NCBI RefSeq assembly: GCF_013315695.1
Contig: NZ_CP054353.1
Length of the DNA stretch: 64,000 nt
Source: Escherichia coli
Lineage (GTDB): Bacteria > Pseudomonadota > Gammaproteobacteria > Enterobacterales > Enterobacteriaceae
Strand: one strand, 5' to 3'
Shown: positions 1 to 64,000 of the stretch, piece after piece
How the letters are laid out: each line of letters starts with the position of its first letter
Position numbering within the stretch: position 1 is the first letter of the stretch
Position numbers and translations under genes: made by a program
Notes under the pieces: generated by a model
Databases searched by the model: none
Told to the model about the DNA's origin: nothing
The model's input: only the letters and a program-made list of their open reading frames with translations

Positions 1-821
1 CTGCACTTCCAGGGCTTCACGACCGATGAAGTCACGATCTGCCGGTTCCCAGGCGATAGTCCAGCCCATATTGGCGGCTAAAGGAGAGATGGTTTCGTCC
101 ATCTCCTGACTATAAAGATTCATACCCGCTTCCAGACGCAGCGTGTCACGCGCGCCCAGGCCGCATGGCTTAACGCCCGCTTCCACCAGCGCGCGCCAGA
201 AATCCGCCGCTTTTTCATTGGGCAGCGCAATTTCATAGCCCGCTTCACCGGTATAACCAGTGGTGGCAATAAACAGATCGCCCGCCTGCACGCCAAAGAA
301 CGGTTTCATCCCTTCCACCGCCTGACGCTGAGCGTCATTAAACAGTGTGGCAGCTTTTGCCTGCGCATTCGGCCCTTGCACGGCAATCATGGAAAGGTCA
401 TCACGAACGGTAATTTCGATGCCGAAAGGTTCAGCGTGTTGGGTAATCCAGGAGAGGTCTTTTTCGCGGGTGGCGGAGTTAACAACGAGGCGGAAGAAAT
501 CTTCAGTAAAGTAGTAGACGATGAGATCATCTATCACACCGCCAGAGGCATTCAACATCCCCGAGTAAAGGGCTTTGCCGCTTCTGGTGAGTTTCGCCAC
601 ATCGTTCGCCAGCAGATAACGCAGAAACTCCCGGGTGCGGCTGCCGCGAAGATCGACGATGGTCATATGTGACACATCAAACATTCCGGCATCGGTACGT
701 ACCGCATGATGTTCGTCGATTTGCGAACCGTAATGCAGCGGCATCATCCAGCCGTGGAAATCCACCATGCGAGCGCCGCAAAGCGTGTGTTGTTCGTACA
801 AAGGAGTCTGTTGTGCCATCT
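1..821 (-). CDS. gcvT: Glycine cleavage system T protein (aminomethyltransferase), partial; start codon at 821, 3-prime end lies beyond window start
   Basis: Reverse-strand translation from 821 reads [11 protein letters not shown]..., the GcvT N-terminus; ORF runs off the window edge. Confidence 0.9.
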
Positions 822-1266
822 TGTCCTCATTGAATAAGCGGGGCTGACAACTTTTTCATGGTGAAATTATCACCACGAAACCCAGCATCGGAGCCACTCC
901 CGGTCCCCAACGCAATCGTTCTCTTTTGCCTGAACTTACCACCGAAACAGACTGTTAACCATAAGGTAAAATTGATCATCACATTAGCTTATGGTTAAAA
1001 AACGCCAAAATCGCAACAGAATAAAAAACCAAAAAACATACCAGCTTCTATACAAAGATGATGTGATGAGAAAGTTAATTTGAATAAGGCAATATTAAGA
1101 GCTAAAAAAATGTCAAAAAACACTAAATCAAAAAATCATGACATTAGAAAATATAATGCGAAAACGGAGGTGAAATTAGTTTATTTCAAATGAGGAAAAT
1201 CTCCCGGCGAAAAAACCGGGAGATGAAAGTGTGATGGGTATCAAATAAACAACAGAGGAGAAATTT
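822..1266 (-). promoter_or_regulatory. AT-rich gcvTHP upstream control region
   Basis: Long AT-rich non-coding stretch upstream of gcvT start; exact binding sites not resolved by eye. Confidence 0.35.
1193..1223 (-). terminator. Putative intrinsic terminator downstream of ubiI
   Basis: GC hairpin tctcccggcgaaaaaaccgggaga with flanking A/T run just past the ubiI stop. Confidence 0.4.
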
Positions 1267-2469
1267 TTAACGCAGCCATTCAGGCAAATCGTTTAATCCC
1301 ATTGCCTGGCGGATAAGTTGTGGTTTAACGCCAGGAAGCGTGTCGGCCAGTTTCAGACCAATATCACGCAGCAGTTTTTTCGCCGGATTGGTACCGGAAA
1401 ACAGATCGCGAAATCCCTGCATACCAGCCAGCATCAGCGCCGCACTGTGCTTACGGCTACGCTCATAGCGACGCAGGTAAATGTACTGCCCGATGTCTTT
1501 ACCCTGACGATGCAACCGTTTCAGTTCGGCAATCAGCTCTGCAGCATCCATAAAGCCGAGATTTACCCCCTGCCCCGCCAGCGGGTGAATGGTATGCGCG
1601 GCGTCGCCCACCAACGCCAGACGGTGCGCGGCAAATTGGCGCGCATAACGCCCCGTCAGTGGGAACACCTGACGCGCGCTCTCAACCTTGCATAAGCCAA
1701 GGCGATTATCAAAAGCGATATTTAACGCGCGATTAAATTCGTCTTCACTTGCCTGCTGCATCCGCTGCGCTTCCTCTGGCGACAGTGACCAGACAATCGA
1801 GCAAAGATGCGGATCGCTAAGCGGTAAAAAGGCCAGAATGCCTTCGCCATGGAAAACCTGCCGCGCCGCCGCATCATGCGGTTCTTCCGTGCGAATGGTC
1901 GCCACCAGCGCGTGATGCTGATAATCCCAGAAGGTCAGCGGAATATCGGCTTTGTTGCGCAACCAGGAATTAGCGCCGTCCGCGCCAATCACCAGACGCG
2001 CCGTTAACATGCTGCCATCTTTCAGCGTCAGGAAGGTTTCATTTTCTCCCCAGGCGACCTGCTGTAATTCTGCGGGGGCCAACAGAGTGATATCTGACGA
2101 CTGCTGCGCTTTGTTCCACAGCGCGTAGTGAATCACTGAGTTTTCAACGATATGCCCAAGATGGCTATAGCCCATGCTTTGATCGTCAAACGAAATGTGA
2201 CCAAAACTGTCTTTGTCCCACACTTCCATACCGTGATAACAACTGGCCCTACGAGAGAGAATGTCCTGCCAGACGCCAAGACGGGTGAGTAATTTTTCGC
2301 TGGCGGCATTGATAGCCGAAACGCGCAGTTGTGGTGGTGCATCCGCCGCCAGAGGTTCCGGTACGCGCTGCTCCAGTACGGCAACGCGTAAGCCGCTCCC
2401 CTGTAAGCCGCAGGCAACCGCCAGCCCCACCATGCCGCCACCAACAATGGCTACATCAACACTTTGCAT
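1267..2469 (-). CDS. ubiI: FAD-dependent 2-octaprenylphenol hydroxylase (400 aa)
   Basis: ORF product MQSVDVAIVGGGMVGLAVAC... with FAD-binding GGGxxG N-terminus; position upstream of ubiH as in E. coli. Confidence 0.93.
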   Translation of the reverse strand: MQSVDVAIVGGGMVGLAVACGLQGSGLRVAVLEQRVPEPLAADAPPQLRVSAINAASEKLLTRLGVWQDILSRRASCYHGMEVWDKDSFGHISFDDQSMGYSHLGHIVENSVIHYALWNKAQQSSDITLLAPAELQQVAWGENETFLTLKDGSMLTARLVIGADGANSWLRNKADIPLTFWDYQHHALVATIRTEEPHDAAARQVFHGEGILAFLPLSDPHLCSIVWSLSPEEAQRMQQASEDEFNRALNIAFDNRLGLCKVESARQVFPLTGRYARQFAAHRLALVGDAAHTIHPLAGQGVNLGFMDAAELIAELKRLHRQGKDIGQYIYLRRYERSRKHSAALMLAGMQGFRDLFSGTNPAKKLLRDIGLKLADTLPGVKPQLIRQAMGLNDLPEWLR

Positions 2470-2491
2470 TGTTTATTCCTTAAAACCGCCT

Positions 2492-3670
2492 TCAACGCGC
2501 CACCCAACCGAGGGTGCGCTGCGCCAGCACATCGCGTGCCGGGGTAAATAATTCCATCGTCATCAGCCCGATGTTGCGCCCGACAACCAGCGGGGTCCAA
2601 CGGTTGGCAAAAAGATGTACAAGGCTGTCCGTGACGCCGATGGTTGCTTCGCGATCGCTCTGTCGACGCTGCTGATAACGGCACAATACGCCGTAATCAC
2701 CCATGTCTTCTCCGCGCTCCTGCGCCTGAGTCAGGGTTTCTGCAAGGCTCATCACATCACGCATACCGAGGTTGAACCCTTGCCCGGCGATGGGGTGCAG
2801 AGTTTGCGCCGCATTGCCCACCAGCACAGTGCGATGGGTAATCGGTCTGGCGGCGCGGGTTAATGCCAGCGGATAAGCACTGCGTTTACCGGCGTGGGTA
2901 ATTTGCCCCAGTCGCCAGCCAAAGGCAGACTGGAGTTCACGGCAAAACTTCTCGTCGCTCCACGACAGCACCTCTTCGCGCCGTTCCAGTGGATGACACC
3001 AGACCAGCGAACAGCGTCCGTCAGACATCGGCAACATCGCCAGCGGGCCATGTTTCGTGAAGCGTTCAAAAGCGCGGCCTTCGTGCGCAACGGAAGTCGC
3101 AACGTTAGCAATCACAGCCAGTTGTTCGTAAGGCTCCTGCTGCCAGTCAACGCCGCACACAGTGGCTAACGCTGAATGGGTGCCATCAGCGGCTACCAGC
3201 ACGCAGCCCGTCAGCGTCTCGCCGCTCTCCAGCGTCACTTCAACGTGACTCTGAGTACGGGCAACGTTAGCCACGCGATCAGGGCAATGCAGCGTTACGC
3301 CAGGTGCTTTGCGCAGCAATGCAAACAGCCGTTGCCCGACATTATGCAATTCGACAACCTGCCCCAGCGCCGCCAGTTGGTAATCTTCTGCGGCGAGGGT
3401 GACGAATCCGGCATGACCACGATCGCTGACATGCACGCTGGTGATGGCGGTTGCGCAATCAGCCAGAGATTGCCAGACGCCGATGCGCGCCAGTTGCTGA
3501 CAAGTGCCCGCCGCCAGCGCAATAGCCCGTCCATCAAAGCCCGGATGAGCATGTGACTCTGGCGCAGTCGCTTCAATCAAATGTACCGGCAGCGCCCCGT
3601 GACTTAACCGGGAAATAGCCAGCGCCAGCGTCGCGCCCGCCATGCCGCCACCGACGATGATTACGCTCAT
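2492..3670 (-). CDS. ubiH: 2-octaprenyl-6-methoxyphenol hydroxylase (392 aa)
   Basis: ORF product MSVIIVGGGMAGATLALA...; flavin monooxygenase; start overlaps pepP stop. Confidence 0.93.
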   Translation of the reverse strand: MSVIIVGGGMAGATLALAISRLSHGALPVHLIEATAPESHAHPGFDGRAIALAAGTCQQLARIGVWQSLADCATAITSVHVSDRGHAGFVTLAAEDYQLAALGQVVELHNVGQRLFALLRKAPGVTLHCPDRVANVARTQSHVEVTLESGETLTGCVLVAADGTHSALATVCGVDWQQEPYEQLAVIANVATSVAHEGRAFERFTKHGPLAMLPMSDGRCSLVWCHPLERREEVLSWSDEKFCRELQSAFGWRLGQITHAGKRSAYPLALTRAARPITHRTVLVGNAAQTLHPIAGQGFNLGMRDVMSLAETLTQAQERGEDMGDYGVLCRYQQRRQSDREATIGVTDSLVHLFANRWTPLVVGRNIGLMTMELFTPARDVLAQRTLGWVAR

Positions 3671-4992
3671 TGCTTTCTCGCAGCAGCCATCAACGCTTCG
3701 ATTTCTTCCGGCTTTTTCACCACGCTGGCGGTGAGGTTTTCGTTGCCGTTTTCGGTAATCACAATGTCGTCTTCAATACGAATGCCGATACCGCGATATT
3801 GTTCTGGCACATCCGCATCCGGCGCGATATACAGACCAGGCTCTACGGTCAGTACCATCCCCGGTTCCAGAATGCGCGAGCGATCCTGACCATAAACGCC
3901 AACGTCATGGACATCCAGTCCTAACCAGTGGCTAAGGCCGTGCATAAAGAAAGGACGATGGGCGTTCTGAGCGATCAGTTCATCAACATCACCTTTCAGG
4001 ATGCCGAGTTTTACCAGGCCGCTAACCATGATGCGCACCACTTCACCAGTGACTTCCTGCATGGAAGTTCCCGGACGATACAGGCGCAGGCTGGTTTCAA
4101 GAGACTCCAGCACAATGTCGTAGATTTCACGCTGGGCCTGGGTGAATTTGCCGTTGACCGGGAAGGTGCGGGTAATATCGCCCGCGTAACCTTTGTATTC
4201 ACAACCCGCGTCAATCAACACCAGGTCACCGTCGCGCATTTCACACTCGTTTTCGGTGTAGTGCAGAATGCAACCGTTTTCACCGCTGCCGACAATGGTG
4301 TTATAGGAAGGATAGCGCGCACCGTGGCGGTTAAATTCGTGGTGAATTTCGCCTTCCAGATGGTACTCGAACATTCCCGGACGGCATTTTTCCATCGCCC
4401 GGGTATGCGCCAGGGCGGTGATTTCTCCCGCGCGGCGGAGTACGGCAATCTCTTCTGGCGATTTGAACAGGCGCATTTCATGGACCATGGGACGCCAGTC
4501 GATCATCGTTGCTGGCGCGGTGAGATTTTGTCGCGAGCCTTTACGCAGCTTTTCCAGCGCGCTGTTCACGATTTCATCAGCATATGCATATTCGCCCTGG
4601 GCGTGGTAAACCACATCCAGACCATTAAGTAGTTGATAAAGTTGCTGATTAATTTCGCTGAATGCCAGTGCGCGGTCAACGCCCAGTTTCTCTGGCGCGG
4701 CATCCTGGCCTAAGCGACGACCAAACCAGATCTCTGCTGTCAGGTCGCGAACGCGGTTAAACAAAACGCTGTGGTTATGAGTGTCGTCACTTTTAATCAG
4801 CACCAGCACCGCTTCCGGTTCGTTAAAGCCGGTGAAGTACCAGAAGTCACTGTTCTGACGATAGGGGTATTCGCTGTCGGCGCTACGTGTTACTTCTGGT
4901 GCAGCAAAAATCAGCGCGGCGCTGCCGGGTTGCATTTGCTCCACCAGGGCCTGACGGCGACGCTGAAACTCTTGCCGGGATATCTCACTCAT
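3667..4992 (-). CDS. pepP: Xaa-Pro aminopeptidase (441 aa)
   Basis: Internal start MSEISRQEFQRRRQALVEQ... chosen inside the 512-aa ORF; cat at 4990-4992 on plus strand; length matches PepP. Confidence 0.93.
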   Translation of the reverse strand: MSEISRQEFQRRRQALVEQMQPGSAALIFAAPEVTRSADSEYPYRQNSDFWYFTGFNEPEAVLVLIKSDDTHNHSVLFNRVRDLTAEIWFGRRLGQDAAPEKLGVDRALAFSEINQQLYQLLNGLDVVYHAQGEYAYADEIVNSALEKLRKGSRQNLTAPATMIDWRPMVHEMRLFKSPEEIAVLRRAGEITALAHTRAMEKCRPGMFEYHLEGEIHHEFNRHGARYPSYNTIVGSGENGCILHYTENECEMRDGDLVLIDAGCEYKGYAGDITRTFPVNGKFTQAQREIYDIVLESLETSLRLYRPGTSMQEVTGEVVRIMVSGLVKLGILKGDVDELIAQNAHRPFFMHGLSHWLGLDVHDVGVYGQDRSRILEPGMVLTVEPGLYIAPDADVPEQYRGIGIRIEDDIVITENGNENLTASVVKKPEEIEALMAAARKQ

Positions 4993-5017
4993 AACACTCT
5001 CCTTACGTTTTTTGTTT

Positions 5018-5596
5018 TTAGTGTAGAGTCGGTTTTTGTACTTCTGGCGCGGTCGGTTGCGGATGAGTAAAGGTGTCGTGGCATAACAACGCGGCAACAC
5101 GAACGTATTCGATGATCTCTTCAAGCGACATTTCAAGCTCTTCCTGATCTTCGTCTTCGTCGTAGCCCAGCTGCGCGATGTTACGCAGATCGTCGATGGC
5201 TTCACCGGTTTCTCCGGTCACTTTGTCCAGCTTCGGTTGCGTAACGCCAAGACCAAGCAGGAAGTGATTGACCCAACCTGCCAGCGCATCAGCCCGATCG
5301 AAAACGCTGACATCATCGCCATCAGGCAGATAAAGCTGAAAAAGGAAGCCGTCATCCTGCAGGGCATCGCTGGTGGCAGAGTGCATTTTACGCAGTGCCT
5401 GTGCCAGCTCATGACCGAAAGCCATGCCTTCGTTCGTCAGGTCGTGAAGTAGCGGCAGCCATGAGCTGTCATCGTTACCGCCACATATCATCCCACTGAT
5501 TAAACCATGCATCTCAGCAGGGGTCAGACCCGTCCCTTGTTGGTTCAGATACTGGTTCATTTCGTTGTAACCAGGCATTTCGTTCTGTATAGACAT
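5018..5596 (-). CDS. ygfB: UPF0149 family protein YgfB (192 aa)
   Basis: ORF product M(LM)[30 protein letters not shown]...; start taken at MSIQ. Confidence 0.85.
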
Positions 5597-5697
5597 AAGC
5601 ATTCGTCGTCAAAGGGAGGAATATTCATGATATGCTACCACTTTGGGCCCTGGTGGACCAGAAAAGGGCTTGTCTCTTCTCATCAGGGTAGCTATAG

Positions 5698-6093
<396 letters not shown>

Positions 6094-6134
6094 CACTTTT
6101 CGGTTTACTGTGGTAGAGTAACCGTGAAGACAAA

Positions 6135-6318
6135 ATTTCTCTGAGATGTTCGCAAGCGGGCCAGTCCCCTGAGCCGATATTTCATACCACAAGAATGTGG
6201 CGCTCCGCGGTTGGTGAGCATGCTCGGTCCGTCCGAGAAGCCTTAAAACTGCGACGACACATTCACCTTGAACCAAGGGTTCAAGGGTTACAGCCTGCGG
6301 CGGCATCTCGGAGATTCC
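6135..6318 (+). ncRNA. ssrS: 6S RNA
   Basis: Sequence atttctctgagatgttcgcaagcgggccagtcccctgagccgatatttcatacc...ggcatctcggagattccc matches recalled 6S RNA; lies between zapA and fau; 3-prime end approximate. Confidence 0.9.
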
Positions 6319-6392
6319 CTTCTTATCTGGCACCAGCCATGACGCAACTACCAGAACTTCCACTGACATTATCCCGACAAGAAATCCGCAAA

Positions 6393-6941
6393 ATGATTCG
6401 GCAACGTCGTCGTGCGTTAACGCCGGAACAACAGCAGGAAATGGGTCAACAAGCCGCTACCCGGATGATGACTTATCCCCCGGTGGTGATGGCACATACG
6501 GTCGCTGTATTCCTCTCTTTTGATGGCGAACTCGACACCCAGCCACTCATAGAACAACTCTGGCGCGCCGGTAAGCGCGTATATCTTCCAGTTTTGCATC
6601 CCTTTAGTGCCGGTAACTTGCTGTTCCTGAATTACCATCCGCAAAGCGAACTGGTGATGAACAGGTTGAAGATCCATGAGCCAAAACTGGATGTGCGTGA
6701 CGTGCTACCCCTTTCCCGATTAGACGTGTTGATCACACCGCTGGTCGCCTTTGATGAGTACGGCCAGCGCCTGGGAATGGGCGGTGGTTTTTATGATCGG
6801 ACCTTACAAAACTGGCAGCACTATAAAATGCAACCGGTGGGTTATGCGCATGATTGTCAGTTGGTGGAAAAACTCCCCGTTGAAGAGTGGGATATCCCTC
6901 TTCCTGCGGTGGTTACACCGTCGAAAGTCTGGGAGTGGTAA
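6393..6941 (+). CDS. fau: 5-formyltetrahydrofolate cyclo-ligase (182 aa)
   Basis: Internal start MIRQRRRALTPEQQQEMGQQAA... inside longer ORF that overlaps 6S RNA; immediately downstream of ssrS as in the known ssrS-ygfA operon. Confidence 0.85.
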   Translation: MIRQRRRALTPEQQQEMGQQAATRMMTYPPVVMAHTVAVFLSFDGELDTQPLIEQLWRAGKRVYLPVLHPFSAGNLLFLNYHPQSELVMNRLKIHEPKLDVRDVLPLSRLDVLITPLVAFDEYGQRLGMGGGFYDRTLQNWQHYKMQPVGYAHDCQLVEKLPVEEWDIPLPAVVTPSKVWEW

Positions 6942-6997
6942 GGGCGACACACCTGCATCGCCCTGATTGACATCGTTGATTCTTTAACCTAATTTAG

Positions 6998-7140
6998 TGA
7001 GTAAGGGTAAGGGAGGATGACTCCTCCCCTGAGACTGACTGTTAATAAGCTGGGAAACTTATGAGTAACAGTACAATCAGTATGATGACAAGTCGCATCA
7101 TAACCCTTCTCCTTCAAGCCCTCGCTTCGGTGAGGGCTTT
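6998..7140 (+). ncRNA. sibC: SibC antisense sRNA (antitoxin of ibsC); boundaries approximate
   Basis: Plus-strand region fully antisense to ibsC, ending in hairpin gccctcgcttcggtgagggc plus ttt at 7118-7140; locus between fau and serA. Confidence 0.45.
7042..7101 (-). CDS. ibsC: Type I toxin peptide IbsC (19 aa, hydrophobic)
   Basis: Reverse strand reads ATG ATG CGA CTT GTC ATC ATA CTG ATT GTA CTG TTA CTC ATA AGT TTC CCA GCT TAT TAA = MMRLVIILIVLLLISFPAY. Confidence 0.8.
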   Translation of the reverse strand: MMRLVIILIVLLLISFPAY

Positions 7141-7265
7141 ACCGTTACAGCCCCATGCTGCCCTGCCATCGTAAATCCCCATTAAATAAACACAACGCAT
7201 TGATCTGACTTTGATTTATTTTCTGGAGCAGACTCGCAAAGTAGAATGCGCAATGCGGCAACGGT

Positions 7266-7299
7266 GTGGAGAAGGGATAAAAAAATCGGGCAAGTCAGT
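7266..7299 (-). terminator. Intrinsic terminator of serA
   Basis: Hairpin cgggcaagtcagtgacctgcccg with adjacent A-run on plus strand (U-run on serA transcript) just past serA stop. Confidence 0.5.
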
Positions 7300-7330
7300 G
7301 ACCTGCCCGTTGATTTTCAGAGAAGGGGAT

Positions 7331-8563
7331 TTAGTACAGCAGACGGGCGCGAATGGTACCCGGAATAGCTTTCATTGCCTGCAGCGCTTTTTCGGCAACG
7401 TCTTCGTCGGCTTCAATATCAATAACTACATAACCCATCTGGGCGGAAGTTTGCAGATATTGCGCGGCGATGTTGACGCCCTGCTCGGCAAAAATTTTGT
7501 TGAGCGCAGTTAGCACGCCCGGACGGTTTTCGTGGATGTGCATCAGACGACGCCCACCGTGCAGTGGCAGCGAGACTTCCGGGAAGTTCACCGCAGAGAG
7601 CGTTGAGCCATTGTCAGAATACTTGATCAATTTACCCGCAACTTCCAGGCCGATATTCTCCTGCGCTTCCTGAGTCGAACCGCCAATGTGTGGCGTCAGA
7701 AGGACATTGTCAAATTCACACAGCGGAGAGGTAAATGGATCGCTGTTGGTCGCCGGTTCCGTCGGGAATACGTCGATTGCCGCCCCCGCCAGATGTTTGC
7801 TCGCCAGCGCGTCACACAGTGCCGGAATATCCACCACAGTACCGCGCGAAGCATTAATCAGCAGCGAGCCGGGCTTCATTAGTGAAATCTCTTTCGCACC
7901 CATCATATTTTTGGTGGACGGATTCTCTGGCACATGTAGACTCACCACATCGCTCATATTCAGCAGGTCAGAAAGATGCTGTACCTGAGTGGCGTTGCCC
8001 AGCGGCAGTTTGTTTTCAATATCATAAAAGTAAACATACATTCCCAGCGATTCAGCCAGAATGCCCAATTGAGTACCAATATGACCATAGCCGATGATAC
8101 CCAGCTTTTTGCCGCGCGCTTCAAAAGAACCCGCCGCCAGTTTGTTCCACACGCCACGGTGCGCTTTAGCATTGGCTTCCGGCACGCCGCGCAATAGCAG
8201 CAGCAGTTCGCCAATCACCAGCTCCGCAACAGAGCGCGTATTTGAGAACGGTGCGTTAAATACCGGGATACCGCGTTTTGCCGCCGCATCCAGATCAACC
8301 TGGTTTGTTCCGATACAGAAACAGCCAATAGCGACCAGTTTTTCTGCGGCGTTGATCACGTCTTCAGTCAGATGGGTACGGGATCGCAGGCCGATGAAGT
8401 GGGCATCGCGGATGGATTCTTTTAATTGTTCATCATCCAGCGCGCCTTTGTGAAATTCGATGTTGGTGTAACCCGCTGCACGAAGGCTTTCAAGCGCCTT
8501 TTGGTGCACGCCTTCTACCAGCAGAAACTTAATCTTGTCTTTCTCCAGCGATACCTTTGCCAT
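7331..8563 (-). CDS. serA: D-3-phosphoglycerate dehydrogenase (410 aa)
   Basis: ORF product MAKVSLEKDKIKFLLVEGVHQKALESLRAAGYTNIEFHKG... full length. Confidence 0.97.
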   Translation of the reverse strand: MAKVSLEKDKIKFLLVEGVHQKALESLRAAGYTNIEFHKGALDDEQLKESIRDAHFIGLRSRTHLTEDVINAAEKLVAIGCFCIGTNQVDLDAAAKRGIPVFNAPFSNTRSVAELVIGELLLLLRGVPEANAKAHRGVWNKLAAGSFEARGKKLGIIGYGHIGTQLGILAESLGMYVYFYDIENKLPLGNATQVQHLSDLLNMSDVVSLHVPENPSTKNMMGAKEISLMKPGSLLINASRGTVVDIPALCDALASKHLAGAAIDVFPTEPATNSDPFTSPLCEFDNVLLTPHIGGSTQEAQENIGLEVAGKLIKYSDNGSTLSAVNFPEVSLPLHGGRRLMHIHENRPGVLTALNKIFAEQGVNIAAQYLQTSAQMGYVVIDIEADEDVAEKALQAMKAIPGTIRARLLY

Positions 8564-8818
8564 TTACCCAATCCTGTCTTTTGAAATGTTGTGTGCGGAT
8601 TTGCATCCGCCTTTCAACATATCAAAAAATAATATTGCGGCAATATGAACGTTTGCGTCGCGATGTTGAGGAAATATCACGCAAAGGTATTTCTTGGATG
8701 AATATGCTGGTTTAGAGGATTTATTTAGAGCAATCGACAATAGCCAGGTAAAAACGTGACACATGTCACCAAATTTAATGAAGAGAATTTTTTTAACGGG
8801 GGAGGTTCCCCCGTCAGA

Positions 8819-9478
8819 TCATTTCACAATGGTTTTGACACCGTCAGGTGTGCCAATCAGCGCAACGTCCGCGCCACGGTTAGCAAACAAGCCAACAGTC
8901 ACCACGCCAGGAATCGCATTTATGGCGTTTTCCATCGCTATCGGGTCAAGGATTTCCATGCCGTGGACGTCGAGGATCACGTTGCCGTTATCGGTCACCA
9001 CGCCCTGACGGTATTCCGGACGACCGCCCAGTTTCACCAGCTGGCGCGCCACTGCACTACGTGCCATCGGGATAACTTCTACTGGCAGCGGGAATTTGCC
9101 CAGAATATCAACCTGCTTAGAAGCGTCTGCAATACAGATAAATTTTTCCGCAACCGAAGCAATGATTTTTTCACGGGTCAGCGCCGCGCCGCCGCCTTTG
9201 ATCATTTGCATGTGGCCGTTGATTTCATCTGCGCCATCAACGTAGATGCCAAGGCTGTCGACTTCGTTGAGATCAAAAACGTGAATGCCGAGGCTTTTCA
9301 GTTTTTCAGTGGAAGCATCTGAACTGGAAACGGCCCCTTCAATCTGGCCTTTCATTGTACCGAGCGCGTCAATAAAGTGTGCGGCGGTGGAACCTGTACC
9401 TACACCAACAATGGTGCCGGGCTGAACATACTGAAGTGCCGCCCATCCTACTGCTTTTTTCAATTCATCCTGCGTCAT
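8819..9478 (-). CDS. rpiA: Ribose-5-phosphate isomerase A (219 aa)
   Basis: Internal start [35 protein letters not shown]... Confidence 0.95.
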
Positions 9479-9515
9479 GATCGTTTCGCCTGTGGTATGA
9501 AATTTCACACGCATT

Positions 9516-9641
9516 ATACTCTAAATAATTCGAGTTGCAGGAAGGCGATAAGAGAGTGAATCCCCAGGAGCTTACAGAAGTAAGTGACTGGGGTGAGCGA
9601 ACGCAGACGCAGCACATGCAACTTGAAGTATGACGAGTATA
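9516..9641. repeat. ERIC/IRU intergenic repeat, copy 1 (126 bp)
   Basis: Contains gtgaatccccaggagcttacagaagtaagtgactggggtgagcg; near-identical in inverted orientation to 25169-25293. Confidence 0.75.
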
Positions 9642-9655
9642 TACAAAAAAGCGAG

Positions 9656-10552
9656 TCAGACCCCGCTGACAAGTCGCGTGGTTAACTCATCCATAAAATA
9701 TCGTGCTATGGCGGGCATCCCCTTTTGCCCGGCAAATAAAGCATACAACGGTCTGGGTATGCCGCTCCACGGTGCAAACAGGCGCACCAGTTCACCGTTC
9801 GCAAGCCCCTGTTTACAGGCAAATTGAGGCAATAACGCCACGCCATTCCCACCAAGCACTGCCTGCAACATGACACGAATGTTATTTGTCTGCAAACGCG
9901 CCTCAGGCTGCAACGTAATCTCCTGTTCGCCATTAATTAACTGCCACTGGCTCCCGCCATTGTTTGTCAGGCGAAGGATCCCGTCGACGCGGTTAAGATC
10001 GTCAATGGCCTTCACCTGCGGATGGCGGGCCAGCCACTGCGAACTGGCAACTAAAATATCGGCCTGAGTATGTAATTTTTTATAATGCAGCGTCGAGTCC
10101 GCAAGCGCGCCGGAAGCCGTAACCAGCGCAATATCAATGCCTTCAGCGACCATATCCACCGGGCGATTAATTGCCAGCATTTGCACCTTCGCCAGGGGCC
10201 AGCGGGCGATAAATTCACTGACGAACTCACCAAACCATGTTTCAGCCATAAATACCGGCGCGCTGACGCGCAGCATTCCCTGTGGGCTTTCCTGGGCGGC
10301 CATCACCACCGCTCTGGCCCGTTCCCCCTGAGCCACCAGCGCCCGACACTCGACAGCAAACTGTTCCCCTGCCGCCGTCAGGGCCAGACGCCGCGTAGTT
10401 CGCTGAATAAGCCTCACGCCGAGGCGCTCTTCCAGCGCTGCCATTCGACGGCTTAATACCGATTTCGACACACCCGCACGCAGCGCCGCCTGGCTGTAGC
10501 TGCCTTCATCGGCAATCAGGGCAAAGTAGTAGTAATCATTCCAGTCGATCAT
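9656..10552 (-). CDS. LysR-family transcriptional regulator (298 aa), divergent from the downstream reductase operon
   Basis: ORF product with N-terminal HTH (YSQAALRAGVSKSVLSRRMAALEERLGVRLIQRTTR) and LysR substrate-binding region; K-12 has only a LysR-type pseudogene remnant here as I recall. Confidence 0.85.
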   Translation of the reverse strand: MIDWNDYYYFALIADEGSYSQAALRAGVSKSVLSRRMAALEERLGVRLIQRTTRRLALTAAGEQFAVECRALVAQGERARAVVMAAQESPQGMLRVSAPVFMAETWFGEFVSEFIARWPLAKVQMLAINRPVDMVAEGIDIALVTASGALADSTLHYKKLHTQADILVASSQWLARHPQVKAIDDLNRVDGILRLTNNGGSQWQLINGEQEITLQPEARLQTNNIRVMLQAVLGGNGVALLPQFACKQGLANGELVRLFAPWSGIPRPLYALFAGQKGMPAIARYFMDELTTRLVSGV

Positions 10553-10652
10553 GATTGTTCTATTTTCACAACAATGAAGTTCAATTATGACTATTTAATC
10601 ACCATGTCAACAACAGTTAAACTTCTCTCATCGCAGAAATGAGAGCAAACCC

Positions 10653-11282
10653 ATGAAAATTCTCCATATCGACAGCAGTCCAATGCTTAAGCATTCAAGT
10701 TCGCGGAAATTAAGCCAGGCGCTGGTAGAAGCGCTTTGCCAACGTTTCGCGCAAGCCACAATTATTCATCGCGACGTTGGCCTGACGCCCCCACCCCATT
10801 TGCGTGAAGAAACCTTTCTGGCGCTTTGCGGTAAAGCGGAATGCGAGAACGCACAAATTCAGCAGGAGGTGAATGATATCCACGCTGCTATTGATGAACT
10901 GGCATCGTGCGATGTGCTCATTATTGGCGCGCCGATGATTAATCACAGCGTTTCATCTGGCCTCAAAACCTGGATAGATCAGGTCTGTCAGGCTGGTTTA
11001 ACGTTTCGTTTTACTTCCGCTGGTGCCGTTGGGTTACTGACGGATAAACCGACGTTTATTGTCTCGACGCGCGGCGGTATCTATTGCGATGAAGCACATC
11101 TGGCGCTGGATCATCAGGAAAGTTATCTGCAAGCCACACTGAAATTAATGGGCATTACCAATACACATATTTTGCGCGCGGAAGGCGTCGACAAAACCCA
11201 ACCGGGACGCGAACTCGCCGAGCAAAATGCATTAGCGCAAACCCCTGATCTTATTACACAAGTATTTAATCATTATCTTTAA
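10653..11282 (+). CDS. FMN-dependent NADH-azoreductase (AzoR / ACP phosphodiesterase family) homologue (209 aa)
   Basis: MKILHIDSSP...RDVGL...VLIIGAPMINHSVSSGLKTWIDQVCQAGLTFRFT...IVSTRGG pattern parallels AzoR. Confidence 0.8.
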   Translation: MKILHIDSSPMLKHSSSRKLSQALVEALCQRFAQATIIHRDVGLTPPPHLREETFLALCGKAECENAQIQQEVNDIHAAIDELASCDVLIIGAPMINHSVSSGLKTWIDQVCQAGLTFRFTSAGAVGLLTDKPTFIVSTRGGIYCDEAHLALDHQESYLQATLKLMGITNTHILRAEGVDKTQPGRELAEQNALAQTPDLITQVFNHYL

Positions 11283-11298
11283 TATAAAAGGAGTTATT

Positions 11299-11559
11299 AT
11301 GTCTATTAAGCAAAATTTATTTGCCGCATTATTTCTTTGCACTCTCACAGGACACGCATTTGCCGCAACCGAGATACACAAACCGGACAATAATCTTGAA
11401 CAGTTATCAAAAGTGAGCATGTCCACACACAATAGCAATCCAGCGGGCGTTGAAAGCCAAATCAAAGAGAAAGCGGAAGAGTTACAAGCCAGCAATTACT
11501 ACATCAGTTCTTTCTCCGGTAAAAATTATATCCACGCCACTGTAATTTTCTATAAATAG
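11299..11559 (+). CDS. Small secreted DUF1471 (YhcN/BhsA-like) family protein (86 aa)
   Basis: Signal peptide MSIKQNLFAALFLCTLTGHAFA and C-terminal ...NYIHATVIFYK typical of BhsA/YjfY-type stress proteins; RBS aaggag upstream. Confidence 0.7.
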   Translation: MSIKQNLFAALFLCTLTGHAFAATEIHKPDNNLEQLSKVSMSTHNSNPAGVESQIKEKAEELQASNYYISSFSGKNYIHATVIFYK

Positions 11560-11620
11560 CCCCTCTGTTTAACGGAAGCATGGAATTATTCCATGCTCCT
11601 CTGCCAAAATGAAATAAAAA

Positions 11621-12946
11621 ATGAAAAAAGCTAATCTTACAGGTACGTTGGTTTGCTTTGTCGCATGCCTTATTTTTTTGTCGTCCGGTGATATTTTTCG
11701 TGAAAAGCCAATCGCGCTAATATGGTTCCTTCGACAAAACATACTCTTTTTTACGGGAACTCTTGCGTGGTGTCTGATGACGCTGACGATGTGTTTATCG
11801 TTGCGTTCATCATGGCTTAACAAAGTGCTGGGCGGTCTGGATAAAGCATGGCGATTACATAAGTGGGCAGGAATATGCGCCATAGCGTTTGCTTTCGCCC
11901 ACTGGCTGGATGAAAAATTACCCCAGTTATTCGTCGCCTTTGGCTGGCTTACTCACCCTGGTAAAATCGTTGATATTAACCTGACGCCAGTACAAGAAAA
12001 TTGGCTTCATGCGGGACTGTTAGCGGGTGAATGCGCAATGTTTATTATTATAGCGATGGTTTGCGTATCTCTTAGCAAAAGAGTTCCCTATCATTTATTT
12101 CATCTTGTTCACCGTTTGTTCCCCGTCTTTTATCTGGCAATTGCCTTTCATGTGTTTACTGCTTTGTTTAAATCATACTGGTGGGAAACTCCTGCTGCGT
12201 ATTTATTAATTTTAATTACTATTCCGGGCGTCTTTGCGGCTTTCATTTCGCTGCTGAAATTAAACGGTAGTAAAAACAAGCATCAGGCTACCATTAAAAA
12301 CATTGTTAACCATCCAGGACAAATTACCGAAGTCACCCTGGAGCTGGAACATGCCATCGACTATTCTCCGGGGCAGTTTGCATTCTTAACGTTCGCACAC
12401 AGTAAAGAATCTCACCCTTTTACTATCGCTTCATACACCAAAGAGAAGAACACGTTGCGCTTTGCCATCAAAAATTTAGGGGATTATACCTCTACCCTTG
12501 CATCCTCGATAAAAATCGGCCAGTCCGCCTTCGTTGAAGGGCCATGGGGAAAGTTTGATTTTACTCTCCCTTGCTCCCACCAGGTCTGGATAGCAGGAGG
12601 CATCGGCATTACCCCCTTTATCGCCCAGCTTGAGTATCGTAAACATCATGGCGCGTCCTCTGTTCCTGTGGATCTCTGGTATTGCGTCAGCCGAAGCGAG
12701 GATGCCTGGTATGTTGATAAACTGACCTCACTTTGTGCCCAGGCCAGGGTCACACTGCATCTGCTTGATGCGCATAAAGGTGAGCGCCTACAGGCGCACT
12801 ATCTTACTGATAAAATAGCAAATAAAGGTGACACCCATTTCTGGTTTTGCGGCCCACAGAGTTTTGCCAAAGCGCTCAGCAAAGGGTTATATGAAAATGG
12901 GATTGCCAGCCAAAACTTCCATTACGACCGTTTTTGTATGCGTTAA
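11621..12946 (+). CDS. Ferric-reductase-domain membrane flavocytochrome (NOX/FRE-like; TM domain plus FAD- and NAD-binding domains), 441 aa
   Basis: His-containing TM helices ([26 protein letters not shown]), HPFTIAS FAD motif and GGIGITP NAD(P) motif. Confidence 0.8.
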
Positions 12947-13016
12947 ATGCTCTGTACCCAACGCAAAATTGTGTCATAGTGCAGGAAAAAGCATTTACCA
13001 GGAGCAGACAACAGCA

Positions 13017-13910
13017 ATGAAACGCCCGGACTACAGAACATTACAGGCACTGGATGCGGTGATACGTGAACGAGGATTTGAACGCGCGGCACAAAAGCTG
13101 TGCATTACACAATCAGCCGTCTCACAGCGCATTAAGCAACTGGAAAATATGTTCGGGCAGCCGCTGTTGGTGCGTACCGTACCGCCGCGCCCGACAGAAC
13201 AAGGGCAAAAACTGCTGGCACTGCTACGCCAGGTGGAGTTGCTGGAAGAAGAGTGGCTGGGCGATGAACAAACCGGTTCGACTCCGCTGCTGCTTTCACT
13301 GGCGGTCAACGCCGACAGTCTGGCGACGTGGTTGCTTCCGGCGCTGGCTCCTGTGTTAGCTGATTCGCCTATCCGCCTCAACTTGCAGGTAGAAGATGAA
13401 ACCCGCACTCAGGAACGTCTGCGCCGCGGCGAAGTGGTCGGCGCGGTGAGTATTCAACATCAGGCGCTGCCGAGTTGCCTTGTCGATAAGCTCGGTGCGC
13501 TTGACTATCTGTTCGTCAGCTCAAAACCGTTTGCCGAAAAATATTTCCCTAACGGCGTAACGCGTTCGGCATTATTGAAAGCACCTGTGGTCGCCTTTGA
13601 CCATCTTGACGATATGCACCAGGCCTTTTTGCAGCAAAACTTCGATCTGCCCCCAGGCAGCGTACCGTGCCATATCGTTAATTCTTCAGAAGCGTTCGTA
13701 CAACTTGCTCGCCAGGGCACCACCTGCTGTATGATCCCGCACCTACAAATCGAGAAAGAACTGGCCAGCGGTGAACTGATTGACTTAACGCCGGGGCTAT
13801 TTCAACGCCGGATGCTCTACTGGCACCGCTTTGCTCCTGAAAGCCGCATGATGCGTAAAGTCACTGATGCGTTGCTCGATTATGGTCACAAAGTCCTTCG
13901 TCAGGATTAA
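13017..13910 (+). CDS. argP: LysR-family regulator ArgP (IciA), 297 aa
   Basis: Internal start [43 protein letters not shown]... Confidence 0.95.
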
Positions 13911-14113
13911 TCCATCAAATAATGCCTGATAGCACATATCAGGCGTTATCCTCACTTCTTTTTGTATTCCTTGAATCACATCACAAAATAGACAAATCTC
14001 AGGCGGCAAAAAACGACGTCTGAATGCATTTTTTTTGCTGGCGACAAACCCACGTAAAAAGCTCACCGTAAGCGCAAATACCCTCATTTTGATTGCGTTT
14101 TACGGAGCAAATA

Positions 14114-16258
14114 ATGTCTAACGTGCAGGAGTGGCAACAGCTTGCCAACAAGGAATTGAGCCGTCGGGAGAAAACTGTCGACTCGCTGGTTCAGCAAACC
14201 GCGGAAGGGATCGCCATCAAGCCGCTGTATACCGAAGCCGATCTCGATAATCTGGAGGTGACAGGTACCCTTCCTGGTTTGCCCCCCTACGTTCGTGGCC
14301 CGCGTGCCACTATGTATACCGCCCAACCGTGGACCATCCGTCAGTATGCTGGTTTTTCAACAGCAAAAGAGTCCAACGCTTTTTATCGCCGTAACCTAGC
14401 CGCCGGGCAAAAAGGTCTTTCCGTTGCGTTTGACCTTGCCACCCACCGAGGCTACGACTCCGATAACCCGCGCGTGGCGGGCGACGTCGGCAAAGCGGGC
14501 GTTGCTATCGACACCGTGGAAGATATGAAAGTCCTGTTCGACCAGATCCCGCTGGATAAAATGTCGGTTTCGATGACCATGAATGGCGCAGTACTACCAG
14601 TACTGGCGTTTTATATTGTCGCCGCAGAAGAGCAAGGTGTTACACCCGATAAACTGACCGGCACCATTCAAAACGATATCCTCAAAGAGTATCTTTGCCG
14701 CAACACCTATATTTACCCGCCAAAACCGTCAATGCGTATTATCGCAGACATCATCGCCTGGTGTTCCGGCAACATGCCGCGATTTAATACCATCAGTATC
14801 AGCGGTTACCATATGGGTGAAGCGGGTGCCAACTGCGTGCAGCAGGTAGCATTTACGCTCGCTGATGGGATTGAGTACATCAAAGCAGCAATCTCCGCCG
14901 GGCTGAAAATTGATGACTTCGCTCCTCGCCTGTCGTTCTTCTTCGGCATTGGCATGGATCTGTTTATGAACGTCGCCATGTTGCGTGCGGCACGTTATTT
15001 ATGGAGCGAAGCGGTCAGTGGATTTGGCGCACAGGATCCGAAATCACTGGCGCTGCGTACCCACTGCCAGACCTCAGGCTGGAGCCTGACTGAACAGGAT
15101 CCGTATAACAACGTTATCCGCACCACCATTGAAGCACTGGCTGCAACGCTGGGCGGTACTCAGTCACTGCATACCAACGCCTTTGATGAAGCGCTTGGTT
15201 TGCCTACCGATTTCTCAGCCCGCATTGCCCGCAATACCCAGATCATCATTCAGGAAGAATCAGAACTCTGCCGCACCGTCGATCCACTGGCCGGATCCTA
15301 TTACGTTGAATCGCTGACCGATCAAATCGTCAAACAAGCCAGAGCCATTATCCAACAGATCGACGAAGCCGGTGGCATGGCGAAAGCGATCGAAGCAGGT
15401 CTGCCAAAACGAATGATCGAAGAGGCCTCTGCGCGCGAACAGTCGCTGATCGACCAGGGCAAGCGTGTCATCGTTGGTGTCAACAAGTACAAACTGGATC
15501 ACGAAGACGAAACCGATGTACTTGAGATCGACAACGTGATGGTGCGTAACGAGCAGATTGCTTCACTGGAACGCATTCGCGCCACCCGTGATGATGCTGC
15601 CGTAACCGCCACGTTGAACGCCCTGACTCACGCCGCACAGCATAACGAAAACCTGCTGGCTGCCGCTGTTAATGCCGCTCGCGTTCGCGCAACGCTTGGT
15701 GAAATTTCCGATGCGCTGGAAGCGGCATTTGACCGTTATCTGGTGCCAAGCCAGTGTGTTACCGGCGTGATTGCGCAAAGCTATCATCAGTCTGAGAAAT
15801 CGGCCTCCGAGTTCGATGCCATTGTTGCGCAAACGGAGCTGTTCCTTGCCGACAATGGTCGTCGCCCGCGCATTCTGATCGCTAAAATGGGCCAGGATGG
15901 GCACGATCGCGGCGCGAAAGTGATCGCCAGCGCTTATTCCGATCTCGGTTTCGACGTAGATTTAAGCCCGATGTTCTCTACACCTGAAGAGATCGCCCGC
16001 CTGGCAGTAGAAAACGACGTTCACGTAGTGGGCGCATCTTCACTGGCTGCCGGTCATAAAACGCTGATCCCGGAACTGGTCGAAGCGCTGAAAAAATGGG
16101 GACGCGAAGATATCTGCGTGGTCGCGGGTGGCGTCATTCCGCCGCAGGATTACGCCTTCCTGCAGGAGCGCGGCGTGGCGGCGATTTATGGTCCAGGTAC
16201 GCCTATGCTCGACAGCGTGCGCGACGTACTGAATCTGATAAGCCAGCATCATGATTAA
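14114..16258 (+). CDS. scpA: Methylmalonyl-CoA mutase (714 aa)
   Basis: Start [21 protein letters not shown]...; B12-dependent mutase; first gene of sbm-argK-ygfG-ygfH cluster. Confidence 0.95.
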
Positions 16259-17246
16259 TGAAGCCACGCTGGCAGAAAGTATTCGCCGCTTACGTCAGGG
16301 TGAGCGTGCCACGCTCGCCCAAGCCATGACGCTGGTGGAAAGCCGTCACCCGCGTCATCAGGCGCTAAGTACGCAACTGCTTGATGCCATTATGCCGTTC
16401 TGTGGTAACGCCCTGCGACTGGGTGTTACCGGCACACCCGGCGCGGGGAAAAGTACCTTTCTTGAAGCCTTTGGCATGTTGTTGATTCGTGAGGGACTAA
16501 AGGTTGCGGTTATTGCGGTCGATCCCAGCAGCCCGGTCACTGGCGGTAGCATTCTCGGAGATAAAACCCGCATGAATGATCTGGCGCGTGCCGAGGCGGC
16601 GTTTATTCGCCCGGTACCCTCCTCCGGCCATCTGGGCGGTGCCAGTCAGCGAGCGCGGGAATTAATGCTGTTATGCGAAGCGGCGGGTTATGACGTAGTG
16701 ATTGTCGAAACGGTTGGCGTCGGGCAGTCAGAAACGGAAGTCGCCCGCATGGTGGACTGTTTTATCTCGTTGCAAATTGCCGGTGGCGGCGATGATCTGC
16801 AGGGCATTAAAAAGGGGCTAATGGAAGTGGCAGATCTGATCGTTATCAACAAAGACGATGGCGATAACCATACCAATGTCGCCATTGCCCGGCATATGTA
16901 CGAGAGTGCCCTGCATATTCTGCGACGTAAATACGACGAATGGCAGCCACGGGTTCTGACTTGTAGCGCACTGGAAAAACGTGGAATCGATGAGATCTGG
17001 CACGCCATCATCGACTTCAAAACCGCGCTAACTGCCAGTGGTCGATTACAACAAGTGCGGCAACAACAATCGGTGGAATGGCTGCGTAAACAAACCGAAG
17101 AAGAAGTACTGAATCACCTGTTCGCGAATGAAGATTTCGATCGCTATTACCGCCAGACGCTTTTAGCGGTCAAAAACAATACGCTCTCACCGCGCACCGG
17201 CCTGCGACAGCTCAGTGAATTTATCCAGACGCAATATTTTGATTAA
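16251..17246 (+). CDS. argK: MeaB-like GTPase (331 aa)
   Basis: P-loop GTPGAGKST; product [33 protein letters not shown]... Confidence 0.95.
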
Positions 17247-17256
17247 AGGAATTTTT

Positions 17257-18042
17257 ATGTCTTATCAGTATGTGAACGTTGTCACTATCAACAAAGTGGC
17301 GGTCATTGAGTTTAACTATGGCCGAAAACTTAATGCCTTAAGTAAAGTCTTTATTGATGATCTTATGCAGGCATTAAGCGATCTCAACCGGCCGGAAATT
17401 CGCTGTATCATTTTGCGCGCGCCGAGTGGATCCAAAGTCTTCTCCGCAGGTCACGATATTCACGAACTGCCGTCTGGCGGTCGCGATCCGCTCTCCTATG
17501 ATGATCCGTTGCGTCAAATCACCCGCATGATCCAAAAATTCCCGAAACCGATCATTTCGATGGTGGAAGGTAGTGTTTGGGGTGGCGCATTTGAAATGAT
17601 CATGAGTTCCGATCTGATTATCGCCGCCAGTACCTCAACCTTCTCAATGACACCTGTAAACCTCGGTGTCCCGTATAACCTGGTCGGCATTCACAATCTG
17701 ACCCGCGACGCGGGCTTCCACATTGTCAAAGAGCTGATTTTTACCGCTTCGCCAATCACCGCCCAGCGCGCGCTGGCTGTCGGCATCCTCAACCATGTTG
17801 TGGAAGTGGAAGAACTGGAAGATTTCACCTTACAAATGGCGCACCACATCTCTGAGAAAGCGCCGTTAGCCATTGCCGTTATCAAAGAAGAGCTGCGTGT
17901 ACTGGGCGAAGCGCACACCATGAACTCCGATGAATTTGAACGTATTCAGGGGATGCGCCGCGCGGTTTATGACAGCGAAGACTACCAGGAAGGGATGAAC
18001 GCTTTCCTCGAAAAACGTAAACCTAATTTCGTTGGTCATTAA
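17257..18042 (+). CDS. scpB: Methylmalonyl-CoA decarboxylase (crotonase family), 261 aa
   Basis: Start MSYQYVNVVTINKVAVIEFNYGRKLNALSK... Confidence 0.95.
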   Translation: MSYQYVNVVTINKVAVIEFNYGRKLNALSKVFIDDLMQALSDLNRPEIRCIILRAPSGSKVFSAGHDIHELPSGGRDPLSYDDPLRQITRMIQKFPKPIISMVEGSVWGGAFEMIMSSDLIIAASTSTFSMTPVNLGVPYNLVGIHNLTRDAGFHIVKELIFTASPITAQRALAVGILNHVVEVEELEDFTLQMAHHISEKAPLAIAVIKEELRVLGEAHTMNSDEFERIQGMRRAVYDSEDYQEGMNAFLEKRKPNFVGH

Positions 18043-18065
18043 TCCCTGCGAACGAAGGAGTTAAA

Positions 18066-19544
18066 ATGGAAACTCAGTGGACAAGGATGACCGCCGATGA
18101 AGCGGCAGAAATTATCCAGCATAACGACATGGTGGCATTTAGCGGCTTTACCCCAGCGGGTTCGCCGAAAGCCTTACCCACCGCGATTGCCCGCAGAGCT
18201 AACGAACAGCATGAGGCCAAAAAGCCGTATCAAATTCGCCTGCTGACGGGGGCGTCAATCAGCGCCGCCGCTGACGATGTACTTTCTGACGCCGATGCTG
18301 TTTCCTGGCGTGCGCCATATCAAACATCGTCCGGTTTACGTAAAAAGATCAATCAGGGCGCGGTGAGTTTCGTTGACCTGCATTTGAGCGAAGTGGCGCA
18401 AATGGTCAATTACGGTTTCTTCGGCGACATTGATGTTGCCGTCATTGAAGCATCGGCACTGGCACCGGATGGTCGAGTCTGGTTAACCAGCGGGATCGGT
18501 AATGCGCCGACCTGGCTGCTGCGAGCGAAGAAAGTGATCATTGAACTTAATCACTATCACGATCCGCGCGTTGCAGAACTGGCAGATATTGTGATTCCTG
18601 GCGCGCCACCGCGGCGCAATAGCGTGTCGATCTTCCATGCAATGGATCGCGTCGGTACCCGCTATGTGCAAATCGATCCGAAAAAGATTGTCGCCGTCGT
18701 GGAAACCAACTTGCCTGACGCCGGTAATATGCTGGATAAGCAAAATCCCATGTGCCAGCAGATTGCCGATAACGTGGTCACGTTCTTGTTGCAGGAAATG
18801 GCGCATGGGCGTATTCCGCCGGAATTTCTGCCGCTGCAAAGTGGCGTGGGCAATATCAATAATGCAGTCATGGCGCGACTAGGGGAAAACCCGGAAATTC
18901 CTCCGTTCATGATGTATTCGGAAGTGCTACAGGAATCGGTGGTGCATTTACTGGAAACGGGCAAAATCAGCGGGGCCAGCGCCTCCAGCCTGACTATCTC
19001 GGCCGATTCCCTGCGCAAGATTTACGACAATATGGATTACTTTGCCAGCCGCATTGTGTTGCGTCCGCAGGAAATTTCCAATAACCCGGAAATCATCCGT
19101 CGTCTGGGCGTCATCGCTCTGAACGTCGGCCTGGAGTTTGATATTTACGGGCATGCCAACTCAACGCACGTAGCCGGGGTCGATCTGATGAACGGCATCG
19201 GTGGCAGCGGTGATTTTGAACGCAACGCGTATTTGTCGATCTTTATGGCCCCGTCGATTGCTAAAGAAGGCAAGATCTCAACCGTCGTGCCAATGTGCAG
19301 CCATGTTGATCACAGCGAACACAGCGTCAAAGTGATCATCACCGAACAAGGGATCGCCGATCTGCGTGGTCTTTCCCCGCTTCAACGCGCCCGCACCATC
19401 ATTGATAATTGTGCACATCCTATGTATCGGGATTATCTGCATCGCTATCTGGAAAATGCGCCCGGCGGACATATTCACCACGATCTTAGCCACGTCTTTG
19501 ATTTACACCGTAATTTAATTGCAACCGGCTCGATGCTGGGTTAA
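18066..19544 (+). CDS. scpC: Propionyl-CoA:succinate CoA transferase (492 aa)
   Basis: ORF product METQWTRMTADEAAEIIQHNDMVAFSGFTPAGSPKALP... Confidence 0.95.
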   Translation: METQWTRMTADEAAEIIQHNDMVAFSGFTPAGSPKALPTAIARRANEQHEAKKPYQIRLLTGASISAAADDVLSDADAVSWRAPYQTSSGLRKKINQGAVSFVDLHLSEVAQMVNYGFFGDIDVAVIEASALAPDGRVWLTSGIGNAPTWLLRAKKVIIELNHYHDPRVAELADIVIPGAPPRRNSVSIFHAMDRVGTRYVQIDPKKIVAVVETNLPDAGNMLDKQNPMCQQIADNVVTFLLQEMAHGRIPPEFLPLQSGVGNINNAVMARLGENPEIPPFMMYSEVLQESVVHLLETGKISGASASSLTISADSLRKIYDNMDYFASRIVLRPQEISNNPEIIRRLGVIALNVGLEFDIYGHANSTHVAGVDLMNGIGGSGDFERNAYLSIFMAPSIAKEGKISTVVPMCSHVDHSEHSVKVIITEQGIADLRGLSPLQRARTIIDNCAHPMYRDYLHRYLENAPGGHIHHDLSHVFDLHRNLIATGSMLG

Positions 19545-20460
19545 TGACTCGTCCCGTCACGATCTTCAGCAATATGCTGAAGCATCGTGGCGGTATAACG
19601 ATGATTTCTGATTGAATAAAGATATTCCTGCATATACATCGGCCTGTGCGGCGCATCAAAATATTTCAGCGTTGCCGGATTCACCAGTCGCCAGGCAAAA
19701 TGCGGGATCACCGTCAGAAAATGTCCGCGCTCCACGGCGCTGATTTTGGCCATAAAACTGTAGGGACGATAAATAATGGTGGGATTGATCCCACAAGGAC
19801 GCATATTCGCATCAATCATTGCTTCGAAGTTAGCCCGGTTCTGAAAGCGCATTTGTAGCCAGGGTAGCTCCTGAAGCAGCTCTTGCTCTTGTCGCTCTTC
19901 ATAACGACGAGAAACGAGAAAGCCCAATCGCAGCGGCGGTAGTTCACTGATAGTCAGGTTTTCCAGTTCCTGAACTCGTGCAGACACATGCTGTGGGGAG
20001 ATTATAAAATCTAACTGACGGTCAAAAAGATTATCGATAACGCCGTTTTCGCTGAACTCAACTGGCTGGGCGGTCACGCCTTCATACTTATCTCCGAGAC
20101 TAATCAACTGATCGAAAATAATTGTCGGATAAGTATTATCTATGCCAATCACAATTTCTCGTGAACGACGCCCTGAGTTATGGATTTCATTATCAATCGC
20201 AGAAAGTCGTTGATAAACCGGGAACAGTTTTTGATACAGTTCCTGTCCGGCTTTATTGAGGCTGATATTATTATCTTTGCGGGTAAATAGCGTATAGCCA
20301 ATTTGTTCTTCCAGCGCGGCAATGCTTTTACCAAATGGCGAAGCCGTCATATACCAAATGGCGAAGCCGTCATATGGATTTTTTCTGCCGCCCGGGCAAT
20401 ATTATTGGTTTGCGCTAATAAAATGAAATTGCGCATCTTTTTCGAAATAAAAATGTCCAT
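19541..20460 (-). pseudogene. ygfI: LysR-family regulator ygfI, reading frame broken by a 23-bp tandem duplication
   Basis: N-terminal HTH frame MDIFISKKMRNFILLAQTNNIARAAEKIHMTASPFGI* terminates; downstream frame restarts MTASPFGKSIAALEEQ... (269-aa ORF 19541-20350). Confidence 0.75.
20331..20376. repeat. Direct tandem duplication of 23 bp (ccaaatggcgaagccgtcatat[a/g]) inside ygfI
   Basis: Two adjacent copies read directly at 20331-20353 and 20354-20376. Confidence 0.85.
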
Positions 20461-20627
20461 ACCCCCTCCCCCGCATCCTTGTCCGCTTAACCGTTTCAGT
20501 CAGCCTATCCTTGATGAAACCGCGAGCAAAGATAGGTGATTACGTCATGGTTTTACAGAAAATTACAGAAAAAGGAGGCAATATCGGGTAAAGGCATTAG
20601 CCCGACGAATACGTCGGGCTACAAATA

Positions 20628-21368
20628 TTATTGTGCTGCCGGTGTTTTAGCGGGTTGTTGATCCACAGGTTCTAACTGGAAGACCACATCGACCTGATCA
20701 TCAAACTGAATAGCGGCCTGCTCGTAAGTTTCCTGGGCGGACACCGGCGCGGCATCGGCTTTCATCATCCGCACCATTGGGCTGGGCTGATAGTTGGAAA
20801 CATGGTAGCGCACGCTATATACCGGCCCCAGTTTACGATGAAAGCCGTTCGCCAGTTCCTGCGCCTGATGAATCGCGTTATCAATCGCTGCCTTACGCGC
20901 TTTGTCTTTATAGGCATCCGGCTGCGCCACGCCCAGCGACACAGAACGAATTTCGTTAAGACCCGCCTTCAGCGCGCCATCCAGCAAGGAATTCAGTTTG
21001 TCTAACTGACGGAGCGTGACTTCCACCGTTCTCACAGCACGGTAGCCTTTCAGGATACTTTTACCATCCTGATAATCATAATCTGGCTGGGTGCGTAAGT
21101 TCGCTGAGCTGATATCTTTTTTCGCGATCTGATTGAGTTCAAGGAAGGAAATGTATTGTGCGACGCGCTCATCCGCCTGTTTCTTGGCAGTAGCGGCATC
21201 CTTCGCGGCCACGTTGACTTCAATCGCAAGAGTGGCAATGTCTGGCACCGCATCCACGCTTGCCGTACCGGAGGTGACAATATGCGGTCCATCCGGCAAT
21301 TCGTTAGCCTGCGCTGCCATCCCGCTAATACCCATTAATGCCGCCAGGGCGATAACTTTGAACTTCAC
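20628..21368 (-). CDS. yggE: Periplasmic DUF541/SIMPL-like protein YggE (246 aa)
   Basis: ORF product MKFKVIALAALMGISGMAAQANELPDGPHIVTSGTASVDAVPD... Confidence 0.93.
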   Translation of the reverse strand: MKFKVIALAALMGISGMAAQANELPDGPHIVTSGTASVDAVPDIATLAIEVNVAAKDAATAKKQADERVAQYISFLELNQIAKKDISSANLRTQPDYDYQDGKSILKGYRAVRTVEVTLRQLDKLNSLLDGALKAGLNEIRSVSLGVAQPDAYKDKARKAAIDNAIHQAQELANGFHRKLGPVYSVRYHVSNYQPSPMVRMMKADAAPVSAQETYEQAAIQFDDQVDVVFQLEPVDQQPAKTPAAQ

Positions 21369-21952
21369 GTTAGTCTCTCCGTGTTAATTGACTTGCCTAA
21401 AATTCAGGACCTCTGGAGGCAAGCTTAGCGCCTCTGTTTTATTTTTCCATCAGATAGCGCCTAACTGAACAAGGCTTGTGCATGAGCAATACCGTCTCTC
21501 GCCAGCTGCAAGGCAATAAACCACATAACACATCCCACTACCAGATTGATAATGCGTTGTGATTTTGCCGTGCGCAGGCGCGGTGCCAGCCAGGCTGCGA
21601 GAATAGCCAGACCAAAGAACCACAGGAAAGAGGCGCTAATTGTCCCGAGCGCAAACCAACGTTTTGGTTCCACATCAAGTTGCCCACCAAGGCTGCCCAG
21701 TACAACAAAAGTATCCAGGTAAACATGCGGATTCAGCCAGGTCACTGCCAGCATGGTGGCGATAATTTTCCATCTGCCTTGCTTCAGGACTTCGGCACTG
21801 GCTAACTCAATATTGCTGCTCATCGCTGTTTTAAAAGCGCCAAAACCATACCACAGCAAGAAGGCTACGCCGCCCCAGGTGACCAGCGCCAGCAACCACG
21901 GCGACTGCATCAATAACGCGCTGCCACCAAAAATCCCGGCGCAAATCAGGAC

Positions 21953-21961
21953 CAAATCGCT
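21953..21961. repeat. 9-bp target-site duplication (caaatcgct), left flank of IS1 copy 1
   Basis: Identical 9-mer at 22730-22738 immediately after the IS1 right end. Confidence 0.9.
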
Positions 21962-22016
21962 GGTGATGCTGCCAACTTACTGATTTAGTGTATGATGGTG
22001 TTTTTGAGGTGCTCCA

Positions 22017-22292
22017 GTGGCTTCTGTTTCTATCAGCTGTCCCTCCTGTTCAGCTACTGACGGGGTGGTGCGTAACGGCAAAAGCACCGCCGGACATCAG
22101 CGCTATCTCTGCTCTCACTGCCGTAAAACATGGCAACTGCAGTTCACTTACACCGCTTCTCAACCCGGTACGCACCAGAAAATCATTGATATGGCCATGA
22201 ATGGCGTTGGATGCCGGGCAACAGCCCGCATTATGGGCGTTGGCCTCAACACGATTTTACGTCACTTAAAAAACTCAGGCCGCAGTCGGTAA
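22017..22292 (+). CDS. insA: IS1 InsA (91 aa)
   Basis: GTG start; [43 protein letters not shown]... Confidence 0.95.
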
Positions 22293-22714
22293 CCTCGCGC
22301 ATACAGCCGGGCAGTGACGTCATCGTCTGCGCGGAAATGGACGAACAGTGGGGCTATGTCGGGGCTAAATCGCGCCAGCGCTGGCTGTTTTACGCGTATG
22401 ACAGGCTCCGGAAGACGGTTGTTGCGCACGTATTCGGTGAACGCACTATGGCGACGCTGGGGCGTCTTATGAGCCTGCTGTCACCCTTTGACGTGGTGAT
22501 ATGGATGACGGATGGCTGGCCGCTGTATGAATCCCGCCTGAAGGGAAAGCTGCACGTAATCAGCAAGCGATATACGCAGCGAATTGAGCGGCATAACCTG
22601 AATCTGAGGCAGCACCTGGCACGGCTGGGACGGAAGTCGCTGTCGTTCTCAAAATCGGTGGAGCTGCATGACAAAGTCATCGGGCATTATCTGAACATAA
22701 AACACTATCAATAA
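22211..22714 (+). CDS. insB: IS1 InsB reading frame (167 aa; expressed as InsAB fusion by -1 frameshift)
   Basis: Product ...[50 protein letters not shown]... Confidence 0.9.
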
Positions 22715-22729
22715 GTTGGAGTCATTACC

Positions 22730-22738
22730 CAAATCGCT
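22730..22738. repeat. 9-bp target-site duplication (caaatcgct), right flank of IS1 copy 1
   Basis: Matches 21953-21961. Confidence 0.9.
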
Positions 22739-22975
22739 GATAGCGCAAAGTAAGGCAATCATAATGTGGTACTGACGACGAATGCCCTGATTCATCACAA
22801 AAGCATTTTGTGGACCGAGCGGTAGGATCATAGCTGCGCCAAGCGCAAGACCTTGAAAGTAATAAGAAAACACGTTGGATATTCCGAATTAAGTATCTGA
22901 TGCAGAGACTATATCGCGGGATTGTTATTAGCGGAAATTGATAATATTAATTGGCAATCAGAAAAACTAATAAGA

Positions 22976-23000
22976 GAGAGGCCAGAGAGTATTATCTGGC
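22976..23000 (-). terminator. Putative terminator downstream of mscS
   Basis: Hairpin aggccagagagtattatctggcct near mscS stop, followed on the minus strand by a T-rich stretch. Confidence 0.4.
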
Positions 23001-23011
23001 CTCAGCGTTGA

Positions 23012-23872
<861 letters not shown>

Positions 23873-24010
23873 TCAATATTCCTTTTCAACTGACCCAAAA
23901 TGGAGAAATACACTCCGCCGCCTTATGACGGGCAGTCTGACAAGGGTAAACAATAAAGCATAATTTTGCCAAATAGATCACAGATTTCTCATCTGTATCA
24001 CCTTGCTTTT

Positions 24011-24040
24011 GGCGAAAAAAAGACCCGCAGAGCGGGCCTT
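24011..24040 (-). terminator. Intrinsic terminator of fbaA
   Basis: Hairpin gacccgcagagcgggcc preceded on plus strand by A7 run (U-run after hairpin on fbaA transcript). Confidence 0.55.
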
Positions 24041-24062
24041 GAGATAAGCAGAAAGGAATGGC

Positions 24063-25142
24063 TTACAGAACGTCGATCGCGTTCAGTTCCTGGAATGCTT
24101 TTTCCAGACGAGCGATCATAGAAGTCTGACCGGCACGCAGCCATACGCGCGGATCGTAGTATTTCTTGTTCGGCTGATCTTCGCCTTTCGGGTTACCCAG
24201 CTGACCCTGCAGGTAAGCTTCGTTCGCTTTGTAGTAGTTCAGAACGCCTTCCCAGGTTGCCCATTGGGTATCGGTATCGATGTTCATTTTCACTACGCCG
24301 TAGCTTACGGAGTCTTTGATTTCCTGAGCAGTAGAACCGGAACCACCGTGGAATACGAAGTTCAGGCTGTTGTGCGGCAGGTTGTGTTTCTTAGAAACAT
24401 ATTCCTGAGAATCACGCAGGATGGTCGGAGTCAGAACCACGTTACCCGGCTTGTAAACACCGTGTACGTTACCGAAGGACGCTGCGATGGTGAAACGTGG
24501 GCTGATTTTGCTCAGCTCGGTGTATGCGTAATCAACGTCTTCCGGCTGGGTGTACAGTGCAGAAGCGTCCATGTGGCTGTTGTCCACGCCGTCTTCTTCA
24601 CCACCGGTGCAACCCAGTTCGATTTCCAGAGTCATGCCGATTTTGGACATGCGCTCCAGGTATTTAGAGCAGATTTCGATGTTCTCTTGCAGAGATTCTT
24701 CAGACAGGTCGATCATGTGAGAAGAGAACAGCGGCTTGCCGGTAGCTGCGAAGTGTTTTTCACCCGCGTCCAGCAGACCGTCGATCCACGGCAGCAGTTT
24801 CTTCGCGCAGTGGTCGGTGTGCAGGATAACCGGAACACCATAATGTTCAGCCATCTGGTGAACGTGATGCGCACCAGAGATCGCGCCCAGGATAGCAGCA
24901 CCCTGCGGAACGTCAGATTTCACGCCTTTACCAGCGATAAAGGAAGCACCACCGTTGGAGAACTGAACGATAACCGGCGCTTTAACTTTAGCAGCGGTTT
25001 CCAGCACGGCGTTGATGGAGTCAGTACCGACGCAGTTTACTGCTGGCAGTGCGAAGTTGTTTTCTTTTGCTACCTGGAAAACTTTCTGTACGTCATCACC
25101 AGTGATTACGCCAGGTTTTACGAAATCAAAAATCTTAGACAT
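24063..25142 (-). CDS. fbaA: Fructose-bisphosphate aldolase class II (359 aa)
   Basis: Internal start MSKIFDFVKPGVITGDDVQKVFQVAKENNFALPAVNCVGT... Confidence 0.97.
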   Translation of the reverse strand: MSKIFDFVKPGVITGDDVQKVFQVAKENNFALPAVNCVGTDSINAVLETAAKVKAPVIVQFSNGGASFIAGKGVKSDVPQGAAILGAISGAHHVHQMAEHYGVPVILHTDHCAKKLLPWIDGLLDAGEKHFAATGKPLFSSHMIDLSEESLQENIEICSKYLERMSKIGMTLEIELGCTGGEEDGVDNSHMDASALYTQPEDVDYAYTELSKISPRFTIAASFGNVHGVYKPGNVVLTPTILRDSQEYVSKKHNLPHNSLNFVFHGGSGSTAQEIKDSVSYGVVKMNIDTDTQWATWEGVLNYYKANEAYLQGQLGNPKGEDQPNKKYYDPRVWLRAGQTSMIARLEKAFQELNAIDVL

Positions 25143-25168
25143 GTCTCTTGTCCTGTATCGTCGGGCCT

Positions 25169-25293
25169 TATACTCGTCATACTTCAAGTTGCATGTACTG
25201 CGTCTGCGTTCGCTCACCCCAGTCACTTACTTATGTAAGCTCATGGGATTCACTCTCTTGTCGCCTTCCTGCAACTCGAATTATTTAGAGTAT
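25169..25293. repeat. ERIC/IRU intergenic repeat, copy 2 (inverted relative to copy 1)
   Basis: cgctcaccccagtcacttacttatgtaagctcatgggattcac core; reverse complement aligns with 9516-9641 with a handful of mismatches. Confidence 0.75.
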
Positions 25294-25356
25294 GAAAAAG
25301 TGCGTGCTTTAAAAGCGCGCTGCAACAAGGGCAGGTTTCCCTGCCCTGTGATTTTT

Positions 25357-26520
25357 TTACTTCTTAGCGCGCTCTTCGAGCATCGCTACTGCAGGCAGTA
25401 CTTTACCTTCCACGAATTCGAGGAATGCACCGCCGCCAGTGGAGATGTAGGAGATTTTGTCAGCAATGCCGAACAGGTCGATTGCTGCCAGAGTGTCGCC
25501 GCCGCCAGCGATGGAGAACGCTTCGCTGTCTGCGATAGCGTTAGCCACGATTTCAGTACCTTTGCGGAAGTTCGGGAATTCGAACACGCCAACCGGACCG
25601 TTCCACAGAATGGTTTTCGCATTCTTCAGGATTTCAGCCAGTTCCTGAGCGGAAGCATCACCGATATCCAGGATCTGCTCGTCAGCTTTCACATCGTTAA
25701 CAGATTTCAGGGTAGCCGGTGCAGTTTCAGAGAACTCAGTTGCTACGCGAACATCAGACGGAACCGGAATGTTGCAGGTGGTCAGCAGACGTTTTGCTTC
25801 ATCAACCAGGTCAGCTTCGTACAGGGATTTACCCACATCGTGGCCTTGTGCCGCGATAAAGGTGTTAGCGATACCACCACCCACGATCAGCTGGTCAGCG
25901 ATTTTGGACAGGGAATCCAGAACGGTCAGTTTGGTAGATACTTTAGAACCACCAACGATAGCCACCATCGGGCGAGCAGGTTCTTTCAGTGCTTTACCCA
26001 GCGCGTCCAGTTCAGCTGCCAGCAGCGGGCCTGCGCACGCAACGTCAGCGAATTTACCGATACCGTGAGTAGAAGCCTGCGCGCGGTGAGCAGTACCGAA
26101 TGCGTCCATTACGAACACGTCACACAGTGCAGCGTATTTTTTGGACAGGGTTTCGTCGTCTTTCTTCTCGCCTTTGTTGAAGCGAACGTTTTCCAGAACA
26201 ACCAGTTCACCTTCAGCAACGTCAACGCCGTCGAGGTAATCTTTAACCAGACGAACCGGGTTAGACAGTTTGTCTTTCAGGTAGTTAACAACCGGCAGCA
26301 GAGAGAATTCTTCGTTGTACTCGCCTTCGGTAGGACGACCCAGGTGGGAAGTTACCATCACTTTTGCGCCTTGTTTCAGGGCCAGTTCGATGGTCGGCAG
26401 AGAAGCACGGATACGCGCATCGCTGGTTACTTTCCCGTCTTTTACTGGTACGTTCAGATCCGCACGGATAAATACACGTTTCCCAGCAAGATCCAGATCG
26501 GTCATCTTAATTACAGACAT
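25357..26520 (-). CDS. pgk: Phosphoglycerate kinase (387 aa)
   Basis: Internal start [37 protein letters not shown]... Confidence 0.97.
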
Positions 26521-26569
26521 GGTGAATCCTCTCGTTGATTCTAAAAGTTTTGCAGACGCTGCTTGCGTC

Positions 26570-27589
26570 TTACCTGAAAGCAACAGTAGCCATAGCTAAC
26601 GTCGTGTCGAGCATTCGGTTAGCAAAGCCCCATTCGTTATCGCACCAGACCAACGTTTTGATCAGGTGTGCGCCACTGACCCGGGTTTGGGTGCCATCGA
26701 CAATGGCACTGTGCGGATCGTGGTTAAAATCTACAGAGACCAACGGCAATTCCGTATAGTCAACTATACCATGAAATGCACCTTGTGCTGCTTTTTGCAG
26801 CAACAGGTTGACTTCATTGGCTTTTACAGGTTTCTTCACCGTCACGCTTAAATCGATTGCCGTCACATTTATGGTTGGCACACGTACCGCAATCGCTTCA
26901 AAGCGATCGTTAAATTGCGGAAAAAATCGTGTGATACCGGCGGCCAGTTTAGTATCGACCGGAATGATCGACTGGCTGGCTGCCCGGGTGCGACGCAGGT
27001 CAGGATGGTATGCATCAATAACCTGTTGATCGTGCATGGCGGAGTGAATTGTGGTCACAGTGCCAGACTCAATACCGTACGCATCATCTAACAATTTGAT
27101 GACGGGAATTATGCAATTCGTGGTACAGGAAGCGTTAGAAACGATGCGGTGTTCCGCACGAAGTTGATCCTGATTGACGCCGTAAACAACGGTCGCGTCG
27201 AGATCGTTACTGCCAGGATGTGAAAAGAGCACTTTTTTGGCCCCGGCGGCAATATGCGCTTCGCCATGCTCGCGGGAGCCATATACGCCGGTGCAGTCGA
27301 GGACTACATCAACGCCAAGTTCACGCCAGGGGAGCGATTGTAGTGAACGTTCATGCAATACACGGATGGCGTCATCACCAACAAAAAGTTGATCGCGTTC
27401 CTGTCGTACTTCCCATGCAAAACGGCCATGGCTGGTGTCATATTTCAACAAATGCGCCATGCCCGCAGCATCCGCCAGTTCGTTGATTGCCACCACGGTA
27501 ATTTCCGCCCGGCGTCCGGATTCATACAAAGCACGAACCACATTACGCCCGATGCGACCGAAGCCATTTATCGCTACGCGTACGGTCAT
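26570..27589 (-). CDS. epd: D-erythrose-4-phosphate dehydrogenase (339 aa)
   Basis: Internal start [43 protein letters not shown]... Confidence 0.95.
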
Positions 27590-27816
27590 AGATCTCCTGC
27601 AAGGTTTTCCCTGAGCAAATTTGCCAGACAGAGTAATCCAGCAAATCGTCCGGGGAAACCTTACCTGTCGCAAACTGCGACTGATTGGTTAATTGTCGAA
27701 CATTTAATCGACTGAAACGCTTCAGCTAGGATAAGCGAAACGTGGAATAAAAGGAATGATTGTCCAGTCAAAGAAGACAATTATCTGACTTACGTCACGT
27801 TTTCAGCCCCGCCCCT

Positions 27817-27832
27817 GTGGAATTTATTCCAC
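27817..27832. promoter_or_regulatory. Near-perfect 16-bp palindrome gtggaatttattccac (candidate operator) in the epd / island intergenic region
   Basis: Inverted repeat read directly; a related half-site cgtggaataaaa occurs about 75 bp upstream. Confidence 0.3.
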
Positions 27833-27960
27833 TTTGCAGAATCACGAATAAGCGTAGCAAAATCTTTTCGTTGTGCCGTCACAAACCCTGACTTATATCA
27901 GAATATGACTGATGCAGCGTCGATATTATCCGCAATACGTCCGAGTTTCGGAGTACTCCA

Positions 27961-28392
27961 ATGATGACATTGCCCTACCCATATTCTTCCTCCGCACGTT
28001 TTTACGCGCTGCGCCTGCTCCCCGGGCAGGAAGTTCTCTCCCAATTACGCGCCTTCGCGCAGCAACAACAACTTCACGCCGCGTGGATTGCAGGTTGTAC
28101 CGGCAGTCTGACTGACGTCGCCTTACACTATGCCGGGCAAGAAAACACGACCCTACTAAGCGGTAAGTTCGAAGTCATCGCATTGAACGGCACGCTGGAA
28201 CAGAGTGGTGAACATCTTCATCTCTGCGTTTCCGATCCACACGGCACGATGCTTGGCGGTCATATGATGCCCGGCTGTACCGTGCGGACCACGCTTGAAC
28301 TGGTGATCGGCTGCCTTGAGGAACTGGCGTTTAGCCGCCAGCCTTGCGCGCTTTCTGGTTACGACGAGTTGCATATTTCCCCCGTTAACTAA
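27961..28392 (+). CDS. Small DUF296 / PCC-domain-like protein (143 aa), first gene of accessory operon
   Basis: Product MMTLPYPYSSSARFYALRLLPGQEVL...HLHLCVSDPHGTMLGGHMMPGCTV...; RBS ggag 7 nt upstream; family assignment from recalled features only. Confidence 0.6.
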   Translation: MMTLPYPYSSSARFYALRLLPGQEVLSQLRAFAQQQQLHAAWIAGCTGSLTDVALHYAGQENTTLLSGKFEVIALNGTLEQSGEHLHLCVSDPHGTMLGGHMMPGCTVRTTLELVIGCLEELAFSRQPCALSGYDELHISPVN

Positions 28393-28414
28393 CTATTTTC
28401 AGAGAGGTTTTCTT

Positions 28415-28993
28415 ATGGCGCGTCGCCACTTTTCCAGTCAGGCGCTGGTGTTGATCGTTATATCTATCGCCATCAATATGATCGGCGGGCAACTGGCCAG
28501 CATGGTCAAATTACCTATATTTCTCGACTCCGTCGGCACACTTATTAGCGCAGTACTGCTTGGTCCGGTGATCGGGATGCTGACCGGCTTACTGACCAAT
28601 TTACTCTGGGGATTGCTGACCGACCCGATCGCCGCCGCATTTGCGCCCGTCGCGATGGTCATCGGCCTGGTCACCGGTTGGCTGGCGCGAGCGGGTTGGT
28701 TACGCACCCTGCCAAAAGTCGTTGTTAGCGGCGTGATTATTACGCTTGCGGTAACGGTCGTCGCTGTACCGCTGCGTACTGCGCTGTTCGGCGGTGTCAC
28801 CGGTAGCGGAGCCGATTTGTTCGTTGCCTGGATGCACTCTATGGGGCAAAACCTGGTGGAGTCGGTGGCGATTACGGTGATAGGCGCGAACCTGGTCGAT
28901 AAAATTCTCACGGCGGTGATTGTCTGGCTTTTACTGCGCCAGTTGCCGATTCGCACCACACGACATTTCCCGGCAATGGCTGCCGTGCGCTAA
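28415..28993 (+). CDS. ECF-type transporter substrate-capture (S) component, small multi-helix membrane protein (192 aa)
   Basis: Highly hydrophobic product MARRHFSSQALVLIVISIAINMIGGQLASMVKLPIFLDSVGTLISAVLLGP...; stop directly abuts the T-component start. Confidence 0.6.
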   Translation: MARRHFSSQALVLIVISIAINMIGGQLASMVKLPIFLDSVGTLISAVLLGPVIGMLTGLLTNLLWGLLTDPIAAAFAPVAMVIGLVTGWLARAGWLRTLPKVVVSGVIITLAVTVVAVPLRTALFGGVTGSGADLFVAWMHSMGQNLVESVAITVIGANLVDKILTAVIVWLLLRQLPIRTTRHFPAMAAVR

Positions 28994-29701
28994 ATGCATC
29001 CGTTTACATCCTTAACGCTGTGGACGCTGGCGGCCTGCACCACGCTTATCCTGCCCACACAGACAATACTGCCAGTCTATAGCGCGGCGACCTTTTTCTG
29101 CCTTATTGCGCTGAAGGCCACGCGGCGGCGGGCAAAATATGTTGTCTGGCTGATGTTCTCGCTGGGGGCTGGACTGTGGCTGGTACACGGTGGCTGGCTG
29201 ACAGAATGGCTAAGCGGCACGCCACGCTCGCCAGAACGGTGGACGCATGCTATTACGCTCTGGTTGCGGATTCTGGCGATTGTTTCAACCTCGCAGTTGT
29301 GGATGCAATTCGTCCCCGTGCAACGTTTTATCCGCGCTTTGTTTGCTTCTCGCCTGCCGCCGGGCGTCGCTTATCTGTTCGCCGGGCCGTTGTTGGTCGT
29401 TGAGCAGTTAAAACGGCAATTAGCGATTATTCATGAAGCGCAGCGCGCCCGCGGCGTACCGCTGGATGAGGGCTGGTATCAGCGTTTACGTGCGATGCCC
29501 GCGCTAATTATTCCGCTAACACACAATGCGCTAAACGATCTGGCTATCCGTGGTGCGGCGTTGGACATGCGGGCATTTCGGATCCACAACCGGCGCACTA
29601 CGTTATGGGCACCGCCTGACAGTAACCTGGAAAAAGTGGCACGTTACGCCATGATCTTGCTGATGCTGGCAGAATTCGGAGCGTGGATATGGTTACGTTA
29701 G
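28994..29701 (+). CDS. ECF transporter transmembrane (T) component, EcfT/CbiQ-like (235 aa)
   Basis: Membrane protein with Arg-containing coupling motifs (EAQRARGV, AIRGAALDMRAF); start codon immediately follows the upstream TAA. Confidence 0.65.
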   Translation: MHPFTSLTLWTLAACTTLILPTQTILPVYSAATFFCLIALKATRRRAKYVVWLMFSLGAGLWLVHGGWLTEWLSGTPRSPERWTHAITLWLRILAIVSTSQLWMQFVPVQRFIRALFASRLPPGVAYLFAGPLLVVEQLKRQLAIIHEAQRARGVPLDEGWYQRLRAMPALIIPLTHNALNDLAIRGAALDMRAFRIHNRRTTLWAPPDSNLEKVARYAMILLMLAEFGAWIWLR

Positions 29702-30366
29702 AACAGTTTAGCTATTGCCCGACACACTCAACGCATCCTCCGTTCTGTTATGACTTTCACTATGTCAAACCGGGGATAGTCGCCATCTTTGGTGACAACG
29801 GCAGTGGCAAAAGTACGCTGGCGCAACTGATGGCAGGCTGGTATCCGGACTTTCTGCCAGGAGAGATAACCGGCACGGGGACGCTTCTCGGTACGCCCAT
29901 TGGGCATATCCCGCTTAATGAACAATCCGCCACCATCCAGCTCGTTCAGCAATCGCCCTATTTGCAGCTCTCCGGCTGTACCTTTAGCGTGGAAGAAGAA
30001 GTTGCCTTTGGGCCAGAAAATCTGTGTCTTGCTGAAGAGGAGATTATGGCGCGGATTGATGCCGCCCTGACTCTGACCGAGTGCCAGCCGTTGCGCCATC
30101 GTCACCCGGCAACACTCTCCGGTGGAGAGACACAGCGTGTGGTCATCGCCTGCGCCATCGCGATGCAGCCAAAGCTCTTAATTCTTGATGAAGCCTTTAG
30201 CCGCCTGACGCCGCAGGCCTGCGAAATGCTGTTGCAGCGCTTACAACACTGGGCGCTTGAACGTGGTTCGCTGATTATTCTTTTTGAACGTCATCGTACA
30301 CCTTTCCTGAACTACTGCCAGCAAGCGTGGCAATTGCAAAACGGAGCGCTCCAGCCACTATGTTAA
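29683..30366 (+). CDS. ABC ATPase, EcfA-like (227 aa)
   Basis: Walker A GDNGSGKST, signature LSGGETQRV, Walker B LLILDEA. Confidence 0.85.
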   Translation: MDMVTLEQFSYCPTHSTHPPFCYDFHYVKPGIVAIFGDNGSGKSTLAQLMAGWYPDFLPGEITGTGTLLGTPIGHIPLNEQSATIQLVQQSPYLQLSGCTFSVEEEVAFGPENLCLAEEEIMARIDAALTLTECQPLRHRHPATLSGGETQRVVIACAIAMQPKLLILDEAFSRLTPQACEMLLQRLQHWALERGSLIILFERHRTPFLNYCQQAWQLQNGALQPLC

Positions 30367-31037
30367 CGTTAAATCAGATAACTTATCGCTGGCCTGACGC
30401 GGCAACGGATTGTCTTTGCGACATTTCTCTGCAACTCAAACAAGGTGAATGGTTGGCGCTGACCGGCGACAATGGCGCGGGAAAATCGACGCTGTTACGA
30501 GTAATGGCAGGTCTTCTTACGCCCACAGCCGGTACGGTTATGCTGCAACAACAGGCGATGAAAAACCTGAAAAACCGCCAGCGCGCGGCAAAGATTGGCG
30601 TACTGTTTCAGGAAGCGGAAAACCAGCTTTTTCACAGCACCGTCGCTGACGAGATCGCATTTGGTTTGAAACTGCAAAAATGCCCGGCGGATGAAATCAC
30701 TCAACGTACCAATGCTGCCCTGCAATGCTGTCAGTTAGCAGACACTGCCAGCGCGCATCCGCTGGATCTGCATAGTGCGCAGCGACGGATGGTCGCCGTC
30801 GCCTGCCTGGAAGCACTCTCTCCGCCGCTATTGCTGCTGGACGAGCCGAGTCGGGATTTTGACGAAAATTGGATGAGCGTGTTTGAAAGTTGGCTGGAAA
30901 AGTGCCGCCAGCGAGGCACGAGCGTCGTAGCAATCAGTCATGACGCCGCATTTACCCGGCGTCATTTCTCTCGTGTGGTGCGACTGGAAGATGGTGTAAT
31001 CAGGAACGTTAATCCATCAGACGATATTCACCCGTAG
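30360..31037 (+). CDS. Second ABC ATPase, EcfA-prime-like, with degenerate signature motif (225 aa)
   Basis: Walker A GDNGAGKST, Walker B LLLLDEP, H-loop SHD; LSGGQ replaced by LHSAQ; start overlaps upstream stop as ATGTTAA. Confidence 0.8.
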   Translation: MLTLNQITYRWPDAATDCLCDISLQLKQGEWLALTGDNGAGKSTLLRVMAGLLTPTAGTVMLQQQAMKNLKNRQRAAKIGVLFQEAENQLFHSTVADEIAFGLKLQKCPADEITQRTNAALQCCQLADTASAHPLDLHSAQRRMVAVACLEALSPPLLLLDEPSRDFDENWMSVFESWLEKCRQRGTSVVAISHDAAFTRRHFSRVVRLEDGVIRNVNPSDDIHP

Positions 31038-31722
31038 CGGTCATCATTAAGGTCAAATTTGCAGGCAGACTCTCTTCCAGCACCCGGCGAACATTCGGCC
31101 CGTCGGTACGGTCATAAAAGGCTTCTGCGTCTGCCAGCGATAACCCTCCCGCCAGCTTGCGCCCCACCAGACGCTCCCGCAACGCAGATGCGGGAGCTTT
31201 GATAAAGATCGAGAAATCACAAAATTGCGCAAGCTGGCGCCACTTCTCGTCGTCCAGCAACAACCAGTTTCCTTCGACGATGACGAGTGGTGCGGTAACG
31301 TGCAACGCATCTTCAACAGGATCATGCTTTTGTCGATCGTACTGCGGCCACGTACAATCCCCTTCCACCACCTGGCGCAGATTTTCCGCCAGTTTCGCAA
31401 CGTCAAATGTCTCTGGTGCGCCTTTGAAGGGGCGCAATTGATGCGCGTCCAGCCAGCTATTGTAATGGTGAAAACCATCCATCGGGAGCGTCTGAATAGC
31501 GGGCAGCTCCGGGTCTTGTTGCGCGAGATATTCCCAGAAGGTGGTTAGGGTAGATTTACCCGTCCCCGGCGGAGCGCAAAGAAAAACCACCGTACGCCGC
31601 TGCGGATTTACCGTCTGTAAGGCCGCCAGCATACGCAGCAACGGTTTATGCACGCGTTCTATCTCTTCATCATGGTACTGTGCCTGTATCTTCAGCCCAT
31701 TCACCGTTAATTCAATTTTCAC
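31009..31722 (-). CDS. yggC: P-loop nucleoside/nucleotide kinase family protein YggC (237 aa)
   Basis: Product with P-loop CAPPGTGKSTL; position between epd and yggD. Confidence 0.9.
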   Translation of the reverse strand: MKIELTVNGLKIQAQYHDEEIERVHKPLLRMLAALQTVNPQRRTVVFLCAPPGTGKSTLTTFWEYLAQQDPELPAIQTLPMDGFHHYNSWLDAHQLRPFKGAPETFDVAKLAENLRQVVEGDCTWPQYDRQKHDPVEDALHVTAPLVIVEGNWLLLDDEKWRQLAQFCDFSIFIKAPASALRERLVGRKLAGGLSLADAEAFYDRTDGPNVRRVLEESLPANLTLMMTATGEYRLMD

Positions 31723-32228
31723 GGCGTTAATTCCTTTAAGGTGGTCGTTACTGCCAGCGTCAGCGCCGTTTTGACCATCCCGCTAAAACGCGCCTCTGAC
31801 CAGACGGCGAAATCGGCGAACTTCATCGCTTTCAACGCGTCATAGAGCGTCGCATTGCGGGTTATGCTATTGACGTTGCTGATAAAATCCCAGGTCATAT
31901 CATCAGCAAATCCGGGCGTTTCATCCTGTTCGTTCAGGTAATGCCAGAACTGGGAAAAATGCGTGATATCGGCGTACAGCCATTTATCCATTTTCCCCAG
32001 CGCATAAATCAAACGCAGTGCAACATCAATATCGTCAAGCGGGCCGCTTTGGGCGAGTAACGGCTTCACTGCATATTCGACGATCTCTTCATCGTTATCG
32101 ACAAACAGCGACGGCAGAAACTGGCGTATCCCCTGGAGCAAAATAGAATGCGCAGTATTCATAAATGAAAATAAATTGTCCTGTGCATCCAGTTGCTCAA
32201 GCACATCATCTTCTGTCAGCGTCGCCAT
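31719..32228 (-). CDS. yggD: MtlR/FumE-family protein YggD (169 aa)
   Basis: ORF product MATLTEDDVLEQLDAQDNLFSFMNTAHSILLQGIRQF... Confidence 0.9.
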   Translation of the reverse strand: MATLTEDDVLEQLDAQDNLFSFMNTAHSILLQGIRQFLPSLFVDNDEEIVEYAVKPLLAQSGPLDDIDVALRLIYALGKMDKWLYADITHFSQFWHYLNEQDETPGFADDMTWDFISNVNSITRNATLYDALKAMKFADFAVWSEARFSGMVKTALTLAVTTTLKELTP

Positions 32229-32249
32229 TGGTCTTCCGATAGATCACCA

Positions 32250-33215
32250 TCAATGCAGGGAGTCTATTATATTACACGTTTGGTCCGCGCCGCCGATCAG
32301 TAATGTCTGCGTCCGCACCCCATTCGCCGTCTGTTGGATACCGTTCACCAACTCGCCGCCCGTCACGCCCGTAGCGCTAAAGAGGATATCGTTCCCCCTC
32401 ACCAGTTCATCGAGCGAGTACACACGGTTAACGTCAACGCCCATTGCCTTACAACGCTTGCGCTCCTGCTCTGCAATCTGCCGATTTTCCGTGTAATCCC
32501 CTTTAGCCTGACAAAAGTCAATCAGCTGGGCCTGCATATCCCCGCCTAATGCTTTAACGGCACAGGCAGAAATCACGCCTTCTGGCGCACCGCCGATGGT
32601 GTACATCACATCGTAAGGATTATCCTGCCAGCAGGTCAGCACGCTGGCGGCGACATCGCCATCCGGCAGAGCGAAAACCTTCACGCCCAGCTGTGTTGCT
32701 TCTTCAATCGCGGCACTCAGGCGCGGTTTATCCAGCGTAACCATGCGCAGCTTGTCCAGCGGTTTGCCTAACGCTTTCGCCACGTTGCGCAGGTTGTCCA
32801 CCAGGGGCAAAGACAGATCAATCGCGCCCGCCGCCAGCCGATTAACAACCAGTTTTTTCATATACATATCGGGAGCGTGTAGCAGGCTGCCTCGTGGGGC
32901 GAAGGCCATGACTGCCAGCGCATTGCTCTGTCCCATCGCCACCATCCGCGTACCTTCAATGGGATCAACCGCGATATCGACTTCTGGCCCATCGCCTTTG
33001 CCCACCTCTTCGCCAATCCACAGCATCGGCGCATGGTCAATCTCTCCCTCGCCGATAACCACTCGCCCACGAAAAGCGACGTCGTTTAATGCCTGGCGCA
33101 TCGCGGTGACCGCCAGGCCATCAATTTTATTTTTGTCGCCACATCCGATTTGCGGCCAGGCAGCCAACGCTGCCTGTTCCGTAACGCGAAATAATGGCCA
33201 CGCCAGGGACATCAT
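32250..33215 (-). CDS. yggF: Fructose-1,6-bisphosphatase class II, GlpX paralogue (321 aa)
   Basis: ORF product MMSLAWPLFRVTEQAALAAWPQIGCGDKNKIDGLAVTAMRQAL... Confidence 0.9.
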   Translation of the reverse strand: MMSLAWPLFRVTEQAALAAWPQIGCGDKNKIDGLAVTAMRQALNDVAFRGRVVIGEGEIDHAPMLWIGEEVGKGDGPEVDIAVDPIEGTRMVAMGQSNALAVMAFAPRGSLLHAPDMYMKKLVVNRLAAGAIDLSLPLVDNLRNVAKALGKPLDKLRMVTLDKPRLSAAIEEATQLGVKVFALPDGDVAASVLTCWQDNPYDVMYTIGGAPEGVISACAVKALGGDMQAQLIDFCQAKGDYTENRQIAEQERKRCKAMGVDVNRVYSLDELVRGNDILFSATGVTGGELVNGIQQTANGVRTQTLLIGGADQTCNIIDSLH

Positions 33216-34489
33216 TGCGCGGCCTCCCCGATATCAACGCCAAATTGCGCCAGCAGATATTTCTCGGCCTGCTCATTCCAGATGCCGTGCGTTTCCTCAA
33301 CCAGCCGCGCCAACTCTTTAAACAGCGGATCGGTTTTGCCTTTTTCGGCAAAATCGGCAATGGCAGTGAGCGGCATGGTCACGCCGTTATAAATGAGTTT
33401 TTTACCGCCTGGGATATCCGGCAGATTGAGCACGGTTTCTGGCACCGCATCAAGGCCACCAATATGGGTCACCATAAACGACGGCTGTAACTGTCCCGTG
33501 GCGCTAAGGGTAATCGCCTCTTTCATGTCGTCCGTTGAACCGCCGGATGTACCGACGACGTGCGTGCTGTTGTAATGGACGTTGTAGAAATTAAACGGCA
33601 CTTTGAAGTTTTTATCCGTCGGCCCGGCAAAGAAGTTCAGGCAGCCATCTTCCGCCAGTAATTCGTCAGCCATCTCAACGACAGCAGGCATCGCCGCATA
33701 AACAAAAATGTCATCGAACCCGGCATCTCCTGTCAGCGCCCGCAGCATCTGTACCGGATCGCTCATCCCTTTGGTATTCACATACACCAGCTCAATGCCT
33801 TTACTGGCCGCCAGTTCCACCGGCAGCAGCTTCTCTACCTGCGCCAGGCGTTTGTCGTCGATATCGACCACCACCACCCGCGACGGTTGTATGCCGCCGT
33901 TAATGGCGTAATCGATAGCGCCAATGCCCATTGGGCCAGCACACGCCAGCAGTGCAATATTGCCGCCAGGTTTGACGCCCATGCGATGCTCATAAACATA
34001 TTGCGTGGTGTGATAATTGGCATGATAAGCGCCAATAATGCAGCACATAGGCTCTGCCAGCGACGCCGCAGCAAAATAAGAGCCGTGATAGGGTAATACG
34101 CAGCTCAGGTTAATGGCGATCTCGGGAATAATCATATAGGTGGCGTTACCGCCAAAATATTCGTAGCTGTATCCCGCAGAATACCCGCTTGGTAGCCCCA
34201 TCGCCGGTTGCAATACAAAACGTTGGCCTTTTTTATATTTGTCGGTGAGATTTTTCCCCACTTCAACAATAATCCCGGCACATTCATGCCCGGTAATGAC
34301 CGGATGATTTTCTAAATCGTCGGGCACCCGTTTATGTTCGCTACCGAGTAACGCCGCTTTCCAGGTCGATAAACACACACTGTCAGAAATTACACTCACC
34401 AGCAGTTCATTATCGGTAATTTCTGGCAGTTCAAATTCGCGCAGACGGACATCCCGCTTGCCATAAATAGCAGCAACTTTGGTTTTCAT
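33212..34489 (-). CDS. yggP: Zn-dependent polyol/sugar-phosphate dehydrogenase YggP (425 aa)
   Basis: MDR-family product MKTKVAAIYGKRDVRLREFELPEITDNELLVSVISDSVCLSTWK... Confidence 0.9.
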   Translation of the reverse strand: MKTKVAAIYGKRDVRLREFELPEITDNELLVSVISDSVCLSTWKAALLGSEHKRVPDDLENHPVITGHECAGIIVEVGKNLTDKYKKGQRFVLQPAMGLPSGYSAGYSYEYFGGNATYMIIPEIAINLSCVLPYHGSYFAAASLAEPMCCIIGAYHANYHTTQYVYEHRMGVKPGGNIALLACAGPMGIGAIDYAINGGIQPSRVVVVDIDDKRLAQVEKLLPVELAASKGIELVYVNTKGMSDPVQMLRALTGDAGFDDIFVYAAMPAVVEMADELLAEDGCLNFFAGPTDKNFKVPFNFYNVHYNSTHVVGTSGGSTDDMKEAITLSATGQLQPSFMVTHIGGLDAVPETVLNLPDIPGGKKLIYNGVTMPLTAIADFAEKGKTDPLFKELARLVEETHGIWNEQAEKYLLAQFGVDIGEAAQ

Positions 34490-34503
34490 TTTTACCTCTG
34501 TAA

Positions 34504-35892
34504 TCAGTGTTTATGTTCGGCGGTTAATTGATTAAATAAAGTGTCGAGTTTTGGATCGCCAATATAGTTATTAATCAATATCAGTGATTTATCCGTCACA
34601 CGTTTCACGCGCCCTTCCAGACTGGCATGAGTAACGACGATATCCGCATCCGCAGGCACGTTTTCTATCGCGTAATGTTTTACTTCAATTGGCAGCCCCG
34701 CTTTTTCCAGACGTTTACGGAAGGTGGTTGCGCCCATCGCGCTGGAGCCCATCCCCGCATCGCAAACAAAGGCGATACGCTTAACCCGGCTTAACGAGAA
34801 TGCACCCTCTTGTTTCATCGCCTTAACCGCATTGGCTGACTGAGCAAACTCATCTTCGTTCTCCGTTTCCACCGTTTTTTCCATCTTCAGTATCAGCGAA
34901 GTGATAGCAAAGGACACCAGGGTACCTACCGTAACACCAGCAATTGTCGCCAGGAATGAGCCTTTCGGCGTCAGCGCCAGGTAAGCAAAGATAGACCCCG
35001 GACTTGGGCCAGCCACCAGACCACCGTCCAGTAAGTTAAACATCCAGGTGCCAGACATACCGCCCGCAATCATGGCAATAATGGTCAGCGGCTTCATCAG
35101 CACATATGGGAAATACAGTTCGTGGATCCCACCGAGGAAGTGAATAATCATCGCACCAGGTGCAGAGCGCTTACTCATCCCTTTACCAAACAGAGTGAAT
35201 GCCAGCAACAGTCCTAAGCCAGGCCCTGGATTGGATGCCACCATAAAGAAGATGGATTTGCCGTTAACTGATGCCTGTTGCATTCCCAGCGGATAATAGA
35301 CGCCCTGATCGATCGCATTATTAAGGAAAAGCACTTTCGCCGGTTCATTGATGACTGACAGCAGAGGCAGATAACCCGCATGTACCAGCGCCTCAATACA
35401 CTCTTTGACGAAAGTATTGGCAATTAACACCGCCGGGCCGATCACTTCAAAACCCAGCAGACAAAGGAGCATCCCCGCGATACCTAATGAGAAGTTATTG
35501 ATAACCATCTCAAAACCGGCAGGTATGCGTTTTTCCAGTGCCTTATCGACATATTTTATGACCAGCCCACCTAACGGTCCCATAATCATTGAACCAAGGA
35601 ACATCGGGATTTCTGCGCCGACGATTACACCAATTGACCCTATTCCGCCCATGACTGCGCCGCGTTTACCGCCGACTAAATGGCCACCGGTAGAACCAAT
35701 CATCACGGGCAATAAATAGGTAATCATCGGGCCGACAATTTTGGCGAAATGTTCGTTAGGCAGCCAACCGGTGGGAATAAATAACGCTGTAATAAAACCC
35801 CAGGCAATAAAAGCACCAATATTGGGGATGACCATTGCAGTCAAAAAGCCCCCAAAAGCCTGGACCTTTGCACGAGCAGACTTGTTTTCCAT
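34504..35892 (-). CDS. cmtA: PTS mannitol-family EIICB component (462 aa)
   Basis: ORF product MENKSARAKVQAFGGFLTAMVIPNIGAFIAWGFITALFIPTGW... Confidence 0.95.
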   Translation of the reverse strand: MENKSARAKVQAFGGFLTAMVIPNIGAFIAWGFITALFIPTGWLPNEHFAKIVGPMITYLLPVMIGSTGGHLVGGKRGAVMGGIGSIGVIVGAEIPMFLGSMIMGPLGGLVIKYVDKALEKRIPAGFEMVINNFSLGIAGMLLCLLGFEVIGPAVLIANTFVKECIEALVHAGYLPLLSVINEPAKVLFLNNAIDQGVYYPLGMQQASVNGKSIFFMVASNPGPGLGLLLAFTLFGKGMSKRSAPGAMIIHFLGGIHELYFPYVLMKPLTIIAMIAGGMSGTWMFNLLDGGLVAGPSPGSIFAYLALTPKGSFLATIAGVTVGTLVSFAITSLILKMEKTVETENEDEFAQSANAVKAMKQEGAFSLSRVKRIAFVCDAGMGSSAMGATTFRKRLEKAGLPIEVKHYAIENVPADADIVVTHASLEGRVKRVTDKSLILINNYIGDPKLDTLFNQLTAEHKH

Positions 35893-36243
35893 AATATTAT
35901 CCTGTAGAGGAGAGAGTAATTATCCGCGGCTGATAATGTCCGCTAATTGTTTTTCTGATGATGCTGTTAAGAGTTGTTCGAGTATTTCTTCTTCGCACAG
36001 TAATTCACTTAACGCCTGAATAGCGCCAATGTGCGAATCGGCATCGGCAGCAGAGAGTCCGATGAGTAATTTAATTGGTTCGTCATTCCCCTGAAAATAA
36101 ACACCTTGTTCAAGTAATGTCAAAGACATCCCGGTTTTAAGCGCCCCACATTCCGGTCGCGCATGAGGCATTGCCACGCCTGGTGCGAGAATATAATAAG
36201 GGCCATTGTTAATGGTGGAATCTTTAATTGCCTGAATGTAATT

Positions 36244-36252
36244 CTCGCTGAT
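36244..36252. repeat. 9-bp target-site duplication (ctcgctgat), left flank of IS1 copy 2
   Basis: Identical 9-mer at 37021-37029. Confidence 0.9.
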
Positions 36253-36307
36253 GGTGATGCTGCCAACTTACTGATTTAGTGTATGATGGTGTTTTTGAGG
36301 TGCTCCA

Positions 36308-36583
36308 GTGGCTTCTGTTTCTATCAGCTGTCCCTCCTGTTCAGCTACTGACGGGGTGGTGCGTAACGGCAAAAGCACCGCCGGACATCAGCGCTATCTC
36401 TGCTCTCACTGCCGTAAAACATGGCAACTGCAGTTCACTTACACCGCTTCTCAACCCGGTACGCACCAGAAAATCATTGATATGGCCATGAATGGCGTTG
36501 GATGCCGGGCAACAGCCCGCATTATGGGCGTTGGCCTCAACACGATTTTACGTCACTTAAAAAACTCAGGCCGCAGTCGGTAA
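36308..36583 (+). CDS. insA: IS1 InsA (91 aa)
   Basis: Translation identical to the 22017-22292 product. Confidence 0.95.
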
Positions 36584-37005
36584 CCTCGCGCATACAGCCG
36601 GGCAGTGACGTCATCGTCTGCGCGGAAATGGACGAACAGTGGGGCTATGTCGGGGCTAAATCGCGCCAGCGCTGGCTGTTTTACGCGTATGACAGGCTCC
36701 GGAAGACGGTTGTTGCGCACGTATTCGGTGAACGCACTATGGCGACGCTGGGGCGTCTTATGAGCCTGCTGTCACCCTTTGACGTGGTGATATGGATGAC
36801 GGATGGCTGGCCGCTGTATGAATCCCGCCTGAAGGGAAAGCTGCACGTAATCAGCAAGCGATATACGCAGCGAATTGAGCGGCATAACCTGAATCTGAGG
36901 CAGCACCTGGCACGGCTGGGACGGAAGTCGCTGTCGTTCTCAAAATCGGTGGAGCTGCATGACAAAGTCATCGGGCATTATCTGAACATAAAACACTATC
37001 AATAA
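36502..37005 (+). CDS. insB: IS1 InsB reading frame (167 aa)
   Basis: Translation identical to the 22211-22714 product. Confidence 0.9.
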
Positions 37006-37020
37006 GTTGGAGTCATTACC

Positions 37021-37029
37021 CTCGCTGAT
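37021..37029. repeat. 9-bp target-site duplication (ctcgctgat), right flank of IS1 copy 2
   Basis: Matches 36244-36252. Confidence 0.9.
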
Positions 37030-37140
37030 ATAGTTTTTATCCAGCAATGATACCATCGAGAAATCGATAGCTTCCTGCCAATCTTTTGCTGAATGTATAA
37101 CTGAGATTGATGATTTTGGAAAATAATCACTAAGCCGCAT

Positions 37141-37517
37141 AAATTATCCTTATTTTATTTTTAGGGTACAGTCCGGCGGTAAAAATAAAATACTCGTGCG
37201 GTTTAATGAAAGCAATTGGGTACGCGAGAAGAAAAACCCCATGAACAAAAATAATAAAACCTTAAATAACAACAACATGAAATTGATATTTTTAAAGTCA
37301 ACTTTGTATTTGTTACGTTTATCACAAAATCAACATTTTGATTGTTGTTGTATTTGTGATGCATATCGCCATTTATTTATTGAATGTCCGAAAACATACT
37401 TTTTTAAAGCAATGTTTTTTCGCTATACCCCTTTATAGATTCTGAATTCTCACCTGTCGGCTGTTTTCTCCTCATCTCATGTGACATATTCCCACACTTT
37501 ACTCAAGGAAGATTGTC
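37141..37517. other. Strongly AT-rich non-coding leader upstream of the SPFH gene
   Basis: Visibly A/T-dominated sequence with runs such as aaaaataaaatac and ataataaaaccttaaataacaacaac; contrasts with flanking core DNA. Confidence 0.6.
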
Positions 37518-38426
37518 ATGAAAGCACCTGTTTCATTAACCTCATTTCGCCCACAAAAATCTCTTGCTATCGCCATTGGCGTGCTTGCCGTGGTTGTGCT
37601 GCCATTTCTCTCGTATTACACCGTTAATGAAGGTGAACGCGGCATTTTGCTGCGCTACGGAAAAATCGTAAAAGTTGCCGAGCCGGGTCTGGGTTTTAAG
37701 ATCCCGTTTATGGAAAGCGTGGAGAAAATTTCCACGCGTAATCAGGCTGTGGTCTATCAGGGATTACAGGCCTACAGCCGCGACCAGCAACCGGCACAAA
37801 TGACAGTATCAGTCAGCTTCCACATTAAACCTTCAGAAGCAGGCGCGGTTTATACCACCTACAACACCATTGAAGCATTAAAAGATCGTCTGATTGTCCG
37901 TCAGTTGCCAACTCAACTGGAGAACGTTTTCGGCCAATATACCGCCATCAGCGCTGTACAGGATCGTACAAAACTGGTTCAGGATCTGCAAAATGCCATG
38001 CGCAAAGCCGTTGTTGGGCCAGTGGTAATTGACGGGGTCCAGATTGAAAATATTGATTTTTCTGACGCTTATGAAAAGTCGATTGAAGACCGAATGAAAG
38101 CAGAAGTCGCCATTGCCACGCGTAAGCAAAATCTGGAAACAGAGAAAATCCAGGCGCAAATAGCGGTAACTCAGGCCCAGGCAGAAGCAGACAGTAAACT
38201 GGCGGCAGCTAAAGCAGAAGCGGAAACTATTCGCGTAAGAGGCGCGGCAGAGGCTGAAACTATTCGTTTAAAAAGTGCGGCTGAAGCAGAAGCGATCCGC
38301 CTGCGCGGTGAAGCTCTGCGGGATAATCCCGGACTTGTAGCCCTCACCACTGCCGAACGTTGGGACGGTAAACTGCCCGATACCATGATCCCCGGCAGCA
38401 CAGTTCCGTTTATCTCTACTAAGTAA
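37518..38426 (+). CDS. SPFH/band-7 (HflC-like) membrane protein with C-terminal Ala/Glu-rich repeat region (302 aa)
   Basis: N-terminal TM helix then YTVNEGERGILLRYGKIVKVAEPGLGFKIPFMESVEKISTRNQ, paralleling the HflC N-terminal SPFH signature. Confidence 0.8.
   Translation: MKAPVSLTSFRPQKSLAIAIGVLAVVVLPFLSYYTVNEGERGILLRYGKIVKVAEPGLGFKIPFMESVEKISTRNQAVVYQGLQAYSRDQQPAQMTVSVSFHIKPSEAGAVYTTYNTIEALKDRLIVRQLPTQLENVFGQYTAISAVQDRTKLVQDLQNAMRKAVVGPVVIDGVQIENIDFSDAYEKSIEDRMKAEVAIATRKQNLETEKIQAQIAVTQAQAEADSKLAAAKAEAETIRVRGAAEAETIRLKSAAEAEAIRLRGEALRDNPGLVALTTAERWDGKLPDTMIPGSTVPFISTK
38214..38312 (+). repeat. Three imperfect tandem 33-nt repeats inside the SPFH gene
   Basis: Units encode AEAETIRVRGA / AEAETIRLKSA / AEAEAIRLRGE. 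Confidence 0.7.
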
Positions 38427-38451
38427 AAAAAGGGCCGCTTTCGCGGCCCTT
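38424..38451 (-). terminator. Intrinsic terminator of tktA (hairpin shared with the 3-prime end of the SPFH gene)
   Basis: Hairpin agggccgctttcgcggccct with A7 on plus strand (U7 after hairpin on tktA transcript). Confidence 0.6.
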
Positions 38452-38471
38452 CTCACAAAGCATCTTACCGA

Positions 38472-40463
38472 TTACAGCAGTTCTTTTGCTTTCGCAACAA
38501 CGTTGTCAACGGTGAAGCCGAACTCTTCAAACAGCAGCTCTGCCGGAGCAGATTCACCGAAGGTGGTCATGCCGACGATAGCACCGTTCAGGCCAACATA
38601 CTTGTACCAGTAGTCAGCAATACCCGCTTCTACCGCAACGCGTGCAGTAACCGCTTTCGGCAGGACGGATTCACGGTAAGCCGCATCCTGCTTGTCGAAT
38701 GCATCGGTAGACGGCATGGAAACCACGCGCGCCTTCACGCCTTCGGCAGTCAGTTTTTCGTAGGCAGCAACCGCCAGTTCAACTTCCGAACCGGTCGCGA
38801 TGAAGATCAGTTCCGGCTGACCGGCACAGTCTTTCAGCACATAACCACCGCGCGCGATGTTTGCCAGCTGCTCTTCAGTACGCTCCTGCTGCGCCAGGTT
38901 CTGACGGGAGAGGATAAGCGCAGTCGGGCCGTCCTGACGCTCAACACCGTATTTCCATGCCACTGCAGATTCAACCTGGTCACATGGACGCCATGTAGAC
39001 ATGTTCGGGGTCACGCGCAGAGAAGCAACCTGCTCTACCGGCTGGTGAGTCGGGCCATCTTCGCCCAGACCGATGGAGTCATGGGTGTAAACCATAACCT
39101 GACGCTGTTTCATCAGCGCAGCCATACGTACGGCGTTACGTGCGTATTCCACGAACATCAGGAAGGTGGAGGTGTACGGCAGGAAACCACCGTGCAAGGA
39201 GATACCGTTAGCAATCGCGGTCATACCGAACTCGCGAACACCGTAGTGGATGTAGTTACCCGCAGCATCTTCGTTGATTGCTTTAGAACCAGACCACAGG
39301 GTCAGGTTAGACGGTGCCAGGTCAGCAGAGCCGCCGAGGAATTCCGGCAACAGCGGGCCGAACGCTTCAATCGCATTCTGAGACGCTTTACGGCTGGCGA
39401 TTTTCGCCGGGTTAGCCTGCAGTTTAGCGATGAACTCTTTCGCTTTGGCGTCGAAGTCAGACGGCATTTCGCCTTTCATACGGCGGGTAAATTCAGCGGC
39501 TTCCTGCGGATAAGCTTTCGCGTAAGCAGCGAATTTCTCGTTCCATGCGGATTCTTTCGCCTGGCCTGCTTCTTTCGCATCCCACTGAGCATAGATTTCA
39601 GACGGGATTTCGAACGGTGCATATTTCCAGCCCAGCTGTTCGCGGGTCAGGGCAATTTCAGCGTCGCCCAGCGGCGCACCGTGGGAGTCGTGCGTACCGG
39701 CTTTGTTCGGGGAACCGAAACCGATGATGGTTTTGCACATCAGCAGGGACGGTTTGTCGGTCACTGCGCGCGCTTCTTCTACTGCGCGTTTGATGGATGC
39801 TGCGTCATGACCGTCGATGCCGCGAATAACGTGCCAGCCGTAAGCTTCGAAACGCATTGCGGTGTCGTCGGTGAACCAGCCTTCAACGTGACCATCGATA
39901 GAGATACCGTTGTCATCGTAGAACGCAATCAGTTTACCCAGCTTCAGCGTACCCGCCAGAGAACAAACTTCGTGGGAGATGCCTTCCATCATGCAGCCGT
40001 CGCCCATGAAGGCGTAGGTGTAGTGGTCGACGATGTCGTGGCCCGGACGGTTAAACTGCGCCGCCAGCGTTTTTTCTGCAATCGCCATACCGACTGCGTT
40101 GGCAATACCCTGACCCAGCGGACCTGTAGTGGTTTCCACGCCAGCGGTGTAACCCACTTCCGGGTGGCCCGGAGTTTTAGAGTGCAGCTGACGGAAGTTT
40201 TTCAGTTCTTCCATCGGCAGATCGTAACCGGTGAGGTGCAGCAGGCTGTAGATCAGCATGGAGCCGTGGCCGTTGGACAGCACGAAGCGGTCACGGTCAG
40301 CCCAGGACGGATTCTGCGGGTTGTGTTTCAGGAAATCACGCCACAGGACTTCGGCAATGTCAGCCATACCCATAGGGGCACCCGGGTGACCGGATTTGGC
40401 TTTCTGTACTGCGTCCATGCTCAGCGCACGAATAGCATTGGCAAGCTCTTTACGTGAGGACAT
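38472..40463 (-). CDS. tktA: Transketolase 1 (663 aa)
   Basis: Internal start [41 protein letters not shown]... Confidence 0.97.
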
Positions 40464-40739
40464 TTTGACTCCAGATCGGATGATGAAGGGCACGCCCTTA
40501 ACGACTTGACGACAGCGCGTTTTGGGCTACGCCGGAAAATTTGCCAACAATTTACCGCAAGCCGCGCGTCATGTACATGGAACATCCTTTTGCCGCTTCA
40601 GAAATCTCTGGATCATGCTCGCATGTTGCGCAATCTGCTCGCCCGTCCGCTGCGCTTTTCCTTATACTGAGACTGAGCGTCGATTCACCTGCAAACGGCG
40701 CATTTTAGAATAATCCTGACCTTGTGCGGAAGAGAAAAC

Positions 40740-41498
40740 ATGAAAATTCGCGCCTTATTGGTAGCAATGAGCGTGGCAACGGTACTGACCGGTTGCCAGA
40801 ATATGGACTCCAACGGACTGCTCTCATCAGGAGCGGAAGCTTTTCAGGCTTACAGTTTGAGTGATGCGCAGGTGAAAACCCTGAGCGATCAGGCATGTCA
40901 GGAGATGGACAGCAAGGCGACGATTGCGCCAACCAATAGCGAATACGCTAAACGTCTGACAACTATTGCCAATGCGCTAGGCAACAATATCAACGGTCAG
41001 CCGGTGAATTACAAAGTGTATATGGCGAAGGATGTGAACGCCTTTGCAATGGCTAACGGCTGTATCCGCGTCTATAGCGGGCTGATGGATATGATGACAG
41101 ATAACGAAGTCGAAGCGGTGATCGGTCACGAGATGGGGCACGTAGCGTTAGGCCATGTGAAGAAAGGGATGCAGGTGGCACTTGGTACAAATGCCGTACG
41201 AGTAGCTGCGGCCTCTGCGGGCGGGATTGTCGGCAGTTTATCTCAATCACAACTCGGTGATCTGGGCGAGAAATTAGTTAATTCGCAATTCTCCCAGCGC
41301 CAGGAAGCAGAAGCCGATGATTATTCTTACGATCTTCTGCGCCAACGCGGCATCAGCCCGGCAGGTCTTGCCACCAGCTTTGAAAAACTGGCAAAACTGG
41401 AAGGAGGCCGTCAAAGCTCAATGTTTGACGACCATCCAGCATCCGCCGAACGCGCCCAGCATATTCGCGATCGTATGAGCGCGGATGGGATAAAGTAA
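40740..41498 (+). CDS. loiP: Outer-membrane metalloprotease lipoprotein LoiP/YggG (252 aa)
   Basis: Start MKIRALLVAMSVATVLTGCQNMD...; HEMGH zinc motif. Confidence 0.95.
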   Translation: MKIRALLVAMSVATVLTGCQNMDSNGLLSSGAEAFQAYSLSDAQVKTLSDQACQEMDSKATIAPTNSEYAKRLTTIANALGNNINGQPVNYKVYMAKDVNAFAMANGCIRVYSGLMDMMTDNEVEAVIGHEMGHVALGHVKKGMQVALGTNAVRVAAASAGGIVGSLSQSQLGDLGEKLVNSQFSQRQEAEADDYSYDLLRQRGISPAGLATSFEKLAKLEGGRQSSMFDDHPASAERAQHIRDRMSADGIK

Positions 41499-41507
41499 GT
41501 CAGACAT

Positions 41508-41536
41508 ACCGATCTACAACATAATTGTAGGTCGGT
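41508..41536. terminator. Hairpin between convergent loiP and the aldolase gene (possible bidirectional terminator, no clear U-tract)
   Basis: Inverted repeat accgatctacaa cataa ttgtaggtcggt. Confidence 0.3.
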
Positions 41537-41553
41537 AACGCCTGAATCCCCGA

Positions 41554-42306
41554 TCAGAGTAGTGATTTCACTTTATTTAGCAAAACGGCTACATCATCCG
41601 GTCGGGTATATCCCGTATCAGGGTCTATAATCGAGCTGTAAACATGTGGCATAATGCGCGGCACCCCCGCCTCCAGACAAGTTTTCAGAATCACACTGAA
41701 GTTATCCAAATCAATCCCGCCAGTCGGCTCAATCAGCGTCATACCATTGCGCGCCGCCGTGGTCGCCAGCGCGTATAGCTCCGGAAGCGACCTCTCGCCG
41801 CCCATCGGAAAGAACTTCGCCGCGTGTGCGCCCATATCTAGCATCATTCGCACCGCCGTATCGCAGGAGACGCGGGCTGGCGTACCCTGGCTGCTGCTAA
41901 CGCCGGTGGAAATCAGCACTTCGCCCGGCGTCCCCGTCGGGCTAACCAGCGCGTTGACATGGGTCTGCTCACCGCCCGTAGCCGCAAGCGCGCCTGCCGC
42001 GAACCCACAACCGGTAAAGGTCTGGTTAACGTGTGCTGGATGAATCTGCGCCGCAATCATCGCAGCTTTGTAATACTGCGCCGGGTCACCCGCCCCCAGA
42101 CCTACTGAAATGGACGGTATTTCCGCCATCCAACGTTTAACTTCCTGGATCCCCTCATCCACCGAGGAGAACTGCGCGGAAAGCACGCCAATCACTGCGT
42201 GGCCTTCGGCGGCGTCAAAGATTTCACGGGCATTGGCGATATCTTTCGCCAGCACATTAATTGCCACACGATTACGATAGAAATTAATCTTTTGCATGAT
42301 CTGCAA
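41554..42306 (-). CDS. KDPG-aldolase-family protein, DgaF-like (250 aa)
   Basis: Eda-like active-site context GAHAAKFFPMGG; last gene of the PTS operon. Confidence 0.75.
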   Translation of the reverse strand: MQIMQKINFYRNRVAINVLAKDIANAREIFDAAEGHAVIGVLSAQFSSVDEGIQEVKRWMAEIPSISVGLGAGDPAQYYKAAMIAAQIHPAHVNQTFTGCGFAAGALAATGGEQTHVNALVSPTGTPGEVLISTGVSSSQGTPARVSCDTAVRMMLDMGAHAAKFFPMGGERSLPELYALATTAARNGMTLIEPTGGIDLDNFSVILKTCLEAGVPRIMPHVYSSIIDPDTGYTRPDDVAVLLNKVKSLL

Positions 42307-43393
42307 TCTCCTTCAGTCGCGCCACGATAAGTGCCATTTCCCCTTCCGCCACCGTACGCGGATCAAGGCTAAAAACGCCCTGGTGGAGGTTATACCGCCG
42401 TGCATAAATCGCGATATCGCCACCACGCAGTTGCGCTTCGACGACGCGAGCGTCAACTCCCAATTCCTGCGCATTTACTCGAATACGAATACGCCAGATT
42501 GCACGCCCGGCTTCATCCTGCTCAATATCAGCCGTTAACCCGTGAATCGCAGAAATCGCTTCAACCACTGGCTGGAGCTGTTCCGCGGTGATGACTGCCT
42601 GCCCCTGGTGATAATTCTCCAGCGCGTAAACCAGCCCAACCATGTTCTCCTTGCCGATTTTCATCGCCTTGGCAATGCCGTGATGCTGCGCTTTGCAGGC
42701 TGCAATCCAGATTTTTTTACCAGTGATAAACCCGGAGGTCGGCGCGTTAAAGGCTTTTGCGCCGCTGTAGACCACCATATCCGCTCCACTCACCACCCAG
42801 GCACGTAAATCCTCTTCGGCGGCGGCATCGACAATCAGCGGCAGGTTGTACATCTGCGCGACATGTGCGAAGTCCTCGATGTTCAACATTCCCTTCTGCA
42901 CGCAGTGATGCGACTTCACATACAGCAGCGCGGCGGTCGCGTCGGTAATGGCACTCTCCAGCTGCCAGAGAGCCGCCAGGTTACTTGAACCCACCTCCAC
43001 AACGCGCCCGCCACCTAAGCGGATCGCGCTGAGGATCGATGCGCCGTAATCGACGTTATGGCCGCGCAGCATCACCACTTCATTGGCCATGCCGGAGCTA
43101 TCCGGCATGAGCGCCACCCGGGCCTTGTCGCCGCGGGTAATGGCGGCGGCGACAGCGATGGCGATCCCTGCTGAGGCACAGGAGGTAACGTAGCTATCCT
43201 CCGCCCCGGTAAAGCGAGAGACCAGCTCGCCGGTTTTGTCCACCAGCTGGTCAATCTCCACGAAAGAGGATGCCGCGCGCGCGGTGGCCTGCATCACCTC
43301 CAGCGCGACGCTGGAGACGCCGAGAATCGTCATCTTGCCGCAGGCGTTAATCACCTGTTTCAGTCCCAGTTGTTGATAGATATTCTGCGTCAT
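42284..43393 (-). CDS. SelA-like PLP-dependent enzyme, DgaE-like (369 aa)
   Basis: Product MTQNIYQQLGLKQVINACGKMTILGVSSVALEVMQA... resembles the SelA/DgaE fold family. Confidence 0.75.
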   Translation of the reverse strand: MTQNIYQQLGLKQVINACGKMTILGVSSVALEVMQATARAASSFVEIDQLVDKTGELVSRFTGAEDSYVTSCASAGIAIAVAAAITRGDKARVALMPDSSGMANEVVMLRGHNVDYGASILSAIRLGGGRVVEVGSSNLAALWQLESAITDATAALLYVKSHHCVQKGMLNIEDFAHVAQMYNLPLIVDAAAEEDLRAWVVSGADMVVYSGAKAFNAPTSGFITGKKIWIAACKAQHHGIAKAMKIGKENMVGLVYALENYHQGQAVITAEQLQPVVEAISAIHGLTADIEQDEAGRAIWRIRIRVNAQELGVDARVVEAQLRGGDIAIYARRYNLHQGVFSLDPRTVAEGEMALIVARLKEIADHAKD

Positions 43394-43396
43394 GGC

Positions 43397-44254
43397 TTAC
43401 AGCACTCCCAGCAGCGAGCAGACCACGCTCAACGCCACAATCGACAGCAGAATCGTGGTGTAACGCGGACCCTTTTTCACCAAATAGAAGTAGATGGCGA
43501 ACACTGCCGCCAGCGGCAGCAGGCCGGGCGCGATGGAGTCCAGAATCTGCTGTACCACCACTTCAGAGCCTTTCAGTGCGCTAATTTTTAAAGGTGAGGT
43601 TATCTTGACAAAGCTCGCGGATAGCGCGCCCATCATGATAAGCCCCAGTACATTAGCGCCGTAGATAAGCTCCTTGATGCGCCCCCCCTGCAGCAGGCTG
43701 ATAATCGAATCGCGCCCCAGCGTATAGCCCTTGTGCACCATGCCGTAGCTGATTGCCAGCGTAATCGCCGGGTAGAGAATCAGCGGCAAAATACCGCCCA
43801 TCGCGCTGCCATTGGCGGCGAACGGGATAAAAATAGCAATCAACAGCGGCATCACGGCCGCCCAGATGATGGAGTCGCCCATTCCGGCCAGCGGCCCCAT
43901 CAGGCCGGTTTTAATCCCGGTGATAGAGGCATCGTTAATCGCCTCGCCGCGGGTCTTTTGCTCTTCCATGGCGATGGAGATCCCTTGGATCACCGCGCCA
44001 AACGTCTGCTCTGAGTTGAAGAAGTTCAGATGGCGTTTTAACGCCTCCACCTGCTCCTCCTTTTGCGGATAGAGCTTTTTAATAATCGGCGTCATCGAGG
44101 CGCAGAAAATCAGGCTCTGTAAACGCTCATATGAGCTGGAAACTTCCGCGCCAAGCCAGTAGATAAACCACGCTTTGGTGATATCCGCTTTGGTCAGCGC
44201 CCCGGACTCCCGCGCGCGCTCCACCAGTTCATGCTGCATTACGTCGCCGCTCAT
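43397..44254 (-). CDS. PTS mannose-family EIID component (285 aa)
   Basis: Membrane protein typical of ManZ-type IID. Confidence 0.85.
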   Translation of the reverse strand: MSGDVMQHELVERARESGALTKADITKAWFIYWLGAEVSSSYERLQSLIFCASMTPIIKKLYPQKEEQVEALKRHLNFFNSEQTFGAVIQGISIAMEEQKTRGEAINDASITGIKTGLMGPLAGMGDSIIWAAVMPLLIAIFIPFAANGSAMGGILPLILYPAITLAISYGMVHKGYTLGRDSIISLLQGGRIKELIYGANVLGLIMMGALSASFVKITSPLKISALKGSEVVVQQILDSIAPGLLPLAAVFAIYFYLVKKGPRYTTILLSIVALSVVCSLLGVL

Positions 44255-45003
44255 TATGCCGCTCCTTCATTTTTCGCCAGGCCTTTAATCAGGAAGGCCA
44301 CGCAGGTGCCGAAAATCGCCATCGCCATGATGTCCACCTTGAGGTACAGCACCGCGAAGAATCCGCCGATAAACCACGGCAGTAGGCTCTTTTTACCAAT
44401 CACCATAATGGTGATGGCGAAGCCCAGCGCCGGGAGAATCCCGCCCATGATTTCAAACGAGTGGGTCAGCCAGTGCGGCATCAGCTTGAGGAAACTTTCC
44501 ACTACGTTCTGGCCGAAGTAGTTGGCGGCGAACACCACTGGGAAACGTAGCACCAGCCCCAGCAGCGCCGGGTAGAGAAAGGCGCAGCGCATAATGGCTG
44601 ATATATTGGCCGTTTCCGCGTGTTTATCGGCCATATGCACCCAGGCCGCATTTAGCGTGCGACGCAACTGGTCGAGGAATACGCCGATAACGCCAAATGG
44701 AATCGCCAGTGCAATCGCCAGGTTCGGGTCCATATTGGCCTTAACGGCGATAGGAATGGCGATACAGGCCGCCAGCGCCGGGTCTGACGGCACATTGCCG
44801 CCTGGCGTTGAGGTCACACCCAGATATACCAACTGCATCCCCGCGCCGATAATCATCGCCGCAGGCATGTTGCCGAGCAGCAGGCCGACAAAGACTGCCA
44901 CCACCACTGGCTGTAACAGCATGGCGGAGAAGGTATAGCCAAGGCGCAACCGGGCAAACCAGTAATACAGCCCCATCAGGCTTGCAAAAAGTAAGGTATC
45001 CAT
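44254..45003 (-). CDS. PTS mannose-family EIIC component (249 aa)
   Basis: Polytopic membrane protein MDTLLFASLMGLYYWFARLRLGYTF... Confidence 0.85.
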   Translation of the reverse strand: MDTLLFASLMGLYYWFARLRLGYTFSAMLLQPVVVAVFVGLLLGNMPAAMIIGAGMQLVYLGVTSTPGGNVPSDPALAACIAIPIAVKANMDPNLAIALAIPFGVIGVFLDQLRRTLNAAWVHMADKHAETANISAIMRCAFLYPALLGLVLRFPVVFAANYFGQNVVESFLKLMPHWLTHSFEIMGGILPALGFAITIMVIGKKSLLPWFIGGFFAVLYLKVDIMAMAIFGTCVAFLIKGLAKNEGAA

Positions 45004-45028
45004 AATTTGTTATCCCATGTTCAGAGGG

Positions 45029-45514
45029 TCAGAATTTTTTCAGGATATCGTCCAGCGACTGCGGCTTATCTTCCGGGATGGTCTGGAAAACAGCCTTAAT
45101 GCCGCGACTTTTCAAATCGTTAAGAATGCCAACGTCTTTTTCATCCAGAGTTATGTTCTGGAACACCGCTTTACGGTTTGGCCCGCCGCCTAAGCCGCCA
45201 ACCTGAATATCAGCCACGTCAAAGCCCTGCTGCACCGCTTCCTGAATCGCCGCCAGCGACGGGAACAGCACCAGCACGTTGCCGTCGCCCAGCTGGTTCT
45301 CTTTCCACGCGGCCGCGAAGCTCTGGTTGCTGAAGCAGTCCACTTTGATATTCGGCGGCGCGGCCATCAGGTAGATATTTTTCATAAACGGATCGGCGTC
45401 CAGCTCGTCGCTGACCACCGCAATACGGTTGGCCTGGGATTGCCCCACCCACTTCGTCACCACCTGTCCGTGGATAAGACGGCTGTCAATGCGACATAAC
45501 ACGATGTTTGCCAT
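45029..45514 (-). CDS. PTS mannose-family EIIB component (161 aa)
   Basis: MANIVLCRIDSRLIHGQVVTKWVG..., the ManX IIB-domain signature with phosphorylatable His. Confidence 0.85.
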   Translation of the reverse strand: MANIVLCRIDSRLIHGQVVTKWVGQSQANRIAVVSDELDADPFMKNIYLMAAPPNIKVDCFSNQSFAAAWKENQLGDGNVLVLFPSLAAIQEAVQQGFDVADIQVGGLGGGPNRKAVFQNITLDEKDVGILNDLKSRGIKAVFQTIPEDKPQSLDDILKKF

Positions 45515-45524
45515 ACGATTTTCC

Positions 45525-45953
45525 TTACTGTTGTAATTGACGAATATGGGAGACGACGTCCAGGCAACTGTTGCGCCCAGCTTCCACCAGATCGGCCACG
45601 CAGGCGGTCAGTGGGCCATGTTCGCGCTTGTCCAGCGCCTCCAGCAGCAGCGAGGCATTAAGCCCGGAGATCACCGCCACCGGATAATCGGCGCTCAGCC
45701 GCGCCGCCACGTTAGAGGTGGTGCCGCCGATAAAATCGGTCACGATAAGAGAACCTTCTGGCATGGTTTTCACCACGGCTTCGACGCGCTGGTAAAACTC
45801 GCCCAGCGTATCGACAGGCATCAGCGCGATTTCCGTCACGCCTTCGATTTCGCCCATCACCATGCGCAGACTGTTGCAGAGCTGCAGCCCCCAGCCGCCG
45901 TGAGTTAGCAGCAGAATTTCAGGTAACGGATGAATAGGTACAGTTGTGGTCAA
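45525..45953 (-). CDS. PTS mannose-family EIIA component (142 aa), TTG start
   Basis: Product MTTTVPIHPLPEILLLTHGGWG...; RBS aaggagg 5 nt upstream of TTG. Confidence 0.8.
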   Translation of the reverse strand: MTTTVPIHPLPEILLLTHGGWGLQLCNSLRMVMGEIEGVTEIALMPVDTLGEFYQRVEAVVKTMPEGSLIVTDFIGGTTSNVAARLSADYPVAVISGLNASLLLEALDKREHGPLTACVADLVEAGRNSCLDVVSHIRQLQQ

Positions 45954-45992
45954 AATAGCCTCCTTTGCTCCAGTGTTTACATTTCATCAGGA

Positions 45993-46007
45993 GCAAAGGA
46001 CGTGCCA
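45993..46007 (-). promoter_or_regulatory. Sigma-54 (RpoN) -24/-12 promoter driving the PTS operon
   Basis: Minus strand reads TGGCAC-GTCCT-TTGC (perfect GG-N10-GC spacing) about 40 bp upstream of the EIIA start, downstream of the sigma-54 activator gene. Confidence 0.7.
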
Positions 46008-46071
46008 GAATTTGTGTCACGCACAGAGGAAATGAGATTGGATGGGGCGTTAAGCCCCGTAAACCAGGGGA

Positions 46072-48870
46072 TCAGCTGTAGAGCAGTTCGTAGATATAAA
46101 AATATTCTGCGTCCGATAAACGGATAGCGTAAGCCTCTTCAATCGGCAAAAAGGAGGATTTGATGACGCTAAAGGCACGAGCGTCCAGATCAAGCCGGTT
46201 TTCTAGCGCCATCTGTAACGGTTTGCGGTTAATCACGATACGCTCGACCATGCAGCAGCAGTGGATCAGAAAACGTAGTGTCACCTGGCGGCTCGGTTTC
46301 AGGGAGAGCGTGTTGGTTAAGTGGTTCAGAACGTCCTCGATCTCTTTCAGAATTCGCTGCGGGTTGAGCACCGAAATATGGTTGATGATGCTCTCCATGG
46401 TCAGCGCGCTGATAAAACGCATGGCGCTGCGCTCCATCTCCAGTCGGCGCTCGCTGCTTGAGAGATCCGGCGTCAGCAGGCTGAGCACCAGCTCTGGCCC
46501 TTGCTCGGAAAACAGTTCCTCCAGCGAGATAAACGGTATATCCGGCAGTCCCGGCTGGAAGGTGCCGACGATCCCTGCCAGCCGTTCACTGGCATTAAGC
46601 GCCTGCTGAATACGCTCCAGGCTGCGCACCTCGTTATAGTCGAGAATCACCATACGCGTGTCCTGCGACATCAGCTCGCCAAAGCTCTCCTCCAGCACCT
46701 TTTTGATCTTTTCCGCCGTCCCCATTCCGGTTATACATGAGATAACCAGCACTTTGCCACCGCTCTCTTGCTGCGGCGTGCAGAGCCGACAAGGGATATT
46801 TTTACTCTGCATAAGCACAGCCAATTGCGATAGATCGCCAGTTTCGTAGCTTAAATCCAGCCCCACCTCCAGCAGGCTGGTCAGAGTGATATTTGGCAAC
46901 AACAGAACGTCAATCTGGAACAGCTTGCTGATGGTGCTGCCAAAATGGACCAGCGATCCGATATCCACCATCAGTATCAGCCGCTGCCAGCACCGGTCCT
47001 GAATCATCCGGGTCAGGGTTTCCAGGGTGTCATGCACCGACTGCTCAAATGGCATATCAATTGCGTAGAACAGATCGCGCTCCAGCACCCGATTCACATA
47101 TTGCGCCTGGCTCGTTGCGGTGGTCGCACCGTGAGCGATTAGAATCACGCCGCAATCCGGGCTGGTGTCGATGCGCTGGCGGTAGTGGCGACACTCTTTC
47201 AGGAACAGGCACAGCCAGACCACCTCCGTCGCCGGGCACTGAATATGCAACAACTCATTGATTTTGCGGCACAGAAGTGTCGCATTGTCATACTCATCTT
47301 TACAGCGATCCAGAATCAGGCTGGATGAATAGAGTTGAGGTATAAGCCCTCGCCGCACATAGCCAATCAGCGCAAGAAAGTGTTTACGTAACGGGTTCGC
47401 CAGGTTTTCTGGCAATGTAAATCCTAATACCTGCTCCACGTAACCGATCAGCAGCGTCACACGCTCCTCAATTTGATCGCCATAGCGCGGTGGATGCGCC
47501 GCACTATGGCGGCTATAAAGACCATATTCAAAAATCGAACTGAGTTTGTTTTTCAGGATAGCCAGCGTTTCTGCGGGCGGCACGTTACTGTTGCGCAGAT
47601 TGACATATTCACGAGTCAGGAAACTGTAAAACAGGTCGCTCTCTTCTATTTCCGCGCTGGTCGCCAACGAATTTTTTAACGCGGGCAACGTACGCGCATC
47701 CACGTTCAGACGATCTTTACCACCAAACAACGCATCGACCAGCAGACGCTGCTCTGGCGTGGTATTAAACGACATCTCCGCCAGTCGTTTATCTAACTCT
47801 AGCGTATCATTACGCTCGGTCATTCCCGACGCCCACGCCTGCGCGCACAAGAACTGAATATCACTTTTAAGCTGGCCGATATTGCCTTCCAGGGATTTAC
47901 TTAACAACCAATGCAAGAGCGTTTTATCAAGGCTTATGGTACGTTCAATTTTACGACTTTCACGCTGAAAGAAGCTTACAATCAATTCGAGCTGCTCCTC
48001 GACCGAACGCTGGCGAATACCCGGTAAGTCAATACATACCTGGATACGCCGCTGGAAGGTACGCAATAGTGCCGAGTTGACCGACTCTGTAGTGGCGCAA
48101 ATAAGGCGCACCGAAATTGAATATGTTGGCCCACTTGAACCAAGTGGGCGGTATTCACCTTTATCGAGAATAGAAAAGAGCTTCTCTTGTCCTTCGTACG
48201 GGAGGCGATGCACTTCATCCAGAAGTAAATAGCCTCCGTCAGCTTGCTCCACCAATCCCGTTTTATTCTCACTTGCCCCGGTAAATGCCCCCTTATGGTG
48301 ACCAAACAGATGTGAGGAAAGCAACTCCGGATTATGAGCATATTCGGCACAGTTAAAGTAAACCAACGGAGGTAGCGAACCTATGGTGTGCTTGCAAGCG
48401 AAGCAATGCATTAACTCAGCAAAGAATGTTTTGCCAACACCAGATGCCCCGGTTAACAGCACATGTAGTCCGTGGGGATAGAGCACCGCTGCGCGGCCTT
48501 TTTCTACCGCATCACGGAGACTACGGTCGTATCCGATAAGTCCGGAAAACGGATCATCATCTGTATATTTTTCTTTCTTTGGCAATAAACTAGCCACTGA
48601 ATGAACTATGCATTCGCAATCATCCAGTTTTCGATTAATGAGCAATTCTAGTGCGTGACGATGTAGAAAAAAAACAGGACGTCCCTGACTTTTTACCACC
48701 AGGCCTTCATTCCATAATTGATTAAGATCTTTACTAACCGAGTTGCGTGCCAGCCCAAGGTTAAAACCAATCGCCTCAGCAGTAAATGCTTTCTCCTTCG
48801 CTAAATCAGACAGTTCCAGCCCATACGTCAGCCGCTCCAGCTCCTTGTGAATAACATCAATCCGTCTCAT
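46072..48870 (-). CDS. Sigma-54-dependent LevR/DgaR-like activator with AAA+ and PRD/EIIA-type regulatory domains (about 932 aa)
   Basis: Walker A GASGVGKT, GAFTGA motif (HHKGAFTGAS); first ATG (MRRIDVIHKE...) chosen, GTG 14 codons upstream also possible. Confidence 0.85.
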   Translation of the reverse strand: MRRIDVIHKELERLTYGLELSDLAKEKAFTAEAIGFNLGLARNSVSKDLNQLWNEGLVVKSQGRPVFFLHRHALELLINRKLDDCECIVHSVASLLPKKEKYTDDDPFSGLIGYDRSLRDAVEKGRAAVLYPHGLHVLLTGASGVGKTFFAELMHCFACKHTIGSLPPLVYFNCAEYAHNPELLSSHLFGHHKGAFTGASENKTGLVEQADGGYLLLDEVHRLPYEGQEKLFSILDKGEYRPLGSSGPTYSISVRLICATTESVNSALLRTFQRRIQVCIDLPGIRQRSVEEQLELIVSFFQRESRKIERTISLDKTLLHWLLSKSLEGNIGQLKSDIQFLCAQAWASGMTERNDTLELDKRLAEMSFNTTPEQRLLVDALFGGKDRLNVDARTLPALKNSLATSAEIEESDLFYSFLTREYVNLRNSNVPPAETLAILKNKLSSIFEYGLYSRHSAAHPPRYGDQIEERVTLLIGYVEQVLGFTLPENLANPLRKHFLALIGYVRRGLIPQLYSSSLILDRCKDEYDNATLLCRKINELLHIQCPATEVVWLCLFLKECRHYRQRIDTSPDCGVILIAHGATTATSQAQYVNRVLERDLFYAIDMPFEQSVHDTLETLTRMIQDRCWQRLILMVDIGSLVHFGSTISKLFQIDVLLLPNITLTSLLEVGLDLSYETGDLSQLAVLMQSKNIPCRLCTPQQESGGKVLVISCITGMGTAEKIKKVLEESFGELMSQDTRMVILDYNEVRSLERIQQALNASERLAGIVGTFQPGLPDIPFISLEELFSEQGPELVLSLLTPDLSSSERRLEMERSAMRFISALTMESIINHISVLNPQRILKEIEDVLNHLTNTLSLKPSRQVTLRFLIHCCCMVERIVINRKPLQMALENRLDLDARAFSVIKSSFLPIEEAYAIRLSDAEYFYIYELLYS

Positions 48871-49087
48871 TTCTTTACCGCTTAAAAAACAATAGTTGTT
48901 CAGAACATACACTATTTGTAAACGTAAGAATGAGAACTACCGGGAAGAATTAATGTTCCTTGTGGCAATCTGGTTTCTGAATATTCGTGTTTTAAATATT
49001 ACTTATGGTCTGAAACAACCAGGCAGGTGAACAGAGCTAAGAAAAAGTCGCGTAGAAATATAAAAACATATATCGCACTGATGAATG

Positions 49088-49116
49088 TTTCCCGGCATGA
49101 CATACACACCGGGAAA
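49088..49116 (-). terminator. Hairpin downstream of speB (possible terminator, weak U-tract)
   Basis: tttcccgg catgacatacaca ccgggaaa inverted repeat just past speB stop. Confidence 0.3.
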
Positions 49117-49127
49117 TATTTAGTAAA

Positions 49128-50048
49128 TTACTCGCCCTTTTTCGCCGCCTGAATATACAGCATTTCCAGCGCCAGCGTCGCCGCAGCCAGAGCGGTGATT
49201 TCCGACTGATCGTATGCCGGAGCCACTTCCACTACGTCCATCCCAACAATGTTGAGATCTTTCAGGCCGCGTACCAGTTTAATAGCGCGATCGGAGGTCA
49301 GGCCGCCAATTACTGGCGTACCGGTTCCCGGCGCGAAAGCAGGATCCAGGCAGTCGATATCAAAGGTCAGGTAAACCGGCATATCACCTACAATCTGTTT
49401 CACCTGAGCGATAACGTCATCCACGCTGCGATCGTTCACCTGGCAGGCGTCCAGCACGGTAAAACCGTTGTCTTTATCAAACTCGGTACGAATACCAATC
49501 TGCACGGAATGATTCGGGTCGATCAGACCTTCTTTCGGCGCGGTATAGAACATGGTGCCGTGGTCAAATTCACAACCGTTCGCATAGGTGTCGGTGTGGG
49601 CGTCAAAGTGTACCAGCGCCATTTTGCCGAAATGCTTCGCATGAGCACGCAGCAGCGGCAGCGTAACAAAGTGGTCACCACCGAAGGAGAGCATACGCTT
49701 ACCGGCAGCCAGCAGCTTCTCGGCGTGCGCCTGCAGCTTCTCGCTCATCTCACGGGCATCGCCGAAGGCATATACCAGATCGCCGCAGTCCACGACGTTC
49801 AGGCGCTCACGCATGTCGAAATTCCACGGGAAGCGATTGTGTTCCCAGGCCAGATTCGTCGAAACCTGACGGATCGCTGCCGGACCGTGGCGACCACCCG
49901 CACGACCAGAAGTGGCCATATCGAACGGCACGCCAGTAATCACCCAGTCAGCATCGCTGTCATATGGCTGGAAGTTCATCGGCAGGCGTAAAAAACCAAA
50001 GGCGTTGGAAACCAGTGAGTTATCGTATTGATGACCTAAGGTGCTCAT
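49128..50048 (-). CDS. speB: Agmatinase (306 aa)
   Basis: ORF product [45 protein letters not shown]... Confidence 0.97.
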
Positions 50049-50069
50049 GGATGGACTCCTATTACAAAG

Positions 50070-50115
50070 TCGATATAAAAAAACCCTTCCGCGTCGTTAG
50101 GCCCGACGAGGAAGG
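50070..50115 (-). terminator. Intrinsic terminator downstream of the lipoprotein gene
   Basis: Hairpin cccttccgcgtcg ttaggc ccgacgaggaaggg preceded on plus strand by A7 (U7 on minus transcript). Confidence 0.55.
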
Positions 50116-50183
50116 GTTGGATTTGCGAAACACAAGTTTGCGCTAATTATCGCCTTAAATGGACGAGGCATCAAGCGAGGTTG

Positions 50184-50915
50184 CTATTTCCGACACGGTG
50201 GCGGCGCATAGCCATTGTTGTCCGCCGGAAAGGCTTGTCCAGAGCACGGCGGCAGCGCGTTTTGCGCCGGGCCTTGTAATTCAAAGGCGGCAAAGCCGAT
50301 TACACCGGTATTACGCACATCGCCTTGCGCCGAATTGGCTGCGTAGGAATCAGCAACGTTGGCGAACTGAAAAGCCGCTTCGGTATGTTTATCTTTGCGG
50401 AATCCTTTAATCGCTAACGAATCTCCGGCATTCACAATATAGCCGTTGTTATTCAGCGAACCTTGCTTGCCGTTCAGCACATCCAGGCCATCAACCGTAG
50501 CAACGATCTCGTAGTTGGTATTACGACTGTAATTGCGGACATATAATTGATAATTCATTCCTACTCTGGCATGGACAATATAGCGTGGTTCATTATTGGA
50601 TGAATCATAAACCCGCGTAATAGGTAGAGAATTAAAATTACCATCGCGAATAGCATATTCCAGTTCGTTAATACGAATGCTATAAACGCGGTCGTAGCCC
50701 GAAGGAACAGTAGTCGAATAACTAATAACGATCATCTCTGCCGGATCGCGCCAGGCTCGCTCAGCAGATACGCCCTGAACCGATGAGTGCACATCCCCAC
50801 CCCAGGCGGTGCCGACATTGCCCGATGTACTGCTATTATACTGCGCATTACTGGAACAACCGGCCAGCAGCACGGCTAATGCTATCAACGCGCTACGTAC
50901 TTTCCATTTTTTCAT
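50184..50915 (-). CDS. Lipoprotein of unknown function (243 aa) between speB and speA
   Basis: Signal peptide plus lipobox MKKWKVRSALIALAVLLAGCSS; no family recognised by eye. Confidence 0.7.
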   Translation of the reverse strand: MKKWKVRSALIALAVLLAGCSSNAQYNSSTSGNVGTAWGGDVHSSVQGVSAERAWRDPAEMIVISYSTTVPSGYDRVYSIRINELEYAIRDGNFNSLPITRVYDSSNNEPRYIVHARVGMNYQLYVRNYSRNTNYEIVATVDGLDVLNGKQGSLNNNGYIVNAGDSLAIKGFRKDKHTEAAFQFANVADSYAANSAQGDVRNTGVIGFAAFELQGPAQNALPPCSGQAFPADNNGYAPPPCRK

Positions 50916-51000
50916 AACCGTTCCCTCTGCATTTAATTAATGCAGCGATTGTAGGGGGATTATTTAATAAGAAAAGCAGCTAAATTATTTTTAAGAATAT

Positions 51001-51043
51001 ATAAAAAGAAAGCGGGCCGATTTACGTAAATAAATCGACCCGC
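51001..51043 (-). terminator. Intrinsic terminator of speA
   Basis: Hairpin gcgggccgatttacgtaaataaatcgacccgc with flanking A-rich run on plus strand. Confidence 0.5.
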
Positions 51044-51060
51044 CAGCGGAATAATCTTAA

Positions 51061-53037
51061 TTATTCATCTTCAAGATAGGTATAACCGTACAAACCTGCC
51101 TCGAACTCTTCAAGGAACTGTTGTTGCAGTTCAGCATCAAGATCGGTTTTCTTCACTTGATCACGGAACTGGGTTAACAACGTTTTCGGATCGAGCTGTA
51201 CATATTGCAGCATATCCGCCACGGTATCGCCTTCGTCAGACAGTTCTACTTCTACGCTGCCGTCAGGGAAGACGAACACGTCAACCGCTTCGGTATCACC
51301 GAACAGGTTGTGCATGTTGCCGAGGATCTCCTGATATGCGCCGACCATGAAGAAACCGAGCATCGGCGGATTCTCTGGATCGTACTCCGGCATTGGCATT
51401 GTCGTGGCAATACCATCACCATCAATATAGTGATCAATAGCACCGTCAGAGTCACAGGTAATATCCAGCAGCACAGCGCGGCGTTCCGGCACTTGATCCA
51501 ACCCTTCCAGCGGCAGAACCGGGAACAACTGGTCGATCCCCCACGCATCCGGCATCGACTGGAACAGCGAGAAGTTGACGTACATTTTGTCCGCCATACG
51601 TTCCTGCAGCTCGTCGATAATCGGACGATGAGCACGGTTTTGCGGATCCAGCTGCTTTTGCACTTCATGGCACATGCTCAAATAAAGCTGCTCAGCCCAT
51701 GCGCGTTCTTGCAGGCTAAAGGTGCCGGAAGAGTAGCCGATATGAATATCGTGCAGATCCATCTGGCTGTCGTGTAACCATTCACGCAGAGAACGGCGAG
51801 TTCCCGGTTCGTGCATCTCCTGCCAGGTTTCCCACATGCTTTGCAGGGCGCGCGGTGCGTCTTCTGCAGGCGCGGTCGGCACCGTGTATTCGTTACGTTC
51901 CACGCCGATGATATTCGACACCAGCACGGTGTGATGCGCAGTCACCGCACGACCCGACTCGGTGATTACCGTCGGATGTGGCAGACCATTTTCTTCACAC
52001 GCATCACCAATCGCCCAGATGATGTTGTTGGCGTATTCATTGAGGCCGTAGTTCACCGAACAGTCGGACTGCGAACGGGTGCCTTCATAGTCCACGCCCA
52101 GACCGCCGCCGACGTCGAAGCACTGAATATTGACGCCCAGCTTGTGCAGCTCAACATAGAAACGCGCGGATTCACGAACGCCTGTCGCGATATCGCGAAT
52201 ATTCGCCATCTGCGAACCGAGGTGGAAGTGCAGCAGTTGCAGGCTGTCGAGACGCCCGGCTTCACGCAGCGTTTCAACCAGTTGCAGTACCTGAGTCGCC
52301 GCCAGGCCAAACTTCGATTTTTCCCCGCCGGAGGACTGCCATTTACCCGAGCCCTGCGAAGCCAGACGTGCACGCACGCCCAGACGAGGAACGACATTCA
52401 GACGTTCTGCTTCATCCAGCACAATGGCAATTTCTGACATCTTCTCAATGACCAGATAGACCTTGTGGCCCATCTTCTCGCCAATTAATGCCAGGCGGAT
52501 ATATTCGCGGTCCTTATAACCGTTGCAGACGATGACGCTACGGGTCATGCCAGCATGTGCCAGCACTGCCATCAACTCCGCTTTGGAACCGGCTTCCAGA
52601 CCCAGCGGTTCGCCCGAATGAATCAGGGACTCAATCACGCGACGGTGCTGGTTAACTTTGATCGGATAAACAAGGAAGTAATCGCCGTTATAGCCGTAGG
52701 ATTCCCGCGCACGTTTGAACGCGGCGTTAATGGAACGCAAACGGTGCTGCAGGATCTGTGGGAAACAGAACAGTGCAGGCAGACGCTGACCCTGTGCTTC
52801 GCGAGTTTTCACTAACTGCGCGAGATCGACGCGAGCTTCCGGGACGTCCGGGTCCGGGCACACGCTAATGTGGCCCAGCTCGTTAACGTCATAGTAGTTA
52901 TTGCCCCACCAGGCAATATTGTAAGTACGCAGCATCTTGCTGGCTTCCTGGGAGCTCATTGCAACCTCCTGCATGGAGCGTAGTACACCGTGTTCGCCCG
53001 CTGACGAAGGCAAACCCATAGACATGTCGTCAGACAT
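51061..53037 (-). CDS. speA: Biosynthetic arginine decarboxylase (658 aa)
   Basis: Internal start [45 protein letters not shown]... Confidence 0.97.
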
Positions 53038-53045
53038 AGCGAACC

Positions 53046-64000: not shown

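What the first reader, a model, noticed from the sequence alone, without database searches (positions are those of the whole stretch)
27817..27832. Near-perfect 16-bp palindrome gtggaatttattccac upstream of the DUF296/ECF operon
The palindrome is a candidate operator in the intergenic region shared by epd (minus strand) and the accessory operon (plus strand). A related half-site gtggaat lies about 75 bp away at 27743-27749. It could control either the island or epd.
Basis: seen in the sequence. Interest (0 to 1): 0.35.

Follow-up and report, generated by a model that had tools for sequence, protein, structure and literature searches.

The report
Conserved dyad upstream of epd promoter
The 16-bp palindrome is real, and it looks like a conserved protein-binding site of the glycolytic epd-pgk-fbaA promoter region rather than a switch specific to the neighbouring DUF296/ECF island; the protein that binds it is unknown and laboratory strain K-12 carries a broken copy.

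Summary
GTGGAAT-TT-ATTCCAC is at 27817-27832 as reported: 7-bp arms and a 2-bp spacer. On its own it is not beyond chance (P about 0.14 for such a repeat in the shuffled 371-bp spacer). Comparative data make it credible. The core TGGAATAAAT is invariant next to epd in more than 12 genera. The same dyad recurs upstream of epd in genera that lack the island: Franconibacter ATGGAATTTATTCCAT and Cronobacter GTGGAATTTATTCCAA. It always lies a fixed 33 or 22 bp (three or two helical turns) from the class I CRP box. So the element belongs to the epd upstream region, at -103.5 from the mapped epd start. The "accessory operon" is O-island 119 (lmiA/z4267-z4271). Relative to its published start site (27871), the palindrome covers -54 to -39, between the published PhoP footprint and the -35 hexamer. 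One bound dimer could therefore affect both promoters. The regulator is unidentified. The motif resembles IclR/AllR boxes (TGGAA...TTCCA), but its spacer is 1 bp shorter. In many genera only one arm is conserved. K-12 lacks the island and has an insertion in the dyad. Verdict: a plausible new operator-like site of an ordinary kind, of modest interest.

The parts
27817..27832 (.). The palindrome GTGGAAT-TT-ATTCCAC. Its centre at 27824.5 is -103.5 from the epd start site and -46.5 from the lmiA start site.
   Evidence: Sequence. The exact 32-mer around it is present in 3021 of 3329 island-bearing complete E. coli genomes.
27822..27831 (-). Deeply conserved core TGGAATAAAT (read on the epd-sense strand), the better-conserved half of the dyad.
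   Evidence: Columns 27823-27831 are invariant or nearly invariant in 21 sequences. TTATTCC is kept in more distant genera and in island-less genera.
27800..27816 (.). Spacer between the CRP box and the dyad. Its sequence varies between genera but its length is constant.
   Evidence: The CRP-centre to dyad-centre distance is 33 bp in about 30 loci (32 or 34 in a few), although the columns are unalignable in sequence.
27784..27799 (-). Class I CRP box of epd (TCTGA-cttacg-TCACG on the + strand), centre -70.5.
   Evidence: TGTGA-N6-TCAGA sits at a fixed 72.5 bp from the Cra box in nearly all of the 51 loci anchored by the script; one or two anchors were wrong or degenerate (Siccibacter L092, Erwinia L090). 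The CRP class I arrangement is described in PMC5888115.
27789..27807 (+). Published PhoP DNase I footprint CTTACGTCACGTTTTCAGC, at -82 to -64 of lmiA.
   Evidence: PMC7667037. The coordinates fit a start site at 27871.
27712..27726 (.). Cra operator CTGAAACGCTTCAGC, overlapping the epd start site (27721).
   Evidence: Sequence. Invariant in the alignments. Cra covers the -10 box and the start site according to PMC5888115.
27728..27757 (-). epd core promoter: -10 TATCCT at 27728-27733 and the invariant ATTCCTTTTATTCC block at 27744-27757.
   Evidence: The promoter sequence, and a start site 132 nt from the ATG, come from PMC2759082. The ATG is at 27589.
27834..27871 (+). Published lmiA (z4267) promoter: -35 TTGCAG at 27834-27839, -10 TAGCAAAAT at 27855-27863, start site T at 27871.
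   Evidence: PMC7667037. This block is conserved in group 1 genera.

Best explanation
The palindrome is the Escherichia form of an old, conserved binding site for a dimeric DNA-binding regulator that has not yet been identified. The site belongs to the upstream control region of the epd-pgk-fbaA promoter. It sits three helical turns (33 bp) upstream of the class I CRP box, at -103.5, which is a position on the same DNA face as CRP. From there a bound protein could help or hinder CRP-dependent activation. In strains carrying O-island 119, the same site lies at -54 to -39 of the divergent lmiA promoter, wedged between the PhoP site and the -35 hexamer. The same bound protein would then also be placed to interfere with, or assist, RNA polymerase at that promoter. 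Shown here: the sequence, its conservation, the spacing constraint, independence from the island, and the positions relative to the published start sites. Inferred: that a protein binds, that it is a dimer, and the direction of its effect.
For: (1) Columns 27823-27831 are invariant across 21 sequences from 8 genera, while the neighbouring spacer columns are unalignable. TTATTCC persists in Atlantibacter, Trabulsiella, Pseudescherichia, Phytobacter and Superficieibacter. (2) The motif recurs upstream of epd in genera with other upstream neighbours and no island: Franconibacter ATGGAATTTATTCCAT, Cronobacter GTGGAATTTATTCCAA, Buttiauxella GTTGCATTTATTCCAT, Cedecea and Dryocola GTTTCATTTATTCCAY, and Siccibacter ATTATTCCAG. 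(3) TGGAATNNATTCCA occurs 7 times in the 97 fetched loci, always upstream of epd. About 0.04 hits are expected by chance from my own estimate of roughly 0.7 Mb searched; the tool gave no expectation. (4) The dyad centre is 33 bp from the CRP centre in about 30 loci and 22 bp in the island-less clade. That is a difference of one helical turn, with the spacer varying in sequence but not in length. (5) Which arm is better conserved differs between the two clades. This fits a symmetric site and not a directional promoter element. (6) Perfect dyads occur in Escherichia, Kluyvera georgiana and Cronobacter/Franconibacter. One-mismatch dyads occur in Salmonella, E. albertii and K. grimontii. (7) The positions -103.5 (epd) and -46.5 (lmiA) follow from the published start sites.
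Against: Taken alone the palindrome is not statistically unusual. In most island-bearing genera only one arm (TGGAATAAAT) is conserved, and the other keeps little beyond A/T. No known E. coli regulator motif fits it. The published DNA pull-down on an lmiA promoter fragment reported only PhoP, though the extent of that fragment is unknown. ChIP-exo and gSELEX work on epd was done in K-12, where the dyad is disrupted, so it says little either way. No regulon-wide enrichment could be tested.
Confidence: 0.42

Rival explanations
1. It is an operator specific to the island: a repressor or activator site of the lmiA/OI-119 promoter, possibly for LmiA itself. It would act at -46.5 by contact with, or occlusion of, RNA polymerase next to the -35 hexamer.
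For: The palindrome spans -54 to -39 of the mapped lmiA start site and abuts the -35 TTGCAG. Its right arm is continuous with the conserved lmiA core-promoter block. LmiA is reported to bind AT-rich DNA.
Against: The same motif lies upstream of epd in genera that have no island at that locus. K-12-type strains without the island keep the core. Buttiauxella lmiA-type loci that are not next to epd lack it, yet keep the other leader elements. The LmiA footprint motif TTAAAGTCGTTTGTTAA is unlike it.
Confidence: 0.18
2. The functional unit is an asymmetric A/T-rich 10-mer (TGGAATAAAT), and the dyad symmetry in E. coli is incidental. The 10-mer might be a docking site for the RNA polymerase alpha C-terminal domain, a nucleation site for H-NS or another nucleoid protein, or a bend element.
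For: Only one arm is deeply conserved. ATAAATT matches the 3' part of the H-NS high-affinity motif TCGATAAATT (recalled from memory). The K-12 epd/yggC spacer is flagged HNS in the RpoD gSELEX table. The chance level for the palindrome alone is high.
Against: Perfect or near-perfect dyads recur in several separate lineages. The conserved G/C positions (GG and CC) argue for base-specific recognition. The conserved 10-mer has opposite orientation in the two clades, while the dyad centre stays on the same helical face. The match to the UP-element consensus is poor (my own comparison).
Confidence: 0.25
3. It is a chance palindrome in sequence that is conserved for other reasons, with no function of its own.
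For: P is about 0.14 for such a repeat in the shuffled spacer, and the window holds 7 other or similar 7-2-7 repeats. The divergent promoters constrain much of this spacer anyway.
Against: The motif is conserved while its flanks are not. It reappears at a different but in-phase position in island-less genera. Nowhere else in the 97 loci does the 12-base pattern occur.
Confidence: 0.12

Closest known systems
IclR/AllR-type A/T-rich palindromic operators (IclR TGGAAATNATTTCCA; AllR KTTGGAAWAWTWTTCCAAC)
   Same: Both have TGGAA and TTCCA arms around an A/T-rich centre. Natural IclR-family sites often have one strong arm and one degenerate arm. From memory (Yamamoto and Ishihama 2003), IclR at aceBAK uses an upstream box near -100 plus a promoter-proximal box, which resembles the layout here.
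   Different: The published motifs have five bases between TGGAA and TTCCA (15 bp, odd symmetry). Here there are four (TGGAA-TTTA-TTCCA, 14 bp). No binding data exist for this site.
LacI/GalR-family operators (for example gal OE GTGTAAACGATTCCAC, recalled from memory)
   Same: Both are 16-bp dyads with TG at -7/-6 and AA at -4/-3 from the centre. The right arm ATTCCAC is identical to the right arm of OE. Cra, a member of this family, already controls epd.
   Different: The central CpG typical of this family is TT here. The Cra operator of epd is a separate site at 27712-27726. Published Cra ChIP-exo describes only the site over the start site.
Tandem or upstream activator sites at class I CRP promoters (-92.5/-103.5 positions)
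   Same: The centre is at -103.5 in E. coli and -92.5 in island-less genera. That is exactly 3 or 2 helical turns upstream of CRP at -70.5.
   Different: The sequence is not a CRP site. The best register, TGTGG-N6-TTCCA, matches 7 of 10 bases, and that left half is not conserved.

Membership tests
IclR/AllR operator | Inverted TGGAA / TTCCA arms with an A/T-rich centre | tested here: met
   TGGAA at 27818-27822 and TTCCA at 27827-27831, with centre TTTA. The motifs are listed in PMC8222616 Table 1.
IclR/AllR operator | Five bases between TGGAA and TTCCA (15-bp palindrome) | tested here: not met
   There are four bases here. The same 4-base spacing is seen in Kluyvera, Cronobacter and Franconibacter.
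IclR/AllR operator | Bound by IclR or AllR | not testable with these tools
   Needs EMSA, ChIP or footprinting.
LacI/GalR-family operator | A 14-16 bp dyad of the form TGnAAn-CG-nTTnCA with a central CpG | tested here: not met
   The outer positions fit, but the centre is TT. The consensus was recalled from memory, not taken from a tool.
CRP site | TGTGA-N6-TCACA | tested here: not met
   In the register of the dyad centre, GTGGA-N6-TCCAC matches 4 of 10 bases. Shifted by one base it matches 7 of 10, but that left half varies between genera.
PhoP box | (T/G)GTTTA-N5-(T/G)GTTTA, and PhoP protection | tested here: not met
   There is no GTTTA repeat. The published PhoP footprint is at 27789-27807 and ends 10 bp before the palindrome.
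LmiA binding site | Similarity to the footprinted TTAAAGTCGTTTGTTAA | tested here: not met
   No resemblance. Binding itself was not tested.
Intrinsic terminator / RNA hairpin | A stem with a loop of at least 3 nt, followed by a T run | tested here: not met
   A 2-nt spacer cannot form a loop. The terminator scan found nothing here, and there was no Rfam match.

The most novel reading that the evidence does not exclude
A previously unrecognised transcription factor input into the central glycolytic and PLP-pathway operon epd-pgk-fbaA is conserved across Enterobacteriaceae. It acts through a TGGAAT-NN-ATTCCA dyad phased with the CRP site. It has been overlooked because K-12 carries a disrupted copy. 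In strains with O-island 119, the same site couples the virulence regulator gene lmiA to that input.
Probability: 0.3. Interest if true: 0.5.

Novelty: new member of a known kind. Interest (0 to 1): 0.3.

Why it matters
epd-pgk-fbaA is a textbook Cra/CRP-controlled operon, and lmiA is a published PhoP-dependent virulence regulator of EHEC. A third, shared regulatory site between their divergent promoters would add an input to both. It would also give a concrete reason why regulation studied in K-12, which has a broken dyad and no island, may not carry over to pathogenic and commensal E. coli, Salmonella or Cronobacter. If no protein binds, the finding is just a conserved piece of promoter architecture.

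Tried and rejected
Terminator or RNA element: rejected.

Repeats flanking the island, as a signature of insertion or deletion: there is no copy of the motif at the right end of the island.

Second CRP site, PhoP box, LmiA motif, UP element, Fis, IHF, DnaA box, ARG box, RcsAB box, CytR octamers, NarL 7-2-7 and sigma-54: all were compared by eye with remembered or published consensus sequences, and none fits. CytR's GTTGCATT appears only in Buttiauxella.

Upstream promoter reading (extended -10 TGnAATAAA): rejected because the conserved 10-mer points away from epd in genera where no gene lies in that direction.

My first idea was that the operon's only promoter is a class II CRP/FNR-type promoter (box at 27888-27901, -10 at 27924-27929). 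I had to revise this after finding the published start site at 27871. The box now lies in the leader.

Searches for other regulators at the epd/yggC spacer gave only FlhDC and RpoD/H-NS gSELEX entries for K-12. The second LmiA paper has nothing on the promoter.

One script pass was off by one base and had some wrong anchors. I rely instead.

Full report
**Observation.** The window is E. coli chromosome, 100% identical over the query to strain ECCNB12-2. At 27817-27832 the + strand reads GTGGAATTTATTCCAC: 7-bp arms GTGGAAT/ATTCCAC around TT.

By itself the palindrome is unremarkable. The window has 7 perfect 7-2-7 inverted repeats against 4.7 +/- 1.8 in shuffles. In 14% of shuffles of the 371-bp intergenic region, some 7-bp-arm repeat with a 0-6 bp spacer appears.

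**Surroundings, from sequence and literature.**
- epd is on the minus strand, with its ATG at 27589.
- Its start site is 132 nt upstream, at 27721. The published promoter sequence ACATTCCTTTTATTCCACGTTTCGCTTATCCTAGCTGAA (PMC2759082) matches 27721-27759 on the minus strand.
- The Cra operator CTGAAACGCTTCAGC (27712-27726) covers the start site, and a class I CRP box (27784-27799) is centred at -70.5. This agrees with PMC5888115.
- On the plus strand, the DUF296/PCC gene (27961-28392) is followed by the S, T, A and A' components of an ECF transporter.
- This five-gene block is O-island 119 of EHEC O157:H7, and the first gene is lmiA/z4267 (PMC7667037).
- That paper maps the lmiA start site to a T 90 nt upstream of the ATG (27871). 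It gives -35 TTGCAG (27834-27839), -10 TAGCAAAAT (27855-27863) and a PhoP DNase I footprint CTTACGTCACGTTTTCAGC (27789-27807). Its -82 to -64 numbering fits exactly.
- The palindrome therefore spans -54 to -39 of lmiA (centre -46.5) and -96 to -111 of epd (centre -103.5). The paper does not mention it.

**Distribution within E. coli.** The island-type spacer is in 3329 of 5426 complete genomes, and the rest are K-12-like. The exact 32-mer around the palindrome is in 3021 genomes, including O157:H7. All K-12-type spacers examined are one 284-bp allele. On the epd-sense strand it reads CTGGAATAAA-GC-TTCCCAC. The core is kept, but a 2-3 bp insertion breaks the dyad.

**Phylogenetic footprint with the island present.** I fetched 80 loci encoding LmiA orthologues.
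- In 21 sequences from Escherichia, Citrobacter, the Klebsiella oxytoca group, Silvania, Kluyvera, Superficieibacter and one unnamed Enterobacteriaceae isolate, columns 27823-27831 (TTTATTCCA) are invariant or nearly so. The left arm varies: GCTAAAT, GTCCGTT, GCGGGTT and others.
- More distant genera (Atlantibacter, Trabulsiella, Pseudescherichia, Phytobacter, Enterobacter) keep only TTATTCC.
- Buttiauxella lmiA-type loci that are not next to epd lack the motif, yet they keep other leader elements.

**Phylogenetic footprint without the island.** I fetched epd loci from genera where the upstream neighbour is tktA, a yggC-like gene or a divergent ADP-ribosylglycohydrolase gene.
- The motif is there as well: Franconibacter ATGGAATTTATTCCAT (perfect 7-2-7), Cronobacter GTGGAATTTATTCCAA, Buttiauxella GTTGCATTTATTCCAT, Cedecea and Dryocola GTTTCATTTATTCCAY, and Siccibacter ATTATTCCAG.
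- Across 51 loci the CRP box is at a fixed distance from the Cra box in nearly all; the Siccibacter anchor was wrong and the Erwinia box is degenerate.
- The dyad centre is 33 bp from the CRP centre in the island-bearing clade (plus K-12 and Salmonella) and 22 bp in the island-less clade. That is a shift of one helical turn.
- The intervening spacer varies in sequence but not in length.
- The better-conserved arm is the CRP-distal one in the first clade and the CRP-proximal one in the second.
- The 12-base pattern TGGAATNNATTCCA occurs in 7 of 97 fetched loci, always upstream of epd.

**Interpretation.** These results move the element from "operator of the island" to "old component of the epd upstream region". 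The following features are what a symmetric protein-binding site with one strong and one weak half looks like:
- conservation amid diverged flanks;
- constant, helically phased spacing to the CRP box;
- recurrence of full dyads in separate lineages;
- the flip of the better-conserved arm between clades.

They argue against a directional promoter element. Positions -103.5 and -92.5 are on the same face as a class I activator at -70.5, so a bound protein could modulate CRP-dependent activation. In island-bearing strains the same site sits between the PhoP footprint and the -35 of lmiA. Occupancy there should also affect that promoter. All of this mechanism is inference; no binding data exist.

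**Identity of the regulator.**
- The closest published motifs are IclR (TGGAAATNATTTCCA) and AllR (KTTGGAAWAWTWTTCCAAC) (PMC8222616). They share the arms, but their spacer is one base longer, so I do not file the site there.
- The 16-bp geometry and the ATTCCAC arm resemble GalR-type operators, but the central CpG is missing.
- It is not a CRP, PhoP or LmiA site.
- K-12 gSELEX data list FlhDC and RNA polymerase/H-NS signals in the epd-yggC spacer. Their resolution is low, and K-12 has the broken dyad.
- The pull-down in PMC7667037 reported only PhoP, which is mild evidence against an abundant specific binder under those conditions.

**Rivals.** Three alternatives remain:
- an island-specific operator, favoured by the -46.5 position but contradicted by the island-less genera;
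- an asymmetric A/T-rich element (alpha-CTD, H-NS or bend) with incidental symmetry, favoured by the one-armed conservation;
- chance.

I put the dyad-operator reading at about 0.4.

**Novelty and value.** It is a cis-regulatory dyad of an ordinary kind with no assigned regulator, and the papers I could read do not describe it. It is modestly interesting because it touches a textbook operon and a virulence regulator, and because K-12 is not representative at this locus.

Noticed in passing
window 27888-27901 and 27924-27929: CTGACTTATATCAG is a TGAT-N6-ATCA dyad. Its arms are conserved and its centre varies in all Enterobacteriaceae lmiA-type loci, including Buttiauxella loci that are not next to epd. 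It lies a fixed 29.5 bp before a conserved TATTAT, which is class II CRP/FNR-type geometry. It also lies at +18 to +31 of the published lmiA start site, so it is either a second promoter or a roadblock operator.
   Followed up: partly
window 27940-27952: A conserved TCCGA-GTT-TCGGA hairpin lies in the lmiA leader and overlaps the Shine-Dalgarno GGAG (27950-27953). Two Superficieibacter loci carry an A-U to G-C compensatory change. It may control translation or mRNA stability.
   Followed up: partly
window 27784-27807: The published PhoP footprint and 'PhoP box' of lmiA (three mismatches to consensus) overlap the epd class I CRP box. That box is invariant even in genera without lmiA at this locus. 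CRP and PhoP may compete or cooperate here.
   Followed up: no
L002 5246-5315 (K-12) versus window 27800-31100: K-12-type E. coli lack O-island 119 and have an insertion in the dyad. They carry a second, inverted copy, TTTATTCCAG ... CTGGAATAAA (10-bp arms, 35 bp apart), just downstream of the yggC stop. The last ~60 residues of YggC differ between the two haplotypes (86% identity overall).
   Followed up: partly
window 27961-31037; loci L005-L042, L095, L097: The 'O-island' lies next to epd, in the same order, in at least 12 genera, including Salmonella (PDB 2HX0/2NMU is its LmiA orthologue). It therefore looks ancestral and lost in the K-12 lineage rather than recently acquired. The S component is only a sub-threshold match to the CD3073 ECF family (133 versus 180 bits).
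   Followed up: partly
window 31009-31037: The last ECF ATPase gene (30360-31037, +) and yggC (31009-31722, -) converge and overlap by 29 bp.
   Followed up: no
window 27729-27737 and 27846-27854: GGATAAGCG and GAATAAGCG form an 8-of-9 direct repeat. Each copy overlaps the -10 region of one of the two divergent promoters (epd and lmiA).
   Followed up: no

What the first reader, a model, noticed from the sequence alone, without database searches (positions are those of the whole stretch)
27961..31037. Five-gene accessory operon between epd and yggC: DUF296/PCC-like protein plus a complete ECF-type transporter (S, T, A, A-prime)
In K-12 as I recall it, epd and yggC are neighbours. Here about 3.4 kb of plus-strand genes sits between them: a 143-aa DUF296/PCC-like protein, a 192-aa hydrophobic S-like component, an EcfT/CbiQ-like T component and two small ABC ATPases. 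The genes are tightly coupled (TAA directly followed by ATG at 28991-28996; ATGTTAA overlap at 30360-30366). ECF-type transporters are not, to my knowledge, part of the K-12 gene set, and the substrate cannot be inferred from the S component by eye. The pairing of a PCC-like protein with an ECF module is not a combination I can assign to a described system.
Basis: partly seen in the sequence, partly recalled or inferred. Interest (0 to 1): 0.8.

Follow-up and report, generated by a model that had tools for sequence, protein, structure and literature searches.

The report
OI-119: ECF importer plus PPC protein
The five genes are real and form an ECF-type vitamin-style importer plus a zinc-site "PPC" protein, but the locus is already catalogued as O-island 119 of E. 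coli O157:H7 (first gene = LmiA); what remains open is its cargo and why the PPC gene travels with this transporter across distant bacterial phyla.

Summary
Observation confirmed. Five tightly coupled + strand genes lie between epd and yggC: PPC/PCC protein, ECF S component, EcfT/CbiQ-like T component and two ABC ATPases.

K-12 lacks them, and 3319 of 5426 complete E. coli genomes carry them.

The locus is not undescribed. It is O-island 119 of EHEC O157:H7 (z4267-z4271). Its first gene is published as LmiA, a PhoP-induced regulator of LEE and gad genes. RefSeq already labels the other genes as ECF components.

New here:
- The island sits at the same epd-yggC site in many Enterobacteriaceae genera, so K-12 most likely carries a deletion rather than EHEC an acquisition.
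- The order PPC-S-T-A-A' is kept in about 70 of 80 loci, from Enterobacterales to Chloroflexi. No other neighbour is conserved.
- The ATPase pair has one built-in degenerate ATP site.
- The PPC fold's nearest non-PPC relatives are Zn-dependent acetolactate decarboxylases, and the family is acidic.
- A conserved FNR-type box sits 41.5 nt upstream of a predicted start. This agrees with published induction at low oxygen.

The substrate is still unknown. Context hints at sulfur/selenium compounds or nucleobase-like compounds are weak.

Verdict: a known locus, an uncharacterised ECF variant, moderate interest.

The parts
27811..31077 (.). Segment present here and replaced by 132 bp in K-12 (the OI-119 indel, net about 3.1 kb). 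Its right edge lies inside the 3' end of yggC.
   Evidence: blastn of K-12 against the window: homology runs 27590-27810 (95.5%) and resumes at 31078. The last ~75 codons of yggC diverge from K-12. The published island size is 3.12 kb.
27789..27807 (+). Published PhoP DNase I footprint, CTTACGTCACGTTTTCAGC. It lies in the block shared with K-12 and conserved across genera.
   Evidence: Motif located. Footprint reported in PMC7667037. Conservation seen in the upstream alignment.
27834..27871 (+). Published lmiA promoter: -35 TTGCAG (27834-27839), -10 TAGCAAAAT (27855-27863), transcription start 90 nt before the ATG (27871).
   Evidence: PMC7667037; positions found.
27888..27901 (+). Conserved palindrome CTGACTTATATCAG (cTGAY-N4-RTCAg), an FNR-type box centred 41.5 nt upstream of the predicted start.
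   Evidence: Present in 21 of 21 Enterobacteriaceae upstream regions at constant spacing from a -10-like hexamer. The core pattern occurs only 6 times in the 64-kb window.
27924..27929 (+). Predicted -10 hexamer TATTAT of the proximal (FNR-type) promoter.
   Evidence: Conserved TAT(A/G)(T/A)T block in the alignment. Predicted only, not mapped.
27937..27954 (+). Conserved 18-nt element ACGTCCGAGTTTCGGAGT. It forms a small hairpin whose 3' arm contains the Shine-Dalgarno GGAG.
   Evidence: Nearly invariant across genera. Predicted fold -6.5 kcal/mol. Function unknown.
27961..28392 (+). [not shown]
28415..28993 (+). ECF S (substrate-capture) component, 192 aa.
28994..29701 (+). ECF T (EcfT/CbiQ-like) transmembrane component, 235 aa.
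   Evidence: PF02361 E 1.3e-4 over the full length. Conserved AQxARG motif and ALxxRxF motif. RefSeq name.
29689..30366 (+). ABC ATPase A1, 225 aa. Walker A, Q-loop, LSGGE signature and Walker B are intact. The H-loop His is replaced by Glu.
   Evidence: NCBIfam best hit ECF_ATPase_1, 120 bits against a cut-off of 315. Family-wide motif conservation.
30360..31037 (+). ABC ATPase A2, 225 aa. Walker A, Walker B and H-loop (SHD) are intact. The signature motif is degenerate (HPLDLHSAQRR in place of LSGGQ).
   Evidence: NCBIfam best hit ECF_ATPase_2, 150 bits against a cut-off of 330. Family-wide motif conservation.

Best explanation
This is O-island 119. It is an old enterobacterial five-gene cassette that K-12 has lost.

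Four genes build a dedicated (group I style) ECF-type ABC importer:
- an S component that captures a small molecule in the membrane;
- a T scaffold;
- a heterodimeric ATPase (A1/A2) with one catalytic and one degenerate ATP site.

The first gene encodes a cytoplasmic PPC protein (LmiA) with a three-histidine metal site. It is the transporter's conserved functional partner. Most likely it binds or chemically processes the imported compound. In EHEC it has additionally been reported to act on the ler and gad promoters.

The operon is probably switched on at low oxygen through a class II FNR-type promoter, in addition to the published PhoP/low-Mg input.

Shown here: gene content, folds, motif pattern, cross-phylum gene order, purifying selection.

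Inferred: import direction, PPC as enzyme or ligand binder, FNR control.

Unknown: the substrate.
For: ECF module:
- T: full-length CbiQ match with the AQRARG motif.
- The best NCBIfam hits of both ATPases are ECF ATPase models.
- No solute-binding protein gene in the cassette.

Asymmetric ATPase: A1 lacks the H-loop His and A2 lacks the LSGGQ signature in all 62 aligned pairs. Both defects fall in the same composite site.

PPC partnership:
- PPC directly precedes S in about 70 of 80 genome loci, spanning Enterobacterales, Aeromonas, alpha- and beta-proteobacteria, Desulfobulbaceae, Synergistaceae and Chloroflexi. The genes often overlap.
- No other neighbour is shared across clades.

Functional constraint: dN/dS 0.04-0.2.

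PPC as a metal-site protein:
- Invariant H85, H87, H101, E71, D92, E113, R18, R126.
- The same His triad is proposed as a Zn site in PMC7667037.

Positional analogy: in PPC-less relatives, the slot upstream of S holds a nucleoside hydrolase (L074, L077, L084-L086, L090) or a TudS-related desulfidase (L089).

Regulation:
- Conserved box at -41.5 in 21 of 21 genera or strains.

Ancestry:
- Same epd-yggC site in eight genera.
- GC 54.7% against 51.8% for the window, so no foreign signature.
- A single empty allele with identical 284-bp spacing in three unrelated strains.
Against: - No transport assay exists, and deleting z4268-z4271 gave no adherence or LEE phenotype.
- Published EMSA, ChIP-qPCR and footprints support LmiA as a DNA-binding regulator. 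That is a different role from an enzyme or ligand binder.
- The T match to CbiQ is weak (E 1.3e-4). Both ATPases score far below the NCBIfam ECF cut-offs. In Enterobacteriaceae they lack the ~50-aa C-terminal extension present elsewhere.
- The FNR site is a prediction. It lies downstream of the mapped start at 27871.
- Mapping of ECs3799-3802 to these genes rests on numbering and annotation, not on sequence.
- This strain's PPC has R56H at a residue kept in at least 90% of relatives.
Confidence: 0.6

Rival explanations
1. LmiA is primarily a transcription factor, as published. It sits first in the operon because it regulates, or senses the cargo of, the transporter. In EHEC it was recruited to control ler and gadA/gadBC.
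For: - EMSA, ChIP-qPCR (9.9-fold) and DNase I footprinting on the LEE1 promoter, with complementation (PMC7667037).
- Direct binding to the gadA and gadBC promoters reported (PMC11657066).
- A UniRef name, 'putative regulator of transporter operon'.
Against: - The family is acidic: median pI 5.6, net charge -5, with only 6 basic residues in the E. coli protein.
- No DNA-binding motif was found by Pfam beyond PCC. In plant AHL proteins the AT-hook, not the PPC domain, binds DNA (established knowledge).
- The nearest non-PPC folds are enzymes.
- The gene is translationally coupled to S in phyla that lack LEE.
- Footprints needed 2.5-5 uM protein.
- No operator shared between clades was seen upstream.
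Confidence: 0.3
2. The cassette salvages a sulfur- or selenium-bearing compound, or a modified nucleobase or nucleoside. PPC acts on that compound inside the cell.
For: - A YedF C-terminal-domain-like gene (TIGR03527, 106 bits against a cut-off of 110) lies directly upstream of PPC in 8 loci: 7 Chloroflexi and 1 beta-proteobacterium.
- A TsuA/YeeE-like gene adjoins the cassette in Morganella and Brucella gallinifaecis.
- The sister S clade (true CD3073 family, 186.6 bits) sits beside a 'CD3072 family TudS-related putative desulfidase', a cysteine-desulfurase-like gene and a Se_S_carrier gene.
- Other relatives sit beside nucleoside hydrolase, ribokinase-like and nucleoside-phosphorylase-like genes, or a 2-thiouracil-desulfurase-like gene.
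Against: - These neighbours occur in a minority of clades, and in none of the Enterobacteriaceae.
- They were picked out after the fact.
- Homologues at 35-45% identity clearly differ in context; one, for example, lies beside thiamine genes. Specificity therefore need not transfer.
- K-12 makes selenoproteins without the island (established knowledge).
Confidence: 0.2
3. The cassette is a metal importer (Ni, Co, Zn or Mg), with PPC acting as a cytoplasmic metallochaperone.
For: - Three-His site in PPC.
- Induction together with nik and hyp genes at low oxygen.
- PhoP/low-Mg induction.
- CopA- and CopZ-like genes sit next to the cassette in two Synergistaceae loci.
Against: - The S component has no conserved His, Cys or Met.
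- No CbiN/NikN-like gene is present.
Confidence: 0.1
4. The cassette is a decaying remnant with no present function in E. coli.
For: - Absent from 39% of complete genomes.
- The ATPases are shortened.
- A1 is split in the E. albertii type strain, and S is truncated in one Salmonella diarizonae locus.
- R56H in this strain.
- No phenotype for z4268-z4271.
Against: - All five ORFs are intact in every E. coli locus examined.
- dN/dS 0.04-0.2.
- Promoter elements are conserved.
- The genes are transcriptionally regulated.
Confidence: 0.07

Closest known systems
[not shown]
   Same: Same five genes, same order, same epd-yggC position. The whole 3.6-kb stretch (epd 5' end to yggC 3' end) is 95.6% identical to an O157:H7 genome. 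Size and gene list match the paper.
   Different: This window comes from another lineage: it is 100% identical to blood isolate AF3. The PPC gene is only 91% identical at nucleotide level to the O157 copy, and its product carries R56H. The papers treat the island as horizontally acquired and the four transporter genes as unexplained.
Group I (dedicated) ECF transporters such as BioMNY, CbiMNQO, NikMNQO and YkoEDC
   Same: The S, T and ATPase genes lie in one operon. There is no solute-binding protein. S has the S-component fold and T has the CbiQ fold.
   Different: - Two separate ATPase genes with a fixed degenerate site.
- Short ATPases in Enterobacteriaceae.
- An obligatorily linked cytoplasmic PPC gene, which is not among the accessory components I know for ECF systems (own knowledge).
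- Substrate unknown.
NCBIfam NF045596 'CD3073 family putative ECF transporter S component' and its neighbour NF045597 'CD3072 family TudS-related putative desulfidase'
   Same: Best NCBIfam match of the S protein (E 6e-39). The shared motifs include KLPxYLDSIGT, GP, FGGxTGSG and DK.
   Different: It scores 133 bits against a cut-off of 180, so it is not a member. The upstream partner is a PPC protein rather than a TudS-related protein.
PPC/DUF296 structural-genomics proteins (PDB 2HX0 and 2NMU from Salmonella, 2P6Y VCA0587, 2DT4 PH0802)
   Different: The PDB depositor names listed for those entries are only 'putative DNA-binding protein' or 'hypothetical protein'. I found no assigned biochemical function for them.
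Alpha-acetolactate decarboxylase (PDB 4BT2, 6INB)
   Different: About 12-17% identity. They are twice the size with two domains. The residue-level superposition of the His triads was not inspected. This is a functional lead, not family membership.

Membership tests
ECF-type ABC transporter | An S component: a small integral membrane protein with the six-helix S-component fold | tested here: met
   [not shown]
ECF-type ABC transporter | A T component of the EcfT/CbiQ family with conserved Ala-Arg-Gly coupling motifs | tested here: met
   PF02361 E 1.3e-4, covering residues 10-197 of 235. This is a weak score. The AQRARG motif is conserved in at least 90% of 72 homologues. The second motif keeps the Arg (ALDMRAF) but has Ala for Gly in E. 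coli.
ECF-type ABC transporter | Two ABC ATPase domains of the EcfA/CbiO type | tested here: inconclusive
   The best NCBIfam hits are ECF_ATPase_1/2 and cbiO, but at 120 and 150 bits against cut-offs of 315 and 330. The C-terminal extension is missing in Enterobacteriaceae, and one ATP site is degenerate.
ECF-type ABC transporter | No extracytoplasmic solute-binding protein in the system | tested here: met
   None is encoded in the cassette here or in 80 related loci.
ECF-type ABC transporter | ATP-dependent uptake of a defined substrate | not testable with these tools
The literature reports no phenotype for z4268-z4271.
NCBIfam NF045596 CD3073-family S component | Whole-protein score at or above the curated cut-off of 180 bits | tested here: not met
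   133.4 bits. A true member, P0173, scores 186.6 bits.
PPC/PCC domain family (PF03479) | Match to the Pfam model and to the PPC fold | tested here: met
   [not shown]
OI-119 / LmiA locus | Orthology and synteny with z4267-z4271 of O157:H7 | tested here: met
   An O157:H7 genome covers 100% of the query at 95.6% identity with the same five annotated genes. The gene list is in PMC7667037.
OI-119 / LmiA locus | LmiA acts as a sequence-specific DNA-binding regulator | not testable with these tools
   Reported experimentally. Sequence features found here (acidic protein, enzyme-like fold) neither prove nor disprove it.
Alpha-acetolactate decarboxylase family | Two-domain enzyme with significant sequence similarity to ALDC | tested here: not met
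   [not shown]
FNR regulon (class II promoter) | FNR box centred near -41.5 and FNR-dependent anaerobic induction | tested here: inconclusive
   The box cTGAY-N4-RTCAg lies at -41.5 from a predicted start in 21 of 21 upstream regions. Published co-induction with FNR genes at low oxygen. No fnr mutant data, and the start site is not mapped.
Riboswitch-controlled transporter operon | Match to a known riboswitch family in the leader | tested here: not met
   No Rfam match at gathering score in 20000-40000, and none at E<=1 in 27550-28050.

The most novel reading that the evidence does not exclude
Bacterial PPC (DUF296) proteins of this subfamily are not DNA-binding proteins. They are Zn-dependent enzymes or ligand-binding partners, acetolactate-decarboxylase-like, that act on the cargo of a dedicated, anaerobically induced ECF importer with one catalytic ATP site. 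The cargo could be a sulfur- or selenium-bearing or nucleobase-like compound from the gut. The reported effects of LmiA on LEE and gad genes would then be secondary, arising from moonlighting or from a metabolite.
Probability: 0.25. Interest if true: 0.75.

Novelty: new variant of a known kind. Interest (0 to 1): 0.45.

Why it matters
ECF transporters are rare in Enterobacteriaceae, and this one has no assigned substrate. Yet it is present in most pathogenic E. coli lineages, and relatives occur in Salmonella, Citrobacter, Klebsiella, Proteus and Providencia.

Its first gene is currently interpreted as a horizontally acquired virulence regulator. Two results here reframe that story:
- The gene is the fixed partner of an ancient transporter cassette across phyla.
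- The cassette is ancestral at this site rather than acquired.

Together they point to a direct experiment: identify the ligand that co-purifies with the S component and the chemistry at the three-His site.

The work would also give the PPC/DUF296 domain its first prokaryotic biochemical context. The same domain is the conserved core of plant AHL regulators.

Tried and rejected
- Riboswitch in the leader: none found.
- Consensus promoter and terminator scan: nothing above shuffled background.
- Recent horizontal transfer: GC and GC3 look native, and the site is syntenic in other genera.
- Further conserved neighbour genes that might name the pathway: none is shared across clades. Everything beyond the five genes is clade-specific synteny.
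- Domain fusions as function clues:
  - S homologues are fused to T, duplicated in tandem, or fused to histidine kinases. None of these is informative about the substrate.
  - PPC homologues in the top 120 profile hits are nearly all stand-alone proteins of about 141 aa.
- Literature searches for CD3073, yggC + ECF, STM3071, PF03479 and DUF296 + ECF gave nothing on function. The TudS paper has no transporter context.
- First attempt at search for related loci with a 30-sequence alignment failed because there was no conserved stretch. A 9-sequence alignment worked.
- yggC as part of the system: rejected, because yggC does not travel with the cassette outside Enterobacteriaceae.
- CRP rather than FNR at the palindrome: less likely, because the GTGA core is absent in 19 of 21 sequences.
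Full report
**1. Observation**

The ORF list and direct reading of the junctions confirm five co-oriented genes between epd (26570-27589, -) and yggC (31009-31722, -):

| Gene | Coordinates | Length |
|---|---|---|
| PPC | 27961-28392 | 143 aa |
| S | 28415-28993 | 192 aa |
| T | 28994-29701 | 235 aa |
| A1 | 29689-30366 | 225 aa |
| A2 | 30360-31037 | 225 aa |

- T and A1 overlap by 13 nt.
- A2 overlaps the convergent yggC by 29 nt.
- Pfam gives PCC (E 3.9e-27), ECF_trnsprt (E 1.7e-7) and CbiQ (E 1.3e-4).
- The best NCBIfam matches of both ATPases are the ECF ATPase models, though far below their cut-offs.

**2. Distribution and origin**

- The window is E. coli. It is 100% identical to blood isolate AF3 over the query.
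- 3319 of 5426 complete E. coli genomes carry at least 80% of the 3.6-kb query. The rest match only its epd end.
- K-12 (TG1) and two unrelated strains have epd and yggC 284 bp apart, which is one shared empty allele.
- Against K-12, window 27811-31077 is replaced by 132 bp. Homology resumes inside yggC, whose last ~75 codons are divergent.
- GC content is native-like, 54.7% against 51.8% for the window.
- In a scan of one genome per species, the cassette lies between epd and yggC (or next to one of them where the contig is cut) in E. albertii, Citrobacter, Klebsiella michiganensis, Atlantibacter, Kluyvera, Superficieibacter, Phytobacter, Pseudescherichia and Salmonella diarizonae.
- The simplest reading is an ancestral enterobacterial cassette that was deleted in the K-12-type allele.

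**3. The locus is already named**

Locus-tag searches led to PMC7667037.

- O-island 119 of O157:H7 EDL933 is a 3.12-kb island with five genes.
- z4267 (LmiA) is a DUF296 protein with His85, His87 and His101 proposed as a zinc site.
- z4268 and z4269 are called hypothetical. z4270 and z4271 are called ABC ATP-binding proteins.
- LmiA is reported to bind the LEE1 promoter (EMSA, ChIP-qPCR, footprint) and to be activated by PhoP at low Mg.
- Deleting z4268-z4271 had no effect on adherence or LEE expression.
- A second paper reports direct activation of gadA and gadBC (PMC11657066).
- An O157:H7 genome has the same five annotated genes.
No paper I could find explains the transporter or the pairing itself.

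**4. The transporter genes**

- *T component.* T keeps the AQxARG coupling motif. It also keeps the Arg of the second motif.
- *ATPases.* In 62 aligned pairs, A1 keeps Walker A, the Q-loop, LSGGE and Walker B but has Glu where the H-loop His should be. A2 keeps Walker A, Walker B and SHD but has hPlDL..qRR in place of LSGGQ.
- *Consequence.* In an ABC dimer each ATP site combines the Walker and H-loop elements of one subunit with the signature of the other (established knowledge). Both defects therefore fall in one site. That leaves one consensus site (A2 P-loop with the A1 signature) and one degenerate site. This coherent asymmetry argues for a working heterodimer.
- *Length.* Enterobacteriaceae ATPases are about 225 aa, against about 270-300 aa elsewhere.
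- *Selection.* All five genes show dN/dS of 0.04-0.2, like their neighbours.

**5. The PPC gene belongs to the cassette**

- Among 80 loci holding S homologues at 40-98% identity, the order PPC-S-T-A-A' recurs in about 70. These span Enterobacterales, Aeromonas, beta- and alpha-proteobacteria, Desulfobulbaceae, Synergistaceae (where the transporter genes are fused) and Chloroflexi. The genes often overlap.
- Clustering all neighbouring ORFs found no other gene shared across clades.
- PPC is missing mainly from the most distant S homologues. There, the slot upstream of S holds a nucleoside hydrolase (L074, L077, L084-L086 and L090). In a true CD3073-family locus it holds a 'CD3072 family TudS-related putative desulfidase'.
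- By position, PPC stands where relatives place a cargo-processing enzyme. This is an inference.

**6. What the PPC protein looks like**

- It is 79% identical to the Salmonella structure 2HX0.
- Invariant residues in 34 diverse orthologues include R18, E71, H85, H87, D92, H101, T110, T111, E113, R126 and E136.
- Acetolactate decarboxylase holds Zn with three histidines in an H-x-H...H pattern (own knowledge). I could not inspect the superposition.
- The family is acidic, with median pI 5.6 and net charge -5. That is unusual for a DNA-binding protein.
- These features favour a metal-dependent enzyme or ligand binder. They do not overturn the published DNA-binding experiments.

**7. Regulation**

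- No Rfam family matches the leader.
- Aligning upstream regions from 21 Enterobacteriaceae loci shows three conserved blocks in otherwise diverged sequence:
  - a palindrome cTGAY-N4-RTCAg (window 27888-27901);
  - a -10-like hexamer (TATTAT, 27924-27929);
  - an 18-nt element, ACGTCCGAGTTTCGGAGT (27937-27954), which forms a small hairpin containing the Shine-Dalgarno sequence.
- In all 21 sequences the palindrome centre lies 41.5 nt upstream of the start predicted from the hexamer. In the sequences carrying TATATTATC this holds when the TATTAT hexamer is chosen; the scan's own pick, TATATT, gives 39.5 nt there. This is the class II position for FNR, whose consensus is TTGAT-N4-ATCAA (established knowledge).
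- Independently, ECs3799, ECs3800 and ECs3802 rose by log2 2.3-2.9 in O157 Sakai when dissolved oxygen fell. They clustered with pflB, narK, adhE, hyp, nrdDG and nrfB (PMC2241611). The mapping of those tags to S, T and A2 is inferred from numbering and annotation.
- The published PhoP footprint (27789-27807) and promoter (start at 27871) lie upstream. Two promoters are therefore possible.

**8. Substrate**

The substrate is not determined. The hints are as follows.

- A YedF C-terminal-domain-like gene lies directly upstream of PPC in eight loci from two phyla.
- TsuA/YeeE-like genes adjoin the cassette in Morganella and Brucella.
- A double-cubane reductase gene lies upstream in one Desulfobulbaceae locus.
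- Relatives sit in desulfidase or nucleoside-catabolic contexts.
- These hints suggest sulfur- or selenium-bearing or nucleobase-like compounds. They are minority contexts chosen after the fact.
- A 34%-identical homologue sits beside thiamine genes, so specificity varies within the wider family.
- The S component has no conserved His, Cys or Met. This argues against a soft-metal cargo.

**9. Verdict**

The claim of an undescribed system is wrong for the locus, which is OI-119/LmiA, and RefSeq already labels the ECF parts.
- What is not in the literature I could search:
  - the cross-phylum PPC-ECF cassette;
  - its ancestral status at epd-yggC;
  - the fixed asymmetric ATPase pair;
  - the enzyme-like fold neighbours of PPC;
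  - the FNR-type promoter.
- I file it as an uncharacterised variant of dedicated ECF importers, of moderate interest. It has a testable conflict with the current 'acquired virulence regulator' interpretation of its first gene.

Noticed in passing
window 28126-28128 (codon 56 of the PPC gene): This strain's PPC protein has His at position 56. Six other Escherichia sequences and at least 90% of 34-72 orthologues have Arg. This is a substitution at a nearly invariant residue and may impair the protein in this lineage.
   Followed up: partly
window 27961-29701 compared with L091-L094: The island is unusually divergent within E. coli. The PPC gene is 91% and the T gene 91-94% identical to the B7A and O157 copies, against 98-99% for the adjacent epd fragment. 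The cause could be old alleles or recombination; it was not resolved.
   Followed up: partly
window 31009-31250 (3' third of yggC): The last ~75 codons of yggC differ strongly from K-12, and the gene overlaps A2 by 29 bp in convergent orientation. The presence/absence polymorphism therefore includes part of yggC.
   Followed up: partly
window 27784-27803: The published PhoP box lies in a block conserved in K-12 and across genera. It reads TCTGA-N6-TCACG, which resembles a CRP site. It may belong to the divergent epd promoter, which I recall being CRP-dependent (from memory, unverified).
   Followed up: no
window about 22017-22714, 34527-35224 and from 37085: Three IS1 copies lie within about 16 kb (coordinates transferred from the identical RefSeq locus L001). 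argO and cmtB are annotated as interrupted pseudogenes.
   Followed up: no
P0238 (935 aa), P0267 (569 aa): S-component-like domains are fused to histidine kinase modules, and in P0238 also to receiver modules. An ECF S fold appears to be used as a membrane sensor domain.
   Followed up: no
L008 11269-11952; L018 148-723; L079 9428-10579: There are signs of local decay. A1 is split in the E. albertii type strain. S is truncated in a Salmonella diarizonae locus. No PPC hit was found in Citrobacter sp. R56.
   Followed up: no
L022 and L025 (Buttiauxella): The conserved box, -10 hexamer and hairpin block lie about 120-180 nt upstream of the predicted PPC start, instead of about 25-70 nt. This suggests an extra leader or a mis-called start. 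In Buttiauxella sp. B2 (L032) the cassette lies about 4 kb away from an intact epd-yggC pair.
   Followed up: no
window 29689-31037 compared with L033, L044, L059: Both ATPases are about 225 aa in Enterobacteriaceae but about 270-300 aa in other clades. The C-terminal extension, which in known ECF ATPases helps dimerisation (own knowledge), has been lost.
   Followed up: partly

What the first reader, a model, noticed from the sequence alone, without database searches (positions are those of the whole stretch)
30360..31037. Second ECF ATPase has a degenerate ABC signature motif (LHSAQ instead of LSGGQ)
The first ATPase carries canonical Walker A, LSGGETQRV and Walker B, but a weak H-loop region (FERH). 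The second keeps Walker A, Walker B and H-loop but has LHSAQRR at the signature position. This points to an asymmetric heterodimer with one consensus and one degenerate ATP site.
Basis: seen in the sequence. Interest (0 to 1): 0.4.

Follow-up and report, generated by a model that had tools for sequence, protein, structure and literature searches.

The report
ECF transporter with one degenerate ATP site
Many E. coli strains carry a small vitamin-type (ECF) importer whose two ATPase subunits are built so that one of the two shared ATP pockets is intact and the other is crippled, a design well known in ABC exporters that I could not find described for ECF importers.

Summary
The CDS at 30360-31037 (A2, 225 aa) has canonical Walker A, Q-loop, Walker B, D-loop and H-loop. 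LHSAQ (30768-30782) sits where LSGGQ should be, and the protein has no SGG anywhere.

The upstream, translationally coupled ATPase (A1, 29689-30366) has LSGGE. Its switch histidine is replaced by Arg ("FER"), the following His is not conserved, and its D-loop lacks the Asp.

In a head-to-tail ABC dimer, both major defects fall in one composite site (A1 P-loop plus A2 signature). The other site stays largely consensus.

The pattern is conserved, not decay:
- None of 81 readable A2 orthologs from 80 species loci has a canonical signature.
- 67 of 74 core A1 orthologs have Arg at the His position.
- dN/dS is about 0.12-0.16.
- Natural A1-A2 and T-A1-A2 fusions exist.

Among 141 fused ECF-type ATPases, 72% have a degenerate C-terminal signature, yet about 99% keep the C-terminal catalytic residues.

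The operon (PCC protein, S, T, A1, A2) is in 61% of complete E. coli genomes and absent from K-12. It is the ortholog of a Salmonella operon mentioned as a putative Co2+ ECF importer.

Whether the degenerate site is catalytically silent is untested. I rate it a new variant of a known kind, of moderate interest.

The parts
27961..28392 (+). PCC/PPC-domain protein (143 aa), first gene of the operon
   Evidence: Pfam PF03479, 95.5 bits. PGAP names it 'PPC domain-containing DNA-binding protein'. It lies immediately upstream of the S-component in 83 of 87 related loci. A close solved homolog is 2hx0/2nmu.
28415..28993 (+). ECF transporter S-component (192 aa)
   Evidence: Pfam PF12822, 32.1 bits against a cutoff of 30.7. 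NCBIfam CD3073-family S-component, 133 bits, below the cutoff of 180. PGAP annotation. Orthologs are 50-99% identical across phyla.
28994..29701 (+). EcfT/CbiQ-like transmembrane T component (235 aa)
   Evidence: Pfam CbiQ, 22.5 bits, below the cutoff of 25. PGAP names it 'energy-coupling factor transporter transmembrane component T'. The AQxARG and RGAALDMR motifs are conserved in 85 orthologs.
29689..30366 (+). ATPase A1 (225 aa): canonical signature, degenerate H-loop and D-loop
   Evidence: PF00005, 78.5 bits. Motif coordinates: Walker A 29791-29817, LSGGE 30115-30129, Walker B 30175-30192, D-loop FSRLT 30196-30210, LFERH 30280-30294. Family table.
30280..30294 (+). A1 H-loop region LFERH, with Arg201 in the switch-His column
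   Evidence: MAFFT alignments. Gly+8 spacing. Arg in 67 of 74 core orthologs, while the +1 position is variable.
30360..31037 (+). ATPase A2 (225 aa): degenerate signature, all catalytic motifs canonical. This is the reported feature.
   Evidence: PF00005, 96.2 bits. Motif coordinates. Alignments.
30768..30782 (+). A2 signature position: LHSAQ in place of LSGGQ
   Evidence: CTGCATAGTGCGCAG translates to LHSAQ. It aligns to LSGGQ of ABCB1/ABCB4 and to LSGGE of A1. It is conserved as LH[TSAVI][AG]Q in Enterobacterales.

Best explanation
The window carries a dedicated (group-I-like) ECF-type ABC importer operon: PCC protein, S-component, T-component, ATPase A1 and ATPase A2. A1 and A2 most likely form a head-to-tail heterodimer on the T component.

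Site 2 is formed by the A2 Walker A, Walker B, Q-loop and H-loop together with the A1 LSGGE. It is a near-consensus catalytic site, except that the adjacent A1 D-loop lacks its Asp.

Site 1 is formed by the A1 Walker A and Walker B together with the A2 LHSAQ. It keeps the nucleotide-binding elements: the P-loop Lys, the A-loop aromatic residue and the Walker B Asp-Glu. It has lost the switch His (now Arg) and three of the five signature residues.

The most likely mechanism is inferred by analogy with TM287/288, TAP1/2 and CFTR. Site 1 binds ATP but hydrolyses it slowly or not at all, and acts as a latch or allosteric site that keeps the two NBDs engaged. Binding and hydrolysis at site 2 alone drive the closing and opening motion that the T-component coupling helices transmit to topple or release the S-component.

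Shown here: the motif states, their conservation, purifying selection, and gene fusion and coupling. Inferred: the dimer geometry, that ATP is bound but not hydrolysed at site 1, and the transport direction and substrate.
For: - Motif mapping and three concordant alignments; there is no SGG in A2.
- Family survey through the S-component, 80 genome loci: 0 of 81 readable A2-type NBDs has a canonical signature, while all 81 keep the H-loop His, Walker B Glu and D-loop Asp.
- In the same survey, 84 of 84 A1-type NBDs keep LSGG[EQ]. Among core A1 orthologs the His column is R in 67 of 74 (also K, Q, S, C). Walker B Glu is naturally Gln in 3 species.
- Purifying selection: dN/dS is 0.116 for A1 and 0.155 for A2 against E. 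whittamii, and 0.06-0.17 in more distant comparisons where dS approaches saturation.
- Heterodimer support: a 7-nt ATGTTAA overlap; natural fusions P0122 (A1-A2) and P0133/P0167 (T-A1-A2) with the same asymmetric motifs.
- Clade-wide asymmetry in 141 fused ECF-type ATPases: the N-NBD signature is canonical in 128 of 141 but its His is present in only 102 of 141; the C-NBD signature is canonical in only 39 of 141, with His and Glu each present in 140 of 141. Loss of the N-NBD His associates with a degenerate C-NBD signature (36/39 versus 66/102; Fisher p = 7e-4).
- These fused proteins score best against the NCBIfam ECF_ATPase_1/2 models.
- Degenerate sites of this composition are an established class in ABC exporters (review PMC3971661).
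Against: - No biochemical data exist for this system, so hydrolysis at site 1 has not been measured.
- The catalytic Glu of A1 is retained in most species. The conserved Arg and the polar His/Asn/Asp in the signature could in principle support an alternative chemistry.
- A1's D-loop, which by standard geometry abuts the 'consensus' site, is also non-canonical, so site 2 is not perfectly consensus.
- In the group II ECF transporter ECF-FolT/CbrT, each single Walker-B E-to-Q mutant abolishes ATPase activity and transport (PMC10368641). A one-site ECF motor therefore cannot be assumed from group II behaviour.
- The 141 fused relatives were selected by similarity to A2, which may enrich for degenerate signatures.
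Confidence: 0.7

Rival explanations
1. Both sites are catalytically active. In this reading LH[STA]AQ plus the A1 Arg is an alternative working configuration. The Arg replaces the switch His as the gamma-phosphate linchpin, and the His/Asn/Asp at signature position 2 replaces the Ser contact.
For: - A1 keeps the Walker A Lys, the Walker B Asp-Glu, the Q-loop Gln and the A-loop aromatic residue in nearly all orthologs.
- The replacement residues are themselves conserved (Arg in 67 of 74; His in most Enterobacterales), which suggests a selected function rather than neglect.
- Group II ECF transporters need both catalytic glutamates (PMC10368641).
Against: - Signature position 2 varies among H, N, D and Y, and the His column among R, K, Q, S and C. 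That is not what a precise catalytic dyad would show.
- Three species carry a natural Walker-B E-to-Q in A1, the classic hydrolysis-dead substitution.
- The more distant operons have signatures such as LSLAW, LGYSE and LDYYL that cannot contact the phosphate in the canonical way.
- From memory, not checked here: mutations of the signature Gly residues and of the H-loop His (for example MalK H192R) severely reduce ATPase activity in model ABC transporters.
Confidence: 0.2
2. A1 and A2 do not pair with each other. Each forms a homodimer, or only one of them is used, so the 'degenerate site' is an artefact of assuming a heterodimer.
For: Group I ECF systems such as BioMNY and CbiMNQO use a homodimeric ATPase (general knowledge). 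No structure of this complex exists.
Against: - The two genes are always adjacent in the same order and overlap.
- They occur as a single fused A1-A2 polypeptide in several lineages: P0122, P0133, P0167, L076 and L087.
- An A2 homodimer would have two degenerate signatures, and an A1 homodimer would have no switch His at all.
- The degeneracies are complementary, which is expected only for a heterodimer.
Confidence: 0.05
3. The gene is decaying: LHSAQ is a lesion in a dispensable accessory gene that is being lost, as in K-12.
For: - The operon is absent from 39% of complete E. coli genomes, including MG1655.
- Occasional truncated or split copies occur in E. albertii (L010) and Trabulsiella (L019).
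Against: - dN/dS is about 0.12-0.16.
- The ORF is intact, with all catalytic motifs invariant in 72 of 72 core orthologs.
- The same degenerate motif is conserved from Escherichia to Aeromonas, and related forms occur in Chloroflexi.
- The Salmonella ortholog operon is reported as transcriptionally regulated, being anaerobically activated (PMC11481890).
Confidence: 0.03

Closest known systems
Group II ECF transporters (EcfA-EcfA'-EcfT plus S), e.g. Lactobacillus ECF-FolT2/ECF-CbrT and T. maritima EcfA/EcfA'
   Same: - Four-part architecture: S-component, T-component and two different ABC ATPases.
- The best NCBIfam and PDB matches among importers are EcfA1 and EcfA2.
- The T component has Arg-containing coupling-helix motifs.
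   Different: - Group II has LSGGQ and the switch His in both ATPases, and both catalytic glutamates are required (PMC10368641).
- Here one composite site is degenerate.
- A1 and A2 are about 225 aa and lack the roughly 50-residue C-terminal extension of EcfA and EcfA' (they match model positions up to about 226 of 279).
- Their scores are far below the equivalog cutoffs (120 and 150 bits against 315 and 330).
- The module is dedicated, encoded together with its own S-component.
Group I ECF transporters with a fused duplicated ATPase, e.g. B. subtilis YkoEDC (YkoD)
   Same: - A dedicated operon with its own S and T components and two NBDs in a fixed N-to-C order (PMC5037267).
- The closest non-orthologous relatives of A2 are C-terminal NBDs of such fused proteins. 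Many of them show the same asymmetry: the C-NBD signature is degenerate in 102 of 141.
   Different: - The E. coli genes are split rather than fused.
- I could not check YkoD itself.
- I found no published description of the asymmetry for these proteins.
Asymmetric ABC exporters with one degenerate site (TM287/288, TAP1/TAP2, CFTR, LmrCD)
   Same: - The logic is identical: one NBD loses catalytic residues (H-loop His and/or Walker B Glu), the partner loses the consensus signature, and both changes fall in one composite site.
- The degenerate site retains the nucleotide-binding residues (PMC3971661).
   Different: - Those are type IV exporters with NBDs fused to their transmembrane domains. This is an ECF-type (type III) importer with soluble NBDs docking on a T scaffold.
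- The substitutions differ: His to Arg here rather than His to Gln or Ser, and LH[STA]AQ here rather than LAAGQ or LSHGH (exporter motifs quoted from memory).
Salmonella Typhimurium STM3071-STM3075 operon (ortholog)
   Same: - Same five genes in the same position downstream of epd (L003).
- 72-77% amino-acid identity, with the same motifs (LHAAQ; LFERN).
- Described as a putative five-gene ECF transporter operon suggested to import Co2+. It is anaerobically activated and conserved in pathogenic E. coli (PMC11481890).
   Different: - Nothing in that source concerns the ATPase sites.
- The cobalt assignment comes from a thesis that I could not read. The S-component is not CbiM-like: it hits PF12822 and is CD3073-like.
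CUT2-family sugar importers with fused ATPases (RbsA, MglA, XylG)
   Same: From memory: these are ABC importers whose fused ATPase has one consensus site and one degenerate site.
   Different: - They are type I/II importers that depend on a periplasmic binding protein, and they are unrelated to ECF architecture.
- They were not examined here.

Membership tests
ABC transporter ATPase (PF00005), applied to A2 | Walker A GxxGxGK[ST] | tested here: met
   GDNGAGKST at 30465-30491. PF00005 scores 96.2 bits against a cutoff of 25.
ABC transporter ATPase (PF00005), applied to A2 | Signature (C-loop) LSGGQ/E | tested here: not met
   LHSAQ occupies the aligned position. There is no SGG in the protein. 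It is degenerate in 81 of 81 readable orthologs.
ABC transporter ATPase (PF00005), applied to A2 | Walker B hhhhDE, D-loop SxxxD, Q-loop Gln and H-loop His | tested here: met
   LLLLDE, SRDFD, LFQ and ISHD. The Walker B Glu, D-loop Asp and H-loop His are each invariant in 72 of 72 core orthologs.
ABC transporter ATPase (PF00005), applied to A1 | H-loop switch histidine | tested here: not met
   Arg201 occupies the His column by MAFFT alignment and by Gly+8 spacing. The His at +1 is not conserved. A single-sequence HMMER alignment could place that His only by opening a 2-3 residue gap.
ABC transporter ATPase (PF00005), applied to A1 | Walker A, Q-loop, LSGGQ/E and Walker B D-E | tested here: met
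   GDNGSGKST, VQQ, LSGGE and LLILDE. PF00005 scores 78.5 bits. The D-loop is FSRLT and lacks the Asp.
ECF (type III ABC) transporter | S-component of the ECF_trnsprt fold encoded with the module | tested here: met
   PF12822 scores 32.1 bits against a cutoff of 30.7. PGAP names it 'ECF transporter S component'.
ECF (type III ABC) transporter | EcfT/CbiQ T-component with two Arg-containing coupling-helix motifs | tested here: inconclusive
   PF02361 scores 22.5 bits, below the cutoff of 25. AQxARG and RGAALDMR are conserved in 85 orthologs, and PGAP names the protein EcfT.
Group II EcfA/EcfA' equivalogs (TIGR04520/TIGR04521) | Score above the equivalog cutoff, and full-length match including the C-terminal domain | tested here: not met
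   A1 scores 120.3 and 106.6 bits, and A2 scores 145.3 and 149.8 bits, against cutoffs of 315 and 330. The matches end at about model position 220-226 of 269/279.
CD3073-family ECF S-component (NF045596) | Score at or above 180 bits | tested here: not met
   133.4 bits. The protein is related but outside the curated family.
Asymmetric ABC NBD heterodimers with a degenerate site | Two non-identical NBDs that pair with each other | tested here: met
   A1 and A2 are 33% identical. The genes overlap. Natural A1-A2 and T-A1-A2 fusions exist. The pairing itself is inferred, not observed.
Asymmetric ABC NBD heterodimers with a degenerate site | Catalytic-residue loss in one NBD and signature loss in the partner, converging on one composite site | tested here: met
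   A1 has His replaced by Arg, and A2 has LSGGQ replaced by LHSAQ. Their convergence on one site follows from the established head-to-tail geometry and was not modelled here.
Asymmetric ABC NBD heterodimers with a degenerate site | The degenerate site binds ATP but does not hydrolyse it | not testable with these tools
   This needs ATPase and nucleotide-occlusion assays or a structure.

The most novel reading that the evidence does not exclude
This reading proposes that the clade's ECF importers run on a single hydrolytic ATP site. The second, hard-wired non-hydrolytic site would act as an ATP latch.

The design would be ancient and would be the majority state among dedicated ECF transporters with duplicated or fused ATPases: 72% of 141 sampled relatives have a degenerate C-terminal signature.

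That contrasts with the group II paradigm, in which both catalytic glutamates are essential. It would also give a natural, genetically tractable E. coli and Salmonella system for asking what each ATP site does in the toppling cycle.
Probability: 0.45. Interest if true: 0.55.

Novelty: new variant of a known kind. Interest (0 to 1): 0.4.

Why it matters
ECF transporters are studied almost entirely through group II systems, which have two consensus ATP sites. In those systems both sites are required, yet cryo-EM under turnover shows asymmetric occupancy, with ATP retained at one site and ADP at the other. The order and role of the two hydrolysis events remain open (PMC10368641).

A family in which evolution has fixed one site as degenerate would be a natural experiment on that question. 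It is found from Enterobacterales to Chloroflexi and occurs in split, fused and triple-fused forms.

It is also native to E. coli and Salmonella, where genetics is easy. K-12 lacks the operon, so it offers a clean null background.

On the practical side, the operon is a poorly characterised accessory transporter of pathogenic E. coli and Salmonella. Its substrate is unknown, and it always comes with a PCC-domain partner.

Tried and rejected
- **H-loop placement in A1.** Single-sequence HMMER alignments of A1 to ABCB1 and pgp-1 placed the His of FERH on the canonical H-loop His by opening a 2-3 residue gap. I rejected this. Family alignments and Gly+8 spacing put Arg in that column, and the His is not conserved.
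- **EcfA versus EcfA' orthology.** I tried to assign A1 and A2 to EcfA and EcfA'. NCBIfam scores are nearly tied, and both proteins are closer to EcfA1 chains in the PDB. This stays unresolved, so I cannot say whether the degenerate site corresponds to the ATP-retaining EcfA site of ECF-FolT2.
- **Regulatory clues to the substrate.** There is no Rfam riboswitch in 27600-28500. Sigma-70 and terminator hits are no more frequent than in shuffled sequence. No FNR-like TTGAT-N4-ATCAA site with up to 2 mismatches lies in the epd-operon intergenic region.
- **Literature.** Four full-text searches for a degenerate or asymmetric ATP site in ECF transporters found nothing specific. A search for the E. 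coli operon by its context found nothing.
- **S-component.** It has no sequence relative among solved structures.
- **Structure prediction.** I did not run it, because the tools return no coordinates and so could not show the geometry of His or Arg relative to the nucleotide.
- **Pseudogene and homodimer readings.** Both were considered and rejected (see the rival explanations).
Full report
**Location and context**

The window is E. coli chromosome. The 3.4-kb region 27700-31100 is 100% identical to E. coli NZ_OZ547117.1.

A five-gene plus-strand operon lies between epd (minus strand, 26570-27673) and a yggC-like kinase (minus strand, 31009-31722):
- a PCC/PPC-domain protein, 27961-28392
- an ECF S-component, 28415-28993
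- an EcfT/CbiQ-like T-component, 28994-29701
- ATPase A1, 29689-30366
- ATPase A2, 30360-31037

The reported coordinates are exactly the PGAP CDS of A2. The gene junctions are tight. S and T are adjacent as TAAATG, T and A1 overlap by 13 nt, and A1 and A2 overlap by 7 nt in ATGTTAA. This pattern indicates translational coupling.

The operon covers at least 80% of the query in 3319 of 5426 complete E. coli genomes. It is absent from K-12 MG1655, where epd is followed directly by yggC. It sits at the same position in Atlantibacter, Salmonella and Klebsiella.

**Checking the observation**

A2 has these motifs:
- Walker A GDNGAGKST
- Q-loop LFQ
- Walker B LLLLDE
- D-loop SRDFD
- H-loop ISHD
- LHSAQ (30768-30782) at the signature position

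Three independent alignments agree on that last position:
- HMMER against both NBDs of the solved ABCB4 and ABCB1 structures aligns 'LDLHSAQRRMVAVA' with 'xQLSGGQKQRIAIA'.
- A MAFFT alignment with 282 NBDs of ECF-type fused ATPases puts LHSAQ in the column that is LSGG[QE] in 128 of 141 N-terminal NBDs.
- BLASTP of A1 against A2 (33% identity) aligns HPATLSGGETQRV with HPLDLHSAQRRMV.

A2 contains no SGG anywhere.

**Refining the A1 H-loop**

Pairwise HMMER could place the His of FERH on the canonical His only by opening a 2-3 residue gap. Family-level data point elsewhere.

In A2 and in the more distant A1-type NBDs, the switch His lies 8 residues after a conserved Gly. In A1, that position is Arg201. 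MAFFT places Arg in the His column in two separate alignments.

Across 74 readable core orthologs the His column is:
- R in 67
- K in 2
- Q in 2
- S, C and H in 1 each

The next residue, His in E. coli, is highly variable: N 34, H 11, R 7, T 6, and others. So the switch His is replaced by Arg, and the nearby His is incidental.

A1's D-loop is FSRLT, with Thr in place of the canonical Asp in 70 of 74 core orthologs.

**Conservation**

I used the S-component alignment to retrieve 80 loci from one-genome-per-species collections. Taxa covered include Escherichia, Citrobacter, Klebsiella, Salmonella, Proteus, Providencia, Morganella, Budvicia, Aeromonas, Wohlfahrtiimonas and Laribacter, plus Synergistaceae, Spirochaetaceae, Desulfobulbales and Chloroflexi. 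Every complete locus has an A1-type NBD followed by an A2-type NBD.

Results:
- All 84 A1-type NBDs keep LSGG[EQ].
- None of the 81 readable A2-type NBDs has a canonical signature.
- Core signatures are LHTAQ 23, LHAGQ 19, LHSAQ 6, LHVAQ 6, LHAAQ 3, LDAGQ 3, LN.. 7, and others.
- The more distant (outgroup) operons have LSLAW, LNLTE, LGYSE and LDYYL.
- All 81 readable A2-type NBDs keep the H-loop His, the Walker B Glu and the D-loop Asp.

The 120 closest database homologs give the same picture, LH[TSA]AQ.

In three species (two Aeromonas and a Laribacter MAG), A1 carries a natural Walker-B E-to-Q substitution.

dN/dS against E. whittamii is 0.116 for A1 and 0.155 for A2. It is 0.06-0.17 in more distant comparisons where dS approaches saturation. 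Both genes are under purifying selection. The degenerate motif is maintained, not decaying.

**Heterodimer and site assignment**

A1 and A2 are distinct paralogs. Cross-scores are about 50 bits, against more than 100 bits for orthologs. Their order is fixed.

In several lineages they form one polypeptide:
- P0122, an A1-A2 fusion of 503 aa, encoded in a PCC-S-T-AA operon
- P0133 and P0167, T-A1-A2 triple fusions
- L076 and L087

All carry the same motif asymmetry.

In the established head-to-tail ABC dimer, each ATP is held between the Walker A, Walker B, Q-loop and H-loop of one NBD and the signature of the other. On that geometry:
- A1's missing His and A2's degenerate signature belong to one site (site 1).
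- A2's intact catalytic set and A1's LSGGE form the other (site 2).
- A1's D-loop is the one deviation that lies next to site 2.

This geometry is inferred from general knowledge. It was not modelled here.

**Wider pattern**

The exhaustive representative search with A2 returned mostly two-NBD fused proteins. Their best NCBIfam matches are the ECF_ATPase_1/2 models. Counts for 141 of them:

| Feature | N-terminal NBD | C-terminal NBD |
|---|---|---|
| Canonical signature | 128 | 39 |
| H-loop His | 102 | 140 |
| Walker B Glu | 127 | 140 |
| Walker A Lys | 137 | 141 |

Loss of the N-NBD His goes with a degenerate C-NBD signature: 36 of 39 against 66 of 102 (odds ratio 6.5, Fisher p = 7e-4).

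Degeneracy is thus concentrated on one composite site across this clade. One caveat applies: the sample was chosen by similarity to A2.

**Comparison with what is known**

Degenerate sites are a textbook feature of heterodimeric ABC exporters (PMC3971661).

For ECF transporters, the studied group II systems have LSGGQ in both subunits. Each single Walker-B E-to-Q mutant abolishes ATPase activity and transport. Even so, turnover cryo-EM shows ATP retained at EcfA and ADP at EcfA' (PMC10368641).

I found no paper describing a degenerate site in an ECF ATPase. The YkoEDC paper mentions the fused YkoD but not its motifs.

The Salmonella ortholog operon is mentioned as a putative five-gene ECF transporter suggested to import Co2+. 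That source describes it as anaerobically activated and conserved in pathogenic E. coli (PMC11481890, citing a thesis on STM3071). The S-component, however, is of the PF12822/CD3073-like type, not CbiM. I treat the substrate as unknown.

A1 and A2 fall far below the EcfA and EcfA' equivalog cutoffs and lack the C-terminal extension. They work like ECF ATPases but are not members of the group II EcfA/EcfA' families.

**Mechanism proposed (inferred)**

Site 1 keeps the P-loop Lys, the A-loop aromatic residue and the Walker B Asp. It therefore probably binds ATP, but without a consensus signature and switch His it probably hydrolyses poorly.

I propose that site 1 acts as a stable ATP latch or allosteric site, while site 2 turns over and drives the T-component coupling helices. 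In Enterobacteriaceae the two NBDs lack the C-terminal dimerisation extension, so a permanently occupied site might also help hold the dimer together. That last point is speculation.

The main rival is that Arg plus His/Asn/Asp form an alternative active configuration. The variability of these positions and the natural E-to-Q variants argue against it. Only biochemistry can decide.

**Verdict**

- The functional consequence is untested.
- This is a new variant of a known kind: an ECF importer with the asymmetric NBD design known from exporters.
- Interest is moderate. The principle is well known, but it appears undescribed for ECF transporters, is widespread in the clade, and is directly testable in E. 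coli and Salmonella.

Noticed in passing
window 27961-28392; loci L002-L088: A PCC/PPC-domain (PF03479) gene lies immediately upstream of the S-component in 83 of 87 related loci, from Proteobacteria to Chloroflexi, Spirochaetes and Synergistetes. It therefore looks like an obligate partner of this ECF transporter rather than a local regulator. A close homolog has a solved structure (2hx0/2nmu, 'putative DNA-binding protein'). Its role is unknown.
   Followed up: partly
window 27700-31100: The whole operon is a presence/absence polymorphism in E. coli. It is present in 3319 of 5426 complete genomes and absent in K-12 MG1655, where epd abuts yggC. In genomes that lack it, only about 100 nt at the epd side still match.
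   Followed up: partly
L072, L073 (Aeromonas), L081 (Laribacter MAG): NBD1 Walker B: The A1-type NBD has LLILDQ or LLVLDQ. This is a natural Glu-to-Gln change at the catalytic base, the substitution used experimentally to kill hydrolysis. It occurs together with Q or S in the switch-His column and LDAGQ or LDAGA as the partner signature.
   Followed up: partly
L047, L049-L075 (Morganellaceae, Budviciaceae, Aeromonas) versus Enterobacteriaceae loci: The spacing from the NBD1 start to the NBD2 start is about 826 nt in Proteus, Providencia and Morganella, against 671 nt in E. coli. A1 therefore carries roughly 50 extra C-terminal residues in those lineages, and the extension has been lost in Enterobacteriaceae.
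   Followed up: no
L010 (E. albertii), L019 (Trabulsiella odontotermitis): These look like pseudogenised copies. The A1-type NBD is truncated after about 150 residues in E. albertii, and the A2-type NBD is split into two frames in Trabulsiella.
   Followed up: no
L048 (Buttiauxella sp. B2): NBD1 H-loop: This is the only core ortholog with His in the switch column ('LFAH' instead of 'LFER'). The partner signature is still degenerate (LHVAQ).
   Followed up: no
window 31009-31037: The 3' end of A2 overlaps the 3' end of the convergent yggC-like nucleoside/nucleotide kinase gene by 29 nt.
   Followed up: no
window 28415-28993 and alignment A1: The S-component is unusually conserved: 50-55% identity between E. 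coli and Chloroflexi or metagenomic triple-fusion systems. It has an invariant GVTGSGAD motif and no sequence relative among solved structures. The substrate is unknown, and the legacy 'cobalt' label probably derives from CbiQ/CbiO homology.
   Followed up: partly

What the first reader, a model, noticed from the sequence alone, without database searches (positions are those of the whole stretch)
31009..31037. Convergent 29-bp overlap of the ECF operon 3-prime end with yggC
The last ECF ATPase gene (plus strand) ends at 31037, while yggC (minus strand) ends at 31009, so the two coding regions overlap tail to tail with no room for a terminator. This suggests a recent insertion junction or transcriptional interference between the island and the yggPFDC operon.
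Basis: seen in the sequence. Interest (0 to 1): 0.3.

Follow-up and report, generated by a model that had tools for sequence, protein, structure and literature searches.

The report
Old tail-to-tail gene overlap at yggC
The last ATPase gene of a known E. coli accessory cluster (O-island 119: the lmiA regulator plus an ECF-type transporter) does overlap the end of the opposing yggC gene by 29 bases, but the arrangement is old and shared across several genera, so it is not a fresh insertion scar.

Summary
The second ECF ATPase gene (30360-31037, +) and yggC (31009-31722, -) share 29 bp tail to tail. The same ends are annotated by RefSeq, and the junction is present in about 3,319 of 5,426 complete E. 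coli genomes.

The "recent insertion junction" reading fails on three counts:
- The cluster is the published O-island 119 of EHEC (lmiA/z4267 to z4271).
- It lies at the same epd/yggC locus in E. albertii, E. whittamii, Citrobacter, Atlantibacter, Silvania, Superficieibacter and Phytobacter.
- Every yggC-adjacent copy overlaps yggC, by 11 to 92 bp.

The boundary between island-carrying and K-12-type genomes is not at the overlap. It lies about 250 bp inside yggC (divergence starts at 31258). The 3' third of yggC is only 63% identical between the two types, with 39% identity at third codon positions.

Where the cluster lies next to other genes, there is no overlap. In Leclercia it abuts tktA, and in Buttiauxella brennerae it sits at another locus. 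In Leclercia the ATPase is 216 aa and is followed by a terminator-like hairpin, so the nine overlapping codons look dispensable.

No intrinsic terminator is predicted at the overlap. I infer that each operon terminates inside the opposing gene, but this is untested.

Overall this is an ordinary instance of a known kind of feature.

The parts
31009..31037 (.). 29-bp tail-to-tail overlap. A2 codons 217-225 plus TAG lie on the + strand; YggC's last nine codons plus TAA lie on the - strand.
   Evidence: One SNP within E. coli (31017 T>C) changes both proteins: A2 S>P and YggC M>V.
30360..31037 (+). Second ABC ATPase of the ECF-type module (A2, counterpart of z4271), 225 aa. The ABC core ends at about residue 212-217.
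   Evidence: Pfam ABC_tran 2.9e-27. NCBIfam ECF_ATPase_2 6.8e-44 (below cut-off) and an FtsE-length core match 1-212. PGAP annotation.
29689..30366 (+). First ABC ATPase (A1, counterpart of z4270), 225 aa. It overlaps T by 13 bp and A2 by 7 bp.
28994..29701 (+). ECF T (transmembrane) component, counterpart of z4269
   Evidence: PGAP name. Pfam CbiQ E=9.6e-5, 22.5 bits, below the 25-bit cut-off.
28415..28993 (+). ECF S (substrate-binding) component, counterpart of z4268; substrate unknown
   Evidence: Pfam ECF_trnsprt 32.1 bits against a 30.7 cut-off. NCBIfam CD3073-family S component 6.2e-39, below cut-off. Homologues at 79-98% identity occur across Enterobacteriaceae.
27961..28392 (+). lmiA (z4267 counterpart): PPC/DUF296 DNA-binding regulator, first gene of the operon
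   Evidence: Pfam PCC 3.3e-27; PMC7667037
27789..27807 (+). Published PhoP footprint motif of the lmiA promoter (CTTACGTCACGTTTTCAGC), exact match. From the paper's numbering the transcription start would be near 27871.
   Evidence: PMC7667037
31009..31722 (-). yggC, a nucleoside/nucleotide kinase family protein of 237 aa. It is the last gene of the cmtBA-yggP-glpX(yggF)-fumE(yggD)-yggC gene string.
   Evidence: NCBIfam NF006742, 522.5 bits against a 402 cut-off, covering 1-237
31009..31258 (-). Haplotype-specific 3' third of yggC. It travels with the island and is 63% identical in nucleotides to the K-12 allele (39% at third codon positions, 67% in amino acids).
   Evidence: The same stretch is 97% identical to E. 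albertii and 91% to E. whittamii.
31259..31368 (.). Interval containing the right-hand recombination breakpoint between the island-carrying and K-12-type haplotypes. The two have no mismatch here.
   Evidence: mismatch list; sliding window
27760..27833 (.). Left-hand boundary zone of the dimorphic segment. Similarity to K-12 decays here and ends at the shared TTTATTCCA(C/G) motif (27823-27832).
30940..30965 (-). Candidate hairpin in the yggC-direction RNA (ATGACGCCG-GGTAAATG-CGGCGTCAT). It lies 44-69 nt downstream of the yggC stop, inside A2 codons HDAAFTRRH.
   Evidence: 84% of cells are paired across 17 taxa, with a C:G to U:A compensatory change. The G.U pairs are valid only on the - strand. 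The stability falls in the lowest 0.8-2.4% of synonymous recodings. This is suggestive only.
30831..30928 (-). C-rich, G-poor stretch of the yggC-direction RNA (C/G 2.15-2.33, at or above the 99th percentile of the window). It is a candidate Rho loading region.
   Evidence: The link to Rho is inferred from the established preference of Rho for untranslated C-rich RNA.

Best explanation
This is an old, inherited and tolerated convergent overlap between two independent operons. It is not a fresh junction.

The + strand operon is O-island 119: lmiA, then the ECF S and T components, then two short ABC ATPases. Published work shows it is driven by a PhoP-activated promoter. The - strand gene string (cmtBA-yggP-glpX-fumE-yggC) ends in yggC.

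No spacer separates them. The ATPase frame runs past its ABC core (which ends at about residue 216) into the antisense of yggC, until the first in-frame stop. In Escherichia that stop is TAG, nine codons in. In Citrobacter and Atlantibacter it lies five codons further on. YggC keeps its normal length and its conserved GEYR end, so the cost falls on a variable and apparently dispensable ATPase tail.

The overlap arose in an ancestor shared by several enterobacterial genera. It could have formed when the cluster landed next to yggC, or by later stop-codon drift and small deletions. It has been kept since, while the stop positions wandered (11-92 bp).

In Escherichia the cluster, together with the last 250 bp of yggC, segregates as one of two very old haplotypes. 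The K-12 type lacks the cluster and carries a deeply diverged yggC 3' end followed by a hairpin.

Inferred, not shown: because there is no intrinsic terminator, each operon's transcript ends inside the opposing gene, probably by Rho acting on the untranslated C-rich antisense RNA. The yggC-direction RNA may also be capped by the hairpin at 30940-30965. The two mRNAs are therefore complementary at their 3' ends whenever both operons are on.
For: Shown:
- The overlap and gene identities.
- The junction is present in 3,318-3,319 of 5,426 E. coli genomes, and the K-12-type junction in 2,093.
- The identity with OI-119, including an exact match to the PhoP footprint.
- The cluster sits at the same epd/yggC locus, with overlaps of 29 bp (Escherichia), 44 (Citrobacter freundii complex, Atlantibacter), 26 (Silvania), 68 (C. 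koseri), 41 (Superficieibacter), 92 (UBA5654) and 11 (Phytobacter).
- Protein divergence of the cluster tracks the flanking genes. Against Citrobacter, A2 is 70-72% and YggC 76-78%. Against E. albertii, the cluster is 94-98% and the flanks 94-99%.
- Two cryptic Escherichia lineages carry independent internal deletions that fuse lmiA's first codons to the last ~85 codons of A2, with the overlap still in place.
- The haplotype breakpoint lies inside yggC.
- Away from yggC there is no overlap. In Leclercia A2 is 216 aa and is followed by a 44-bp spacer with a GC hairpin and a T run before tktA. In B. brennerae there is a 7-bp gap.
- A2 tails are variable, while YggC ends are conserved with or without the cluster.
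- No terminator-like site is predicted and folding is not unusual.

Supporting the inferred termination:
- A C/G ratio of 2.15-2.33 downstream of the yggC stop, and 1.45-1.63 downstream of the A2 stop.
- Hairpin covariation and the synonymous-recoding test.
Against: - No transcript data were examined, so the termination model and any RNA-RNA complementarity in vivo are inference.
- The hairpin evidence is modest. The protein sequence itself predisposes to a hairpin (null mean about -10 kcal/mol). It rests on essentially one compensatory event. It lacks a U tract, and it partly persists in Leclercia, where yggC is absent.
- The direction of evolution is not resolved. The cluster could have been inserted into an island-free ancestor, or lost from an island-carrying one. 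The K-12-type yggC end is no more than 65% identical to every sampled genus, so its source is unknown.
- Dispensability of A2 residues 217-225 rests on one natural 216-aa variant whose function is untested.
- Overlap lengths in other taxa come from my own extension of ORFs to the first stop, not from curated annotation.
Confidence: 0.75

Rival explanations
1. Recent insertion junction. The island inserted recently next to yggC, and the overlap marks the scar.
For: The cluster is absent from K-12 and from about 39% of E. coli. It is listed as an O-island, and the literature calls it horizontally acquired. In B. brennerae the cluster sits at another locus, so it has moved at least once.
Against: The overlap is conserved in at least seven genera with co-diverged sequences. 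The island/no-island homology breakpoint lies at 31259-31368, inside yggC, and not at the overlap. No mobility gene is annotated between epd and yggC. The two yggC 3' ends differ to saturation at third codon positions, at 39% identity.
Confidence: 0.03
2. Ancient insertion junction. The overlap was created when the cluster landed beside yggC in an island-free ancestor, replacing the hairpin that follows yggC in island-free genomes. It has been inherited since. This is a variant of the best explanation that differs only in how the overlap arose.
For: Island-free Escherichia, C. braakii, C. amalonaticus and Raoultella share a long hairpin (TTATTCCAG...CTGGAATAA) directly after the yggC stop. Island-carrying genomes keep only its epd-side arm, at 27823-27832. 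Buttiauxella loci that have yggC lack the cluster. A deletion is unlikely to recreate a hairpin.
Against: Phytobacter has only an 11-bp overlap, caused by a 6-codon extension of yggC. Its A2 tail resembles the free-standing B. brennerae tail. That pattern fits gradual sliding of the two ends rather than a single event. The ancestral state cannot be polarised with the taxa sampled here.
Confidence: 0.3
3. Selected regulatory device. The overlap is kept because convergent transcription or antisense pairing makes the PhoP/low-Mg-induced lmiA-ECF operon and the cmt/ygg sugar-phosphate operon mutually exclusive. The yggC 3'-end hairpin would be deliberately embedded in the A2 coding sequence.
For: Every yggC-adjacent copy overlaps, whereas copies next to other genes have a spacer. 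The hairpin shows strand-specific G.U pairs, one compensatory change, and sits in the low tail of the synonymous-recoding null. There is a precedent for antisense control at a convergent 3' overlap in E. coli, mscL/arfA (PMC10070815).
Against: Overlap length and sequence are not conserved (11-92 bp). The one SNP in the E. coli overlap changes both proteins without apparent constraint. The cluster and the yggC operon occur independently of each other (K-12, Leclercia, B. brennerae). Shared descent alone explains why all yggC-adjacent copies overlap. No expression data are available.
Confidence: 0.15
4. Artefact. A sequencing error, or a miscalled stop or start, creates an apparent overlap.
For: None, beyond the general frequency of such errors. 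The ORF listing start (GTG, 30327) differs from the PGAP start (ATG, 30360), but that concerns the 5' end only.
Against: Both stops are the same in thousands of independent complete genomes and in E. albertii and E. whittamii. Both proteins match their family models to within a few residues of their ends.
Confidence: 0.01

Closest known systems
O-island 119 (OI-119) of EHEC O157:H7 EDL933: z4267 (lmiA) to z4271 (PMC7667037, PMC8565820)
   Same: The five-gene content and order are the same: a DUF296/PPC regulator, two membrane proteins and two ABC ATPases. The published PhoP footprint is matched exactly at 27789-27807. O157:H7 genomes carry the same junction at 95-97% identity, with the same annotated 29-bp overlap.
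   Different: The literature treats it as a horizontally acquired 3.1-3.3 kb island and does not mention the overlap with yggC. Here the cluster is found in about 61% of complete E. coli genomes and, in the same position, in several other genera. The dimorphic segment also includes the last 250 bp of yggC, making it about 3.4 kb (27833-31258).
Convergent (tail-to-tail) overlapping gene pairs in bacteria, e.g. the 75 such pairs counted in the E. coli reference genome (PMC4161906)
   Same: Two real genes on opposite strands share their 3' ends. The origin is best explained by movement of stop codons, which is the mechanism that paper proposes for convergent overlaps.
   Different: At 29 bp it is longer than the other convergent pairs in this 64-kb region, and it joins the ends of two multi-gene operons. 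Its history can be followed across genera, with stop positions shifting between 11 and 92 bp.
mscL/arfA convergent pair of E. coli (PMC10070815)
   Same: Both are tail-to-tail arrangements in Enterobacteriaceae in which one gene's 3' region is complementary to the other gene's 3' coding sequence. The arrangement is enriched or conserved across genomes.
   Different: In mscL/arfA, antisense regulation was shown experimentally, and the overlap involves a 3' UTR. Here the coding sequences themselves overlap and no regulation has been tested.
Bidirectional intrinsic terminators between convergent genes
   Same: The same cluster in Leclercia has what looks like one, between A2 and tktA: AGGGCCGC-TTAC-GCGACCCT followed by TTTATTTGTT.
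   Different: In the window there is no intergenic DNA and no terminator-like hairpin with a T run at or near the overlap.

Membership tests
Convergent overlapping gene pair | Two protein-coding genes on opposite strands whose 3' coding ends share nucleotides | tested here: met
   Stops at 31035-31037 (+) and 31009-31011 (-). PGAP gives the same ends.
Convergent overlapping gene pair | Both partners are genuine genes, supported by family matches and conservation, not spurious ORFs | tested here: met
   YggC matches NF006742 at 522.5 bits (cut-off 402). A2 matches ABC_tran at 2.9e-27. Orthologues of both occur in many genera.
O-island 119 (lmiA-ECF cluster) | Five genes: a DUF296/PPC regulator, two membrane proteins and two ABC ATPases | tested here: met
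   compared with the description in PMC7667037
O-island 119 (lmiA-ECF cluster) | PhoP-bound motif CTTACGTCACGTTTTCAGC upstream of lmiA | tested here: met
   Exact single match at 27789-27807, with 0 matches expected by chance
O-island 119 (lmiA-ECF cluster) | LmiA activates ler/LEE under low magnesium | not testable with these tools
   Experimental property reported for O157:H7 (PMC7667037). Whether this strain carries LEE was not examined.
ECF (energy-coupling factor) transporter, dedicated S-T-A-A' operon | S component of the ECF_trnsprt family | tested here: met
   PF12822 at 32.1 bits against a 30.7 cut-off. The CD3073-family model scores 133 bits, below its equivalog cut-off of 180.
ECF (energy-coupling factor) transporter, dedicated S-T-A-A' operon | T component of the CbiQ/EcfT family | tested here: inconclusive
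   PF02361 at E=9.6e-5 and 22.5 bits, below the 25-bit gathering score. PGAP names it EcfT.
ECF (energy-coupling factor) transporter, dedicated S-T-A-A' operon | Two EcfA-type ABC ATPases | tested here: inconclusive
   Both match ABC_tran, and ECF_ATPase models are their best NCBIfam hits. However, scores are far below the equivalog cut-offs (150 against 330; 120 against 315). Both are 225 aa, whereas the models are 269-279 positions long, so they lack the usual C-terminal extension.
Recently inserted genomic island (junction at the overlap) | The homology break between island-carrying and island-free genomes coincides with the proposed junction | tested here: not met
   The break lies at 31259-31368 inside yggC and at about 27760-27833 on the left
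Recently inserted genomic island (junction at the overlap) | Restricted distribution, or near-identical copies, in otherwise diverged hosts | tested here: not met
   Syntenic copies occur in seven or more genera at 65-98% protein identity, in line with the flanking genes
Recently inserted genomic island (junction at the overlap) | Mobility genes or a tRNA target at the borders | tested here: not met
   No integrase, transposase or tRNA is annotated between epd and yggC. Flanking direct repeats were not searched for specifically.
Intrinsic (Rho-independent) terminator between convergent genes | GC-rich hairpin followed by a T run, within or next to the gene ends | tested here: not met
   No site within about 400 nt of the overlap. 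Folding z-scores are 0.47 and -0.86. No conserved structure lies downstream of the A2 stop.
cis-antisense regulation through overlapping 3' ends (mscL/arfA type) | Transcripts from the two strands are complementary at their 3' ends | tested here: inconclusive
   At least 29 nt of complementarity is unavoidable if both mRNAs reach their stop codons. This follows from the sequence, but the actual transcript ends were not observed.
cis-antisense regulation through overlapping 3' ends (mscL/arfA type) | Expression of one partner changes the level of the other | not testable with these tools
   Needs expression experiments

The most novel reading that the evidence does not exclude
Three readings remain open and would be new if true:
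- The overlap is functional. The 3'-end hairpin of the yggC operon (30940-30965) and a Rho entry site are encoded inside the ATPase gene. PhoP-driven transcription of lmiA-ECF under low magnesium would then collide or pair with the cmt/ygg operon, making the two mutually exclusive.
- The island/no-island state, with its breakpoint inside yggC and saturated divergence of the yggC 3' end, is a balanced polymorphism older than the Escherichia species.
- Because lmiA controls LEE virulence genes, a sugar-phosphate operon would then feed into virulence regulation through a shared 3' end.
Probability: 0.1. Interest if true: 0.5.

Novelty: new member of a known kind. Interest (0 to 1): 0.2.

Why it matters
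On its own it matters little. Convergent overlaps are common in E. coli, and this one is already visible in RefSeq annotation. Three by-products are useful.

1. OI-119 is described in the EHEC literature as a horizontally acquired island. It is in fact a widespread cluster found in the same position in several enterobacterial genera. It is carried by about 61% of complete E. coli genomes, and cryptic Escherichia lineages show in-place deletion scars.

2. The real boundary of the dimorphism lies inside yggC. Island-carrying and K-12-type strains therefore make YggC proteins that differ in a third of the residues in their C-terminal 87 (67% identity). This matters to anyone deleting 'OI-119' or comparing yggC function between strains.

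3. Clean deletions of z4271, or of the whole island, necessarily touch the yggC stop region and its likely 3' UTR. That is a practical caveat for published and future mutants.

Tried and rejected
- **Rfam scan** of 27000-36500 at E<=1 found nothing, so there is no riboswitch or known RNA at the operon or the overlap.
- **Consensus terminator and promoter scan.** Counts equal the shuffled expectation and no site lies near the overlap.
- **Single-sequence folding** of both strands around the overlap was not unusual. The RNAalifold consensus downstream of the A2 stop was weak (-8.45 kcal/mol) with negligible covariation, and its conserved stems are explained by the YggC TDGPNV motif.
- **A functional link between YggC and ECF transport.** Alkalibacterium yggC homologues lie 3-4 kb downstream of ecfA1-A2-T. 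I judged this to be the general housekeeping ECF module of Firmicutes and did not pursue it. Within Enterobacteriaceae the two units occur independently (K-12, Leclercia, B. brennerae).
- **A truncated A2.** I considered that insertion had truncated the short A2, but A1 is equally short (225 aa), so shortness is a family trait.
- **A recent deletion origin for the K-12 type.** I rejected this because K-12 carries no A2 or lmiA remnant and its yggC 3' end is saturated with differences. Genuine deletion derivatives (L003, L007) do carry remnants.
- **Literature searches** for yggC with ECF, and for yggC/yggD/yggF, returned nothing relevant to the overlap.
- **Not attempted:** structure prediction, a metagenome scan and further protein searches. 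None would bear on the question.
Full report
**1. The observation.** The + strand ORF that PGAP annotates as 30360-31037 ends with TAG at 31035-31037. The - strand ORF 31009-31722 ends with TAA, the reverse complement of 31009-31011. The two share 29 bp. A RefSeq genome identical over 27500-32500 carries the same two CDS ends, as do O157:H7 TB21-1 and JE86-ST02.

A 96-bp probe over the overlap matches 3,319 of 5,426 complete E. coli genomes at 90% identity or more, with both CDSs annotated under the match in all 39 full-length sampled rows. The only SNP inside the overlap among the strains I compared (31017 T>C) changes both proteins and leaves both stops intact. A sequencing error or read-through artefact is therefore excluded.

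The overlap covers ATPase codons 217-225 (VNPSDDIHP) and YggC's last nine codons.

**2. What the genes are.** The + strand carries five tightly packed genes:
- a PPC/DUF296 DNA-binding protein (27961-28392);
- an ECF S component (28415-28993);
- an ECF T component (28994-29701);
- two 225-aa ABC ATPases (29689-30366 and 30360-31037).

The - strand gene is yggC, a full-length match to NCBIfam NF006742. It is the last gene of cmtB-cmtA-yggP-glpX(yggF)-fumE(yggD)-yggC.

The literature identifies the + strand cluster as O-island 119 of EHEC O157:H7, genes z4267 to z4271. Its first gene, lmiA, is a PhoP-activated, low-magnesium-induced activator of ler. Deleting the other four genes had no virulence phenotype (PMC7667037; PMC8565820). 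The published PhoP footprint occurs exactly once in the window, at 27789-27807. Neither paper mentions the overlap with yggC.

**3. It is not a recent junction.** I scanned one genome per species for YggC relatives and mapped the neighbouring genes.

- The cluster sits between epd and yggC in E. albertii, E. whittamii, five members of the Citrobacter freundii complex, C. werkmanii, C. koseri, Silvania, two Superficieibacter, Phytobacter and an unnamed enterobacterial MAG. A separate context look-up added Atlantibacter.
- In every one of these the ATPase and yggC overlap tail to tail:

| Taxon | Overlap (bp) |
|---|---|
| Escherichia | 29 |
| C. freundii complex, Atlantibacter | 44 |
| Silvania | 26 |
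| C. koseri | 68 |
| Superficieibacter | 41 |
| MAG (UBA5654) | 92 |
| Phytobacter | 11 |

- Protein identities of the cluster follow those of the flanking genes. Against Citrobacter, A2 is 70-72%, YggC 76-78% and GlpX 84-87%. Against E. albertii, everything is 94-99%. This pattern indicates co-divergence, not recent transfer.
- Two cryptic Escherichia lineages (L003, L007) lack the cluster but keep the lmiA promoter and first codons, fused at two different points to the last ~85 codons of the ATPase. That remnant still overlaps yggC. These are independent in-place deletions of a resident cluster.

**4. Where the real boundary lies.** K-12 has a yggC of the same length (237 aa) and a 284-bp spacer to epd. 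The two yggC alleles compare as follows:

| yggC codons | Nucleotide identity | Third-position identity | Amino-acid identity |
|---|---|---|---|
| 1-150 | 96.4% | 93% | 97% |
| 151-237 | 63.2% | 39% | 67% |

There is no mismatch between 31259 and 31368. Divergence begins at 31258 and continues to the stop. On the other side, similarity decays between about 27760 and 27833. The dimorphic segment is therefore about 27833-31258 and includes the overlap and the last 250 bp of yggC.

The window's yggC 3' third is 97% identical to E. albertii and 91% to E. whittamii. The K-12-type 3' third is 89% identical to one other Escherichia species-level genome (L008) and no more than 65% identical to everything else sampled.

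Within E. coli the dimorphism is clean. 3,318 genomes carry the window-type junction and 2,093 carry the K-12 type. Both haplotypes are thus old within the genus. The source of the K-12-type end is unknown.

**5. What happens when yggC is not the neighbour.** The S component is widespread in Enterobacteriaceae.

- In Leclercia the cluster lies between epd and tktA, and the whole cmt/ygg string is absent. There the ATPase is 216 aa (ending VVRLEAGRLSP). It is followed by a 44-bp spacer containing a GC hairpin and a T run.
- In Buttiauxella brennerae the cluster sits at an unrelated locus. The ATPase is 227 aa with a canonical-looking tail, and a 7-bp gap separates it from a convergent acetyltransferase gene.
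- The ATPase tails of the yggC-adjacent copies are variable after the VVRL motif. YggC ends are of normal length and keep the G-x-Y-R motif whether or not the cluster is present.
- The Leclercia protein ends exactly at the residue equivalent to the last non-overlapping residue in E. coli (N216).

I conclude that the overlap consumes only a dispensable ATPase tail and costs YggC nothing. That explains why it is tolerated. Phytobacter has a free-standing-type A2 tail and an 11-bp overlap caused by a six-codon extension of yggC. This suggests the two ends slid into each other gradually.

An origin at the time of an ancient insertion is also possible. Island-free Escherichia, Citrobacter and Raoultella share a long hairpin directly after the yggC stop, and island-carrying genomes keep only the epd-side arm of it.

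**6. Transcription (inference).** No intrinsic terminator is predicted within about 400 nt of the overlap. Local folding is unremarkable, and there is no conserved structure downstream of the ATPase stop. Each transcript must therefore continue untranslated into the antisense of the other gene.

- The yggC-direction RNA has a 9-10 bp GC hairpin at 30940-30965, followed by a stretch with C/G 2.15-2.33 at 30831-30928. That ratio is at or above the 99th percentile for the window.
- The ECF-direction RNA has C/G 1.45-1.63 at 31078-31195.

Rho is known to terminate untranslated, C-rich, poorly structured RNA, so Rho-dependent termination inside the opposing gene is the most economical model.

The hairpin itself has modest support:
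- It is conserved in Escherichia, Citrobacter, C. koseri and Atlantibacter, with a C:G to U:A double change.
- Its G.U pairs are valid only on the - strand.
- 84% of cells are paired, and the covariation score was reached by 1 of 500 shuffles.
- Its stability lies in the lowest 0.8-2.4% of synonymous recodings on the - strand, against 1.6-40% on the + strand.

On the other side, the peptide HDAAFTRRH predisposes to a hairpin, there is no U tract, and the evidence amounts to about one evolutionary event. I regard it as a candidate 3'-end structure only.

If both operons are active, their mRNAs are complementary over at least 29 nt and probably over 100 nt or more. Interference of the kind shown for mscL/arfA (PMC10070815) is then possible, but it is untested.

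In the window strain, an IS1 interrupts the 5' end of cmtB. This may already have removed the native promoter on the yggC side.

**7. Comparison and verdict.** Convergent overlaps are a known and fairly common kind of feature. A published count gives 75 pairs in the E. coli reference genome and attributes them to stop-codon movement (PMC4161906). In this 64-kb region the other convergent pairs are separated by 45-212 bp, apart from one 4-bp overlap.

The present case is a somewhat long, well-conserved member of that kind, at the end of a published island. 'No room for a terminator' is correct, 'recent insertion junction' is not supported, and 'transcriptional interference' remains an untested possibility.

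The more informative by-products are these:
- OI-119 is an old cluster that keeps the same position across genera.
- It segregates in Escherichia together with a deeply diverged yggC 3' end.
- Deletions of z4271 or of the whole island inevitably touch yggC's stop and its likely 3' UTR.

Noticed in passing
window 31009-31258 compared with L002 (K-12) 1875-2124: The last 87 codons of yggC differ between island-carrying and K-12-type E. coli to saturation (63% nucleotide identity, 39% at third positions, 67% amino acid). The first 150 codons are 96% identical. The K-12-type end has no close relative among the sampled genera (65% or less), except one other Escherichia lineage at 89%.
   Followed up: yes
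L002 (K-12) 1825-1871; also L008, L013, L016, L018, L019, just after the yggC stop: Island-free haplotypes in Escherichia, Citrobacter and Raoultella share a long AT-rich hairpin (TTTATTCCAG...CTGGAATAAA, -18 to -30 kcal/mol) immediately downstream of yggC, with no U tract. Island-carrying genomes keep only the epd-side arm (window 27823-27832).
   Followed up: partly
L003 about 5640-6320 and L007 about 5640-6370 (cryptic Escherichia lineages): Two independent internal deletions of the lmiA-ECF cluster fuse the first 7-20 codons of lmiA to the last ~85 codons of the second ATPase. In L003 the remnant is decaying, with frameshifts and a 21-bp deletion.
   Followed up: yes
L063 (Leclercia) 6946-7700: The cluster abuts tktA, with the entire cmtBA-yggPFDC string absent. 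The ATPase is 216 aa and is followed by a terminator-like hairpin (AGGGCCGC-TTAC-GCGACCCT, then TTTATTTGTT).
   Followed up: partly
L064 (Buttiauxella brennerae) 4550-7631: The same five-gene cluster lies at an unrelated locus, between an autotransporter gene and a GNAT acetyltransferase gene. Other Buttiauxella species have yggC next to epd without the cluster. The cluster has therefore relocated at least once.
   Followed up: no
window 27789-27807 compared with L002 about 1790-1808: The published PhoP-binding motif of the lmiA promoter lies in the decaying left flank shared with K-12. K-12 has CTCACATCACACTTTTATC at the same place, with five mismatches.
   Followed up: partly
window 21961-22742 and 36248-37030: Two IS1 copies: one interrupts argO and one interrupts the 5' end of cmtB. 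The closest complete genome (E. coli AF3, NZ_OZ547117) has a third copy between yggP and cmtA that the window lacks. The cmtB insertion may cut the cmt/ygg string off from its native promoter.
   Followed up: partly
window 31629-31672 (yggC codons about 17-32): A small mosaic patch: 11 mismatches to K-12 within 44 bp, inside an otherwise 97-100% identical 5' region. This suggests a short gene-conversion tract.
   Followed up: no
window 29689-31037: Both ATPases are only 225 aa and match the EcfA equivalog models (269-279 positions) far below their cut-offs. They lack the usual C-terminal extension of ECF ATPases. The T component also falls below Pfam's CbiQ threshold. This looks like a divergent ECF subtype with an unknown substrate.
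   Followed up: no
L054, L056, L057 (Alkalibacterium) about 700-5750: YggC homologues (37-41% identity) lie 3-4 kb downstream of ecfA1-ecfA2-ecfT on the same strand. This is probably the housekeeping ECF module of Firmicutes and a coincidence, but a kinase-transporter link was not excluded.
   Followed up: partly
L004 (contig DXKH01000034 of a 'Citrobacter sp.' MAG): A 4.5-kb contig carrying the cluster and yggC at 95-99% protein identity to E. coli. The same MAG also has a genuine Citrobacter-type yggC locus (L020). The contig is likely E. coli contamination in the bin.
   Followed up: no
near window 19.5 kb (L065 19564-19567 in AF3 coordinates): A second convergent overlap, of 4 bp, between a frameshifted acetyl-CoA hydrolase/transferase pseudogene and srsR.
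   Followed up: no
hit H20 (NZ_CP180597.1): In at least one E. coli genome epd is annotated next to cmtA, which implies deletion of the cluster together with yggC, fumE, glpX and yggP. About 15 of the 5,426 genomes fit neither main haplotype.
   Followed up: no

Follow-up and report, generated by a model that had tools for sequence, protein, structure and literature searches.

What is the 786-bp segment at positions 36244–37029 of the 64,000-nucleotide stretch of DNA analysed here (hereafter 'the window', an ordinary Escherichia coli chromosomal segment extending from gcvT to rdgB), how did it come to lie within cmtB, and what does its presence mean for the phosphotransferase system (PTS) to which this gene belongs? 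We hold with high confidence that an intact insertion sequence of the IS1A type entered cmtB at codons 38–40 by simple transposition and split the gene, that functional enzyme IIA (EIIA) would consequently be missing and downstream transcription probably lowered, and that the event is recent and restricted to one clone.

The segment consists exactly of a left target site duplication (TSD) copy of 9 bp, an IS1 of 768 bp, and a right TSD copy of 9 bp. The element itself (36253–37020, plus strand) is complete and of the IS1A type, and it ends in 23-bp terminal inverted repeats that match each other at 18 of 23 positions: the left one (IRL; GGTGATGCTGCCAACTTACTGAT) at 36253–36275 and the right one (IRR; ending in ATCAATAAGTTGGAGTCATTACC) at 36998–37020. 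Between them, and likewise on the plus strand, lie insA (36308–36583; 91 aa, with Zn_ribbon_InsA and HTH_Tnp_IS1 domains), the insB' reading frame (36502–37005; a full-length match, 1–131 of 131, to DDE_Tnp_IS1), and the A6C motif (AAAAAAC; 36559–36565), at which a programmed −1 frameshift would yield the 232-aa InsAB' transposase. All three domains exceed their Pfam gathering scores, and the fused InsAB' passes the NCBIfam equivalog for IS1, NF033558, with 245 bits (cut-off 100). Length, inverted repeats, frameshifted insA/insB', scores against curated models, and a duplication in the 8–9-bp range all place the copy in the IS1 family, and none of its coding or end features is damaged. The IS1A of K-12 MG1655 (NC_000913.3, 19796–20563), which occupies a different chromosomal location, shares the inverted repeats, insA, the A6C frameshift site, insB', and the length of 768 bp, and is identical to the window copy at 767 of 768 positions; the single difference is at position 444, where G in the window replaces T in MG1655 and InsB' has Arg instead of Ser.

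The initial annotation had assigned this IS1 a 9-bp duplication of its own, ctcgctgat, and the two copies, at 36244–36252 and 37021–37029, are indeed perfect. The window contains three copies of the 9-mer CTCGCTGAT, where 0.59 would be expected, two of them adjoining the IS1 ends exactly, and by our own arithmetic a 9/9 match at both ends would arise by chance with a probability of about 4^-9 = 4e-6. The duplication is the product of IS1 transposition, a staggered cut in the target having been filled in. Read on the minus strand, the left copy is ATC AGC GAG, which corresponds to cmtB nucleotides 112–120, codons 38–40 (Ile-Ser-Glu). The gene, whose ATG is at 37140, also lies on the minus strand and is now present as a 5' fragment (37021–37140; nucleotides 1–120, codons 1–40) and a 3' fragment (35920–36252; nucleotides 112–444, including the duplicated codons 38–40), so that the annotated split after codon 40 is exact, and deleting IS1 together with one TSD copy in silico restores an uninterrupted open reading frame (ORF) of 147 aa.

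The restored product identifies the target as the stand-alone EIIA component of the so-called cryptic PTS of the mannitol family. It matches PTS_EIIA_2 (PF00359) at 5.9e-30 and the CmtB equivalog NF007358 at 323.3 bits (cut-off 192), and it is identical at 145 of 147 positions (3e-92) to the K-12 CmtB of PDB 2OQ3 ('mannitol-specific cryptic phosphotransferase enzyme IIA'), which has the same length of 147 aa; at residue 9 the restored ORF has K where the structure has E, at residue 91 it has Q where the structure has P, and the window gene, unlike that of the structure, is interrupted. Its assignment as CmtB of the EIIA-2 type thus draws on the model match (of the restored ORF only), on a histidine signature (NNGPYYILAPGVAMPHA, residues 52–68), and on the adjacent EIICB gene cmtA, which is intact (34504–35892, minus strand; 462 aa, PTS_EIIC and PTS_IIB) and lies directly downstream of cmtB. 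Within the signature, which was located with the PROSITE EIIA-2 pattern, the histidine predicted to be phosphorylated is His67.

Neither of the fragments that IS1 left behind resembles a complete EIIA. The 5' piece continues into the element as a hybrid ORF of 66 aa (36940–37140, minus strand), comprising CmtB residues 1–40 and 26 residues encoded by the IRR end of IS1 before a stop codon; this product contains neither the EIIA phosphorylation motif nor His67, and it scores 75 bits against NF007358. The 3' piece holds the His67 motif, scores 175.6 bits—likewise below the cut-off of 192—and has its first in-frame start at GTG (Val63), with none earlier; it would thus be left without the promoter and start of cmtB. 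With His67 encoded beyond the break, a working EIIA is not expected from either fragment, and loss of cmtB function is the reading that we infer. The earlier proposal that the system is inactivated at the EIIA step is therefore reasonable as far as EIIA itself is concerned, and its wording is probably too narrow, because an effect on cmtA and the genes beyond it is likely.

The alternative that fares best against this loss of function, although we think it very unlikely, is that the system still works, either through an 85-aa C-terminal fragment initiated at GTG (Val63; 35920–36177) or because an EIIA of another mannitol- or fructose-family PTS substitutes for CmtB. Trans-complementation between separated mannitol enzyme II domains is known, CmtA might receive its phosphate in trans from the EIIA domain of a different mannitol-family PTS, and the 85-aa ORF retains His67 and accounts for the 175.6 bits obtained with the CmtB model. 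This fragment, however, misses 62 of the 147 residues that make up one compact domain and does not reach the model cut-off, neither a promoter nor a ribosome-binding site was identified for it, and cross-talk of another EIIA to CmtA would be hypothetical.

The gene cmtB is the first in the string cmtB-cmtA-yggP and so forth, and IS1 classically exerts strong polarity whichever way it is inserted, so that more than the EIIA step is probably affected. The element now separates the cmtB promoter from cmtA, yggP (425 aa, intact), and the genes further downstream; by analogy with classical IS1 polarity, transcription from that promoter would probably terminate inside IS1 and expression of these genes would be lowered. 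A consensus-like promoter within the cmtB 3' fragment (36123–36094, minus strand; 10/12) could in principle still drive cmtA, but promoter-like sites in this region are no more numerous than in shuffled sequence.

The reverse effect, in which the insertion would be regulatory rather than simply inactivating and an outward −35 box in IRL would switch on an otherwise silent cmtA-yggP-glpX(yggF)-fumE string, is slightly less probable again than a system that still functions. IS1 does create fusion promoters elsewhere, with Prentki 1986 among the examples listed in a table of PMC9330008, and IRL read outward does contain TTGGCA, 8 bp from its tip. Against this, the only −10 candidate at a 17-bp spacer is AATTAC (3/6, without T at position 6), the promoter scan reported no promoter at the IRL/cmtB junction, and without EIIA, CmtA would have no partner of its own to phosphorylate it. 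An outward hybrid promoter at IRL was accordingly rejected, its −35 box being without an acceptable −10 and the scan being negative at the junction.

Inactivation of cmtB, with probable polarity on the genes behind it, may have little bearing on phenotype. Since the main mannitol PTS, mtlA, is encoded outside the window, we predict no mannitol-negative phenotype. In the literature searched, no substrate or phenotype has been demonstrated for cmt, which appears there in table-level mentions only ('mannitol-specific', 'cryptic'), and nothing specific to cmtB and IS1 was found there beyond general reviews of insertion sequence promoters. Metabolic predictions made for this strain from gene content should nevertheless treat cmtB, and probably also cmtA-yggP, as non-functional.

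The IS1 in cmtB has a companion in the window at 21962–22729 (plus strand), which splits argO, the gene of an arginine exporter, and is flanked by a 9-bp TSD, caaatcgct (21953–21961 and 22730–22738), that differs from the one in cmtB. The two elements had been described as identical and in the same orientation, and they agree at 768 of 768 positions, both on the plus strand; their identity runs only 1 bp past the element on each side. Recombination between the two copies can be ruled out because each retains its own matched TSD, and on the evidence of these ends both are simple independent insertions. Their right flanks (22730–22741 and 37021–37032) share the 9-mer TCGCTGATA, at positions that differ by 3 bp when measured from the end of the element; this may reflect chance or a target preference of IS1.

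We next consider how far the insertion extends beyond this strain. Among 5,426 complete E. coli genomes, cmtB is well conserved: 5,400 carry the gene, 5,372 have it at near full length, and disrupted copies are rare. The cmtB::IS1 junctions of the window recur in only two of the 5,426, AF3 (NZ_OZ547117.1; blood culture, UK) and MSB1_4I (NZ_LR898874.1; rectal swab, Australia), and the argO::IS1 junction is likewise found in these two only. AF3 and MSB1_4I are also the closest relatives of the window in this set, with 2–5 substitutions in ~33 kb. Their cmtB::IS1 alleles have the same junctions, TSD, and orientation as that of the window, and their RefSeq annotations show cmtB as an interrupted pseudogene beside an 'IS1-like element IS1A family transposase'. 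The exact allele is therefore already known, being present and annotated in public genomes.

The initial annotation had also suggested a comparison with strains that carry an intact cmtB, and the next-closest genomes, VR50 and M15, provide one: both encode a CmtB of 147 aa, and their empty site differs from the restored site of the window by 2–3 mismatches in 2,724 bp, none of which is at the junction. From the intact gene in VR50 and M15 and the rarity of its disruption, it follows that the insertion is a recent, derived event limited to a small clone comprising the window strain, AF3, and MSB1_4I. In practical terms, the cmtB::IS1 and argO::IS1 junctions, found in just two of the 5,426 complete genomes, can serve as a clone-specific marker; IS1 routinely knocks out dispensable genes in E. 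coli, and the cmtB case is an ordinary one that offers little beyond strain bookkeeping.

Small differences set the three genomes of the clone apart. The IS1 in cmtB carries one private single-nucleotide polymorphism (SNP) in each of the two relatives, C677T in AF3 and C244T in MSB1_4I (extracted-locus positions 16354–17121 in both). The density of these C-to-T SNPs is 10–20-fold above that of the flanks (2–5 SNPs per 33 kb), which points to gene conversion within the large set of IS1 copies or to polishing errors in repeated sequence, and the window copy looks like the ancestral version. Additionally, a further IS1, inverted, sits between yggP and cmtA in AF3 (TSD atcagtgtt; extracted-locus positions 13836–14603) but in neither the window nor MSB1_4I, and MSB1_4I has an internal stop in fumE (extracted-locus positions 11820–12329), a gene that is intact in the window and identical there to that of AF3. 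Another lineage-specific pseudogene in the vicinity is dagR, which carries a frameshift in VR50 and M15 (extracted-locus positions 13044–15841) but is annotated as intact in AF3 and MSB1_4I.

The weakest of the alternatives, that IS1 was misplaced into cmtB during repeat resolution and that the real gene is intact, is exceedingly improbable: the chromosomes of AF3 and MSB1_4I contain at least 40 IS1 matches each, which makes repeat resolution error-prone, and the one private SNP per cmtB copy in these genomes is perhaps polishing noise, but a perfect 9-bp duplication is not a product of mis-assembly, the window runs without a break through both IS1 copies, each with its own TSD, and the recurrence of the junctions in the complete genomes of AF3 (UK) and MSB1_4I (Australia), which were sequenced independently, together with that duplication makes an assembly artefact very unlikely.

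A genuine, recent transposition into cmtB raises the further question of whether this gene attracts IS1. At least six other independent IS1 insertions lie inside cmtB in unrelated strains (MS 21-1, FXCREC043, 28Eco12, isolate 131, ZF31/ZF34, and 2017.17.01CC), all in the same orientation and each with an 8–9-bp TSD; their positions are nucleotides ~76–84, 311–319, 322–330, ~93–100, 92–100, and 140–147, and the IS1 variants at these six sites show 96.5–99.7% identity. Same-orientation insertions within the 444 bp of cmtB amount to nine genomes at seven sites, against ~2.6 expected under a rough uniform distribution (own arithmetic). Queries with IS1 junctions returned 18 genomes for cmtB and seven for an argO-centred control of the same geometry; a synthetic control that joined the cmtA flanks to IS1 returned 21, a figure confounded because any IS1 within ~1.25 kb was joined, so that its hit set overlaps that of cmtB. 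We rejected the idea of cmtB as a notable IS1 hot spot because the enrichment is mild, only ~3-fold, and can be explained by the low GC content of the gene (42%, against 52% for the window) and by its dispensability. Several further IS1 insertions sit, in other strains, in the AT-rich region upstream of cmtB.

In the lineage as a whole, IS1 appears to be active, given the number of IS1 matches per chromosome and the third element gained by AF3. A broader interpretation would see in cmtB::IS1 a trace of an IS1 burst still under way in a VR50-related clone associated with humans and would have it bracket, together with argO::IS1, a Tn9-like unit of ~13.5 kb that could be amplified, deleted, or mobilised; we consider this unlikely, albeit less so than any of the alternatives weighed above, and if true it would represent an early stage of Shigella-like genome remodelling driven by insertion sequences.

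The segment in question (22730–36252, ~13.5 kb) is indeed bracketed by two identical direct IS1 copies in a composite arrangement like that of Tn9, and it contains mscS, fbaA, pgk, epd, ECF transporter genes, a yggC-like kinase gene, fumE, glpX/yggF, yggP, and cmtA. Such a direct pair provides a substrate on which the fbaA-pgk segment could be deleted or amplified; the intact TSDs show that neither has happened to 22730–36252.

Two neighbouring features complete the description of the region. Between cmtB and tkt, and divergent from cmtB, lies a gene for a 302-aa SPFH/Band 7 protein of the prohibitin family (37518–38426), towards which read-out from IS1 through IRR points; it is absent from this position in some E. 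coli (e.g. AR_0114 and ZF34), where tkt follows directly. Elsewhere in the window, two ERIC/IRU elements in opposite orientation, at 9516–9641 (upstream of rpiA) and about 25150–25270 (between fbaA and pgk), explain a 79-nt inverted repeat found in the window; both contain an exact match to the ERIC2 primer sequence.

Follow-up and report, generated by a model that had tools for sequence, protein, structure and literature searches.

An in-frame tandem array of 33-nt units within an SPFH protein gene of Escherichia coli raises the question of whether such a segment constitutes a coiled coil of variable length that differs from strain to strain, as an initial annotation suggested, or a structural module of the encoded protein. 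The window, i.e., the whole stretch of 64,000 nucleotides of E. coli DNA that was analyzed (RefSeq assembly GCF_013315695.1, contig NZ_CP054353.1), places the array in a 909-nt ORF on the plus strand, with the RefSeq product name 'prohibitin family protein' (WP_000646940-type) and with cmtB on one side and tkt on the other (RefSeq; Table 1). The gene is accessory, with 1830 carriers among 5426 complete E. coli genomes. The protein matches the Pfam profile PF01145 (Band_7/SPFH) over residues 35-210 with 111.6 bits, versus a cut-off of 23.6 (E = 5.6e-32). Because its scores fall well under the NCBIfam cut-offs for (i) HflC (TIGR01932, 60.5 bits versus 134.4), (ii) HflK (TIGR01933, 37.4 bits versus 159.4), and (iii) FloT (NF058507, 17.4 bits versus 700, a weak alignment confined to residues 191-266), the protein forms a subfamily apart from all three. 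Identity with the FtsH modulators HflK/HflC was thus rejected, both scores lying under the equivalog cut-offs, as was membership of the flotillins (FloT/FloA), the score lying far under that of NF058507.

Table 1. Features of the SPFH gene and of the encoded protein; coordinates refer to the window
Feature	Coordinates	Strand	Residues	Basis or remark
SPFH protein gene, 302 aa, membrane-anchored	37518-38426	+		ORF list, Pfam Band_7, RefSeq annotation
N-terminal TM helix	37551-37613	+	12-32	AlphaFold2 helix 12-32; hydrophobic sequence LAIAIGVLAVVVLPFL
SPFH/Band 7 domain	37620-38147	+	35-210	Pfam envelope; overlaps the start of the long helix
Single continuous α-helix, 87 residues (predicted)	38064-38324	+	183-269	AlphaFold2, block pLDDT 88-97
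Unit u0 (degenerate), AEADSKLAAAK	38181-38213	+	222-232	A-E-A kept at positions 1-3
Unit u1, AEAETIRVRGA	38214-38246	+	233-243	
Unit u2, AEAETIRLKSA	38247-38279	+	244-254	
Unit u3, AEAEAIRLRGE	38280-38312	+	255-265	Orthologue of the conserved last unit
Helix break N270-P271, predicted wall/cap bend	38325-38330	+	270-271	Non-helical in the model; 'NP' in the family consensus
Cap helix and extended C-terminal tail (predicted)	38331-38423	+	272-281; 282-302	Helix 272-281 in the model

The Kluyvera orthologue is syntenic, adjoining tkt and a gene of Peptidase_M48, the family of loiP, which is the matching neighbor in E. coli; the locus is therefore ancestral in Enterobacteriaceae. No gene for an NfeD-type, protease, or FtsH-type partner adjoins the SPFH gene, and membership in a defense system was rejected, as no PADLOC match was obtained. 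The positively charged residues K2, R11, and K14 stand N-terminal of the sole TM helix (window 37518-37620), so that the positive-inside rule predicts a periplasmic location for the bulk of the protein, SPFH domain and helix, as in HflK/C. A scan of 37021-38500 for promoter and terminator consensus sequences called nothing. By eye, a hairpin at 38432-38449 (GGGCCGC-TTTC-GCGGCCC; feature 38425-38449, starting inside the SPFH stop codon) resembles an intrinsic terminator serving the convergent tkt gene, with seven A preceding it that read as seven T past the stem on the minus strand. Two minus-strand ORFs, of 76 aa (38171-38401) and 62 aa (38268-38456), run antisense over the array; the former, Ser/Ala-rich ('SASA...'), seems to be no gene but a mirror image of the GCN-GAA codons.

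The three tandem in-frame 33-nt repeats at 38214-38312 are confirmed by both Tandem Repeats Finder (period 33, 2.4 copies, 77% matches, 38214-38291) and codon shuffling. The lag-33 self-match of 44/66 is reached in (i) none of 5000 codon shuffles of the whole gene, (ii) none of 1000 with lags of 9 to 90 all permitted, and (iii) none of 5000 restricted to the Ala/Glu-rich tail codons; since no shuffle, gene-wide or tail-only, attains this score, the repeat exceeds a compositional effect. The units share 26/33 nt and 8/11 aa (u1-u2), 21/33 nt and 8/11 aa (u1-u3), and 18/33 nt and 7/11 aa (u2-u3), identities which make u3 a clear copy in protein and a weak one in DNA, while the degenerate u0 retains 17/33 nt and 3/11 aa in common with u1. 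Between u3 and unit two of the Kluyvera orthologue, 28/33 nt agree, and the u3 residues A255, A257, and I260 reach a conservation of at least 90% across 138 homologues.

As 33 nt comprise 11 codons, the unit is a hendecad, and the description of the repeats as 'AEAETIR-type' holds for the first seven residues only. The full pattern, A-E-A-E-(T/A)-I-R-(V/L)-(R/K)-(G/S)-(A/E), takes up three turns of the helix. Projected on an 11/3 wheel, it shows one stripe of small or apolar residues at positions 1, 5, and 8 (A, T/A, V/L) and, across from it, another at positions 3, 6, and 10 (A, I, G/S), with the intervening faces charged, E2/R9 on one and E4/R7 on the other. The hydropathy of residues 183-269 displays a peak at 2.23 residues with a power of 142, equaled at any period from 2 to 8 in 1 of 1000 shuffles; the power ranges from 114 to 142 at periods 2.23-2.25, and at a fixed period of 2.25 the observed value is attained by none of 5000 shuffles. 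With 3.67-3.6 residues per helical turn, a two-fold pattern has its alias at a period of 2.2-2.25, the values being 2.20 for an 11/3 helix, 2.25 for 3.6 residues per turn, and 2.33 for a heptad. The 2.23 signal hence denotes apolar stripes along opposite sides of a helix with ~3.6-3.67 residues per turn, and for the whole helix 3.6 fits slightly better than 3.67. The two-stripe periodicity was also considered as a signature of the superfamily and rejected: in the wall helices of HflK and HflC from E. coli, hydropathy is without a significant period, and the regular pattern is therefore a property of this subfamily.

Hendecad (11/3) repeats are typical of right-handed or straight α-helical assemblies. 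The present segment resembles them in its 11-residue sequence period, equal to three turns with at least 3.6 residues per turn, in the continuous helix predicted for residues 183-269, and in the 11-residue length steps of the family described below. Unlike hendecad bundles with one core-facing stripe, it carries two opposite apolar stripes, an arrangement suiting two lateral neighbors.

The location of the array in frame within the helical tail of an SPFH protein, as originally annotated, is supported by the Pfam match and by an AlphaFold2 monomer model built from the 138 homologues (mean pLDDT 92.7). The model comprises (i) the N-terminal TM helix, (ii) an SPFH fold of β/α elements at residues 33-181, (iii) the single continuous helix, and (iv) beyond the bend, the cap helix and the C-terminal tail, in which W282 and G284 are invariant alignment columns. 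The array (residues 233-265, or 222-265 with u0) occupies the last third of the long helix, just before N270-P271 in the model. Foldseek matches the full-length model to HflC (7vhq_G, E = 4e-17) as well as to prohibitin (8rrh), erlin (9vvg), stomatin, QmcA (8z5g), flotillin (9bq2), and the major vault protein, with E-values of 1e-17 to 1e-12 for HflC, PHB, erlin, stomatin, and QmcA; the sequence search is concordant, matching HflC, HflK, QmcA, and prohibitin chains. Together with the Pfam score above threshold, the modeled protomer architecture, TM-SPFH-CC1-bend-CC2-C-terminal segment, is that of the SPFH superfamily, whose cage proteins display the same succession of TM helix, SPFH domain, long helix, bend, cap helix, and C-terminal strand. 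The 87-residue helix of the model, here named the wall helix, matches the CC1 'wall' helix of the SPFH cages formed by HflK/C, prohibitin, erlin, and flotillin; unlike these solved cages, the present protein is represented by a monomer model.

The structures of SPFH cages offer a frame in which the two stripes may be placed. In flotillin, helices standing side by side build the wall as a right-handed barrel, with A/G-E-A/G-E patterns, no heptads, and charges both inside and outside; among SPFH families, the wall helix varies from 44 to 189 aa, a length proposed to set the size of the cage (PMC11260169). In erlin and prohibitin, CC1 helices make up a sealed wall (bioRxiv 10.1101/2025.04.21.649849). 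The present helix shares with flotillin the Ala/Glu alternation (A/G-E-A/G-E) and the lack of heptads, and with SPFH cage proteins in general a helix length that varies among family members; unlike E. coli HflK/HflC, it displays an explicit, countable 11-residue repeat and a very regular two-stripe hydropathy. In a side-by-side right-handed barrel, with which the hendecad period is compatible, the two stripes would touch the left and right neighbor helices and the charged faces would point into and out of the cage; the right-handedness of the supercoil is taken from the description of the flotillin barrel.

Comparison between species indicates how the third unit may have arisen. Two units are found in the closest orthologues outside Escherichia, those of Klebsiella, Kluyvera, and Phytobacter (80-88% identity), and also in more distant relatives from Kosakonia, Erwinia, Salmonella, and Pseudomonas, the two-unit species carrying the sequence ...AKAEAETIRLKGAAEAEAIRLRGEAL..., whereas E. 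coli, Shigella flexneri, and E. albertii carry three. Orthologues of invariant length without repeat structure, which the initial annotation had named as its refutation, were thus not what was found: the orthologues are neither, and yet the variation runs between genera and not between E. coli strains. In the MAFFT alignment, the 33-nt gap of Kluyvera opens at position 7 of u1 and closes at position 6 of u2, and one unit's worth of sequence across u1/u2 is extra in Escherichia, with u1 or u2 equally assignable as the added copy. Because close and distant orthologues outside Escherichia have two, two units plus the degenerate u0 represent the ancestral state, the third unit of the Escherichia lineage being a derived tandem duplication of the first. 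The nucleotide identity of u1 and u2 (78.8%) is close to that of the whole E. coli and Kluyvera genes (75.9%); the duplication, which is fixed in Escherichia, is thus old. One E. albertii allele, encoding 280 aa (GCA_001514595.1; Logan run ERR162681), displays an exact 66-nt deletion equal to two units, with breakpoints at the GCAGA(A/G)GC starts of u0 (5') and u2.

Across the family, the length of the wall helix changes almost only by 11-residue steps. Measured in 161 representatives between one anchor where the SPFH domain ends and another in the C-terminal segment, the spacer comprises 43 residues in 19 representatives, 54 in 95, 65 in 24, and 76 in 4, so that 19 of the 161 lie off the 11-step lattice, 13 of them on a lattice shifted by -7 (47/58/69 residues) and 6 at any other length, all counts being inflated by phylogenetic non-independence. 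Internal identity of at least 7/11 is found at lag 11 in 24 of 126 representatives and at lags 7-10, 12, 14, and 18 in none of the 126. The extra units occupy no fewer than three separate places in the alignment, and certain ones, such as that of P0177 at 9/11, are visibly recent. A neighbor-joining tree of the SPFH domain with Fitch reconstruction yields 46 changes, equal to permuted tips, and is uninformative at such divergence.

It is likely that the array represents hendecad structural repeats making up the C-terminal third of CC1, the wall helix of the SPFH protein, with the third unit of Escherichia old and fixed. An insertion of 11 residues would lengthen the wall helix by ~16 Å and keep the helical faces aligned, which would explain why the family changes in steps of 11. 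Unit-to-unit recombination or slippage would supply the 11-residue changes, and selection would remove out-of-phase indels, tolerating those of three turns (11 residues) or two turns (7 residues); indels off the turn would bring the contact stripes and the cap-helix bend out of register.

The same 11-residue quantization could reflect the mutational mechanism only, i.e., 33-nt unequal recombination or slippage with no phase requirement, leaving the extra Escherichia unit neutral. This explanation, which we regard as unlikely, accounts for the E. albertii breakpoints at homologous unit starts and for the neighboring duplicates still visible in several lineages (9/11 in P0177, 8/11 in the query), but small in-frame indels arise easily in any gene, and yet just 6 of the 161 representatives lie outside both lattices. 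Moreover, the 7-residue step, the second commonest, results from a deletion that falls in the repeat-free N-terminal half of the helix (P0186, P0198, P0207, P0213, and others), beyond the reach of a repeat mechanism, and the array is under purifying selection. Because other in-frame indels are rare and the 7-residue class exists, mutation bias alone fits less well than selection for whole turns.

Within E. coli, the anticipated strain-to-strain variation is absent: three units occur in essentially all 1829 complete array-carrying genomes, and surveys with two probes display a fixed length for the segment once proposed as its source. A 127-nt probe comprising the array and 14-nt flanks, scored at 80% coverage or more in one piece, is matched in 1829 of 1829 genomes, all at identities of at least 90%, which excludes loss of a unit. 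This one-piece test is blind to gain, since an inserted unit could still allow alignment over 89% of the probe; a 299-nt probe, the array with 100-nt flanks, was used to test for it and reaches 80% in 1827 of the 1829, excluding gain in those. One of the two exceptions, FDAARGOS_1260, carries a 5' truncation of the SPFH gene beside an IS1 copy. The 41-mer junction expected from unequal crossover between u1 and u2 is found nowhere in complete E. coli genomes, and the weakest probe match (H90) corresponds to a normal SPFH gene of 909 nt.

The array is a poor slippage substrate, because its units have diverged (55-79% DNA identity) and the longest exact repeat inside the gene is 11 nt. The ST131 allele (97.0% nt identity) differs from that of the window by 24 synonymous and 3 non-synonymous codons, of which 5 synonymous and 0 non-synonymous fall inside the array; in E. 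coli, the array is fixed, and purifying selection acts on it. These data bear on a second alternative, by which the array would be a contingency or VNTR-like coiled coil whose strain-variable copy number generates functional or antigenic variation. As in such loci of bacterial surface proteins, the repeat is tandem, in frame, and within a coding region, genera differ in copy number, and rare unit-sized deletions occur, as in the E. albertii allele lacking two units, seen in both the NCBI assembly and the Logan run. A metagenome contig also encodes an E. coli-like protein (P0011) minus one unit, but given its unrelated 6-aa deletion and the Ns in the scaffold it may be an assembly artefact and carries little weight. 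Unlike VNTR loci, whose units are near-identical in DNA and polymorphic in copy number within a species, the array comprises diverged units (26/33, 21/33, and 18/33 nt), shows no copy-number change among the 1829 complete E. coli genomes, the one deletion allele belonging to E. albertii, and has accumulated five substitutions between ST131 and the window that are all synonymous, pointing to purifying rather than diversifying selection; the VNTR explanation is thus very improbable.

A 245-aa 'partial' protein ending inside u2 (P0034) was considered as an IS insertion or expansion and rejected, as the identical allele has a normal array in complete genomes, where it contains no exact repeat longer than 10 nt; its '759 members' count separate fragment sequences and not genomes. 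Contigs stop at gene nt 735/736 (window 38252-38253, in u2), with no foreign sequence beyond, in an NCBI draft genome, in an ENA metagenome, and in two Logan assemblies, an end for which exact-sequence look-up partly selects; GCA_053093305.1 is among the draft genomes with contigs ending there.

The surroundings of the gene display several rearrangements. A complete IS1 of 768 bp (36253-37020) interrupts cmtB, accompanied by a target-site duplication of 9 bp (CTCGCTGAT); the insertion leaves a minus-strand fusion ORF of 66 aa (36940-37140). A second IS1 at 21962-22729 has the same terminal inverted repeats. In FDAARGOS_497, with an otherwise identical SPFH gene, cmtB is intact, and ~7.6 kb between loiP and speB in the window (41500-49127) have no counterpart; at the loiP-speB position, FDAARGOS_1260 carries the D-glucosaminate genes dagF and dgaE. 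In this last genome (NZ_CP069438.1, 3248-4225), IS1A abuts the SPFH gene, the first 684 nt of which are gone together with cmtA and cmtB, a loss suggestive of a deletion associated with IS1; the array is unaffected.

The third alternative, a classical left-handed heptad coiled coil of paired or trimeric intertwined helices with the repeats as heptad units, agrees with a long, unbroken, Ala/Glu/Arg-rich helix in the AlphaFold2 model and with the customary naming of CC1/CC2 in SPFH tails as 'coiled-coil', but is scarcely credible against a repeat unit of 11 residues, hydropathy at background level at 3.5, 3.6, 3.67, and 2.33 residues (residues 183-269; power 3.4 at 3.5 and 4.1 at 7/3, each reached by ~70% of shuffles, versus the peak of 114-142 at 2.23-2.25), the absence of lag-7 internal similarity in 126 homologues, and the side-by-side, heptad-free helices of the flotillin structure (PMC11260169). 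The 'heptad-like' label of the initial annotation is consequently wrong, as is 'heptad coiled coil' for the segment as a whole.

Ala/Glu-patterned, non-heptad SPFH wall helices of variable length are already known, while the array, its explicit hendecad unit, and the length quantization of the subfamily appear to be undescribed: a literature search combining 'hendecad' with the SPFH family names found no paper linking the two in the library covered. Building on the reading of the array as hendecad repeats of the wall helix, a further step, put forward tentatively and as the less probable part of the picture, is that this helix serves as a discrete ruler, by which cage height, and perhaps membrane area or subunit number, would be set in quanta of 11 residues (~16 Å), since both lateral contact stripes would stay in register only when whole turns are inserted. 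The relation of wall length to cage size was raised, though not tested, in the paper on the flotillin structure (PMC11260169), and the natural variants of one, two, three, and four units are ready material on wall-helix length versus cage height or stoichiometry. If the ruler holds true, the Escherichia lineage would have fixed a taller cage than its relatives in Enterobacteriaceae.

For E. coli, the feature is an ordinary one, a length-quantized structural repeat rather than a strain-variable locus, and the array drops out as a candidate for strain or phase variation. The protein that carries it represents an uncharacterized fifth SPFH protein, present in about one-third of complete E. coli genomes. 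For the biology of the SPFH family, it offers a testable rule, in which the wall helix of this subfamily is made of countable 11-residue modules and evolves in length by whole turns.
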